A DNA stretch of 64,000 nt. It comes from Penicillus capitatus. Lineage: Eukaryota; Plantae; Chlorophyta. Below, in pieces: positions 1 through 64,000 of the stretch; positions within the stretch are counted from its first letter, which is position 1; the number at the start of each line of letters is the position of its first letter. The stretch lies in contig OZ287702.1 in NCBI GenBank assembly GCA_965649825.1, forward strand, positions 734,786-798,785, in the 5' to 3' direction. Both the position numbers and the translations under genes were made by a program. The notes below the pieces were generated by a model, which saw nothing but the letters and a program-made list of their open reading frames with translations, did no database searches and was not told the origin of the DNA.

Positions 1-1
1 A

Positions 2-559
2 GGCGTATCAACCGAGCTCAAGAACGAGCAGATCCGAAATGCTGTCGAGGTGGCTGACTACTGTGGCAACATCCGTCGACTGGAGTGTCCAGTGACAGGA
101 CAGGAGTCGAGTACCGCTTTCGTAGAAATCAGTTCTGCCGAAAGGGCCGCCTCCTTCGCAGAGGACATGAAGAACTTTCTCTTCATCATGGGACGCTCTC
201 CCCGTCCGGCCGAAGCAGACATCTTTCGATTTGGACCCCCGCGCGGATTCGAAGGCATCTTCGATCGTGCCATCGAATCTGTCTTCTGTCTGAAAATGCG
301 TGAAATGGATCCTGCACTCTACTCCAAGACGCACGTCATCGATCTGTCCTCCTGTACTGAAGAGAAGAAGAAGCGTTGTGCGAAGATTCGGAGAATTCTG
401 GACGGTATGATGGCGATGCGTGGTGACTGGAAACTCGAGTCCTACGCCTTTCAGCAAGATCTACATGTCCGTCAGAAAGACTGGATCGATAGAGAGATGA
501 AGAAGCTGGAGAAACTGGAACGCGTCGTCCCACAGTTTTTCGATGAAAAGGAACGATAG
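2..559 (+). CDS. RRM-domain protein, AIPP1/EDM3-like (5' truncated by window edge)
   Basis: Frame is open from base 2. AFVEISSAERAASFAEDMKNFLFIMGRSPRPAEA resembles the plant AIPP1 RRM segment (ALVEM...FPFMMSGMPRPVRA) and is followed by a helical/coiled C-terminus. Recognised from memory. Confidence 0.55.
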   Translation, partial: GVSTELKNEQIRNAVEVADYCGNIRRLECPVTGQESSTAFVEISSAERAASFAEDMKNFLFIMGRSPRPAEADIFRFGPPRGFEGIFDRAIESVFCLKMREMDPALYSKTHVIDLSSCTEEKKKRCAKIRRILDGMMAMRGDWKLESYAFQQDLHVRQKDWIDREMKKLEKLERVVPQFFDEKER

Positions 560-951
560 AGCCGACATCATCCGATGACAGCGACTTCTGTATCACTCTT
601 AAAGTGTGATGACGATCATTCGTCCTTTAAAGCTCTAAGTTCTATCCTGCGTCTCTCCCGATACCCCAACAGTTGTGCTCTCTAGCGTAAGGCGCGATCA
701 AGTAGAGAGAACGGGTTTATAGTGCGTTTTACACGATTCTGTACAACTGTGCTACAAACGGCAGAGACGAAAGACATCTTCTATTCCGGACGTCTATCTC
801 CCTGGAAGGTATCAGGTCTCTTATTTCAGGCACAAATTTTTTTGCTACTGATAATCATGTGGTCAAGTCATTTCTCTGTGTAATGATCTTGACTTGCGGC
901 ATCCGTCGACGTTGCTGTCCACGGCTCGGTGTGCTCTTTCCAAACATCGCT

Positions 952-3133
952 TCACAATAGATCGAGGTCACTACTGCGACGCACTTGGTCAGAATTCACA
1001 GTGCGCAAGACCTGATGACCATTTTCCAGTTCCTTATCCGCTGCCGTTTGTTTTGAGGATGGATGGGGCCGCTGAAGAACAGATCGGGAAATGGAAATGA
1101 CGACAGGTGTGATCAGAAGCGACAGGCCTGTCACGCCGACTAGCAAGAGGTACATCTCCACCTCCAGCAATCCAAAGTCGACGCCGATGGACAACAAGAC
1201 AAAGGCGAATTCACTGATCTGTGCCAAACTTAAGCCCACCTAAAGCAAAACGCCAGTCCTCTTCGTTCTTGCTTGCTGGGTTTACAAGCAATGACGTGCG
1301 GCTGTCGAAACGGAAGGCACGGACAACAAAGGTAATGACGGATGCTTTGCAGACAAGCACAGCGATGACGCTGCAAGTCAGGATAGCGATGTGTTCCCAG
1401 ACGAAGGTGGGCGACACCATGAGGCCAATGGAGGCCATGAACAGCGTCATGAAAATGTTTCGGGCGCCTTCGATGGCCTTGATCGCTGTTGGCGCTTGGG
1501 GAGTGGAGGACAGTAGACACCCAGCCAAGAAGGCGCCCAATTCGTGAGACAGTCCGATCCACCCCGTGAGAAGTGCACAGAGAAAGCAATAAGAGAGCAG
1601 CATGATCTGAAAGAGATCCTGACTAAAGAGCCTAATAGAGAAGCCGGATAGAAGTCAGTAAAGAGGGACAAGCAGATGATCTCACGAATTGGCTCTCTTG
1701 ATAAGGGGAGGCAGAATAGTTCTCGAAGTGAATGCGCCAACGCCGACGAGGGCAATGAGCTTGGCGGCGAGACTGAGCAGCAGGGGAAAAATGGACGACT
1801 CTGCGCATCACAGAACTCGAGTGCTTTCGGAAGGGCTCTGACAACCTTCATCGGCATTTGCAGGTTGATCCTGTTGTCCTCGGATAAGAGGCATCGTCGC
1901 AAACATGAGACCCACTGTACAATCTTGCAGGATGAGTGTGCCGATCGTGATCTGTCCGTAAGGAGAGCTCGTGGATTTGCTGGATTCCAGACAATTGGCC
2001 ACGACAGACGTGGATGACAGCGATAGAAGGGCACCGATAAACGCTCCGATACCGACGTCTGCTCCAGTAATGGAACAACCGAAGACCATGATAACGACAA
2101 AGGTAAGCATCTCTATCAGACCACCTGGCAGTACACAACTGAATAAGTTCAGGCATCGTCATCTGACGGGGGATACCAAAGAAAGCGACACCGCCCACTG
2201 CATGGATCTTGGCAAGGGAGAACTCCAATCCCAGGTAAAAGAGAAGCAGCTGGACTCCCAGCTGAGCTAGAGACTGGACTTGAACGAGTTCCTGTGACAC
2301 AGCATGAGAGGGGAAGATAGAGGAGAAGGGTGACCTGAATCAGCATGAATCCACCTGTGCCCACAATAGATCCAGCGACAAAATATCCGTTAATGACGGG
2401 CTGGCCGAAGCACTCAAACACCAATCCCAAACACTGTCTTGCGCAAGACAATAAGCAAAAGTATACAGCACTTGTGTCTTACAGCTGCCGCTGTGTAGAG
2501 AATCGTCAGATCTTGAATAAATACCGGATCGAGCGTGAGCACACCGAGCTCCCTGTAACCCACGCGCCAATCTTAAGGCCTCCACCCAGCGTCGCTGCAC
2601 AGACTTGGGTTTGGATAGCACGAATTCATTGTCGTGTGAGTCGATCATTCGGTCCACATCCGACTCCATCTCATGTGCCTTGGCAGAACTCGTGTGATTC
2701 GATACCGTACTGTTACCCGCAACAGCTTCACTCGATGTGGTATTTCCATTCCCTCTCTGCTTATGACTGACGCGCACCACCGTCTCCATCAATCCCTGTT
2801 CGTGTTTACCCATGTATCCGATATCGAAGACGATGGATGTTTCGATGGACTGACTTGTTCAGACTTGGCACTCTGATTGTAGGCGATGCCCTTTTTCTCC
2901 TCCGCCTCGCGAAGGTCGCCGGCGAACTCCTCCTTGACGTAATTTTCCACCTTGGAAGCAATCGTCCCTCTACCGTGGTGGGTATCCTTCGAGTTGGCTT
3001 TGTCTGAGTTCCTCAGTGTCGAGGCATTGTTTCCAACGGCGTTTTCAGCAGACAAGACCGAAGTGATATCGTTTCCATGGCAGAGGACAACGAAGAATGA
3101 GAAAACGAGTAAGGTAGCAACGAACGCGTTCAT
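952..3133 (-). CDS. KEA: K+/H+ efflux antiporter, CPA2 family, KEA4/5/6 (TMCO3)-like; multi-exon
   Basis: Exon fragments GQPVINGYFVAGSIVG, LAQLGVQLLLFYLGLEFS, LSLSSTSVV, GTLILQDCTVGL, ELGAFLAG and GLSLAQISEFAFVLLS. Signal-peptide-like start MNAFVATLLVFSFFVVLC at 3133. The 3' end is approximate. Confidence 0.9.
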
Positions 3134-3265
3134 GGACGAAGAAGAACAGGTCATAGCCGAGTTCTGCTCGCTGCTCGATGATCGATGATCATACACGCTC
3201 CTGTCACGTCACATCACGATTGGAATTTTGAGACGAGAAAGATTGCAGTCAATAGCGACGTCATC

Positions 3266-3896
3266 ATGCAAGGTGTTCGACTGACGACGACCGAAATCGA
3301 CGTCTGTCGAAAGCTTTTCAATCGCTACGATAAAAACAGTAAACGACAGCCCTATGCGAATAGACTGTGCGATGAAAGATGACAGAGAATGGGACGATTG
3401 ACATTGTCGAGATCAAATCTGCGCTGACGGCGATCGGCCAATCGATATCCGATGAAGATCTGTTTCTCCTCATGAGCGAAGTAAGCAACGCAGAGAGCGA
3501 TGCCAGTCATCGACGCGATCCAGGCCGATGCGAATAACAGCGGTGTCATCGAATTTGAGGAGTTTCTTAAGGCGATAGAAAAACAGAAGAAGGCGGCAGA
3601 GAAATCCAGAGACATCCACGCCACCGTCGACGCCTTTGTGGCTCTCGGCGGAAATGTTCATCGAATCACGCCGGAGACACATTGAAAGGCGTCTCTGTGT
3701 ACAGGCAGACAGGACGGGGAAGATTTCATTGGACCGACTGCGTGACACCTTGCAAGTGAGCACTCGTACGCTCTGCATTCCTGAATGACCAAGTTGTCGA
3801 GAATAGGAGTTTGATTTGATGCCGAATGTCCAGTTTCATGACAAAGATGGATCAGGCTTTGTGGAATTTGACGAGTTCAGAGCGCTGTTTGATTGA
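3266..3896 (+). CDS. DLE1: Outer-arm dynein 18 kDa Ca2+-binding light chain LC4 (EF-hand protein); spliced
   Basis: Spliced product has DKNKNGTIDIVE, DANNSGVIEFEE, TVDAFVALGGN..DRTGKI and DKDGSGFVEFDEFRALFD. The DAFVALGGN signature matches Chlamydomonas LC4. Confidence 0.8.
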
Positions 3897-4380
3897 CTGT
3901 ATTGTTGTTGTAACCCCGATTACGCCTTATATATGTATCAAAGCTCCTTTTTGGCAGCGCATGGATGTCGCCTGTCTGAAGCGGAACTCGGCGACGTATT
4001 CACTGAGGCCGCCGCCGCGTGGCATATCACCGATGATCTGTTAAGCGATTGCTAGCTGCAAAACATCGTCGACCGCGAACGATGGCGACGTCCTCTTGTT
4101 GCATACCTGCAAGAATCCAGCCGCCAGATGCGTCGAGATACTTCGCAAACGTCGCATGAAAGAAGCACACGCACACTCCGGTGTTACCCTTAGAACAACA
4201 CATCGCCCTGAGGTGTCCAGCCGAGGAGGAAATGAACTGATTGTGGCAGCACCAGATCCTGATGCGACTTTGAAGGAATGTAGAAGTGATTGATTGTGAC
4301 ACCATCGCCGTGCTCCGCACGGCACATCCCGTCTTTGTGTTTACTCTCCTATCTCTACTTTAGTGTGCACAAAAAGGAAC

Positions 4381-7300
4381 ATGTCACATAGCAGTAAGCC
4401 GTTATTTCTCGCTATTCGCAGAACACACTGTTGATATTAGGCACCACTTCGAAACAACTATGTCGACACTTCGTCAGAACAGGATCATGCAAGTTCGGGA
4501 CCTCGTGCCGATTCTCGCACGACACATCGGATCCCGAGAACGTTGCGCGAACATTGCAAGTGACTGAAGAGAAGAAATGGACTGGGAAAACCGCGATCTG
4601 TCAGTTTTTCGCGCGCAATGGGACGTGCCGGTTCGGCGACGACTGCCGCTACTTACACGCCAGGCCGGACGAAGTCCTCCATGAATCCGCGAGCGACGAC
4701 ACTGACGCACCTACTGTTTTCACGTAAGTCCACAGTTCAAATGCGATTCGGAAGTAGACCTAGGAGAGTATTTCGGCAGTATGTTCGTCGAAATGCGATT
4801 GGAGAGATGCTCGACAAGGCAAGCGCACGCGTTCATTCAGTGCATGGAGAGATGCCTCAACGCCGACAGCGGAGGAGACGAGCTGACTGTTCTCCGGACG
4901 CTCGGCAGTGAGATTGGAGAGGAGATCTTGCTTAACCTCTTCGGTCCACAGAAAAAATTTGTGCTGAATCAAACAAAAACGACAACAACTACCGAAGTGC
5001 GCCTGACTTGTCTTTTTTTCTATTTCGACGTAAATATGGTGTTATCTAAAGGTGTCCTTCCTCTATACTTTCGTTCCATTCCTAAGATTGGTGACCTCAC
5101 CATCGATTCTGAAATCAACACTTCAGAAATACGTGAACGCATTTCTCGAATACTTGGGTCGGGCTTTTGAGTGGACTCAGATCCAGTCGATGCTCAAAGA
5201 GCTTCTGTCGATGAAGGTCCCTCCTTCGCTGTCTGAGACAGATCTGTCTGCTTCGGATCGAAATGATCGATCGGGATTTCGGCAGTCGGATGCGGAAAAC
5301 AAAGATATGTGGTTAGAGGTCCTATCTCCGCTCCTGCTGTTCTTCTTGGAGCTCCTTCGGCGATTCGACAGCTCCTTTCTAAAGGACATCTCACCTCTTC
5401 AGTCTCACCTTGAAGCTATAAAGGATCGCACTCTTATCGATTTCGCACACCCTCATCGAAAACACCGGAAGTTTGTAAAAGCCTACACAGAGTTTTCAAA
5501 GTAAAAAGAGATTCCGTCACAATGCGTTGCATTTTAAGAGATGGTGATTGTATCAGTCTTTTTGCACAGAAGACAAACAGAGATGCGTCAGGAAACGCAC
5601 TTGCAAAGAAGCTTGTATTGCTGAAAACTTCCAGAAGAGTGGAAAAACGTTCAAAAGTAAACATGTATGCTGATCCGCCAGGTATGCAGTTTGCCATCGA
5701 CTGGCATACGAGTGTTGCCCTCAGGTATGCTGAATCCAAAGGGTCCGAGACACGACAATGATCACAGTGACATTGAAGAGATCTGCATTGTCCCGACGGA
5801 AGAAGAGGCTCTCTGTTCATCGCCGCCCTACCTCCCCCCGAACAAGTGCTTCCCGGCCCTTTGCTTGCATGATGACAGCTGAAGGGTTCCACAGGGCTGG
5901 TTCCGTTGTGCATCTTCCTGCAGGCAGCGTCGAGGCCCATCGCGATCTGCACTTCCGTTTGCTGCGCTTCAATCTCGTCTCGGACATCCAAACAGCCATC
6001 GCGAACTTCATGGAATCTGGAGGAATCGACGCTTTGCGGAACCCTGTCAGAACACGTTAACGAATTCGGGTTGGTGGATGTTGCTCTGTTGATAGGATCA
6101 GCTGAAGAAGACAGTGACCTGTGGTTTTGAATCCAGAGATGTCTCGATGGATATCTACAGACATGTGGAGGTGGTGTCCATGGGAGCAAATCGATTCGAA
6201 GGGGTCTACTATAACGTACGCCGCACACCATTTGGCTCTTTAGTTATTTTCCAAGCCTTGCCAGATTGAATTCAACGAACCTGGGTTGTTAACGAGGTAT
6301 TCATCGCAGCAGAAAATGGCTTTTTGGAAACGGACGAAGCGATTGGCTCACGGAACTCTGATCTGCATTTGCTGGCACACGGGCAACACTCAACGCCCCC
6401 ATCTTGTCTTTGGATCTATCGGAGAGCGTAATGAACATAAGCTGTCGTCTTCCCGTCCCACTCTCGGCATCCGGTTAGATCTCGCAGTTGTTCTTTTCTT
6501 GTTGAAGGAGACTTGTTAGATCGCTGCCGCGTCCTTACAACGAGAAACTCATGTCTCTCATGCTGAAGGATGAAGACCACAACCACACATTGAAGTCAGA
6601 AGTGGTCATGTTACAAGCAGGCCCGAGCTTCTTTGCGTTTGAGTCCGTTTTGGCAGCTCTCAAAACAGCTCCTATACCATTGGACGACATCATTGCACAG
6701 CCGCCACCGCCTCCATCGACGGTGGACCTTAGCAAAGAGGCATCACTCGTTGTTGAGTTGCATTTCTTGACAGAAAGGAGGAACAAACCAGCAGGTGATA
6801 ACAGTACCTGAGTATGCAGCGTATGGAGGGACATTCGACCTCGGATTCCTTTTTCTGAACAAAGATGATCTGTTTCCATGGTTTTATTGGCGCCGAATAC
6901 GTTTCTCTGGAAGACACTGACATTGCTGTAGGGTGCCTACAGTCAATCTAGAGTTTCCTGACGATTTTCCACTTGAAGCAATCAACGAATGGACCACGCT
7001 AGACAAACGCCAAGCAGAGGCTTTGAAAACAGCCCTTACGCAAGAGATCGCTTTGATCCAGGGCCCGCCCGGAACAGGTAGATACACATCTTTTATGGTT
7101 CACTCCAGGAACCGGATCTGTGTGACACTGAACAGGGAAGACATATGTTGGAGTTCAGATTGTCCGTGCTCTGCTGACCTTCAAACATCCCGACCGTTAT
7201 CGTCGTCTTGAAAACTGGCTCTGTGGAATGGGACAACAGGAAGGAAAATCCATTGGTCCAATCCTCTGCATCTGCTACACGAATCACGCACTCGATCAGT

Positions 7301-10300
7301 TCTTAACTGGTCTGCTCAAGGCAGGCATCCGTGACATCATTCGAGTCGGTGGAAACAGCCGTTGCAAGGCACTGGAGCAGTACAATCTGAAGAACATACC
7401 GAAACGAGGAACAGGCGCCACGGGGTACAAGTTGCTGAAAGACAGACTGCCAGGTCTCGAAGAAACAATCGAACTCAGAAGTGCATCTCTCAAGAGATCC
7501 AGTGCAAAGTAAAAAGCTGCCAATGGGGTGCATCACCATATTGTCTTGCTCTTGTTCAGAGCTTTGAGATGGTGTCAAGTGGGCAAGTTCATTCTATCTT
7601 ACTGCCCTCGGTTCTTTGACTATCTGGATCATGCCAGAATGTATGATGGCGTGCGGAAAGATTTCTCCCTTGCGTGGATGGAATGGTGTGAAATGTATTG
7701 GGAATACAGTGATGAAGATTGGCAAGATGCTTGTCTTTTCCCAGATCGCCCTTTAGAAGAGCTACTGCAAATACACGATTTCTGGGACATCTCTCCGACG
7801 GAGCACGAAACGTTGTACAACTACCTGGAGGCAAAAGTTAGGGGAGAAGCAAACGAGACCATGGAAGATTTGATCGCAGAGTATGATTACTACAGAGAGC
7901 AGTATGCAGAACTGAAGCAATCATCAGATTTGGAGTGTCTGAGAAGTGCATCTGTTGTTGGAATGACAACAACATACGTGGCAATGCATCAAGATCTTTT
8001 GGCAAGTCTCCGACCCCGGATTGTGATTTTGGAAGAGGCGGCCGAGGTGTTAGAAGCTCACGTATTGACATCGCTGTCCGCAGACACCCAGCAATTAATC
8101 ATGATTGGAGATCACGAGCAGCTTCGCCCAAAGGTTGACAATTTTTTGCTTCAAGTGCATTCTGGATCGGGATTCGATTTGGATGTTTCGATGTTTGAAA
8201 GGCTCATTACTCAGAGCAACGTCCACCACGTCACACTTCAAAGTCAACGACGGATGCGCCCACAATTCTCAAGGTCTGTTCGGATTGCTACCGCTTTTTG
8301 CTGTTGTAGCTTCATCTCTGTCAGACTGATTCGTTCCACTGTCTACCCTGAGCTTCAGGATCACGCTTCAGTGAAAAAATATCCAGAGGCGGTGCCTGGA
8401 ATGGCTAAGACGCTGTTTTTCTTCGATCATGATCACGAAGAGGACGGTACCGCGGATGCAAAATCCAAGAGCAATACGTTCGAGGCGCACTTTGCGGTTC
8501 ATTTGGCGGCATACCTGCTAAAACAGGATTGCTTCAGACGAGGTGGATTGCTTCTTGGAGCAATAGAGCTCTGAATGCGATGCATAGATGACGTTGCGAT
8601 TGTGACGCCCTATGTGGGACAGCTGCTGAAGTTAAGAAAGCTCACATCAGAAGTATCTCTCCATATGCGCATCGATGAGAATGACAAAGAGCTGCTGGCA
8701 GACTTCACAGCAACAAGTGATCATCTGCTTCCTTTCCACCCCGTCTCTCCAAGCCGTTCTATCCAGGAGATCCAAACGTACCGGCAGAGGACCATATTCG
8801 TGACGATGAGGAAGACCAAGGCGAAAAAGAAAAGAAGAAGGTCTATGCAGACAAAGAAATGCAATCTTGTGTCCGCCTGGCCACTGTGGATAACTTTCAA
8901 GTGAACCCCCCTTTGCAGTAGCTACAACGATGTGACTATCGGCAGGGAGAAGAGGCAAAGGTTGTCATACTGTCGCTCGTTAGAAATCAGAAAGAGGGCC
9001 ACATTGGATTTGTGGGTATCAAGAACAGAATCAATGTCATGCTCTCAAGAGCGCGAGAAGGAATGTATATCCTCGGAAACAGCAAGTCTCTGGAAGCTTA
9101 TCGCAAGAACACAATGTGGAAGGATATCCTCAGCATGATGCGAGAGGAAGGATGTGTCGGAACTGAACTGGAGGTCAGTTGATTCGTACTCTACACATAT
9201 CGTGCTCCACTTTGCTGCTTGTCTCAGCTAAAGTGTCAAAATCATCCGGAGAAGGCAACGAAGATCGCTCACTGGAAAGACTTCGGCCGCTTGGCTGCAG
9301 AAGGCGGATGTCAGGAGCTTTGTGGACAGCAATTACCATGCGGACACATCTGCAGAAGGTCTGTCTATGTGCACACTTTGAATGGTGTGCAGTTGTGGAT
9401 TTGTTCGAGCAGACGCTGTCATGTCACAAACCAAGAACACACACAAAGCGAATGTCCTGTGCTTGTCAGCGTCGAGCTTCCATGTGGGCATGTCCAGCAC
9501 AAGATTCCGTGTCACAAGTACCAGGCTCGTTGATTTGACATACGAAATGAACGCCATTGGATGACAGGGCTGCCAATCCGGCCACTGTCCTCTGTGAAGA
9601 GAGCATCGAGGTGGGTGTCGAAGGATGTCAACATGGTCACAGATACCAGGTGCCATGCTCTCGTGCGAAGCGTTTCTCTGAAAACCCTGAGAGCTGCACC
9701 GAACTTGTTTCTGTGTTGATGCCATTCTGTGGGCATAAGATTAACGTTCCCTGCCACAGAGAGGGCACCATTTCAGAGCATCCACGCAATTGCTTCGCAC
9801 GGTGCCATCGACAGATCGGAGGCTGTGGGCACTTATGCCAGAGGCAATGTGGAGACTGTCTGGATCAAACGCTGAAAAAGAACCCGCAGTTTATACTCTC
9901 GTCATCGAATGTTCATCTGCTGGAGCATAAAAAGTGCCAATCTCTCTGCGGCAAAATTCTGTTCTGTGGCCATTTGTGCAAAGATCATTGTCATCCGGGT
10001 AAATTGCTCATCTTCTCTTTCTGTCTATGGACGTCGTTCGTAGATCATGAAAACTGCAGTCCGTGTCAGGAGAAGTGTTCCATTGTCTGTGAGCATCAAA
10101 AAGAGAGCAACCACAGGAAGTGCTCAGACAAACGCGAATCCTGTGTCGAGCCATGTTCGTGGAAGTGCGAGCACCAGGGAGAGTGCACACTTCCGTGTGG
10201 AGTTCCGTGCAAACGGTTACCTTGTGATCATCGCTGTCGTAAACAACTTGCTTGTGGATGTCAATGTCCATCCCTCTGTGGGGAGGAGTGCCCTTCGGAT

Positions 10301-12026
10301 GCGTTCTGCCATGTACATGCTGACCCTACGGTCAAGAACATGGTCTGTTGTTCACTGCATGCATTGCACCATGCATTTTCGATCACTGTAGGAGGTCGAC
10401 ATGATTCAGTTCCGCAAATACGGAGAGCTGACCGACGAAGACCTCACTCAGGATCCACTGATCGTTCTCAACTGTGGCCACGCTTTCTTAATGTCCACCC
10501 TCGATGGTCACATGGACATCAAGCAGTTCTACGAGCAGGATAAATACGAAAAGTTACTCCCTTGTTGTGGCTGATCTTCTAAGATGATATGGACAGGTGG
10601 ACGAGACCAGTGCTGGGTGAACGCATGGGTATGTTGGACAACAGAAGAGTCTGCATGATCTGCAGATCGCCCATTGTATCCATTCGCCGTTATGGCCGGA
10701 TCATCAAGAAGACAGAGATCGATCTCATGGACAGACGATTCGTTCGCCTCTTTGTCAGAACGCAGAATAAGCTCAAGAGTGATGTCGAGAAGATCGACGG
10801 GGATCTGGACGATCTGAAAGCCAACATGACGAGTGGTCTCGAGGTCCGTTCGACACTGAGGAAGATACAGAGAATTGGAAAGAGGGCAACATCCTGTGCA
10901 GCAGAATACCGAAAACTGTTGGACACTTCGCAACAGTACCTTTGATCATTCTCTGTTGTCACAATGACGTGGTTACTGTTCTGCAGAATGCCATCGATCG
11001 AACTCTATAGACAGACGCTTGATTCCATCATGAGCAAAGCGCTTGAAGAAGAGTGGTCAGAAGAAGAGCTCGCTGCCGAACTCGACGCATTGACTGAACC
11101 CAAACCTGATCAAGCACAGACATGCAGGCAGTGCATGCATCGTCATCGTTTCTGATGATAATTCCTTTGTGTGTTTGCAGAGCTTGCATTGGGTTTGTGT
11201 TTTGCCGGAGACTCTGGTTGCAATGTCATCGGTGTCACATCGAAGTGCTCAGAAACCATATCAGCAAGAGCTCTTATATTTCCACGCAACGGGTGACTGT
11301 TTACATGGTGGCTCTGCATTGAACATGGCCTGTTGTGTAGACCGAGAGAATTCAGGAGATCATTCAACGTGGTTTGCAATTCATTCGGGATATGGATTCA
11401 AACATCGCTGAGCTGATCGGGCTCGCTCAAGAGTCACTGAGCACCAGATTATTGACAGAGGCACACATGGATTCAGCTCAAGTCCATCTCGAATGTCTGA
11501 AATTTGTCACAGAGATATCTGGCATGGTGAAAACGATAGCAATGCGATCCGATCCTACACTTCTCCCTGAATCCATCGACAAACTCCAACGCACAATTCT
11601 GCAGAAGGCTGAAGAAAGCCTGTCAGATGCTCTAGCTGTATGCTCAAGCAGGGAAGAGGTATGGCTGGGATCTGTAACAACAGATCTATCTGATCGACGA
11701 ACGGTTTCTTGTAGAGGATGCAGATCACCTTGCAGCAGAATGAGTTGCGAGATTTGAAGAGCCGACTCTTTCCGCTTTCCATTGAAGCTCAGATTGCTCT
11801 TCTCAAGACGGTTGTTACTTCAGATCCGACCATGCACTCGGGCAGCACCCGTGGCCAGCTGTACCGATGCCCCAATGGCCACTGGTATGTGATTGGAGAA
11901 TGCGGTCAAGCATTGGAACAGAGTCAGTGCCAAGACTGCGGAGCGATGATAGGAGGCAGAAACTATCGACTGACATCTAACAATACAGGCATCACGGAGG
12001 ACGAAGCTGTCCAATTGGGTCTCTGA
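4381..12026 (+). CDS. ZNFX1: NFX1-type zinc finger-containing RNA helicase ZNFX1 (2x CCCH, SF1 Upf1-like helicase, NFX1 Cys-rich repeats, RZ finger); multi-exon
   Basis: Two C-x8-C-x5-C-x3-H fingers (4461-4660). Helicase motifs QGPPGTG, CYTNHALDQFL, VVGMTTT, ILEEAAEV, IGDHEQLRP, SMFERL, QRRMRP, VDNFQGEE and RINVMLSRAR. Many C..LPCGH repeats and C-terminal YRCPNGHWYVIGECG...CQDCGAMIGG. ATG 4381 with a 47-nt intron 4394-4440 restores the frame. Confidence 0.9.
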
Positions 12027-12520
12027 TCGCATTGTTTCGCATAGATGCATTGTCTAACAAGACATATCGTTTTTGGCGGTTTTTGGATTCTTTGTTCGGT
12101 TGCTCCAGACAAGAACGGCGAGCAGACAGATGTCTCTTGTTACAGTGCTATCATGTAGATGAGGGCAGGAGAGGAGCATAACAAAGAAGTCACATCAGTT
12201 ACTCTCGGCTCGTCGTCTCAGATCTCAATACACTCGACATTCAGAAACAGTTTTTTAATGCACAATAGCAGCAATCTGTTGAGGGAAATTCAGGATAGCT
12301 TCGACATCTCTTGAACCATTGTCTGCTTGTTAGACATATCGACCACTTCATCAGATGTTGTCGCATCTGTCACAGACTTATCGTCTCGTACTCTTATCGA
12401 ACGTCGAAACCGAATAGATACCCCTATCACGAAAAAAGCGCTTTCGCCCAATGCATGATGTATCATTGTTAGATCGACACCTTTCGTCTCGTCAACAATG
12501 CCGAAGATTTTTAGTGTTCC

Positions 12521-14187
12521 ATGCTGTCGACTGAACGCTGCGATCTCTCGGTTCCTCGTCGACGGCACGCTCTACGCACTTTTGTGTCGATACTAAGAAC
12601 GTCATACTGCGAGACTGTCGTTATCTTGCGGTTCCGGATCGTATTCCTCTGTTCTCGAAAGCATGCAAGACATCGCCACACTCACCTGACTGGCAGAAAA
12701 ATCTATTATTAGGTGTCTGGCATAGACGTCAGAAAGGCGTTGAGCGCTCACCTTTTTGTACTTCGGGGTGTTTTGTCTGATCAAACGTCCAATGAAGAAT
12801 CATCTATCGCACAGAAGATGTCGAGATTTCTAAACCCTCATTGCTCGCAGCCGCTTCTCGTATCACAGACGATCCAGCAGGACGCCCTTTCTCTCAATCC
12901 TACGTCCAAGGAAGAATTGGTCGATTGGCATAGGAGTCCGCTGAATGCTCCGATCAAACCCAACTGGTTCGTAAGCAGCAGGTCGGAAGCTGCAGATTTG
13001 GCGATGATGCAAATCAATCTCCTTCACTAGGAAGCTCAGTTATTTTGCAGAACGGGCACAGCACGAGCGATCACATACATCCAGCCTTCATTTTCAGGAA
13101 CCTGCCCCACGCCCTCCTCTCTTCCCGTCTTTACCGACATCCCCGAGCTTCCTTGTGCGATTCACAACGATTGGTAAGTAGTTTTCTCTTCTCTTCATGG
13201 GCGTGTGCCTGGCGTGACGCGACACACGACTGACGCAAGACGCCTCGGGCGCATACGGATACATGACACATAGGCGTGTGCCGGGCACACGCCATCTTGC
13301 CATACCCGCCGGCCTTTCGCTTCATGTTCCGTCTCTCGCTGTCTTCTATCGCTTCTACGAGAACGGCATATCTCTGTCGTTCTTTTCTCTCAACGTACTT
13401 CGCTGTCTATGGCTATTCTTGAAAAAGGCGTTCGACAATTCTGCATCCCGTCTCGGTCAAAGCCTTTTGTGTCACCTCACTGTCGTCCAAAACTCTTAGA
13501 CACACAACGAAGAGCCTCTGGACGAGGCAGCTTCGTCGGACGCGGGAGGTCAGCACATCTTGACGCTTCGCCCCGATGACGCAGTTGCGTATGACAGGAC
13601 GGTGCCTGCGCTCTCGGCACAGCACATGTCAGCATCGCTATCAACTTACAACCCGCTGCTTCTTCGAAGAGAGAATCAACTTTTTGAGTCCTGCCTTGTC
13701 GAACTCGTCCAACATCTCGACGAGGCACCGCTCGTGCAATGTCTCGAAATCTTTGACGGACTTCAATTTGAGCACCATTCCATATCACCAGTAAGGAAAT
13801 GCGTTCCGTTTGAGAACGCCATTGAATCGTGTGGTTCAGGAGGATCACGATGCTGTGCCAGTTGGAATGGATGCGGACGTTTTGGTTCTGTGTCAGCCCG
13901 TTCCTCAACGGGCTAAACTTGGATGGTCTTCTGCGATGGCCATCGCTGGAAAAGTTGGCGATTGTTGCGAACATGACGAGATCCCCCATCAAATGTGCAA
14001 TAAGGCAAGCCAGTTTTGGGGATTGGTGATAAAATCATCCGTTTGTCCGGAACTCCAAGGGTGCTATCTCATGCGCACAACCCGTACGAAAGAAAACTGT
14101 GGTTGCCCGTGCACGCATTACTCTGTGAAGAGAATCTGTTCTGGAATCCCGTTAGATGACCAGTACGACGCCCTATGGCTCGTTTAG
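12521..14187 (+). CDS. Hypothetical multi-exon protein; family not recognised, boundaries uncertain
   Basis: Consecutive plus-strand protein-like ORF pieces (12713-13030, 13560-13916, 13810-14187) in a gene-dense region. I recognised no motif. Confidence 0.35.
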
Positions 14188-14786
14188 CTCATCTATCGAT
14201 TGTTTCATTTCATGCTCTGACTAGACTGGTCTAGTAAACACTGACAAAACCTTTAATAGATAAGATCTTGGCCAGACTTAACAGCAGATTTGTTACAAAC
14301 GAAATTCAAGTTATGCTTTATGCTTATGGAATCAAGTGCTGCTTTATCGAGATGGACTTCCGACGTCGATCGTTATTTTGACGGCATCATCATCGACCGT
14401 GCTGCCCAAAAGGCTCAGCTTTTTTGATGAAAGTGGATAGGGTCTCGACAGATGGGCTTCCGAGAATGACGTCGCGCTGCAGGGTGGGATCCAGTTTATG
14501 TGTAACGCGCATCTCGGAACGGTAGGGAACGAGAATGGATGCATGACGGTACGTGCGACAAGACATTATAGATTGGTCCCCTTGCTGCGACATCTATCAT
14601 CCATTTACCGATGTCGTTGCATACGACTGAGAAGACAGGAATCGATATTGGCCGATTCGATTGGTACGATGTCACGGATTTGCGTTATCGATGGCAATTG
14701 TCGGTTGACTAAGCGACCTGTCTCTCGATTCTTCGAGGAACGCGCAATAGCAAGATCACTTCGCTCGGCGACCGCGTGTTGTGTCC

Positions 14787-15803
14787 ATGCGAATTTCGGT
14801 CAAGCCACAAGATCACACTTCTCACTCTTTACTGCGTTATGCTTCGTCAGATCGGCGTCGTGCTCTGTTGGGGTTAGGTCTTGGAACCTTCTTTACTTCG
14901 ACCTTCATCGCGGAACCCTCTTCAGCGACGGCCGAAGTACTTCAGGCTCAAGAGAGGGCATGATCTGATTGGCGTTTGCAGTACAGAATCGAGTCATTGA
15001 TTCCGACGGACATTGATTTTGGAGCCGTCAAAGATCCGACATTGGCATACGAATTCCTCTATCCTAAACAGGACCTGACCGGCAACGCTTTGCCCATTGG
15101 GTTCTACCGAAAACCTATCCGCTACACCTTGGCGGCATCGCAAAGTGTAGAAGGCCGACAGCACATCGTTTGTGGACTCGTAACGCTGTCAGACATTGTC
15201 GAATCTCTCTTCCTGTATTCTGACTTTAAGGGAGCTTTCGAGAAAGGAATTGTAGTAACCGTAGCCGTGGGTCCTCCACCAGAGTCTCCAGAATTTGATG
15301 TGTCGAAATCGTCAGCCATGTCAGTTGCCGAAGCAGTGCTCTCGGACCTGTACACCTCACTCTTTCCTCACTCAGTCATTAACCCCTTTCTTTTCTTGCA
15401 ATGGTGAAGGTCTATCTCGAGGCAATCAGGGGATCAGAGAGTTCCCATTTCGGCCATCGAGAATGCCAAGACCGAAGAGCGATTTGGGGGTACCTACTGG
15501 ACCTACGAGAGCATCCTGATGGTAACCATTGGACAGTGGGCCCAGATCTGGCCTTCATTTGCGTAGGCCTCTCCGACAAGCTCCGATCGATCGAAGGAGA
15601 CATACCGTCACACGTTGAATGTCACTTCTCTCCGCAATGGCGCTGCCGGCACACCCTTTCTCTATACGCTGAGTCTAAGCTGTCCTCAAGAGCAGTGGGA
15701 GAATCTGAGTCCTCTCTTCGATTTCTGTGCCTCGTCTTTTCGTCTGACGCCACTGACCTCCAAATACGTTGCTCCCGACCAGTCGAATTTTCTCATTTTT
15801 TAA
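14787..15803 (+). CDS. PPD7: Thylakoid-lumen PsbP domain protein PPD7-like; spliced
   Basis: Twin-arginine lumen signal (DRRRALLGLG...ATA), then YEFLYP, RKPIRY, IVVTVAVGPP, SVAEAVLSD, GGTYWTYE and FLYTLSLS...QWENLSPLFDFCASSFRLTPLTSKYVAP, collinear with plant PPD7. Start is uncertain. Confidence 0.75.
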
Positions 15804-15864
15804 AACAAGTTTTCAGTTAAAGTGTCCAGAAATGCGGATGCTGGAGAAATGATCTCCTTATTCC

Positions 15865-16803
15865 TCAATTGTCTTTGGGCTTTCCATTTGCTGGTGGCTT
15901 GGCATCGGAGAATGGTGTTTGCTTGGCGGCGGATTTTTTCGGTGTCGTTCCAGTGCGTCCTCTCGCCAGGACTCGGACAATCTTGATCATCCAAAAGATC
16001 TGAAGGGCATAAAGAAACAGCAGCAGCAGGTTGCCCACGAGAAGCAAATGCTCTCCAAATGCCTCGACGTTTTCTTCATAGGCATCAATGTATCCCATCT
16101 TCATCACCGTCATCGGAAACATCACGACACGCGAAAGGAAGAATACCAATCCAAACAGACCAAAGAGCAACGCCCTCGTACGGCGCAAATCCATCACATA
16201 CGCCACCTATCATCCACCGCTTAGTATATCCGAGAAAGCACGAGGTGTGCATATATGGACCTTAGATAAATGCAAGAAGGGATTGCTGATATTGAAGACG
16301 GAGAGCGTAAGGACGCCAACGAGGAAGAGGTTCTTTATGTAGCAGAAAGCAATGATCACCAGTGAGCCAATGTGATGATAGAACATGAGATTGTCGATGG
16401 GGACACCTGTGGCAGTGATTCCCCGCGTCACCTGATGCATATACCATCCAGTCTCGATCCTCAGGAGATACACCACATTCATTGCCACCGCATTATCAGG
16501 CCAGTTATGAACAATAGGCAGAGTGTGTGTCAGAGATGCCCCGACACCGTTGTTGAAAAAGACAGCCCATGAGGCGAGAAGCAGGATGGATGACAGAATC
16601 AATAGCCAGACTTCTTCGAAGAGGCGTTCCCCCTTTGTGAGATCTTCTTTCACTTGATGAATGCGTGCATGGCCCAGAGCCAAGTAATTTCCTGCCCAGC
16701 GTAGGACTGTAAATAGCAGAGCTACGCAGGAGCAGTAGAAGATTTCTTGTTTCGCGTCTAGGTCGTATGCCGTAATTCGTCCGACGTCCGTCGATGCGAA
16801 CAT
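15865..16803 (-). CDS. TLC-domain ceramide synthase, LAG1/LAC1-like; one intron
   Basis: Lag1 motif region MFYHHIGSLVII...GVLTLSVFNISNPFLHLSK, plus FFLSRVVMFP and several TM helices. Confidence 0.8.
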
Positions 16804-16922
16804 TCTGCTGCCTGGTTCTGCGACGGATGCGGTCGATATGATGTGACGTGTCCTGTCAACAGAGGTCGGACATTCCGTTGTCACTATCTGCTTCGGGATA
16901 CCTTCACTGTGCATGTGCATTG

Positions 16923-18305
16923 ATGAGAAACGTACGCGTAGGAGATGGCAGTCCCCTTGCTCGACTATCGAGTCCGCGTCACTATACCATTAAACGCACG
17001 AGCGCTTTTGTTTCTGTCGCTATTTTTCTCCTCTTTTTCTTCCATCTGGCTTATGGACCGCCGAGCAGAGGATACTGGAGGATCGAATCACCAAACGGAG
17101 ATTCAATGAAAGGAGTGAAAGGATGGGAATGGCAAAAGATCCGTCCGCAGTGGAAACAGCGATGCATAGACGTGCACAAGACGAAAGGTCGACGGGTACT
17201 GATAACAGGATCAGCCGGGTTCATCGGATATCACACGGCAGTTGCGTTGCGAATGAGGGGCGATGCTGTCATCGGACTCGATAATTTCAACGACTACTAT
17301 CCCGTCGTTATGAAACGCGAACGAGCTAGGTCTTTAGGTTCGTCTCTGGTCACTCTCTTTTGTGTCATCTCACTCTTTTGGTACAGAATCGTTGGGAGTG
17401 TATACCATAGAGGGTGAATTGAAAGATCAAGAACTCATTCAAGGCATCATGGATGACTGCAGCATCACACACGTCATCCATCTGGCAGCACAGGCAGGTG
17501 TGCGTTACGCCAAGGAGCATCCCATGCAATACGTGGACAGCAATGTGCATGGATCCCTTACTGTCTTTGAAGCGGCGCGTCGTGCATTGGTGCCTCCTGC
17601 CATCATCTACGCCAGTTCATCGAGTGTCTACGGAAGCAATACGCAAGTGCCTTTTTCAGAGGAGGATGCCGTGGACAATCCTTCTTCGCTGTACGGAGCA
17701 ACGAAGCGCTCGGTGGAGCTGATGGCTGTCGTCTATCATCGTTTATTTTCTCTTTCTATGACGGGGCTGCGATTTTTTACGGTCTATGGACCGTATGGAC
17801 GGCCAGACATGGCCTGTTTTCAATTTGCACGTGCAATTGCCAAGCAGGAGCCAATTCAGATTTTTATGTCGGAAGATGGAACTGAGCTCGGGAGAGACTT
17901 CACGTACATCGATGATATCGTTCGCGGGATCATGGGAGCAATGGACACGACGCCTCCAAGTATCAAAGAAACATCTTCCAATCGATTATTCAATCTAGGT
18001 CACCTCTCTATCTTCTCACACATTTTGAGTGACCCTGTGATCTAGGCAACACAAGTCCTGTCTCCGTCACCGCATTTGTTCAGTCTTTGGAGCGGGCAAT
18101 GGGTCAAGAAACGGAGAAGGAGTACATGACCATACGCAACACAGGAGATGTACTGTTCACTCATGCCAATGTGACTAACGCACGCGAGGCGTTCAATTTC
18201 ACACCTGCTATCTCGCTCGATGAAGGACTGCTTCGCTTCGCTCACTGGTATAATAAATACGCACACACAATGCCCAATGAATTGTGGACATACAAGAGTA
18301 CCTAA
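16923..18305 (+). CDS. GAE: UDP-glucuronate 4-epimerase (extended SDR, N-terminal membrane anchor); spliced
   Basis: VLITGSAGFIGYH, GLDNFNDYY, HLAAQAGVRY, YASSSSVYG, SLYGATK, GLRFFTVYGPYGRPDMA, RDFTYIDDIV and GDVLFTHAN. Confidence 0.93.
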
Positions 18306-18479
18306 TGTTTGGTATCAATGAATTTTTGTTCCCTTTCCTCGTACATCTGTCAGCATTGTCGAGTGGTTTCCCGTTTTTCATTGTCGTTTTTAGAAGCCAA
18401 AGGGCAGATTTGCCAAAAGGTGATTTCGAACGACGCTGTTACATCAGTCACCATCCCTCTAAAGAATCTTCTTGTGCCG

Positions 18480-19578
18480 ATGCATCATGTGATTTGTGGC
18501 CAGCGGGCACGACTCACGACGACAATGTCCCCCGTTCTGCTGCGCCAGATAACGATGGCATCCATGAGGGATACCGCTATGATGGGACCGACGCTACGCG
18601 ATCCGTTGCCCACTCGACGCCGCCGAGTGGCTACGGCACGACGTCCGTGCACCGTAAACGGACAGCCGTCGACAACCGAGGAGATCGGATTCGGTTTCAG
18701 TGCCGGTGGTCTCCTATTTCCTTACTTCATTGGTGTTGCGGCCTCCTTACACGAAAACGGTCTTCTCACACGTACACACTTTTCGATGACGCCCTAGAGG
18801 GTCGCTAAGAAGATGGTATTCATTAGGGGAGACCAAAATGGCTGGATCTTCGGCAGGATCCTTGATTTCGGCTTTCTATCACGCTGGAATGTCTCCCGAG
18901 GTTCTGATGGAAGGCTGTCTGCGGGTGACAGGAGACTGCCGAGTCAATGGTACTCGTGGAAGATTGCGTACCGTTTTGAATCAGGTGGCACAGGAGCTCC
19001 TGCCAGACGATGCACACGTTCACTGTACAGGACGCGCCTTCATCTCGATCACACGTCTCTATCCCTTGAGAAACGAACTCATCTCAGAATTCGATACCAG
19101 AGACGATCTGCTGACGGCGCTTCTGGCCTCCTGTCACGTCCCAGTCTGGTTCGATAACAGTATTTTGACGCGGTACCGTCAAGGACTGTGTATGGATGGA
19201 GGATTGACCAATCTCATTCCCACCCCTCCCGTCCCACGCGTTATTCGGGTTTCCTGTTTTCCTATGAAAGGCTGGGGCGATGATTACCGAGTGAAGATCG
19301 CACCAGACTGCTTTCGACGGAGCAAGTACACGATGCAGGAGCTTCTGAACATGGCTTTGCAACCTCCCGATGAAGAGCGCCTATTTGAGCTCTTTGAGAT
19401 AGGACGACGCGATGCCCAAGACTATGCCGATCAGTATACCATACCCTCACTTGACGAAGAGAGCGGTCCAGAATTCCTCCTGGATGAAGAGGACATTCCG
19501 GACGAGACCGGACCGAATCTGTGGAAACGTGTGCGGTCCGTTTTTGGAATGTCTAAGGAAGAGACGACGGCGGTCTGA
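18480..19578 (+). CDS. Patatin-like phospholipase / TAG lipase (PNPLA-like); one intron
   Basis: FSAGGLLFPYFIGV (oxyanion loop), AGSSAGS (GxSxG nucleophile) and MDGG (catalytic Asp). Start is uncertain. Confidence 0.88.
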
Positions 19579-19615
19579 GAGAGATCTTTGTTAGGATGCT
19601 ATCATTCATATTGTT

Positions 19616-21097
19616 CTATTCAGTGATTCTTAAGATTCTGATGCAGCCATTGGCACAACCGGCAGCCAGCCACGTGGTCTGTTGTCCGTTTGGACTGAAA
19701 CGAAGGCAGTGAACGGTCTGATGTTCAAAGGCAGATCCGCTGTCGGCATGGGAGTCTTCGGCTTTGGGTTTCTTGGACGCAAATTTAGCACCTCCGATGT
19801 AAACGCCACCGATCTTTCTGAAATCCGAAGCCGTGATCACACGCAGCGTTTCGGTTTCGGTATCAAATTTCATGGCGCCGGCACAGATATGGGGTTTACG
19901 GTAACGCGTGTCTCCCACGTTTTCTTTGGCAAAGACGGCGATCTCTCCATCTTCGCCGCCGTAACTGACGAGGGAACTGCAGGGAGAGCAGCAAATGGCA
20001 TGGATGGTTCCTTTGTTGAGGCCGGAGTAGACATGGAAGACGGGTTGATCGAGTTGATTGGTGAAACCTGACATCTCTAAAGGCAGTTGACGGATCGAGG
20101 CATCTTCTAAGGCAATGAAGACGCTCAAGGGATTTCCAGACACATCGGCATCCATCAACCACCATCTGGTCAACGTCCAGTCCAGAAGCGGCTGAAACAT
20201 GTTTGTCCGATTCCAGATCGTAAAGTGTCCGCTGTGGCCAACGGAACAGAAACAGTGGCGAATGAGGGCGTCGGATTCTGCATCCTGTACAGGCGGAGGT
20301 CTGAGCCAGACGACTCGGCGCAGTGCCAAAGAATCGATGGAATGATGGAGAAGGAGCTGTGCCTCGCCTCTTTCCTGAAAAGGCAATGCCCAGAGGGTCA
20401 CACTCCCGTTCCAGCTGCCCATCAGCAGAAGGTCATGCGGCATTGCTGGATGCCAGTCCAGACAGCTAACGAGGCTGCCGCTCAGGGCAAAAGGAGAGAC
20501 ACGTATCCACGGCTCCACGTGCACCAATTGCCGTTCTTCATTTGGCTCTGGCACCGCCACAATCTGCACATCTCCGTTTCCCAGTGCCATGGCCAACAAG
20601 CCTAGGGAAGAGAATGTCCGCGGAATGTCTTTCATCAACAGACTTGCATCTGGACACCATTGCAGACAGGAACAGATTCCTCCCTCGTGTACTATGCCTA
20701 ATGCCATCTGCGCCGCCGGTCTTCCCTGATGAAGCTCAGCTTCGATTGTCCAGATCTGAATGAGACCCTGTCCCCTGACAACAGTGCCAATACAGTGCCG
20801 TCTGCAATTCTTGGCATGACAGCTGAGAGCAAGGAACTCGCGTATGGGTCGCTCTTCCTGTCTTAGAGGACACCAATCGAGGGTGTTACACAGTCCACCT
20901 CCAAAGAGCACGCCGTCGCGGAAGAACGCATCTTTGGACGATTCCGGAATGCCGATGGTCAATGCTTCGAACAGAGCGATGCGCGTCGTCGTGTCGTCGG
21001 AGTTCGTGGAGAGCGACAATGGCGTCGAGGTCGATTCCAGCAGGTCGAATAGATCGACATCTGCAACCACCTCCACTTCGAGCCCCGTCGCCGACAT
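19616..21097 (-). CDS. WD40-repeat protein, TFIIIC subunit GTF3C2-like
   Basis: Single 493-aa ORF with WD-type repeats. GLIQIW, ALGIVHEGG...LQWCP and LGLLAMALGNGDVQIVAVP resemble GTF3C2 family segments. Confidence 0.7.
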   Translation of the reverse strand: MSATGLEVEVVADVDLFDLLESTSTPLSLSTNSDDTTTRIALFEALTIGIPESSKDAFFRDGVLFGGGLCNTLDWCPLRQEERPIREFLALSCHAKNCRRHCIGTVVRGQGLIQIWTIEAELHQGRPAAQMALGIVHEGGICSCLQWCPDASLLMKDIPRTFSSLGLLAMALGNGDVQIVAVPEPNEERQLVHVEPWIRVSPFALSGSLVSCLDWHPAMPHDLLLMGSWNGSVTLWALPFQERGEAQLLLHHSIDSLALRRVVWLRPPPVQDAESDALIRHCFCSVGHSGHFTIWNRTNMFQPLLDWTLTRWWLMDADVSGNPLSVFIALEDASIRQLPLEMSGFTNQLDQPVFHVYSGLNKGTIHAICCSPCSSLVSYGGEDGEIAVFAKENVGDTRYRKPHICAGAMKFDTETETLRVITASDFRKIGGVYIGGAKFASKKPKAEDSHADSGSAFEHQTVHCLRFSPNGQQTTWLAAGCANGCIRILRITE

Positions 21098-21116
21098 TTA
21101 TCAAATCACAATCGTG

Positions 21117-21586
21117 ATGGAAGGCGCCACATCCGACAGCGAAGGATGGCTGATGCCGCCCGACTACGAGCGCCTGATCAAACTCGAAAAGGTGTGATAA
21201 ACGGTCACACTTTCTTTCGTTATTTCACTCGTGGCTGGCTACGCAGTTAATTTTGGCAGCTGTGCGTGTGGCCCAGCACGTCTGCGAAGAACTGGCACAG
21301 AAGACAGAGCATGACAATAATAAGCTGCTGCATCTCTGTTCCACTTTTTCGGAAAATATTGAAGTCAAAAGAGTGACCGTGGGAAGATAGTGTGATCGAC
21401 TGTTCTTGTGTGAGACAGGTAGCCCAGATGTTGGTCCTGGAGGCGACACGGAAGCATCGTTTCCACAAGCAACAGAGCGGGAATGTCTATCAGGAGATGA
21501 ATCAGAGCACGGTCTTCGTAGAGAAACTCCATGCATTACAGAGCCACCTCGACCAAATGAAGCAGCATCTCGTATCCACTACATAG
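21117..21586 (+). CDS. MED11: Mediator complex subunit 11 (exons 21117-21191, 21247-21363, 21419-21586)
   Basis: Two 55-nt phase-0 GT-AG introns give MEGATSDSEGWLMPPDYERLIKLEKLILAAVRVAQHVCEELAQKTEHDNNKLLHLCSTFSENIEVAQMLVLEAT...VFVEKLHALQSHLDQMKQ. This aligns by eye with plant MED11 (QRLQNVENRVVKVLELAGGVMEELA...HCREF...CFQKLEYVLTQLEDLKQ). It is not visible as a single ORF. Confidence 0.75.
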
Positions 21587-22808
21587 AAAACAACACATTT
21601 TGCGAAAACGCTGTCCATGCGTAGTAACCGACAACGCAGAGCATCACTTCAAAAGCCAACCGCTTTGAGAGAGATGTCCAGCGCTCGGAATGTGAAGATG
21701 GCTTGCGCTCTCCCACTAGATCCTTGAATGTTATGTCTCCTCTGTCCTGCTGGAGAGCATAGTAGACGCCTTTGAGATGTCCTCTGCCCACGACTCCCAC
21801 GACATTCTTGGCGCCGTTTACCGCTTTCGCTCGTTTCATCGACCAAGCCAGATAGAGATCGCGCTCGTGGATCAAGGGAGATGCCAGTTCAGGGAAATAC
21901 CGCGTCACTTGATTGATAGATTCCGACAGGATGTCTTCGCTATCGAGACGGTCGTATTGGCGGCGCATCTTTGCCGCTTCACTCTGCATGTCAGCGTCGG
22001 GGAGACGGAGAGCATACAGCAGTCCGCCAAAAAGCTTGAGGCGACGAGGGAGGCTGAGGGCATCCATCGCACGTTTAAGGGTAATTTCGATTGGCCGATC
22101 GCCGAGGACAATATCGATATCCATCTCATCTGCACATTGCCGAGCTGCTCGCATGTCTACCCCGCTCTCGACGTCTAGCGAACGACCGAGTCGCCGATAG
22201 ACGATTCCCATAAGTATTCGAAAACCCAAAGCGAAGGGCCCTCCCAACTCGATCGACCGCATCACGGTTTCCGCAAAGTTCTTTCCAGACAGGACGAAAG
22301 GGTTGGACGCTTTGGATGCGAGATCTGGATGCTGTGCCTCATAGAGGACGGAGACTCGGCTCCTGCAGACTTCGACAACAAGGTTATCTGGTCGGACAGC
22401 TGTCATCACACGTATGACTGCCGCGGCAGACGTCGCTGATACGTGACACGTCCCGACGATGAAAATGCGTTTGGGTTCTTGGTAGTCGGCTTTCAGTCGA
22501 CGACCGATGCCGTCCGGCTTGGGTTCGTATACAACGAGCGAGCCGTTTTCCACGAGATCCACCAGTTCAGGGAACTCTTGAGAGACAACAGCGTGACTCT
22601 GTTCGTAGGCGACATCGCGTAGACGGTATTCTGCAGGAGGACCGGCGACAGTGACCCTCGCTTGAGCCGCCCTGCGAACACACTGGCCGTCAAAACGCCA
22701 CCCGCCGTGACTCGTGTATGGAAAACACGTGGAGAGCGATGCGCCGCCTGTGCGTTGAGGCAGACGGCTGTAACGGGACAGCGGAAGAGCGCCGACAGAT
22801 CGGAGCAT
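21579..22808 (-). CDS. TraB/PrgY family protein (TRABD-like) with transit-peptide-like N-terminus
   Basis: IFIVGTCHVSATS, VVEVCRSR, GVDMRAA, LGDRPIEITLKRA, PLIHERDLYLAWSMKR and VVGVVGRGHLKG, plus a C-terminal TM helix. Confidence 0.9.
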   Translation of the reverse strand: MLRSVGALPLSRYSRLPQRTGGASLSTCFPYTSHGGWRFDGQCVRRAAQARVTVAGPPAEYRLRDVAYEQSHAVVSQEFPELVDLVENGSLVVYEPKPDGIGRRLKADYQEPKRIFIVGTCHVSATSAAAVIRVMTAVRPDNLVVEVCRSRVSVLYEAQHPDLASKASNPFVLSGKNFAETVMRSIELGGPFALGFRILMGIVYRRLGRSLDVESGVDMRAARQCADEMDIDIVLGDRPIEITLKRAMDALSLPRRLKLFGGLLYALRLPDADMQSEAAKMRRQYDRLDSEDILSESINQVTRYFPELASPLIHERDLYLAWSMKRAKAVNGAKNVVGVVGRGHLKGVYYALQQDRGDITFKDLVGERKPSSHSERWTSLSKRLAFEVMLCVVGYYAWTAFSQNVLFSM

Positions 22809-23502
22809 TCCCTCAGTCCTGCACTGTACGACACGTCTGCCTTTCTGTTTCGTCGATCCGTGGAATTCAATGGGAATTCATCGCTGCGAATAGCGCACAG
22901 AGAACCTGCCAGCTGTACGGCTAAGGAACAGGCACCTTTGATGCATAAGTAGTCAGAATGTCATTTCTTTGTACAATTTGTTCGTTGGACAACGATTCTG
23001 TCATGCACAATAAACAGTAGCTCGGATTCGTCGAAAAAGAATAGGGGGGACCGTTGGTTCTTCTATAAGACTCAGATTATAGCCGAACAACATGATAAAT
23101 GGATGGTGAACAAAAACGAAAGGCACTTTTCGTCATGCAAGCCTCCCAAAAAGGCGGCCAGATGCCAGAACTGCTCCTTCTATGGCTTCGCTTCACGTAA
23201 TCACTGTGCAATTTTTCTGGATTTTCAGTTTTCAATTTGGCTGCCCATCAAATACTAACAACCAGCGTACGGCGATTCCCCTTTCCTCGAAATGTGCATT
23301 GCTTCTTCTTAGAGATGTGCATTTGATACTTGCGGAATTGTTATCGTCGTCGTCAAAGAAACTATTCAAGATTAGATTCGACTGCAGCATCGGTACCACT
23401 CTCCGGCGAAGCCGGGGTCCATCCCTTCAGTTGCAGTAGCGGACCCAGTCGACACCGAGAAGACTGAAAACACAAACATGTCAGAAAAATGGGAAAACGC
23501 AT

Positions 23503-24476
23503 TCACAGTATCTTACATTCAGCACTGGTCATAGGCTCCGTTGCCCGTGTCTTTCTCGAGTCGACTTCGCCAAAACCTTCCGTCGAATGCAGCAGATATG
23601 CGTTACTATGTCTATTTCTCTCGTACGTCGCCAACTGTCGTTGCAGTAATTCGATTCGTTCTCTATGGATAAGGTTCATTCGAATCTGTTCGTTCCTCTC
23701 TTGCACAGCAGCGTCTCGTTCACGAATCAAGTCTTTTTCACGCTCCATCAGCTTCTGGAGCATTTCCTTTTTGCGCTCACGAGAACGACGTGCCGAAGCT
23801 CGGTTGGCAAGAATCCTGTGGAATGGCTTGTTAGACGGTCTGGTGAAAGGAAAAGGGCTCACTGCATACCTTCGTTGTTTTTTCTTGTCATTTTCGGGAA
23901 GTTCTGGATCGATGAGTTCATCGTACTTGCGTCGACTCGTTTTGCGTACAGGTGCCACTGTCGTGTCTCCTGCGTCGTTCACCATCGCGAATTCAGTTGT
24001 TGCGTCGCTCTTCGTTCTTACAGACCGGACGTCTGTTCGATGCGTTATATCCTCGGTACGCAGCTTCGCATCTCCTTCCGACGAGGCAGTTAGCACAACG
24101 CGGGGGACAACAGGGCAACGGTTAGTACGACCATCGACAATTAAGCTGCCATTATCATCTAGATACGAGTTTTGCAATTCGCCTTCCATTATGCCATCTG
24201 TAACAGAAACGTTCAGATTCGCTGTCGTGCACAGAGGAGGTTACCGTCAACAAACGCCGTATGCCATTTCTCGCAAGGAAGCATCTCTGAGGTGGGGGGA
24301 ATCAACGCCCTACGCTCGATATACTGCTGTCGATTTGGAAGGGAAGCAGGTAGGTTCACGACCATGTCGGGAGAGCCGCGCACAATCATACGAGGTTGGA
24401 TCCTGCCAGTCGTGACAGTAGTATCCATGGCTCCTCCAACTGGTCCTGTCGCCCAATCCTGCCACATATGTTCCAT
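23503..24476 (-). CDS. bZIP transcription factor; at least one intron
   Basis: Basic region RILANRASARRSRERKK followed by a heptad coiled coil. A GT-AG intron at ~24195-24241 joins the 24476 ATG frame to the bZIP frame. Confidence 0.85.
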
Positions 24477-25309
24477 CTGCAGTTATCTTGAGCGCACAAG
24501 GATGCTCTTTGCGCTTTTCTTCGCGTCTTTGATTGACTCTGGGTCTTCTGGCACCGTCTGGGCTCACGGATAAGGTGGAAGGGATGTTGGCGTCGAATCG
24601 CACCAATCGATTGCATAGCAACCTTAAGTACTGAACAGAAAAGGAATTTGCTGTCCAGACGTGGTTAGACAACGAACCGGTGACGTTTTCAGCAACACCG
24701 TGGTGTAAGACGTATTAGCTGTAAAGAAGCTGTCACGGATAGACCCAGCCCGTAGGCGTAACATAAGGTGACTGCATTGTTAAATACTGACCGCAAAAAA
24801 TTGTGGCTTTTGAAAAAGTCCGAGGTGGAAGTGCGAAGGAGGTTCGTCAGAATAGACGGGGCAGTGGACCCACCGCAAGGTGTTACGCAGAGTAGGTGCA
24901 ACGTGTCGGCGTGCGTTATGCTTAACGATAATGTTCGGCGTAGCGCATCATTGAAAAACAGATGCATCTTTTAGCGCGGGGTTCTATCCATCCTTGTCTT
25001 TGCCAACCTCACAACAACGACAACTTCATCATCAGTTTTTTTTCAATTGTAGAAAGGATTCTGCGGATGTCTTTCCCTTAAGAACAACCAAATGCAAAGA
25101 TCACTGGTTTATTGATGAATATCGAAAAGTTGACTCTTTGTCAACTGCCCTCGTGTCATTAGACAAAACCTGGAAGAAAGAGGAAAGACAGATGACATAA
25201 GAAGTCTATATGTACACGATAACGCACAGACAATGTCATAAAATGGGCCAATAGACGTTTTGGCAAACCACTCCAGCACGCCAACTTCGATGATACATCA
25301 CTGGCAGAC

Positions 25310-26531
25310 TTAGTTTCGGAGCAATAGACATCGATTGATGGCGTCTCGGTCGAATCTGAAATTGGCAAAGCTCAAACAAGCCACTGCCCCGCCTGCTGTC
25401 TCTGCAGCTGTCTTTGAGGGACTGGTCGATGAGGAAGGAATGTCCTTTATCTTATCGCGGCGTTGCGTCGGGCGATCGACAACAAGTACTTTGGGTTTAT
25501 GGCTCATGATCCATCTTCTAAGCTGTTCAGCGAAAACGTGGACCATGTAGAATCTATGCATCTGGCCCGTCTGGCTGTGATACATCCTGCAAGAATACTC
25601 TTTTGCATTGGGGAGCTCCGAAACTAAGTGCCAAGCCAACGCGCCTATTTCCTGACTCAAACATACGCTCTATCAGAACAACAACAGAAGGATGCGGCCT
25701 GGAACGTGCCTTCCTGGCAAAGGGTTTAAAAGGCATATTCTCTGCGACGTTCTTAATGATGAACAACTTGACCCTTTGCAATCCAGCATGAATCTCTATA
25801 AATTGTCGTTTGTTCAAACGGCTTCTGATATCGAACCCGGTCTCCTCATAAACCTAAGGAACATCGATCCATCTATCCATCTGTCGTGACAGTAACTGCA
25901 CAGGAGACACCGACGCCGTACCTCTCTAATGGCACAATTTTCATCTGTCTCATCCTTCATTCGCTTTCCCCTTGGGAACCCCCAAGCAGCATTCTTGCTC
26001 CATCCTCTTACCAACAGCACTTTATCCATTCTTGGAGAAAGAAGTATGGCACCCATCACTGGTACTGTGTGTTTAAAATCTTGAAATCTCTTCAAGATCA
26101 TTTGAAGATCCCCCTGTCCTTTATCCATTCCTGCAGACGCGTGACAGAGATGGTCTCGCACTTTGTATTGGTCAAGTCCCGGACAGACTTCGAACATCAT
26201 GGAAGCGAATTCTCGTATGGACAAAGACTTCATGCGAGGATGTCTTGGAATAATGTGGTCCTGTGGCGACGGTCCGTTCGTCGATGCACGAACACACGCG
26301 GAACAGCGTGGTCATACCTCATAGTACCAGTGCGCCTCTTCTATCAAGAACAACAGCCGCTCGAACGAACTAACATCATGGACATATCCTTTATACACAA
26401 GCGACGACAAGTTGACGCATCTTACTTCGTATCTTCCAACGGTTTATTGACAACGAAGCGTAAACAGAGCTCTTCGATAAGCTCTCGACTTGGTTTATCA
26501 CGACCTTGAGGACTGTCTGCCATTCTCCCAT
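25310..26531 (-). CDS. DCP2: mRNA decapping enzyme DCP2 (Box A + Nudix); multi-exon
   Basis: Box A IEELCLRFVVN...SFERLLFLIEEAHWYYED, then VPVMGAILL, KVLLVRGW and the Nudix box WGFPRGK...DENCAIREV. Confidence 0.92.
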
Positions 26532-27079
26532 ACACATAAAAACGTAGCGCCGTGTACACGCTCAACGTTCGGGTTGATGCAATTGGTCTAAGATGCTAAT
26601 CAGCTGGACGCTTAAATTGCCATCATCTACGAAGCAAGTCTTGCATCTCTCTCTTTCTACTCACGCAAACAACGACGGCTGGCTATGCATTAAGGGTCCG
26701 ACAGTTCAACATCACATAAAATTGCACAAGGAATGAGGAAGAAAGGAGCGAAAGGCATAAAAAACAACGATGTCACAGAAACTGGATTGAGGACCTAGAC
26801 ATTCGTTATCACAACAACGACAACTACATTACCCACAACACATAGTGTGCAAAAATGCATCAACATTGAAACGACCGCAAACAATTGGGCGGTCCCATTC
26901 AGCGACCCCAGTGAAGGCAATTCTTCGCCCCAAGGGCTTCGGTACTGCGACCCTTGTACGTTATGTACGCGGTCTTCGACGAATCATGTACAGTTGACGG
27001 CTTCTGACCGGCGATCGCGGAAGCCGTCACGATCTTCTTAACTATTCCCGTCTGGACGCGAAAAAACGGTTACAACCGT

Positions 27080-28617
27080 TTATTCTAAAGTACGCGAATA
27101 TATTACCGTTCGATCGGCGGCGAGTCCAGTTGCCCATGGCGGCACACATCGACAGGACGGTGTCGGTGGTTGCTGCTGAGCAAAGTTCTGAATGGGCGTC
27201 AATCGTGTCAGCCCGACGCTCTCTTTCTTTCGACGATTTTGGATTCGTGGCCCCGGCTCAAGGGGCTGCCATCCTGGGTATGGTCCCATCGGAAGTCGGG
27301 AAGGAATAGGAGGGCGATTAGAACACTGCGTCAATCTCTTGGGAAGCGGTCGCAGAGGTGGACGTCGCGTCGCACGACCGAACGGCTCCCTTGGATTTCC
27401 AACGCTGTCAACTGAAGCTTCAGACGCTCGACTTGATTTTTGAAATCCGGAGTAACGGGAAATGATACTGCTACTAGCAGACGTTGTCGACTTCTGACTT
27501 CTGCACAACAACATGGATGGGCTGGTTGGTTGGCTAGCCGGATCTCGATGGAGTGCTTACTTGGTCGGAGTCGGTTCTTTTCGCTGACTAGATTTTTTGG
27601 GTGATCGAGTGATGGACGAGTTGGTGGGCGCTCGGCTGCGGCACCCGGATTTCTGTCACACATACAGTAGTACATAAGAGACATGATGTGACAGCTGTGT
27701 GACGGGCACACGCACTTTGTCAAGTACTTTGACTCGTAGGAGCTGCGTCTTTTCGAAAAATGTTTCAAAGACAGCGAAGTTATTGTTCTGATGAACACTT
27801 CTCGACAGTCCTGGTGAAGAGCATGGAATGGATGAGGAGGATTGATGAGCAAATCGTGTGAAAACCAGCTGAATACGACCGTAATATTTCTTAAAGAATC
27901 CAAGAAGCTTCGATGATGGTCGGTCGTAGGCAATGGTGTTGGCCTGTTCGTTCTCCCCCTCCAAGAAGGCCTAGACACACCCCTCTTACACAAAGCACGC
28001 ACCATCAAACCTGCTGTACTCGAAAGAGTCTGCGGCCGATGCCTCTGCGCTGATAGTTTTCGTGGATGTAAAAATCCAGAACGCACATAGGTTCGCATTC
28101 CTCATAACCATCCTCCTGAAAAAGAGTGAGACAAGAGTGAGACGCTACAGTTTCGCACTTTCTTAAAATACAGATGCTTTCTCCCACACCGAAGTCCACC
28201 AATCACTCGAGTTCCCCTTACCCAGTGCGGCTTGCAGATCAGGTAGAGGCGGTGATCGCTACTCTTCAGGCGATTATAATCTGTTACTGGACGACTCAGC
28301 CCCTAAACACCAATGGCTCACTCTTTTCTGATTTAAAACACTGGCCCGTTTACTTGCGCCTGGGCCGAGTTGCATCCAAACGTGTCTACGATGTCACGAA
28401 TCTTGTCTCTATCTTCAGCAGCGAGGCGCACTAGAACATGTATCCATTTGCATATGAAGCATGGATGAGGATTATGTGACCGCATGTTTTCCTATCCCAG
28501 ACACTAATGGTCACCTGTAAACCATCACACACGAACGTACAAACCGTCCGACAAGCGTCGACGTGTGCACACTTTTCTGCCTTTTAGGAGTCCGGTGACG
28601 GAATATCCAAAATTCAT
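27080..28617 (-). CDS. ATAT1: Alpha-tubulin N-acetyltransferase (ATAT1/MEC-17); multi-exon
   Basis: SDHRLYL, PMCVLDFYIHENYQRRGIGRRLF, IAYDRPSSKLLGFFKKYY and QNNNFAVFETFF. Start and end are approximate. Confidence 0.88.
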
Positions 28618-29246
28618 CGTGTGGAGCGATGGCGTCGTGAATGTGGTGCGTTTTGAACGTTTCGACAGCACAGCTAGGCTAGCAAGCTTATTGTCTGAAC
28701 AATAATCTTTTCAATCGTAAACAATTCAAAGCGAAACTGCGCCGTTCCAAGTGTCACCGAATTCTTGTTCGTTTTTCCACGACGAATGGCAGATTGGACG
28801 CGCATTCATGCAACGGCCAAACGTAACAACCGCCGTTGTCAGATGCATGGCATGCACGGTACCTGCGCATACATAATGAGACCATCTTGATGGATTGATG
28901 AGCGCCATAACGAACCACAAGCAGAACATGAATGTCGACGACGAGAGCAACGACGTCGCACAGAGTCGCGGAAACCCGAAGAGACGCGAAGAGACGACCC
29001 TCCTTTTCCTCAAAGACTTGCCATCACGGTGCGACTCTCCTTCGACAGAGACGAAGCGCGCTTGATAGCCGAAAGTGAAGGGGGACGTTGACGGACTTGG
29101 TAGAGGGCAGCATTCTGCCCAAGAGTCCACGAAAAGGCAGTGCTTACAGTCCACGGACGTTTAGAGGTTGGATGTGGGGATGAGAACAGGAGAGGAGTGG
29201 AAGGTGTGTAGGGTGTTGGCGCTTTGAATGCAGTCCAGAGCCTCCA

Positions 29247-29755
29247 TTGGTGACGGAGTTAAAGAAGGCTCGACGTAAACAGATGGCAAAGACACTCGGT
29301 CGATGCTTCGGCCCCGATTCAAAACCGGATGCGAATGGAAAACGACGTTCTTCAGCATGTCCGGCTGTTCAGAACAAAAGAGCTAAGCAGGCAGGACATC
29401 GACAGACATTGCTGGGCCTTTGCGGTGACCTCTCTCCTCTGCTCGACGATGGAATGGATAGGAAGTGTTATTAGGGAGCGAGGTCGTATCGGAAGATGCC
29501 GTGCAAACCGAGGCAAAACTGAAATCCAAGCTCAAAAGAGACTTGATAGACATTGCAGTAAAACTAGACATTTCGCCGAGAGGGAACAAATCGGAGATAC
29601 TTCATAGACTGATGCACCGTTACCAGCAAGATCGAAGGTCGCTGTCCCATCATCCATCCATCCATGTGCAAGAGAAGGGAACGTCGCCGTCTAGGGATGG
29701 GTGTTTTTCCAGAGGGGGTGGCGGCGGAGGCAGTTCCAGTACATTGGCCGAATAG
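29247..29755 (+). CDS. SAP-like domain protein (5' extent unresolved)
   Basis: LKSKLKRDLIDIAVKLDISPRGNKSEILHRL fits the SAP pattern (L...L...L..RGL...G.K..L..RL). Confidence 0.45.
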
Positions 29756-30073
29756 AGTATATGGAAGGAAGAGAGATGTTGCCCGGTAAAGGAAGGTGTA
29801 CCACTTGTCCTTTACTCTTTTGATAGTTTTCTGTGAAAAGCCTGTGTCATGGATCCATTTTCAAGTCATGGCAAACATGTCGTGAATAGAAAGGCAGCAG
29901 CCTCGCTGCCCCACACTCTGTCCTCTCGTTGAACAATGGAGACATGAAACAATGACTTCGCCGCCACACGAGCTCAATCACACATGAACGCTTCGGTTAC
30001 ACACTGGGACCTCAATGAAAGAGAAGACCGTCGCACACAATATCTGCATCGTCAAAATCGCAGCAGCCTCCCA

Positions 30074-30575
30074 CTACTGACCGTGCTTCCATCGAATCAA
30101 TGCTACACGGGAGGCATCCATCGTTCAGTTGCAGTGGGGAATGGTGACGAGGCGGCGAACAGACCTTGGATATCCGTCTCCGAGACGTTGTACTTGTGGA
30201 GAATCTCTTTGAGGTTGGAAATCTCGCAAGCATTCTCGCCGACTGCTTCATGCTTATCCGTCTAGCACAGCAATACGCGTTACTGGAGTCGTCCGCCCGA
30301 ACCGAGAGTCATAGACTGACTGACCACGTCTGCCTGTTTCTTGACTTTTTTCAGGAGTGTTCTCAGGAGGCGTTCGTCCTGTTTGCTAAAGAACACAGCC
30401 TGCGACCGTGATTTGACAGCCCAACTTTCTCCGCTGCGACGAGGCAAACCTCTTCCGCCGTTTCTTTGTCCTTGAACGTCTCCAATTCGATCGTCATTTT
30501 TCTTTGAGTCTGAAAGATGCTCGGGAGATACTTCGCCTCATGCAGAACGCGAATCGCCGTGCGTGCCAAAGCCAT
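30074..30575 (-). CDS. Mitochondrial F1Fo-ATPase inhibitor IF1-like; 4 exons
   Basis: Spliced product MALARTAIRVLHEAK...TFKDKETAEE|AVFFSKQDERLLRTLLKKVKKQADV|TDKHEAVG...LKEILHKYNVSETDIQALIRWKHGQ. FKDKETAEEAVFFSKQDE matches the IF1 F.KRE.AEE..YF motif. First intron 30400-30449 is GT-AG, phase 0. Confidence 0.7.
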
Positions 30576-30734
30576 CTAGAGTGAAGGAAGGAAGGTGCGT
30601 TCGTGCGTGTGGCTCTGTCGGATAGATGCAGCCGTCTGTCACATCACGGCAGACTGAAGGCTCGGCGACGACATTTGCCTGGCGATTGTTTGTTTGTTCG
30701 TTCGTTCGTTCGCTGCCCTCGGGTTGCATTCAAG

Positions 30735-33700
30735 ATGTCAAACCCACGTCCTCGCGAAGTACTGAACGCGGTGCACAGTGTTAAAGAGAAAGGACCGCCC
30801 GTGGCAGATGGGACGTTGTCGGTGACGGCAGACGCGTCCGAAGCGACGGAGTTCTGTTCGCGACGCTCTGCCCTCGACTTCGTCGCGACGACATCGACGT
30901 ATCTCGAAGACGACTCCGACGGTCGCTGTCGTCGTCTCATCTCACTCATGCGTCACACATCGCCTCTCTCTTAGGAGCAAAACCCGGTGATTTGTATGGC
31001 AAGGTGACGTGGAAAATAGAGCGCTTCTCCGAGACGAGCAAGCGCGAACTGAGGAGCAATGTTTTCGAAGTCGGACAGTATAAGTGGTGTGACCGAGTGT
31101 CAAAGTTTTTCTGGCGAGAGTGCAATGGGTGGATAATGCTTAGGTACATCCTGGTCTATCCCCATGGATGTGACGTTTGCAATCACCTGTCGTTATTCTT
31201 GTGCGTCGCAGACTACGATAAACTCCTACCAGGTGTGATGACGTCTATATATCGATCCATCGTCATCTGGCATTGTGTGACCATCAGGGTGGAGCCATTT
31301 CGCACAGTTTACAATCGCAGTGGTGAACAAGGATCCCAAGAAATCCAAGTACTCAGGTCGCACCCAGTCCTCAGCTCCCACGGATAGCTCTGCCGACGGC
31401 ACGGATCTGTCTGCGTAGATACGTTGCATCGTTTCTGCAAGAAAGAGCACGACTGGGGGTGGAAGAAGTTTATGGAGCTGACCAAGGTATTGGATGGATT
31501 TGCTGTAAACGACACGCTCGTTATCAAAGCGCAAGTCCAAGTCATCAAGTACGCTGTTTCCGTTCGTTTCTGTGGATGATGATGGGATGGGGTCGCAGAG
31601 ATCATGTGGATCGTCCATTTCGATGCCTGGATCCACACTATCGTCAAGAACTTGTGCGTGTCTATCTGTCAAATGTCGAAGGCGTCTGCCGTCGCTTCAT
31701 TGAACAAAGACGCGAAGGGCTGTCGTCTTTGAAAGACCACGCGGAAGAATTCAGAGCATTCTGGACATCCCTCAGCAGGGAGAAAAAGAAAAACATTGTG
31801 GTGGAAACGGAAGATGTAATCTTGAAGGGATTGGTGAAACGCTTCTTCAATGAGAAAGAAGTCACATCCACGCTCGTGATGGATGCCATTTTCTGTGGAT
31901 GTAAACAGATCGAAGAAAAAAGCCGACGCTGGTTAGAGGTCTGTTTATCGGTTGACGGGTGTTTGTTTGAGCGAGGGGTGTTGTTTGGGTAGGGTAGTCG
32001 CAATCGAGGTGACAATCCTGAAGTCATTGTTAATTCCAAGAATGGACTCTTCGTTCTGGGGGGCGATGTTCTGAGCGTTGTTGAATCTGCATCGACTGAA
32101 AATGTTGGAGCATCTGGAAAGGATGACAAAGAGGCTGATGCAGCAACGAACCGCAGTAGTCAATGCGATGAATCCATTAAAGACAGCATCATACGCGACG
32201 AACATCGTTTGGCGGAACTTGGCAGACAGACGGTTGAGATGTATGTCTTGTCTCACATCTTCAACGAGCATATCGAAGTGAGAATTCCGCTGAGAAGGGA
32301 TAAGATGTCGCCGGGCACTGTCTCCATGGTAGATTGCGTATCAAGAGGCAGAAAGCCTAAAGAGGCAGGAAGAATTGTTGAGAGAGGAAGAGGAGGCAGC
32401 GAAGAGAGAGCTACAACGCAAAAGAACCAAAGCGCAGAACGAGAAAGAGAAAAGAGCAAAGCGAAATGTCCGTTGATTTTATGGATCCTGCACAGATGGA
32501 TGGCTGCAGAATTCTTTAGGAAAGGAAGAAGGAGAAGAAGGAGGCAGAGCGGAAGAGAAAGGAAAAAGAAGAGGCAGAACGACGTCGATTGGAGCAAGAA
32601 AAAAAGAAAGAAGCTGAAAGAAAGCGCATTGAAGAACAAGAACAAAGAAGGCAGGACCACACCATCGATAATGCCCTCTGATATCTACCTGCCTGTCTGT
32701 CTGTGAACAGATTATTGGAAGAGAGGTTGGAGAGGGAACATCAGCAGGCGCTCGAAGAAGCCAGATTGCGTGCAGAGAGAAGAGACCGCGAAGAGGCAGA
32801 GAAGAAGGAGGAGGAGCAGAGACTGCAGCAAGCAGCGGTATCCCCTCAGAATAAAGATCCTTCGGTAGATGCTGGCACCACCTATCAAGGGAGAACGCTT
32901 CATTCTGAGAACAAAAATGCTTCGCCCATGGCAGAGACAGTAGAGAGAACCCTCAGCAGTATCTCCTCATCTGGCGATCCCCAAAGCACCCGAGTGATTC
33001 CGGCGAAACCGCTCCCTCCGTGCTCATCTGTTTCAGTAGACCCCCCTGTTGCTGTGACTCCAAAACAGAAAGACGAGATTCAAAGATTGCATGCAAAGAT
33101 TCACTCTCTGGAGAAACAACTTATTGAACGCGATGCCCACGTCATTCGTCTGCAGCAGCAGATCGACACTTTAAAGAGAGAAAAAGAATTAGAAGTAGAA
33201 GAGGAGGAGGTTGTTGCCCCAAGATCTCCAGCACCACAGACGGGCAAGTCGCCATCGGTACGAACAATGGACAATGTCGAGAGTCCAAGCAAATCGTGGT
33301 CCAATCTCACCAAGAACGAAGGGAGAAGAGGCACACGAGGAGGAATGGAGCACACATGTGGTTCCATGTTTGGTAACGCACATCCAGAAATAAATGCCAG
33401 TGTCTCCGCACAGAGCACTGCGTCTTTCAAGGCCGTCAACAAATCGGATGTGCAGGAAAGTGTGCTGCACCACCACCACCACCACCACGAAGTGGGCACA
33501 CATGAAGGCAGAAGTCACAGTTCAGGAGACGAGACATGCTCAGACACAACATTCGTCGATCACTGTCGTTGCACATCGCAGATTTTCAACAGTGCGGATC
33601 ATTCTCAAGTCTCAGACTGTACAACGCACGAAACACGTTCTCTCTCTTCTTTTGGTACACAGCTGGATCATAACGGACATGACTTTGATGGAGGAATGTT

Positions 33701-34324
33701 GCACGATGCTCATCGCTATGGCAGCAGAGGCTATGAAGCGGCGAATGTCTGTGGAGGAGACCTACCCAAACCTGCATCCGCCGCTGCACTGACAAACGCC
33801 TATCCTATGCACGTGCACTCGCACTCTATTGCCCTGACGACACATCACACACATCCACCCGTCTCGCAGATCTATGCACCTGCGGAGCCCAACACGTCAA
33901 GGGCCAATTCCGTGGCTTCCTGCATTCCTACCAGGCAGCAGCAGCATCATCATCATCATACGAATGGACCGCCGCCAATGTATTCTGGATCCTCATTGGT
34001 CGGCAGAAGCTATTCTTTGGATGCCAGCATGAGACTCGTTGACAATGGATCGTACCCTAACTGTCCTGGCTACAACGAGTTTGCTGTTATGCACGATGCT
34101 TTTGGACTGCTCTACGGTGCCATGCCACAGGGAATGCCCTCTCCCGAAGCGCCCATTCAACCGTCCAATATGCTGAGAGTGAGCTTTCCTCTCTTCCTCT
34201 GTCTCTACTGAAAGGCTGCTGTGTGTGATATCGATCGAAGATGTGTGATGGAGTGCGTGTGAATGAATGCAGCTCCCTCGATGATTTCGCCCATTTCTCC
34301 ATTATTAAAGACCTCTTGGATTGA
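30735..34324 (+). CDS. MATH(TRAF)-domain and coiled-coil protein, Arabidopsis TRAF1a/b (MUSE13/14)-like; multi-exon
   Basis: YGKVTWKIERFS, FEVGQYKWYILVYPHGCDVCNHLSLFLCVA, WSHFAQFTIAVVN, DTLHRFCKKEHDWGWKKFMEL and RPFRCLDPHYRQELVRVYLSNVE. Then a coiled coil, a His/Ser-rich tail and terminal DDFAHFSIIKDLLD. Confidence 0.88.
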
Positions 34325-34521
34325 CAACAAACGAGATACTTCCAAAGTTCAAAGTTAGACAGCAATGCGCTTTTATGAATTGCTGACCTCTATCATGAAA
34401 CTTTGAGAATGTTTCGCACTCTTTTGTTGTCTACAGCTATTTTGTCATTGCCCATCTCTTACCATCCCACAAACACCCCGATCGCAGACATCGTGCACCG
34501 GCGGCGCATTCAGATCAAACG

Positions 34522-38451
<3,930 letters not shown>

Positions 38452-38604
38452 TTCTCAGAGATGACTCATCGAGGCGCGTCACATCATCCAACCTTCTAGA
38501 ACGTTGGAGAACAGACCTCTAGGAGGCGCAACCCACAGGCGAAGTGCATTCTGTCCATAACGGCGTTGCGAACGAAGAGCGCTGCTCGCTCATCTCTTTC
38601 ACCC

Positions 38605-41329
38605 ATGTCTCGTCTTATTCGTTGCGTCACGGCTGCACAAGTGAGAGCACGATGCATTCGGATAGGGTTCAGCGTTGTGAGATGGGATCGGTGTGCAGAA
38701 TGCCACTCGTATTCGGCAGCAGCCTCGCATGTTCGCCAGTATGACCCGTAGCGTGGCGTCGACCAATGCGATCTGTTCTGATGCCCATATCTGGCGACAT
38801 CATTCACGATCGTGTCTCCACCGTCGACGTCCGTTTCCCTTTCGAGGGGTCGACCTCTTTCACACAACGATACGCGGAATGCACAATGTCTTGTCTGCGA
38901 CAGCCGAATCCGAAACGAAACCCAGCGAGGAGACATTCGCTTACCAAGCAGAAGTGAGCCAAGAGAGAAAAGCCAAAGGGGGTGGATGATCTCGGTTGTT
39001 TCTCAGGTCGATCGTCTGCTGGATATGATTATCCATAGTCTCTACAGTAATCGCGAGATCTTTTTGAGAGAGCTAATCAGCAATGCCTCCGATGCATTGG
39101 ACAAGCTCCGATTGAGCAGCATTTCGGATGCATCCGTTATGGAGGCCAATTCCAAAATGGAGATCCGTGTCAAAGCCGATCCAGAGGCAAAGACAATCAC
39201 CATCGAGTAAAGCACCCTTCTCGCCTTCGGAACAAGTTGACAGAAGAGTGATGGCAGGGATACAGGGATCGGTATGACACGGGAGCAGTTGCAGGATCAG
39301 TTGGGGACCATTGCGCGTTCGGGGACCAAAAAGTTTATGGAAGCACTAAAGGATGCCAAAGGCGATACCAATTTGATTGGACAGGTAGGTGGGTCCAGTA
39401 TCGAAGGATGATGACCCTCATGCGTTACCCCTTGTGCAGTTCGGTGTTGGATTCTATTCGTCCTTCCTGGTGTCCGACAGAGTCCAGGTGGCCAGCAAGA
39501 CTGCTGAATCGGATGCCGTGTGGGTGTGGGAATCCGAAGCAGGCAGTCATCATTTTACGATCAAGGAAGGCACAGAAGACCTCGAGAGAGGCACCAGAAT
39601 CACGCTGCACATCAAGGAAGACTGTATGGAGTTTGTGGATGCGACAAAACTGAAGGCACTGGTGAAACAGTACTCCGAATTCATTTCATTTCCCATCCAA
39701 CTCTACACCTCATCGCGAGAGCCTATAAAAGTCGAAGACACAGAGGCCACCGCAAAGAAACAAAAGGAAGAGAACGAGGCAGCCGAGAAGGAGGAACGGG
39801 AGGCCAAGACGATTGAACCTGTCACGAAGACAGAATACGAAGACAAATGGGATTGGGAAGTGCAGAATGAAATGAAGCCTATCTGGTTGCAAGACAGCAA
39901 GTCTGTCACCAAGGATCAGTACGAGGTCTTCTACAAGACGACCTTCGGAGAGTTCATTGAACCTGCTGCCTATACGCACTTCAATGTGGAAGGGACATTG
40001 GAATTCAGTGCCCTGCTCTTCATTCCTGGCATGGCACCTTTGGATTACGTAAGCGATATCTGCCGTGATGTGACAGGAGTGAGGGAGCATGGTGTAGGAT
40101 GTGACGACGCGTGCGCAGAACATCCGACTCTATGTCAAACGTGTGTTCATCTCGGATGAATTCGAAGACAGTCTTCTGCCAAAATACCTCACTTTCATCA
40201 AGGGCGTTGTGGATTCCAGCGATCTGCCACTGAACGTGTCCAGAGAGATTCTGCAAGAGAACAGGTTTGAATGGCGGCGTTGTCTGTCGAAAGTCATCTC
40301 TCCTCTGTCGTTGCAGAATCGTACGGGTGATGCGGAAACAGTTGGTGCGTCGATCGATCGACATGATGGAGGAGTTGAGCAAGAGGGAAGACAAATCCGA
40401 ATACATGCGGTTCTATGAATCCTTCAGTGCGTCGAGATCTGTCGATCTTCTGCTTTGGTGATTCTTGTATCGCAGGCAATAGTTTGAAGTTTGGTATTCT
40501 GGAAGATACGACAAACCGTGAGCGTTTGGCTGGTTTGTTGCGATTCTTTTCTTCCAAGAGTGGAGATGAGATGACGAGCATCGACGACTATATCTCCAGA
40601 ATGCACGAGGGTCAAAAATCCATCTTCTACATGGCAGCCGACTCTAAGAAAACTGCCGCCGCCGCTCCGTTCGTAGAGGGTCTTATCAAGAAAGATCTAG
40701 AGGTCTTCTATCTGACAGAGCCTTACGACGAAGTCGCCATCTCGAATCTGGGCAAGTATAAAGACTATGAAATGGTCGATGTCTCCAAAGAAGATGTGCA
40801 ACTTGGAACGGAGGACGAGAAGAAGCTGGAGGAAGTTGCCGAGGAGTACAAGGGCTTGTGTGATTTCGTGAAGGACACATTGAAGGAGAAGATCGAGAAA
40901 GTGACCGTGTCCAATCGACTGACCGATTCGCCGTGCACCGTATCGACGTCCAAGTTTGGCTGGAGTGCCAATATGGAGCGCCTGATGAAGAGTCAGCCCA
41001 TGCACGATTCCAAAGCCGTCGAGTATATGAAAGGGAAGAAGATTATGGAGATCAATCCTGAGCATCCTCTGATCAAGAGCCTGAGAGAAGAGATCGAACT
41101 GAATGAGATGTCCAAGAAGGCCAAGGTGATCTCGGAGCTGCTCTACGAAACGGCACTGCTCACTTCTGGCTTCTCGATCGATTCGCCGAAGACCTACGCA
41201 CAGAAAGTCTACTCCATGATCTCCAAGGCTGTCCAGAAACCCACAAGTGCCAAGACGGCGCCGCCAGTGGCAACAGAAACGGTCGAGACAGTGATGCCCG
41301 ATGCCGTCGAAGAGCCAAAGAATGAGTGA
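38605..41329 (+). CDS. HSP90C: Organellar (chloroplast-type) HSP90, HSP90C/HSP90-5-like; multi-exon
   Basis: Ser/Arg-rich transit peptide, then [54 protein letters not shown] and [12 protein letters not shown]. No C-terminal MEEVD or ER retention signal. Confidence 0.88.
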
Positions 41330-41373
41330 TTGAGTGTGCTTGTTATAAGAAGGGTGCTTACACAAGAGATCTT

Positions 41374-43813
41374 TCATTTCTTCATCCGACCATCCGGAAT
41401 GTTAAACAGCACCATGGCAGTGCCAAATTTCCAAAACGGACGATCCACAATGAAGTATCCTTTTCTCTCCAGTTGAATAATGTCTCCTTTGCTCAGCACG
41501 CGCATGTTCCGATCGCCCATGGCCTCGACGATCTGCATTGTATCTGGATTGACAAATTTCTCGAAATCGTCCTCTTCATCGAGGCGCTTCTTGGTGATGA
41601 GATGATCAAAGTAGGTGAGTGCGAGAGGGATCAATTCATCGGCGGCGGGGAGCCACGTCCACTTCCATTTGGTTTTCTTGAAATCCCCTTCGAGATGCAG
41701 TCGACCTGTCATCGTCTTCTCGCCTTTCTCTTCGATAATACAGTTTCCCCAGTCCATGAGAGTGATCTCCTCTCCTGGCGAGACAGCATTGGCATCGGCA
41801 CCATCGATCCAGAGCTTCGCCTGTCGCATCAGAATCTTCTTTCCTGCAGGAGGATGCTTCTTGTGCCTAGAAAGAGTCGAGCCCCTTCCAACAGGCGCTT
41901 TTCTATGCAAAGGTACCGTGGGACGGTGAGATACTCTGCGCCCTCAGGGGCATCCACAGTAAGTCGGATCTTGTCTTTGTTCTCGATAGCTGTGTGGCGC
42001 GGAACGACGGGATCAATCACTTTCTTGTTGATCGTCCAGATCTTGTCCCACTCTTGGAAGGTGATATTTTTGGAGGCGCCCTGGGAGAGAATGTAGTCTT
42101 TCAGTGCTTCTAGTGTCAAACCTCGGCGCAGCATTCCTTGGACAGTAGGAAAGCGTGGGTCATTCCATCCTTCCACACGGCCAGTGTCCACAAACCACTG
42201 GAGCTTTCTCTTGGAAAGGACAGTGTAGATCAGATTCAGTCTAGAGATGACATAAAGGATTTCAGGAAAGGGGTGTCGATGAAATACAGACCTGGAGAAC
42301 TCCATGACTTCGACGCTGGGCAGCTGCCCATCCACTGACTGTAGTTCCTGCAAAATCCATTTGTACTGCGCCTCTCTGTTGGATAGCCGACCCTTAGACA
42401 CGAGCATCGGTGAAAGAGATCACCTACCTGTCTTTATACTCGCTGCTTCTCAGTGCGTGGGTGACGCCTTCGAGTGCATCGACAAATGGACAGGCAAAGT
42501 CATACGTCGGATAGACCTAGACACGCGTCACGAAATTGCACTTCTTGATCCGAAGCACCTTGTATCTCGATCCTGTCTTCCAATGAGAGGTGCTGTTGCA
42601 ACGATAGATGACAGGATCCCTCAATGCCTTGTTTGCTGCCTACAGCATTTGCTGCCACATCAGCATGACGTCAGCAGCTTCGCATCACCTTCATATCCAG
42701 TTTGATTCTGAGACAGTAAGCTTCGGATCCAGCAGTGCCCTGTTGCATGTTCTCCCATGCTTTCATTGTCTCTTCGATGCTCTTGGAGCGACATTTGGAT
42801 TCGATACCGTCCATACGTTCCTGCCGCATCGTTTCCACAGGGGTATCATCGGCATAGACCTTTCCAGCTTGGATCAAGAGAGTACAGATCTGGATCATTT
42901 TGTCAAAGTAATCAGACGTGTATGTCAGTCGGTCGCCTTTGATCCCTAGATCCTCCAGATCCTTCAGAATATTGTCCGCAAATTCGTCTTTCTCTTTGGC
43001 TGGATTGGTATCGTCAAAGCGGATCACGAGCTTGCCTTCGTACATCTTGGCCACATGATAGTTCAGTAAAGCAGCTTTGGCGTGGCCGATGTGCAGATAA
43101 CCAGATGGCTCCGGAGGAAACCGCGTAACAACTTTGCCTTTCTCCGCGTTCGGCAAATCGATCTTGTAGCTATTGGAAGAGTTTTCACTCTTTGAATCTC
43201 CCTTCTTCTCTGCTCCCTTCTTCACACTCCACTCTGTTACGATGCTCTGGACATGAGTGAGCTCAGACACGAAATTAAACCAGCGCTGCACATGGACATA
43301 GGATGCCAAATCCATCTGCAATGCTACACCCACAACCACACAACCTATTAAACAACAATGGTCGTGTCTAGTCTATGTTTTACTCTTGATGTGACTCCAG
43401 AGTCTTAGATCGGCGATTGTGAGGGATGAACCGACCAGGAATGTACGCAGTGAGAGATAGCTATTCAGTCGGGCGAAAATCTCTTCCAAGTCGTACTCTT
43501 TTGTAAAGTATGCGGAATAATCTGTCCATTGATCGACACGTGCTGCATTGAGAGGATCTTCACGAGGCACCAACTCTGGTCCCTCGCCTATGGATGCCAC
43601 ATACTTTAGTAGGACATCTCCCTGGAGAACATCTCTGTGCAAAAGACTGTCAAGAACGACTCCTCTCTTGAGGCATCACCCTGAAGGGAGAGCGAGGCGT
43701 GGAGCTTGTTCTTTTTCGGATGCTGCGATGTCGAAGGTGATGCCACGGTAACGCGCCGCAATTAAGACGCCAAGTGGCGGCCGCTTCTTCCAGAAGCTCA
43801 ATACCAAGGCCAT
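41374..43813 (-). CDS. Cytosolic glutamyl-tRNA synthetase with GST-like N-terminal domain; multi-exon
   Basis: [20 protein letters not shown] (HIGH), RFDDTNP, VLSKRKL (KMSKS-like), [11 protein letters not shown] and [10 protein letters not shown]. Confidence 0.95.
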
Positions 43814-44002
43814 GATTGCATTACGCTCATGACGACTCCGCCACATCATGCATCTCATTCGAAAGCTACTGGACGCCACGAAGCGACCTCCCCTCGACGA
43901 AGCGCATGAGACATCGCCAAACGACATGACACTCGCCCAGGCACTCATATCTAGACAATCGCATGTCTACTCTGAGCGATCTGTGCCATACAGCAGACTG
44001 TC

Positions 44003-44853
44003 ATGTCTCCCAAAGTGCATCCCCTGAAGCCGGAGGGAGCATTGGGCGTACTTCCGTCTGCTCCTATCCTGGATGCCCATGTCGACGTGTCTCTGCCCGT
44101 GTCATGTGGGATCGACGAGAATTTAACCAAGCAGCAGCGAAGACTGGAGCTATGGGAACAGGAACTTCAGAGAAGAGAAAGCGCGCTCGTTCTGAGACGT
44201 CTGTGGACAGAAGATAAGAAAAACTGGCCATGGGGATGTCCTCTCATCCATCATGACATCGCCACCGTCATTCCAATCCATCAACAGCCACGTATCCGTT
44301 CTGCCTATTACATGTGGAAGACAGCCGTCGCTGGATTCCTTCTCAACTGGCTCATCATTACGATGCTGTTCTCATATACCCTTGTCATGCAGCTGTGGGA
44401 GGCGGCTTTGTTTTAGGTGGTTTCTGCAATTGGCGTCGTTTCTAGACTGGTGTCTCTGCTCCTTTGCCAGCGGGACTGGGATTCCGCTGTCTTTTCTGCT
44501 TTACTACTATCCGCTTTACCAAGCGGCAGAGAGAAGCCAGTCCTTCGGCGATGGCATTTGGCATTTCCACATCTGCTGTGCCATACTTTGGTCACTCGTC
44601 ACTCTTTCTGGCCTGCCCGTCGTCGGTATTGCCTCCCCCTCCTCCACGCATGCCCCATCTTGCAGCATTAGGTCACATCTCTGCCGGAATCTGGAGTGTA
44701 CGGTATCTCTTGCATCACGGATACGATCTTCTGGCGCTGGCTTCCTTTGCCAACACGCTCCTCTGGCTCACTCTTTTCGTCCAGCAGTCACACATTTGGT
44801 GGGATGTCTGGCGTCATCCGTCACATCCAGCTTCTCTTCCCTGTACTGGATGA
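44003..44853 (+). CDS. Secretory carrier membrane protein (SCAMP family); spliced
   Basis: Coiled ELWEQELQRRE, NWP...IHHDIA, and four TM helices including GIPLSFLLYYYPLYQA. Confidence 0.8.
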
Positions 44854-45065
44854 CTTAGACGTCGTCATCATCTTCTGTCTTGTCGACCACCATTACGTCG
44901 GATACAATTGCCGTTTCGTTGCATCCGGTTCCCTCGTTCCAGCGTCTCTTGCTCATCTCCTGGTTCGTCTCACCATTGCCGTCTTTCTCACTGTCTCTAA
45001 GCAGCCTGAGTGGTTAGAGTGCTTCTTCGCGTGCTTGTGTGCGTTTCAGCTAAGACGAAAAGACG

Positions 45066-48000
45066 ATGTCGGCAACGGCCCCCATCACCGTAAAGGAAGT
45101 TCTGCAGGTGCGAGACCATGCGTTTTCGCCTCAGCGTCGTTGTCTGTTGACGCCGTCGTTGCCTCGGCCTTCCAGTGAACACACGACACGAGTGTCTGTG
45201 TTGTAGTTGACGAATATGCAAGTGCAGATGCAGCACATCTCGTTTAACAATACCACAATGGAGTCCGAAAAATTCATCTGTGTTCGTGAGACGGGTGCGT
45301 CGAATCAGTTGCTCGTCGTCGAAGTCGGCAGCTCGACGCCTCCTGCTCGCCGTCCCATCACGGCGGATTCAGCAATCATGAATCCTGATAGAAAGATCAT
45401 TGCTTTGAAAGCGGCTCAATCGACGGGGGGTGGCAACAGTCTCCAAGTGTTCGATCTGGATAACAAGGCAAAACTCAAAGCCTTTGCTATGAGTGAGAAT
45501 GTCGTTTTCTGGAGATGGATTTCTCCGACCAAAATCGGCATGGTGACGCCGGTAGCTGTCTACCACTGGGATATCGAAGTACGCTTTGTAAAGAGTGAGA
45601 AGAGCTGCTCATGTGTGATGTGACGTGGAGGGATCGAGCGATCCGACTAAGGTTTTTGATAGAGCGCAGAATCTAGCAAACACACAGATCATTAACTACA
45701 AAGTAGATTCGGCAGGCAAATGGTGTGTGTTGATTGGCATCGGACCTGGAACGGCTGACAAGTGCGTGAAAGAGCAAACGTAGACAGAGATGGCTAACGA
45801 AGTGATTTTAGGCCTAATCTAGTGAAGGGATATATGCAACTGTACTCGGTGGATCAGTCCAGAAGTCAAGCCCTGGAAGCCCACGCAGCAGATTTCTCTA
45901 ACATCAAAGTGATCAGATCAATGAATGATGTGACGTTTCAGTGAGAGAGGTGTGGTGCAGTTTCCCGGAAAAGATGCAGCGAGCACGGTGATCTCATTCG
46001 CACAGAAGACCGTAAAGGACGGCCAACTTCTTTCCAAACTCCACGTGATTGAGCTTGGAAGCTCTGGAGGTAAACAGGGCCTCTAAGGCAGGTAGGTGGT
46101 ATGACTGAAATGTCCTTTGTTTCCTTGCAGCACCGACGAAGAAGCAAGCCGAACTGTTTTTTCCTCAGGAGTTTGCCGACGACTTTCCAGTGTCCATGCA
46201 GATCAGTGAGAAGTATGGATTGATCTACGTAGTGACCAAACTCGGAATGCTTTTCGTCTACGATCTCGAAACAGCCACTGCCGTTTATCGCAATCGCATT
46301 AGTCCAGATCCCATTTTCTTGACAACGAACTCTCCGTCCACGGGCGGGTTCATGGCAATCAATCGCCGAGGTCAAGTGCTCCATGCCAATGTCAATGAAG
46401 CATCGATCGTGGGATTCGTCAGCCAGCAGTTGAACAATCTTCCTCTGGCATTGGCCCTGGCCAAGAGAGGCAACTTGCCTGGGGCTGAGAATCTCATCGG
46501 ACAGCAGTTTGAGCAGCTTCTCAAAAATTCGCAGTTCAAAGAGGCGGCAGAATGTGCGGCAGAATCGCCACAGGGTCTGCTGCGTAATGCCGATACCATG
46601 GAGAAGCTCAAGAGTGCTCCTGTTCAGCCTGGCCAGAAATCGCCTCTCCTTGTCTATTTTGGAAATCTCTTGGGACGCGGAAAACTGAATGCCATCGAAA
46701 GTGTGGAACTGGCAAAGATAGTACTGGGCCAGAATAAGAAGGAACTGTTGACCAATTGGTGGAACGATGGGAAACTGGAACCCAGCGAAGAATTGGGCGA
46801 TCTTGTGAAGAACGCAGGAGAGAACGACATCGCACTGAAGATTTTTGAGAGTTCCGGTTCTTCTGCAAAGGTCGTTGTGGCCTTGGCCGAGAAAGGAGAT
46901 TTCCAGCAGCTGATGAGCTACGCCGGCGCTTCCGGACAGACACCCGATTTCATGTTCTTGCTGCAGAGCATGATGATGAACAACCCACAAGGAGCCGTGG
47001 CTTTGGCCAAAATGATCTCCAACCAACCGAATCCGCCCATCGAGATCAACACCATCACAGATCTCTTCCTCCAACGAAACATGGTATGGGAGGACACAGG
47101 CTCCGTGTGAGAAGAGATGGATGGGGTGTGTGGTTTAGGTACGGGAGACGACAGCATATCTGTTGGAAGTGCTGAAAGATGACAAGCCTGAGCACGCTGC
47201 ATTGCAGACAAAGGTGCTGGAGATCAATCTGATTACCAATCCCAATGTCGCAGACGCGATTCTCGGAAACGGATCGCTGTCGCAGTACGATCGGCCAAGA
47301 ATTGCACAGCTCTGTGAAAAAGCAGGCCTCTATATGCGAGCACTCCAGCATTACACGGAGCTGCCTGATATCAAGAGAGTCATTGTCAACACCCACGCCA
47401 TTGATCCAACAGCACTGACACAGTACTTTGGCACCCTGTCTGCCGACTGGGCCATCGATTGTCTCAAAGAGATGCTCACAACGAATCCGCAGCAGAACCT
47501 ACAGCTCGTTGTCAATGTAAGCAATCCTCCTTTGTGGGCCATACCATTGAGAATGCATCAACAGATTGCAAAGGAGTATACAGATCAGCTCACCGCAGCA
47601 GCCATCATCGCTATGCTTGAATCATTCAACAGCTACCATGGACTGTTTTACTATCTAGGATCCTTGATCGCCTTCTCCGAAGATCCCGATGTGCATTACA
47701 AGTACATCGAAGCCGCCGCCAAGATCGGCCAACTGAAAGAAGTCGAACGTGTGACGCGTGAGAGCAGTGTCTATCCTCCAGAGAGAGTCAAAAGCTTTCT
47801 GATCGAAGCCAAGCTTCCCGACTCCCGTCCCCTCATCAATGTGTGTGACCGTTTTGATATGGTCGAAGATCTCACACATTACCTCTATGACAACAATATG
47901 CTGAAGTACATTGAGGGATACGTTCAGAAAGTGAATCCAGGAAAGGGTCCCCAGGTGGTCGGTGCCCTCGTCGATGCAGAAGCACCAGACGACTTCGTTA

Positions 48001-50711
48001 CCAACCTGATCATCTCGGTCCGTGCACTGGTCCCGATCGAAAAACTCGTCGAAGAGATCGAATCGCGCAATCGTTTGAAAATCCTCTCTCCTGTTCTGGA
48101 GTTGCTGATCAGCGAAGGCAGCACAGATGTGCAGGTGCACAGCGCTTTGGGAAAGATCATCGTCGATTCCAACAACAATCCAGAGCATTTCTTGACGACC
48201 AATCCCTACTACGACTCCCTCATTGTGGGAAAGTACTGTGAGAAGAGAGATCCCAATCTGGCTTTCATTGCTTACAAGCGTGGTCTCTGTGATGATGCCC
48301 TCGTCGAATGCACCACAAAGAACTCGCTCTTCAAACTCCAAGCCAGATATATCGTCGAGAGACAAGACAATGATCTGTGGCAGAAAGTGCTCGATCCTGA
48401 GAGAACGCACCGAAAACAGCTTATCGATCAAGTCGTTTCGACAGCGCTGCCGGAATCGACGAATCCTGAACAAGTGTCGACGACTGTGCGTGCTTTCATG
48501 GCTGCGGATTTGCAAGGAGAGCTCATCGAGCTGCTGGAGAAGATCGTTCTGCAGAATTCTGCATTCTCGAACAATTCGAATCTGCAGAACCTCTTGATCA
48601 TCACTGCCATCAAAGCAGACAAAACACGTGTCAAAGACTACATTCATCGACTGGACAATTTTGATGGGACAGCTGTGGCCGAAATTGCCATCACTTACGA
48701 ACTGTATGACGAAGCTTTCGAGATCTATCAGAAATTCGAGCTGAGAGTCGAGGCCATTAAAGTCCTGTTGGAGCATTGCGACGATCTGCACCGTGCATTG
48801 GACTTTGCCACAAAAGTGGATGAGCCATTCGTCTGGTCTGAGCTCGGGCACTCTCAATTGGATCACTCCATGGTCGCTGACGCCATCGTCTCCTACCTCA
48901 GGGCTGAAGACCCCTCCAAGTATACACAAGTCATCGATCAGACAAAAGAAGCCGGATGCTTTGAAGATCTGGTGAAGTACTTGGTCATGGCCAGAAAGAC
49001 AGTAAAGGATGCCGTGGTGGATACAGAGCTCGTGTATGCCTACGCCAGGATTGATCAGCTGGGTCCATTGGAGGCCTTTATCGCCGGTTCTCATCAAGCC
49101 AATCTGCAGTCGTGTGGTGATCGCTGTTTCAAGGAGGCGCTGTACGAAGCCGCCAAGATTCTGTATCAGAAGATTCCGAATTGGGGGCGTTTGGCATCGA
49201 CCTACGTACGTCTGCATCGTTTCCAAGATGCCGTAGACGCCGCAAAGAAGGCCAACTCTGCCAAGACCTGGAAAGAAATCTGCTATGCCTGTGCAGAAGA
49301 GTCTGAATTCCGTCTGGCTCAGCTCTGTGGACTGCATATCATTGTCAATGCTGATGATCTCGAAGAGGTGTCCGAATTCTATCAGAGGCATGGATTCTTT
49401 GATGAGCTCATCTCTTTGATGGAGAGCGGTATCGGTTTAGAACGGGCACATATGGGTATCTTTACGGAATTGGGTGTCCTCTATGCCAAGTACCGCCCGG
49501 CGAAGCTTATGGAACATCTGAAACTCTTCTCCACGAAGCTGAACATTCCAAAACTCATTCACATAACGGAAGATCAACAGCATTGGAAGGAATTGACGTT
49601 TCTCTACGTTCAGTATGATGAACATGACAATGCTGCCATGGTTATGATGAATCACTCGCCCGATTCGTGGGATCATGTCGGATTCAAAGATGTGGCTGTG
49701 AAAGTGTCAAATGTCGAAGTCTTTTACCGAGCTGTCGGATTCTATCTCCAGGAGCAGCCGAGTCTGGTGACAGATCTGCTCAAAGTACTAGAATCCAGAA
49801 TCGACCACGTTCGGGTGGTGGGCATCCTGAGACGTGCCAATGCCATTCCTCTGTGCAAGGAATACCTGTTGGCTGTGCAGAAAGCCAATTTAAAAGATGT
49901 CAATGAAGCAGTCAATGATCTGATGATCGAGGAAGAAAACTATACAGATCTGAAGAGCAGTATCGAAACGTATGATAATTTTGACAAACTGGCATTGGCA
50001 AGTCGATTGGAGTCGCATGAACTGTTGGAGTTCCGAAGAGTGGCAGCCTATCTGTACAAGAAGAATCTCAAATGGCGAAAGGCCGTGGAACTGGCAAAGC
50101 AGGATAAACTTTACAAAGACGCCATGGAGACGGCGGCGCAATCGACCGATTCTGAACTGGCTGAGCAGCTTCTGAGGTTTTTCGTGGCAGAAGGCGAAAA
50201 ACAATGCTTCTCTGCTATGCTCTATACCTGCTACGATCTGATCAAACCGGATGTCGCTATGGAACTCGCATGGATGAATGGACTCACTCAACTTGCCATG
50301 CCCTTCATGATTCAGGTACTCTACGAATGACAAGAAGCAGCCCATAGAGTGAATATACGTTATTCATTGTCTAGACCATGAGGGAACAGACATCGAAGAT
50401 TGACATGCTCATTACGGAGAGGAAAGAAGCGAAGGAGGCATCGAGACTGGCTGCCGAAAGCCAGACAGAACAGGAAGCAGCACGAAATGCTTATCAGACA
50501 CTGATGCCCTTGGCCCTTCCCCCTGCTCAGATGCAGTACCAACATCAAGGTTCGCTTTTCGAGACGGTGTTGGATGTTCTCTATGTTTGGTGATCTAGGT
50601 GCGCCGCCAATGCCTCCTCAGTTCGATCCTCAGTCTGCAGCAGCAGCAGCACAAGGTGGAGCGGTGCCCCCTCAGCCACAGCAGATGTATGGCGCCGCCA
50701 ATCCGTTCTGA
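45066..50711 (+). CDS. CHC: Clathrin heavy chain; multi-exon
   Basis: [76 protein letters not shown] and MPFMIQ. One exon gives a ~1050-aa ORF. Confidence 0.98.
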
Positions 50712-51061
50712 TGCACTGCATTCATCACTCTGTTCTGTATGGGTCGTTTGATCATTGATTTGTGCTGAAAGGAGAGAGACCTGATGCTTTACATGATAGG
50801 ATTCTGTGACACATGGAACGCTGAAATCGTCATCTTCGCTGTTGTCGCGATGTGTCACGTCATTCGCTGCGTTGCGCTTTGAAATCCGTCGCCTATGCTT
50901 GACGACGCAGCCTTGGGGTGCGTTGCTAATCTCATTGGCTTTTTGGTTATGACCCTCGTCATTGTCTACCATCTCATCGCAGCAGACGACAACGGAACGC
51001 AGCCTCGTCGACACTGAGCAGGTGCGTGCACTTGACAATAGCCGCCCATATACATGGCTGA

Positions 51062-51445
51062 ATGGCACGACAGAGAAATCTCACACCTGAATCTCAGATG
51101 CCCTCACACGGACGTTTGAAGCTCAAGGGTGGACTCACTATCAAGGGTGGGAAGATAAAGAAGGCCAAGAAACGGCGGAAGAATACGACAGATCTTGTAG
51201 AAGTGCCATCAGGGGAACAGCAAGTGACGGAGACATCTGAGGGATATGTTCTGCCGCCTCCGGCTGAAGAAGAAGACAGAAGAACGCCTGCCGAGAAGCG
51301 ATACGAAGAGAGAGTGATCCAGAGAGAGGTCGAGAAAGCAAAGACACAGGTGCTGAAATCGCACAGGGAGAAAGTGAGAGATTTCAATGAGTATTTGGCG
51401 CATCTGACCGAACACCATGACATCCCGAAAGTGGGACCCGGGTGA
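51062..51445 (+). CDS. FAM32A-like protein (DUF1754)
   Basis: GRLKLKGG, TPAEKRY, KSHREKVRDFNEYLAHLTEHHDIPKVGPG. The start may be 51098. Confidence 0.9.
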   Translation: MARQRNLTPESQMPSHGRLKLKGGLTIKGGKIKKAKKRRKNTTDLVEVPSGEQQVTETSEGYVLPPPAEEEDRRTPAEKRYEERVIQREVEKAKTQVLKSHREKVRDFNEYLAHLTEHHDIPKVGPG

Positions 51446-51461
51446 AGCTGAAGTATGACTA

Positions 51462-51749
51462 CTGTCCATGATGCGACGTGATGTGACGTGCGCAATGGAG
51501 AGAGACAGCAAGTACTGTCCATGTTGGCGTCTGTTAAAACAGTCATTGGTTTCTGTGAACGTCACGTCAGCAAGTAGCACATGGAGATCAAATGTAACGT
51601 GAAGGTGGCGAGAATCGACAAGGCCTCTGTCTGTTTGCACTTCGAAATACCGGGAACAGCGCCGAAGGCTCTTTGGAGAAGATTTGGTTATGGAAAAGAG
51701 CGATTTAGCAAAGAGGGACTGCTGTCCATGACGCGACGTGATGTGACGT
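51462..51749. repeat. 28-bp direct repeat pair (51462-51489 and 51722-51749) rich in ACGT/TGACGT cores
   Basis: CTGTCCATGA(T/C)GCGACGTGATGTGACGT, 27/28 identical, 260 bp apart. Confidence 0.8.
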
Positions 51750-51829
51750 TGCGTGCGGTGTGACGCGACGTGCTTTGCGGATATCATCATCTATGCAACA
51801 GCCGTTGTTCGGTTCGCGATCTCGTCACA

Positions 51830-54015
51830 ATGCCTCTCGCATGCTTGGATGGCTCTAAGCGTTCAGATGGATGTTTTGGAGCACTGTTTGGCTTTTTCCA
51901 TTCTTTCTGCACGTTTTCCACGGGGAAGTCGGTGGTCATCAAAGATTGGCGCCTGGTAAACCGCACTTACCGTAGTCACGATGACCTTGTCTTCGTAGGG
52001 GACCATCTTCCGATTGCTGCAATTGGCGATATTCTTCTATATCCTATTTAATGTTGTCAACGAAGGCTCCTATATGATTCAAGAAGTGCACACCCATAGC
52101 CGTTTTAACCGCCATGTGAACCGTCATGGTATTAGGTGCCAAAGGGAGTCGTCAGTCCAGTGATAGAGGTGTCGAGAAGAGAGAGACGAGCGAATCTCAA
52201 AACACAACTCGACGTACCAATCCACCCCTCATCAAACAGAACATCCAAAACTCTTTCTTTTGCAGCAATATGACAACAATACATTGCCCTACTGCAAGAC
52301 GAAAGGGGTAGCCTATGAGTACGATTACAGAGATGTGCACTACGGGAAATTCCAGTACGCTTCGCCTGAGGGAATGGAGTCAAAATGATTGATCGTGTCA
52401 TGTGGTTTAGATGTATCGTCATGGATGTATTGGAACATCCGCAGCAAGGCGAAACAAAGTTTTTTCTTACGACGTACATGCGCATCGACAAGCTCTACTT
52501 CGTCGATGTGCCGAAGTCATTGGATTCGTGTCCAGATGCGGCAGGTGTGGATGAGATCAGAGATGATGCCAGGAAGATCGGTGTCAACCTTGTCGGCGTC
52601 TGTCTTTTCAACACGGTCGATCAGTACTTTGCTATCAACCCTGAAGACATTCCACTTGTGAGCAAACGGACCGGATATGTTGTGGTGGAACGTGGGAGTA
52701 CGCTGTGTCGTATTTTAGGCCTTCCAGCACTCCTATTACACATCGGTAGTCGACAAAACTGGTGTACTGCCTTTAACAGTTATCAAGGCAAAGGACTTTG
52801 ATGGTGGAAAAGTGTGGGCGTTTGAGGATGAGCCTGCACGCCTGACAATGGCTAGATTGTTGAAGCTCAGTGGAGTGGATTTAGATAAGCGCCTGGATGA
52901 ACAGCCCAATAGCCAAGGATTGGAACCCTCAGCTCGAGACAACGACACAGTTGTCTATCCTTACGCCCGTCTCTCGGGAGTGACGTTGCTGATGGAGTTC
53001 AAGTACTACACCCGGGCGTTAGCACCGGAGCCCTACAACAGGGCGAGTGGCCGAAAATCAAAAGACACCATCTGCGTTGTGGAAGTGTCCCCGCAGTTCT
53101 CGTGGTCATCTGAAGGATCGGACATGCATCGGCTGATGAACGACGGAGACGATCCGTTTTTCGTTGATCCCGAACGCAAGCGTCGAAGAGATGGCAAGAA
53201 TGTGCTTGAGGGAATCCAAGTGGACTTCCAAAGAAATGGCATTGAGCTCAGATTCCAGATCGCAGGTTCGACCGATCGAAACACGGGTGTCTGCAAGAGT
53301 GAATGAGTGTCTCAGGAAACATGGGGCATTTTGATTTCTTTTCTCTTGTGGATGCACTGGTGGCAGGTGCTGTGCTGTTGGGTATAGCCCAACTCGTTGT
53401 CTCATACATTGCCGTTCATGCACTGGGCCTGACATCTGTGCTATATGCCGAACACATGGAGGAGTCTGTCAACTGGAGAATGGACTATGCCCGATTTGCA
53501 GTCCAGTCTCTCGTTGCTGGAATGGCGTTCAGGAGGTACGACGAAGACGGATCGGGAACTCTGAATCGCCAAGAAATCTACAAGCACTTGACCACTATTT
53601 TTCAAGGCGAAAGAGAGAATGGTCAGATTTTGAGTCTGGACGAGGTAGCATGCCTGTCCGACTTCTTTCTACGCCACAGACAGTTGACAGAAGGCGAAAG
53701 CGAGCTCGAAGAACAATCAGAAGGCGTAAGTAAATTACCTATTCTGTATCTCGCTATCGCATCTCTATGTCGCAGTCGTCTGGTAATGTGGAGATTACAA
53801 CAGTTAACATGGCTGACTGGATCGATACCTTTACAGAAGAGAAGGTGCAGATCAGTTCCCTGACGCGTTTGGTCAAGAGTGAATACAATGATCCGAAGAC
53901 CATCGAAATCCTTCTCGCCCTCGCCCAGGTACCTCGTGTCAAACATCGTGGGAGAACTGTGAGATGTGTACCTGAAGGGACGGGCGCTTCGCACTGGACC
54001 TCAAGTAGCGATTGA
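51830..54015 (+). CDS. P2X purinoceptor-family cation channel with C-terminal EF-hand; multi-exon
   Basis: N-terminal FSTGKSVVIKDWRLG (YxTxK-type motif), TM1 IFRLLQLAIFFYILF, ectodomain TLPYC, LLKLSGVDLD and RLSGVTLLMEFKY, pre-TM2 RNGIELRFQIAG..GHFD, TM2 SLVDALVAGAVLLGIAQLVV, then DEDGSGTLNRQE. The 3' end is approximate. Confidence 0.8.
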
Positions 54016-55056
54016 GCAGCTTTCAAAATCACAAGGGAGTGATGCAGCATTCGACGAATAGACGATCTAATGTAGAGCCAGCCAGCCCGCAAAAAAAAAA
54101 AAAATAAACCTCATCTAATCTGAAGGACCCGTTCCTCTGGAGTTCTAAACTTGCTGTTTAGACGATGATTTGAGTGGTCTATTTCTATGTTTGTGTTTCC
54201 TTAGTTTCATCAGTGATTTGTGATTTCTGCTGCAAACGTCGTTTAATAGATAAGAATGAAGGAAGAGTGGGCTTTGTTCAAATAAACCAGTAGCAGAGTG
54301 CTGCTTCTCTTGAGCACTGCTGTGGCAATGGTGCTGACAAGGGTCAAGATTACGTATCAATCTGGAATCTACACTCCTGTTTCAATGGAGGAGATAGCGA
54401 TTCTTGTTCAATAAATACACTTGTTTGCTCTTCTGTTTTTCTTCTGGCTTCGTGTTCTGTCGTTCCTCGACATAAAACTTCATCTACATTCAAAACTCCT
54501 CAGAGTTTTTTTGTCACAAAGATATCGATGCCGTGCTGGTTGTTGCCGATTCGTGTGTTCTGTCTGGATAGAGTCATATTGCTGTTGTTTTTGTCATTGA
54601 GGAAGTTAGAGAATGCAACGAACAGTCGGATGACACACAGTTCACGTCATCCGGCCTCGTCTATGCATCGCTGTTTTGACGACTGTCGAAGATGGTTCTC
54701 ACCTGTGCAAGACTGCAGAGCTGTTCTGCTGGTTAAGAGATGTCTCAGAGAGCCTTTAGTTGTCGTTGGTATATTGACATCTGCACTTGTGTCGGACTTG
54801 CTGCACTTGCACATTCATTGGTATCGGCCTGAACAGATTCCCATCCATTAAGAAGAATCTTCCAATTGTTCCATCTGTCCGATTTCAAAATCGCCGTAGC
54901 TGTTATCTGCGGTTGTTTATCACTGCATCCCGTTCGTAAACCCCTTTCGACGCATTCGACGTTCTAAAGCTTAAACCTATTTCGAAAAACTCGCCTTCAA
55001 ACTGCCGTTCGCAGAACGACTCCTGGAGCAACGACGAACTGCTGGACTGCAGAGAA

Positions 55057-58000
55057 ATGGGAGACGGTTCTCTCTCCGGGGCGGAGCGTTGCGAAAGACT
55101 AAAAGAAACGCGGAACGTGCTTGGATTTGACAAGACGGTAAAACAGATTGAACACATCTGCGAGTGCTGACACGGTGGGCGTTTCTCAGTATGTTCGTTC
55201 TGTGGCTTTCGAAGAAGGCGCATTCGCCGAAATGGGCGTGGAAAAGCCGTTCACGAAGAGTGTAAATGGAGACAGCGCCTATCCAGCGTCAAAGGTGATG
55301 AATACTTTACAAGGGACTCACATTTCAACATCGCGTACGACAGGTGTGGGATCCTCTGAGTGTCACCAGTCCATTGCAGTCCTACATTTCACGTCGTAAT
55401 AGCCGTGGGCAGGCTGCAGATGTCTTCGCCAAAGGATACGACCGCAAACGAGTCGTACTTCCGAAACCTCGTGTGCAGATGGCTGCCATCCCTAAAAGCT
55501 GGTACTCGGTCAACAGGAGTTCATCACCATTCCATCCAGCAGACGCTCCCTTGTCTCCAACTATTCTATCCGCATGCAATAAGGTATTTTGCGTTTGCCG
55601 TGTTTCGGATTTTAGCTCTCTTCTCAGGGTAACTTGGTTGAAATCTGCGAGGTCGACATAGAGGGACACGGCCTCGTGAAGATCTTTCAAGTCGGAGAGA
55701 GGTCTGCAGGGAAGATTGTGGAGCGAACGGGATTGTTCACGAGGACGTCGACTGTTCCACTCTACTGCGAGGGTCTGCGCGACCCAGAAGAAGAGATGAG
55801 AAGCCTAATGTACCTGTCACCAAGTGCTCTGCGTCGCCGTGTCCACATCCTGTCCGATCGATCTCGCGGCGTCGAGAGATTCGTCTTTGTGGGAAAGCTA
55901 GGGCTTTGGGGCGGCGGGAACGGAGAAGCCTCGTCCAGCAGCAATGCTCATGGACACCAGACCACTGTCGAAGGGGGTACTTCTCTCTGGGCGACAAGAA
56001 GGGCTTTGACTCGCATGGACAGCTCGATCATCCGAAGGACTCTTATCGGAAGAGGATACTGCAGTCTCGAAGAAGTAGTGAAGGCGTTCAACCAAGAGGA
56101 CGATGCCGAACTGAGACTTGGGTTGGCGGAAGTAATGCGGAGAGTCCTCTACGCCTTCAACGACATGCCTGTGCGAGCCGTGACAGACAATCGTGGTGCA
56201 GTGGTCCGAGAGTACCTTGCCATGTGCAGACTCGACAGCTCGGGCGACGACCATCTGCTTCTTCTTAAGGACTTCTTCGACAGCCTTCGCGACAAGCTGT
56301 GCAACGACGCGCTCAACAACAGATATCTGATCGAGGCAGTGGAGCACGCGCTTCAGAGTATCGACGCCGAGGTCTTCGCAGACGATCCAAACTGTCTTCT
56401 CCAGCTGGCTCAGTTTCTGTTAGATGCCTTCGATCCGCAGAGAATGAGCTTCTCGAAGGAGATGTTCCCAGTGCAGTGCAGTGCTCTGCACGTTGTGCAT
56501 CAGTGTCTGAGAATCCTCTTTGACATCGGCTCGGGCAGCTGGGATCCGAACAGACCCGGCGGGTTGTACGCCAAGTTCAAGAACTGGAGTCAGAGAGTGA
56601 TCGACGCTGCGGGGTACTATCCGGTAAAGTACCAGGCGATGCTGGTGCAGCAGAGCTTAACCTTCTTGCAGTCGTCGAAACGAAGCGTCCGCATCACAAA
56701 CAATGCAAGACGAATTGCCAACCTCGTGTACGGCACGGTGGGAATATGTCAAGCGGTGCGAAATGCCGTCCTTCTGGACTTCGATCTGGGGAATGCGGAG
56801 TCTACGGCGAGTGCACTGGCCCGAGCGAGAGAGAACCGAATCGTTCGCGAAGAGCAGTGGTACAAGTGCCTCTACGCCCTTGACGCTGTGCGCTTCGCGG
56901 CCATTGAAGATCCGTCCGCATTTGGACAATTCAAGGATCTCCTCTCATCCCTCGTACTCGAGGGAGAAGTATCTAACCAAGAACGATGCAAGGTTCTGAG
57001 GTTCGGCGTTGTGGAGATGTTGACCAGCCTCGCCATCCATGGGAAGGACGACGCTGTTCGCTGTATGAGCGCCGAGACTCTGGCAGGCCTCGTCGAACGA
57101 ACAGACAAGTGGGACTGGTTGAGCGACCTCGATCTCTTCTTGGAAATGCTCGACAATCTAACAGAGCTCATCGCCCGAGGCCGCGAGCCAGAGCAGCACA
57201 AGGCGCATGAAGCAATAGAGAAGCTGGCGTCGAATGCGCACAACGGGTATTGTGAGGGAGTGCTGTCAGAGTGGTTGGGAGGAAAAACGATCAAGGAACG
57301 GATCCAGTCAGTCCCGTCCCTCCAGACGGAGGCAATTGGCAACAGGCTGTTTACTCAAGTGTGGAATAGTCTCAAATACGAATTATTGCATGTATCAACC
57401 GAAGTTCATTCTCTGCTGAAGAAGCATCACTGTTTATTCGCACCACTCGTGGTTCGCCATTTCGCCGGGAGGCGGCGCGAATACAGCGAACTCATTGAAG
57501 CATTCGAATCGAGCGTGGAAAGAGTTATCGTCAAGGCAGTTGTTGGCCCGGGCGGCATAGGAAAGTCTCAGCTCGCTGCAAAAGTGTTCGAACATCTCAG
57601 GAGCACGGGGAGCTACGTCAACGATTTCTGGATCCCTTCAGACTCAGCGGAGGCCATCTCGGTTGCTTTCTTGCAAATCGCAGAATACTTGGAACTGCCG
57701 ACGAACACCGAGATCCCGAAACTGGTCAGACGTATCCACGAAGAGTTGAGGAAATCGCGCAATCTCTTCGTCTTTGACGATGCGCCAGATCTCGAATCGA
57801 TTTGCGATTATTTTCCTCTCACAAATGGACATGTTATCGTTACGACGAGAGACAGTGGAGCAAGAGACTGGTCAGATGACACGATTCGACTCGATCCATT
57901 CAACAAACTCGAAGCACGAGATCTGGCAGAGAAGTTTGGATTCGGCGATCAATCGCACGCGAAGGATTTGGAGGAGCTGTTCGATGCGTTACCGCAATAC

Positions 58001-60454
58001 CCGCTAGCCCTCATGCAGTTCCTCTCGATGTTAGAGAACGATGAGTTGTCAAGCCCTGCCGAATGGCTAACTAAATTGCGACAATTCGACGCCTCGAAAA
58101 AAGAAGCCGAAGTCATAAAAAAGCTTTCTGCAAGGGAAGATAGTAACGGAGTAAGAGGAATAGTTTTCGTGTTCAATTCGAGCATACACAGAATATCAAA
58201 AGAGCCTGGCAATCTGGGATCGCGTTCACTCGACCTTCTCGCCAAGTTAGCACTCCTCGACCCAAACGGAGTGCCCATCGAGTGGGTGTACAAGTGGATC
58301 GGATCTGAGGATCTGCAACAGTCAAGAATGACGATGCGAAAATCAGTAAGGCTCCTCGAGCGCTTCTCCCATGTCTCGTGGGATAGAGAAAAAAAGCAGA
58401 TCTTCATTCACAGCGAGACACAACTTTTAGCGCGACACATCCTGCTGAGCTTCGGAGAGAGTATTTGTGACACGAAGGAAGCAAGCGAAGAACAGATAAA
58501 CAGAAAAGTCGCGGATCACATTGAGATCATAGTGCATTCAATCCGCCATTACATTGAAAACTGGAGAACTGATCGTTCGAACAGAGATCTTTGGACCTCA
58601 CTTGCCCAAAACCTATCGTCGCTCAAGAAGAAGTCCGAGAATTACATGGATATCAATCAGCAGTTTAAGCTTTTCGGGCATATGTCAAGAGCGTACGAGG
58701 GAATGTGCATGTTCCGTAAATCGCTTTCATACGCTCAGAAAGCGTTAGAAATTTGCGAACATTTTCACGGAGACGCGGACCACCTGGAACTTGTTGAGTG
58801 CATTAAGAGCTACGCCGTCGGACTTTCGAGAACAGGAAGAGACAATGATGCCCTGCCGCTCTTTAAGAGGTCTCTCGAGATGTGTGAGCGCCTTCACGGG
58901 GATGGGGACAGCCCGGAACTCGTCCATTACATCAAGAGCTACGCCGCCGGACTCGAGCGAACGGGGAGAGTCAACGACGCGCTGCCGCTTTACAAAAAAG
59001 CTCTCGAGATGTGCGAGGACCTTCACGGCGATGCGGATCATCCGGAACTTGTCGAGTGCATAAACCGTTATGCCGTCGGACTCGGGCGAGCAGGGAAGGA
59101 CGACAAATCTCTGCCGCTCCGCAAGAAAGCTCTCGAAATGTGCAAGCGCCTTCACGGCGACGCGGACCACCCGAAATTTGTCGAGTGCATCAAGAGCTAC
59201 GCCGTCGGACTTTCGAGAACGGGAAAGGACAACGAAGCTCTGTCGCTCCTTAAGAGAGCTCTCGAAATGTGCGAGCGCCTTCACGGCGACGCGGACCACC
59301 CGAAACTCGTTGAGTGCATCAGAAGCTACGCCGTCGGACTTTCGAGAACGGGAAAGGACAACGAAGCTCTGCCGCTCCGCAAGAAAGCTCTCGAGATGTG
59401 CGAGCGCCTCCACGGTGCCGGGGACCACCCGGAACTCGTCGAGTGCATCAAGAGCTACGCCGTCGGACTTTCGAGAACGGGAAAGGACAACGAAGCTTTA
59501 TCGCGCATTAAGAGGGCTCTCGAGATGTGCGAGCGCCTTCAGAGCGACGTAGACCACCCGAAACTCGTCGAGTGCATAAACCGCTACGCCATCGGTCTTT
59601 CGAGAACGGGAAAGGACAACGAAGCATTGCCGCTTTATAAGAAAGCTCTCGAGATGTGCGAGCGCCTTCACGGCGACGCGGACCACCCGGAACTCGTCGA
59701 GTGCATAAACAGATACGCCGTCGGTCTCGAGCAAACGGGAAGGGATAATGAAGGTTTGCCGTTCTGCAAGAAAGCTCTCGAGATGTGCGAACGCCTTTAC
59801 GGCGACGCGAACCACCCGGAACTCGTCGAGTGCATAAACCGCTACGCCGTCGGTCTTTCGAGAACGGGAAAGGACAACGAAGCATTGCCGCTTTACAAGA
59901 AAGCTCTCGAGATGTGCGATCGCATTCACGGCGACGCGGACCACCCGGAACTTGTCGAATGCATAAACAGATACGCCGTCGGACTTTCGCGAACGGGAAA
60001 GGACAATGATGCCCTACCGCTCTTTAAGAGCGCTCTCGAGATGTGCGAGCGCCTTCATGGCGACGCGGATCACCCGAAACTTGTCGAATGCATGAACCGC
60101 TACACCATCGGACTTAGGCGAACGGGAAGGGACAACGAAGCTTTGCCGTTCTACAAGAAAGCTCTCGAGATGTGCGAACGCCTTTACGGTGATGCGGACC
60201 ACTCAGAAGTCCTCAAATGCATAAACCGCTACGCAGTCGGACTTTCCAAAGCGAAAAGATACAAGGAAGTTCTGCCACTTTACAAGAGGGCTCTCGAGAT
60301 GTGCGAGCGCATTCATCGCCACGCAGACCACCCTGACCTCATCCAATGCATCAAGACCTACGCCATTGGACTCTTAAAAGCGGGAAAGTTTATTAAGGCG
60401 TGCTCTTATTGGAGAAGAGAAAGAGCTATGCGTAAACGACTTAATAACAGATAA
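55057..60454 (+). CDS. NLR-like STAND protein: uncharacterised N-terminus + ARM-like domain + NB-ARC + TPR repeats (exons 55057-55137, 55190-55294, 55344-55583, 55628-60454)
   Basis: P-loop GPGGIGKS (57545-57568), Walker B LFVFDDA, sensor-1 VIVTTRD, GLPLA-like QYPLAL, WH-like LALLDPNGVP, then 13 x 43-aa TPRs. Three phase-0 GT-AG introns (52, 49, 44 nt) join an ATG at 55057 to the 4.8-kb terminal exon. Confidence 0.88.
58778..60454 (+). repeat. Coding tandem repeat: 13 units of 129 bp (43-aa TPR, consensus DHPELVECINRYAVGLSRTGKDNEALPLYKKALEMCERLHGDA)
   Basis: Unit starts are 129 bp apart (58778, 58907, ...). DNA identity between units is high, and the last unit is a degenerate cap. Confidence 0.95.
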
Positions 60455-61269
60455 GAACTGAATACGTTTCTGGTTGATTGCCTTTTGTTCTCTCTCTTAA
60501 GTTGTTTTCGTTAGCTTTCATGAGTAACGCCGTGTCTGCGTTAAGATGCGCATGTTGCCTAAATGGCCACAATCGAGTTCTATCTGTATGTCACACCTTT
60601 TGCAAGTATTGATTACGTGTTTTATACGGATAGCTAACCGCCCTCTAACGTTGTGTAATCGTATCGTCCGTTACTAGTAATTGCCCGTTGATGAACTTGG
60701 TTTTCCTAGGTTAAACTGAAGAAAAGTAAAGTGCCTTGCAGTTTATCTCCGACGTCACTGTCGTGGTTACCCGCTGTCTCGCAGCTGACCAAGAGGAGGC
60801 GGAGACCGACGTGCATGTATTCGATGCGACATGTTCATTCGTTCCCTCTCCATAGATTCCGAATCACAGGAGTTGATAGTCCTTTAATCAACAAACCTTC
60901 GTCATCGTTCACGTTTGCGCGCGTTTGTGCCGCAAGTTGGCGACACGACGAAAGCAATAATGATGAATTGATAAGACGCGTCAAAAGAGACAATGTAGAT
61001 AACCGGAGGATTGCAAAGGTTGTCAATTCAACAAAACGTTCATATACCAAGGTCATGATGCGTCTCTGAAGCTAGCTGTGAAGAGTCTAGTCCCCAAATA
61101 CTCTTTTTAGAATGCTTGCGTGTGTTCTTAATTCGCCGACTGCGCATGGTACATGTTGATTCAGACGCTATGTAAATGAGAAAGTTAATTGTATATATGC
61201 AGGTGACCTAGACTAACAGCGAAGGTTAAACAGTTGATCTTTGTTTTTGACCAGTTCGCACGTGCTCAG

Positions 61270-61428
61270 TGTCGTGTGCGCGCGGCGCGCTGCGCCGGGC
61301 GCCGTCGGCGCGCATGCGGATGCGAGGCGGAGGCAGAGAAACGGCGGGCGAACGCGGATTAATGATGATTGTTCGATGTCTTCGATTCTGCAGACTAGTC
61401 TCTGATTTGCCGTCGTTTCAGTCCATCA
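61270..61428 (-). repeat. LTR copy A (159 bp, TGATGG...ACGACA)
   Basis: Starts immediately after the PPT (61429-61437) and ends in CA at 61270, where similarity to flanking DNA stops. Confidence 0.75.
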
Positions 61429-61449
61429 CTCTTCCCTGCGCAACTTCAC

Positions 61450-61920
61450 CGTCGTCGAGTAGATGCGAATTCTGCTTGAGTAACAAGACCCTTCAGCTGT
61501 CTTCTTCACCGATCGCTGATCGTCTGAATACTGCGTTCAATTAGGCCATTGGATTGTGGACTATAAACCCCAGACGTGAGGTGTGACATGTCCTGTTCTT
61601 CACACCATGTCGATACGCCAGTCCACAAAACACCTGCGCATTATCTGCATAGATCAATCGTAGAGGAGACTCGGCTGTCGTATTGTCTCGAATCCATGCA
61701 CTAACCGGCAGAATTGATCGAACTCTTCCGCATCTTGAGCATCAGTTACCCATTGCCACTCGTCAGATGGCTGAGATTCTGATGTACACCAATGCACGCA
61801 ATGCGCTTTCTCGATCACCGTGCGACTTTTTGTTGTCAGATGATCGAGACGTAGCGCGTCCGCTGCGTCTTCGTATCCCAGAAGTTTGCGATCTTCGATT
61901 GAGTGACAGTATACGAGCAT
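61450..61920 (-). pseudogene. Decayed retroviral-type (rve, DDE) integrase fragment, unit 1
   Basis: RLIYADNAQVF (second Asp motif), frameshift, TWCEEQDMSHLTSGVYSPQSNGLIERSIQT (YxPQSNG..ER with catalytic Glu), then an in-frame stop. Confidence 0.75.
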
Positions 61921-62591
61921 GGCAGATAGTTCGCTCTGCGAAACGAATCCAGATTTGCGTCACGATCGCTTGCAGATGGCCCGCCTATTGGCAGGTCATC
62001 GGCACACTGAATGTGTTACTGCTTAGGACACGAGTGTTCCAGAGCCGATGCTACTGCAGTCGGCGTCGTCTCCGCGCAATTGACGTTTCCCGTAGCTGCC
62101 TTCCTCGACTTCCGGCCATCCGTACTCCCAGTCGGCATATCTGATCCGTCAGTCGATGCGTCTCGGTCGGCGTTTGCGCGGACGAAAACGACATCCACTG
62201 CCGATTGTTCCGAAACAACTGCACGACTGACTGGCGACCGAACTTCGCCGAAATCGACCCCATGTTTCCAGATTTACGCCGCAGCACCACATGCCGCTGT
62301 GAGACTGACCACCGCAACTTCACGAAGGCTGTGAGCGACGACGCAGTCGCATCGACGAAACCCTCGGCGAAGCTGAGATGCGGTCAGCGGAGTCAACCAC
62401 CGCAGACAAAGGCATCGTCACATACCATCCGTACTTGTGCCGGTCCAGGGACCTCAACTGGAGGCATCTGAGGCGCGGACACGGACGACACAGAGTCGGA
62501 TGTGTTTGTAATGTTTGTCCGTGCGGTCGGTGGCTAGTCTGCACGGAACGGCTTCGCTTTCCACCAGCAGCAGTAGAAGAACGCCTACGAC

Positions 62592-62603
62592 GCTCCGAAA
62601 CCA
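62592..62603 (-). promoter_or_regulatory. Primer-binding site-like TGGTTTCGGAGC (tRNA-iMet-like); second copy 63911-63922
   Basis: Lies 3 nt after the LTR CA end, begins with TGG, and matches the plant/algal iMet PBS TGGTATCAGAGC at 10/12 positions. Confidence 0.6.
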
Positions 62604-62606
62604 GAC

Positions 62607-62751
62607 TGTCGCGTGCGCCGGGCGCCGTCGGCGCGCATGCGGATGCGAGGCGGAGGCAGAGAAACGGCGGGCGAACGCGGATTAATGATGATTGTTCGAT
62701 GTCTTCGATTCTGCAGACTAGTCTCTGACTTGCCGTCGTTTCAGTCCATCA
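62607..62751 (-). repeat. LTR copy B (145 bp, shared between adjacent units)
   Basis: Near-identical to copy A except for a ~14-bp deletion in the GC-rich end. PPT at 62752-62760 on one side and PBS at 62592-62603 on the other. Confidence 0.75.
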
Positions 62752-62768
62752 CTCTTCCCTGCGCAACT

Positions 62769-63240
62769 TCACCGTCGTCGAGCAGATGCAAATTCTGCCT
62801 GAGTAACAAGACCCTTCAGCTGTCTTCTTCTCCGATCGCTGATCGTCTGAATACTGCGCTTCACCAGACCGTCGGATTGCGGATGATATACCCTATGACG
62901 TGAGGTGCGACACGGGCTGTCGCACCATGTCGATACGGCAGATCCACAAAACACCTGCGCATTATCTGCATAGATCAATCGTAGAGGAGACTCGTCTGTC
63001 GTATTGTCTCGAATCCATGCACTGACCGGCAGAATTGCTCGAACTCTTCCGCATCTTGAGCATCAGTTACCCATCGCCACTCGTCAGATGGCTGAGATTC
63101 TGATGTACACCAATGCACGCAATGCGCTTTCTCGATCACCATGCGACCTTCTGTTGTCAGATGATCGAGACGTAGCGCGTCCGCTGCGTCTTCGTATCCC
63201 AGAAGTTGCGGTCTTCGATTGAGTGACAGTATACGAGCAT
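62769..63240 (-). pseudogene. Decayed rve integrase fragment, unit 2
   Basis: IYADNAQVFCGSAVSTWC...YHPQSDGLVKRSIQT. The catalytic Glu is replaced by Lys and there is a small deletion relative to unit 1. Confidence 0.75.
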
Positions 63241-63925
63241 GGCAGATAGTTCGCTCTGCAAAACGAATCCAGATTTGCGTCACGATCGCTTGCAGATGGC
63301 CCGCCTATTGGCAGGTCATCGGCATACTGAATGTGTTACTGCTTAGGACACGAGTGTTCCAGAGCCGATGCTACTGCAGTCGGCGTCGTCTCCGCGCAAT
63401 TGACGTTTCCCGTAGCTGCCTTCCTCGACTTCCGGCTATCCGTACTCCCAGTCGGCATATCTGATCCGTCAGTCGATGCGTCTCGGTCGGCGTTTGCGCG
63501 GACGAAAACGACATCCACTGCCGATTGTTCCGAAACAACTGCACGACTGGCTGGCGACCGAACTTCGCCGAAATCGATCCCATGTTTCCAGATTTACGCC
63601 GCAGCACCACATGCCGCTGTGAGACTGACCACCGCAACTTCACGAAGGCTGTGAGCGACGACGCAGTCGCATCGACGAAACCCTCGGCGAAGCTGAGATG
63701 CGTCAGCGGAGTCAACCACCGCAGACAAAGGCATCGTCACATACCATCCGTACTTGTGCCGGTCCAGGGACCTCAACTGGAGGCATCTGAGGCGCGGACA
63801 CGGACGACACAGAGTCGGATGTGTTTGTGATGTTTGTCCGTGCGGTCGGTGGCTAGTCTGCACGGAACGGCTTCGCTTTCCACCAGCAGCAGTAGAAGAA
63901 CGCCTACGACGCTCCGAAACCAGAC

Positions 63926-64000
63926 TGTCGCGTGCGCCGGGCGCCGTCGGCGCGCATGCGGATGCGAGGCGGAGGCAGAGAAACGGCGGGCGAACGCGGA
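63926..64000 (-). repeat. LTR copy C (partial, runs off window)
   Basis: Same sequence as the copy B end, followed on the minus strand by the PBS at 63911-63922. Confidence 0.7.

What the first reader, a model, noticed from the sequence alone, without database searches (positions are those of the whole stretch)
61270..64000. Head-to-tail array of miniature LTR retroelements sharing LTRs, with a retained integrase relic
Seen: at least two full ~1.32-kb units plus a third LTR. The minus-strand order is LTR(TG..CA), PBS, internal region, PPT(AGGGAAGAG), LTR, with each internal LTR serving both neighbours. Established: such arrays are described for plant TRIM/Cassandra elements, which lack coding relics. 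Here the LTRs are tiny (145-159 bp, GC-rich end) and the interior keeps a decayed DDE integrase core; I recognised no RT, RNase H or gag. Inference: a deletion-derivative family is being amplified in tandem and may be turning into a retrotransposon-derived satellite (possibly centromeric or subtelomeric).
Basis: partly seen in the sequence, partly recalled or inferred. Interest (0 to 1): 0.7.

Follow-up and report, generated by a model that had tools for sequence, protein, structure and literature searches.

The report
Tandem dimer of small LTR retrotransposon
A small, non-autonomous LTR retrotransposon of a green alga sits here as two head-to-tail copies sharing a middle LTR and flanked by a single 5-bp target-site duplication; this is a closed single insertion of a kind already known from plants and flies, not a growing satellite.

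Summary
On the minus strand the region reads LTR, internal region, LTR, internal region, LTR, with a 1.32-kb unit and 96.4% identity between units.

An identical ENA contig (L001) runs 1,235 bp past the window end. It shows that the array stops after the third LTR, and that the whole structure is flanked by a perfect 5-bp duplication, CTCAG.

A second locus in the same organism (L003) carries a single copy of the family. It has the same TG..CA ends, the same PBS-like motif, the same PPT and its own 5-bp duplication (ATCAC). Removing that copy restores a 520-codon reading frame.

The integrase relic is statistically real (best non-self hit E = 1.2e-8; every hit scanned carries an rve domain). 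No RT, RNase H or gag is supported.

The host is a green alga, and the site lies between genes.

The inference of ongoing tandem amplification into a centromeric or subtelomeric satellite is not supported. [quoted passage not shown]

How the dimer formed is unresolved: unequal exchange between LTRs, or integration of a dimeric cDNA. A 70-bp mosaic patch shows that a third, more diverged family member took part.

The parts
61265..61269 (.). Left copy of the 5-bp target-site duplication, CTCAG
   Evidence: The same pentamer follows the third LTR at L001 16667-16671, window-equivalent 64071-64075.
61270..61428 (-). LTR-A, the 3' LTR in element orientation. 159 bp, TGATGG...CGACA. It keeps a 14-bp GC-rich segment that LTR-B and LTR-C lack.
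   Evidence: Alignment of the three LTRs shows 2 substitutions and one 14-bp indel against B and C. Both LTRs of the L003 copy also have the 14 bp.
61429..61437 (-). Polypurine tract AGGGAAGAG of unit 1, directly upstream of LTR-A
   Evidence: Read from the sequence. The identical motif lies before the 3' LTR of the L003 copy.
61429..62606 (-). Internal region 1 (1178 bp), with no intact long ORF
61506..61750 (-). Integrase-core relic of unit 1, running from the helix before the second catalytic D (..IYADNAQ..) to the E (..YSPQSNGLIER..). It is broken by frameshifts.
   Evidence: Phmmer against PDB: all 60 listed hits are retroviral integrases or Pol, best E 0.0017. Exhaustive HMMER against 1.84 billion representatives: best non-self hit E 1.2e-8, and all 10 hits scanned carry rve. 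Pfam alone gives only rve_3 at E 0.008.
61534..61607 (-). Mosaic patch. It holds 23 of the 45 differences between the two internal regions. The unit-1 version is the outlier and is closer to the integrase consensus.
   Evidence: Fisher p = 1e-17 for clustering.
62592..62603 (-). PBS-like 12-mer TGGTTTCGGAGC of unit 1, 3 nt after LTR-B
   Evidence: The same 12-mer lies 2 nt after the 5' LTR of an unrelated mini LTR element in L002 and in the L003 copy. The matching tRNA was not found.
62607..62751 (-). LTR-B, the shared middle LTR, 145 bp
   Evidence: 100% identical to LTR-C.
62752..62760 (-). Polypurine tract AGGGAAGAG of unit 2
62752..63925 (-). Internal region 2 (1174 bp). It is 98.6% identical to the internal region of the L003 monomer and 96.3% identical to internal region 1.
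62769..63073 (-). Integrase-core relic of unit 2 (..IYADNAQVFCGS..YHPQSDGLVKR..). The catalytic E is replaced by K at +35 from the D.
   Evidence: The same version forms one 156-aa ORF (P0036) in L003.
63911..63922 (-). PBS-like 12-mer of unit 2
63926..64000 (-). LTR-C, the 5' LTR in element orientation. The window holds the first 75 of its 145 bp. It is completed in L001 16522-16666 and followed there by the TSD CTCAG.

Best explanation
This is one insertion of a roughly 1.5-kb non-autonomous LTR retrotransposon family in a green alga. [quoted passage not shown]

Each unit keeps only the parts needed in cis: 145-159-bp LTRs with TG..CA ends, a PBS-like motif and a PPT. It also carries roughly 1.2 kb of non-coding interior that includes a decayed integrase core. 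It must therefore be copied and integrated by proteins from an autonomous element that was not found.

Shown: the structure; the single 5-bp TSD; a second copy, a monomer with its own TSD, at another locus; and the integrase homology.

Inferred, for how the dimer arose: I judge unequal exchange between the 5' and 3' LTRs of one inserted element (between sister chromatids or homologues) most likely, at about 50%. In this reading the exchange followed a 14-bp deletion in the 5' LTR, which the middle LTR then inherited. Short ectopic gene-conversion tracts from more diverged family members came later and produced the 70-bp mosaic patch.

The array is closed. It is not an expanding satellite.
For: Structure and end of the array.

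Perfect 5-bp TSD CTCAG on both sides of the whole structure, and none between the units.

Second locus, L003: a monomer with identical termini, identical PBS-like and PPT motifs and the TSD ATCAC. Removing the element restores a 520-aa ORF across the site.

Integrase relic.

No intact ORF and no RT or gag signal.

For unequal exchange:
- The middle LTR carries the derived 14-bp deletion of the 5' LTR in its 3' part, which is the part this model derives from the 5' LTR.
- Outside the patch the two internal regions differ by 2.0%, comparable with the 1.4% between the outer LTRs.
- Clustered patches of change also occur in the 3' LTR of L003, so patchy conversion seems to recur in this family.

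The same mechanism is the standard one in the literature (PMC5932611 Fig. 1A; PMC11899658 discussion).
Against: The two internal regions are no closer to each other than to the copy at another locus. Outside the patch the unique sites number 13, 9 and 8, and inside the patch internal region 2 equals L003.

Differences are unevenly spread: 5 in the first 600 bp against 13 in the next 400, p = 0.007. That looks more like variation among source elements than decay after duplication.

LTR-B and LTR-C show 0 differences where about 3 would be expected at the divergence of the interior.

The two substitutions that set LTR-A apart (A at position 23 and A at position 155) are states also seen in the L003 LTRs. 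This suggests inherited family polymorphism rather than new mutations.

Only three internal regions and five LTRs were available. No reads, no whole genome and no autonomous partner could be examined.
Confidence: 0.5

Rival explanations
1. The identity of the element is the same, but the dimer was made during retrotransposition and integrated as a dimer. An abnormal extra strand transfer between two non-identical co-packaged RNAs, or read-through transcription of a one-LTR circle or of a tandem source, would give a dimeric cDNA. A single integration event would then insert it and create one TSD.
For: There is a single TSD and no internal one.

Internal regions 1 and 2 are not each other's closest relatives. 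Region 2 is 98.6% identical to the L003 copy and 96.3% to region 1. The 70-bp patch separates region 1 from both.

The differences concentrate in the unconstrained 3' half, as expected for variation among source RNAs.

The states that distinguish LTR-A from B and C also occur in L003 LTRs.

The mechanism has been proposed for Triticeae complex elements (PMC1950507) and is left open for rice (PMC11899658).
Against: In the simplest template-switch scheme the two outer LTRs should be identical and the middle one different. Here the 5' and middle LTRs are identical and the 3' LTR differs. That requires plus-strand priming from the internal PPT.

Outside the patch the three internal regions are roughly equidistant, which also fits a burst followed by early unequal exchange.

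No second dimer of the family was seen.
Confidence: 0.35
2. One reading: a deletion-derivative family is being amplified in tandem and is becoming a retrotransposon-derived satellite, possibly centromeric or subtelomeric.
For: A dimer is the substrate from which unequal exchange can build longer arrays (PMC5932611). Cassandra and other TRIMs do form arrays of 12 or more units (PMC7215508, PMC4717578).
Against: The array ends after the third LTR and unique sequence follows.

It lies between genes, 815 bp from the stop codon of an NB-ARC/TPR gene, in a window with uniform composition of about 50% GC and many ORFs.

There is no other copy in 64 kb.

Only one other ORF of the family exists in its 90% cluster among about 15 billion proteins, and that one belongs to a monomer.
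Confidence: 0.05
3. Assembly artefact: a single element was duplicated by mis-assembly of a repeat.
For: I could not inspect reads. The window and L001 may derive from the same reads, since they show 0 mismatches.
Against: The two units differ at 45 columns, including a 70-bp patch with about 30% divergence, and LTR-A differs from LTR-B and LTR-C by a 14-bp indel. An artefactual duplication of one element would give identical units.

The whole structure is 2.8 kb. If, as the contig naming suggests, this is a long-read assembly, that is far below the read length.

The structure has intact junctions and a perfect TSD.
Confidence: 0.03
4. Two independent insertions of the family lay close together. 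Recombination between them then deleted the intervening DNA and left three LTRs.
For: This is the older textbook explanation for elements that share an LTR (background of PMC1950507). It would explain why the two internal regions differ.
Against: The outer flanks would then carry the left TSD of one insertion and the right TSD of the other. Here both are CTCAG, a chance match of about 1 in 1024.
Confidence: 0.02

Closest known systems
Tandem LTR-retrotransposon insertions with shared internal LTRs and a single TSD (rice TLI1 and 266 others found by IDENTAM; also Arabidopsis, almond, cotton): PMC11899658
   Same: LTRs and internal regions alternate, the internal LTR is shared, a 5-bp TSD flanks the whole structure, and there is no TSD between units. 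The internal regions are similar but not identical (94% in TLI1, 96% here). The same open question applies: unequal recombination or a complex insertion.
   Different: The rice examples are mostly full-size gypsy or copia elements of land plants. This one is a 1.5-kb non-autonomous derivative in a green alga.
Tandemly arrayed TRIMs (TA-TRIMs, 'L3I2' to 'L5I4'; Zma-SMART, Wukong): PMC4717578, PMC4528315
   Same: The elements are very small (LTRs about 150 bp), non-autonomous and located near genes. The L3I2 arrangement flanked by TSDs is the same.
   Different: Classical TRIM interiors hold little beyond the PBS and PPT and are usually under 1 kb in total. Here the interior is about 1.17 kb and keeps a recognisable integrase-core relic, so it sits between a TRIM and a larger deletion derivative.
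Cassandra TRIM long tandem arrays: PMC7215508
   Same: A non-autonomous LTR element in head-to-tail arrays with shared LTRs.
   Different: Cassandra LTRs carry 5S rRNA sequences, and its arrays reach 12 or more units near 5S rDNA. Here there is no Rfam match at all, so no 5S, and there are only two units.
Drosophila LTR-retrotransposon tandems formed by LTR-LTR ectopic recombination: PMC5932611
   Same: The mechanism is a dimer with a shared LTR, seen as possible raw material for satellites.
   Different: Those were inferred from read-pair junctions in populations. Here a single assembled locus is resolved to the base.

Membership tests
LTR retrotransposon (order LTR, class I) | Direct long terminal repeats ending 5'-TG...CA-3' | tested here: met
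   There are three LTRs here and two in L003. All read TGATGG...CGACA.
LTR retrotransposon (order LTR, class I) | Target-site duplication of 4-6 bp flanking the insertion | tested here: met
   CTCAG/CTCAG around the dimer and ATCAC/ATCAC around the L003 monomer.
LTR retrotransposon (order LTR, class I) | Primer-binding site complementary to a tRNA 3' end, next to the 5' LTR | tested here: inconclusive
   TGGTTTCGGAGC starts with TGG, lies 3 nt after the LTR, is identical in all three units, and is shared with an unrelated mini LTR element in L002. No tRNA gene was present in the 107 kb available, so complementarity could not be checked.
LTR retrotransposon (order LTR, class I) | Polypurine tract directly upstream of the 3' LTR | tested here: met
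   AGGGAAGAG abuts the LTR in all three units.
LTR retrotransposon (order LTR, class I) | Copies at unrelated loci (evidence of mobility), with an empty site | tested here: met
   The L003 monomer lies on another contig. Removing it restores a 520-aa ORF. The orthologous site of the window insertion in the related genome (L002) was too diverged to align.
LTR retrotransposon (order LTR, class I) | pol-derived sequence (here the integrase DDE core) | tested here: met
   The relic profile gave 15 hits at E <= 1e-3 among 1.84 billion representatives. One is the window's own 88-aa ORF (P0021) and the best of the other 14 is at 1.2e-8. All 10 hits scanned carry rve. Every listed PDB hit is a retroviral integrase or Pol. 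Only the stretch from the second D to the E is supported. The first-D region is not.
Autonomous LTR retrotransposon | Intact gag and pol (PR, RT, RNase H, IN) reading frames | tested here: not met
   The longest sense ORFs are 156 aa or shorter. Pfam finds nothing on the raw frames. A YADD/LLGY stretch that I took for an RT remnant is not significant.
TRIM (terminal-repeat retrotransposon in miniature) | Very small LTR element with short LTRs (about 100-250 bp) and no coding capacity | tested here: met
   LTRs are 145-160 bp, the monomer is 1,491 bp, and there is no functional ORF. It is borderline in total size and keeps a pol relic, unlike classical TRIMs. The usual size limits I give are from memory, not from a paper read here.
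Tandem LTR-RT / TA-TRIM (L3I2) | Three or more LTRs alternating with two or more internal regions, shared internal LTRs, and one TSD around the whole | tested here: met
   Definitions are in PMC4717578 and PMC11899658.
Cassandra | 5S rRNA-derived sequence with a pol III promoter in the LTR | tested here: not met
   No Rfam family reaches its gathering score in the window, L001 or L002.
Satellite DNA / centromeric retrotransposon array | Long arrays (tens to thousands of units) in gene-poor regions | tested here: not met
   There are two units. Unique sequence and ORFs lie on both sides.
Ty3/gypsy versus Ty1/copia | Domain order (IN after RT/RH, or before it) and RT phylogeny | not testable with these tools
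   Only an IN core fragment is left. Its best hits include both gypsy-type proteins (RVT_1, Integrase_H2C2) and copia-type proteins (RVT_2, gag_pre-integrs).

The most novel reading that the evidence does not exclude
The dimer was integrated as a dimer. It would have been reverse-transcribed from two non-identical co-packaged RNAs of the family, one of the L003 type and one carrying a more integrase-like patch.

That would make this locus base-level evidence for a question the rice study left open: that tandem LTR retrotransposons can arise during retrotransposition rather than by later recombination. It would come from a lineage, Chlorophyta, for which the plant, Drosophila and bivalve papers I consulted describe no TRIM-like elements or tandems. 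I did not search for green-algal reports specifically.
Probability: 0.3. Interest if true: 0.45.

Novelty: new member of a known kind. Interest (0 to 1): 0.27.

Why it matters
It is a clean, fully bounded example of an L3I2 tandem LTR retrotransposon, with both flanks, the TSD and a monomeric sister copy. It comes from an intron-poor green alga, which extends a structure documented mainly in land plants and Drosophila.

It also shows that a 1.5-kb derivative with 145-160-bp LTRs has been mobile in this genome. One copy interrupts a coding frame.

The mosaic pattern makes the locus a usable test case for how such tandems form. For genome annotation, it should be labelled as one non-autonomous LTR-retrotransposon insertion, not as a satellite or a gene.

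Tried and rejected
1. Pfam on the raw frames of the unit gave nothing. On stitched relics it gave only rve_3, at E 0.008-0.024.

2. The word-indexed protein search with a stitched RT+IN relic found no hit at E <= 1e-3.

3. I suspected an RT remnant (HIQYADD....KLLGYEDAADALRLD..). It is not supported by the PDB search, by Pfam or by pairwise BLASTP against three Pol proteins, with E between 0.39 and 1.9. The same stretch could instead be the first-D part of the integrase core. That is not significant either.

4. An empty site in the syntenic locus of the related genome (L002) could not be shown. The intergenic DNA is too diverged to align beyond about 100 bp.

5. Two JGI metagenome scans found no real relative. 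The 25-mer of PBS plus leader gave 0 hits. P0036 gave only one GC-rich contig, matched in a low-complexity frame, which I judged a false positive.

6. No tRNA genes occur in the window, L001 or L002, so the primer tRNA could not be named. A literature search for the PBS string gave nothing relevant.

7. Near-matches to the PBS elsewhere in the window (11247, 25311, 25615) show no LTR context.

8. No close autonomous partner appeared. The best non-self integrase hit scores only 51 bits and looks unrelated to this family.

9. The bacterial-type promoter and terminator scan is not informative for a eukaryote.
Full report
**Observation**

The last 2.7 kb of the window is a head-to-tail repeat. The repeat finder reports pairs spaced 1319-1323 bp apart at 94-100% identity. 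BLAST of unit 62606-63925 against the window finds a second copy at 61286-62606 (96.4% over 1323 columns) and the start of a third at 63925-64000. It finds nothing else in 64 kb. Chance is not an issue.

**Getting past the window end**

The neighbouring NB-ARC/TPR gene (ORF 55634-60454) led, through its own protein P0001, to ENA contig ctg312795_19x of analysis ERZ25074695, fetched as L001.
- L001 equals window 47405-64000 without a mismatch over 16,596 bp, and runs 1,235 bp further.
- In L001 the repeat stops 149 bp into the third unit.
- Read at the base level, the structure in window-equivalent + strand coordinates is: CTCAG | LTR-A 61270-61428 | internal 1, 61429-62606 | LTR-B 62607-62751 | internal 2, 62752-63925 | LTR-C 63926-64070 | CTCAG, followed by unique sequence.

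**Anatomy**

The element reads on the minus strand.
- The LTRs are TGATGG...CGACA and have a GC-rich 3' part.
- Three bases after each upstream LTR lies TGGTTTCGGAGC.
- AGGGAAGAG abuts each downstream LTR.
- LTR-B and LTR-C are identical (145 bp). LTR-A has 14 extra bases, flanked by GCGCA repeats, and two substitutions.
- There is no long sense ORF, and Pfam finds nothing in the raw frames.

**A second copy elsewhere**

The one ORF of the array that the collection's gene caller had called is P0021 (window 61654-61920, minus strand). It shares its 90% cluster with one other protein, P0036. P0036 is encoded on another contig of the same sample, ctg330881_13x, fetched as L003.
- L003 carries a monomer of the same family: 5' LTR 9155-9314, internal 9315-10488, 3' LTR 10489-10645.
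- It has the same termini, the same GTC plus TGGTTTCGGAGC, the same AGGGAAGAG, and its own 5-bp duplication, ATCAC.
- Joining its flanks while keeping one ATCAC gives a continuous 520-codon minus-strand frame of a beta-helix/PMP-like repeat protein. The element therefore inserted into a coding sequence.
- This settles the LTR boundaries, the TSD length and past mobility of the family.

**The integrase relic**

A profile of the two stitched relic versions (alignment A2) was searched exhaustively against 1.84 billion representatives.
- It gave 15 proteins at E <= 1e-3. The top one is the window's own ORF, and the best other hit is at E = 1.2e-8.
- All ten hits scanned carry the rve integrase core at the matched place.
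- Against PDB sequences, every listed hit is a retroviral integrase or Pol, best E 0.0017. The alignments run from the helix before the second catalytic D through the catalytic E.
- The D and the E are 35-36 residues apart. The E is kept in unit 1 (..NGLIER) and is K in unit 2 and in L003 (..LVKR).
- The hits include both gypsy-type and copia-type proteins, so the superfamily is open.
- Support stops there. The first-D region, and a YADD/LLGY stretch that I took for an RT remnant, are not significant in any test.
- No close autonomous partner turned up.

**Host and context**

The clathrin heavy chain in the window is 70-73% identical to the best named hits, which are Trebouxiophyceae, and 90-92% identical to unnamed EukProt and Logan entries. 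The host is therefore a green alga.
- Genes are dense and have few, short introns. One example is a 55-nt intron at 47084-47138.
- The insertion lies 815 bp downstream of the NB-ARC/TPR stop codon, in DNA without long ORFs.
- The same ENA sample holds a related genome at 344x coverage. Its syntenic locus (L002) has no match to the one unit sequence searched there, an 18-base string from the left junction. No full comparison with the unit could be run, because L002 was not available to scripts. I saw no unit-like sequence in the stretch read, 14850-17400.
- L002 carries a different 844-bp mini LTR element with the same 12-nt PBS-like motif. Its intergenic DNA is too diverged to define an empty site.

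**How the dimer formed**

The matching outer TSD rules out two neighbouring insertions that later recombined (chance match about 1 in 1024). The absence of an inner TSD rules out a double insertion. Two models remain, as in the rice study (PMC11899658): unequal LTR-LTR exchange after a single insertion (PMC5932611 Fig. 1A), or integration of a dimeric cDNA (PMC1950507).

The data point both ways.
- For exchange: the middle LTR carries the derived 14-bp deletion of the 5' LTR in its 3' part, as that model predicts. Interior divergence outside the patch (2.0%) is similar to that of the outer LTRs (1.4%).
- Against a simple exchange followed by random decay: 23 of the 45 interior differences sit in about 70 bp (p = 1e-17). 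The first 600 bp are much less variable than the next 400 (p = 0.007 for the pair, 0.0014 for three copies).
- Also against it: internal region 2 is closer to the L003 copy (98.6%) than to its tandem neighbour (96.3%). Outside the patch the three copies are equidistant, with 13, 9 and 8 unique sites.
- Also against it: the two substitutions that mark LTR-A are states also present in L003 LTRs.
- Either the two units came from different RNAs, or short ectopic conversion tracts from diverged relatives have been pasted in. The 3' LTR of L003 has a similar 20-bp cluster of changes, which makes recurrent conversion plausible.
- I put unequal exchange plus conversion at about 0.5 and a dimeric cDNA at about 0.35.
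- Either way the patch shows that at least one more, diverged family member exists. Its integrase motif is closer to consensus than that of the copies seen here.

**Comparison with what is known**

[quoted passage not shown] It is also the tandem LTR-RT insertion of rice and other plants (PMC11899658).
- Drosophila LTR elements commonly form such tandems (PMC5932611).
- Cassandra forms long arrays but is defined by 5S sequences in its LTRs (PMC7215508). These are absent here.
- The element is TRIM-like in LTR size and in lacking coding capacity. It is larger than classical TRIMs and keeps a pol relic.
- It is a new member of a known kind.

**Verdict**

Its evolutionary inference does not hold: tandem amplification towards a satellite at a centromere or subtelomere is not supported at this locus. 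Interest is modest. The main value is a base-resolved, fully bounded example in a green alga, with a sister monomer and a mosaic pattern that could help decide how such tandems arise.

Noticed in passing
window 55634-60454 (+), repeats 58764-60372: A 1,606-codon intron-free ORF encodes an NB-ARC domain followed by TPR_10/TPR_12 repeats. The repeats are written as 12.5 tandem 129-bp (43-aa) units at about 80% identity, an NLR-like STAND protein in a green alga. Many paralogues at 52-90% identity exist on other ENA contigs.
   Followed up: partly
L002 15842-16685: The related 344x genome has, downstream of the orthologous NB-ARC gene, an unrelated 844-bp TRIM-like element. It has 148-bp LTRs about 85% alike, a 548-bp interior and a TAAC duplication. 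Its 12-nt PBS-like motif, TGGTTTCGGAGC, is the same as that of the window's element.
   Followed up: partly
L003 8462-11520 (-), element at 9155-10645: The monomeric copy interrupts a beta-helix/Chlam_PMP-like repeat protein gene. Removing it and one ATCAC restores a 520-aa frame. Neighbouring genes are of the same family.
   Followed up: yes
LTR positions 23 and 155 (element orientation) in window LTR-A/B/C and in the L003 LTRs: The same two sites vary (A/G) both between the LTRs of one element and between loci, in recombinant combinations: C and B are G..G, A is A..A, L003 5' is A..G, L003 3' is G..A. Position 155 is in a CpG. Position 23 is not. The pattern is unexplained: recurrent mutation, ectopic conversion, or something systematic in LTR formation.
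   Followed up: no
window 25308-25322 (+) and 25613-25626 (-): A 14-bp inverted repeat, CTTAGTTTCGGAGC, has arms about 290 bp apart. Twelve of the 14 bases resemble the PBS motif with one mismatch. With at most one mismatch, 0.41 matches to the 12-mer are expected by chance in the window. Three such near-matches occur besides the two real PBS sites. It could be a small TIR element or chance.
   Followed up: no
ENA analysis ERZ25074695 (L001/L003 versus L002): One sample holds two related green-algal genomes. One is at 344x, with a 6.9-Mb contig that is also in NCBI. The other is at 13-19x. They are syntenic around clathrin and NB-ARC but only about 90% identical in the NB-ARC protein, and their intergenic DNA cannot be aligned.
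   Followed up: no
database protein P0022 (not in the window): The best non-self hit of the integrase relic is itself three tandem repeats, of about 300 aa period, of a gypsy-type integrase fragment. It is an unrelated example of a retrotransposon piece in tandem array.
   Followed up: no
window 47084-47138: A 55-nt GT..AG intron splits the clathrin heavy-chain gene (..LFLQRNM | [11 protein letters not shown]..). It shows that the genome has short spliceosomal introns even though many genes are single long ORFs.
   Followed up: partly
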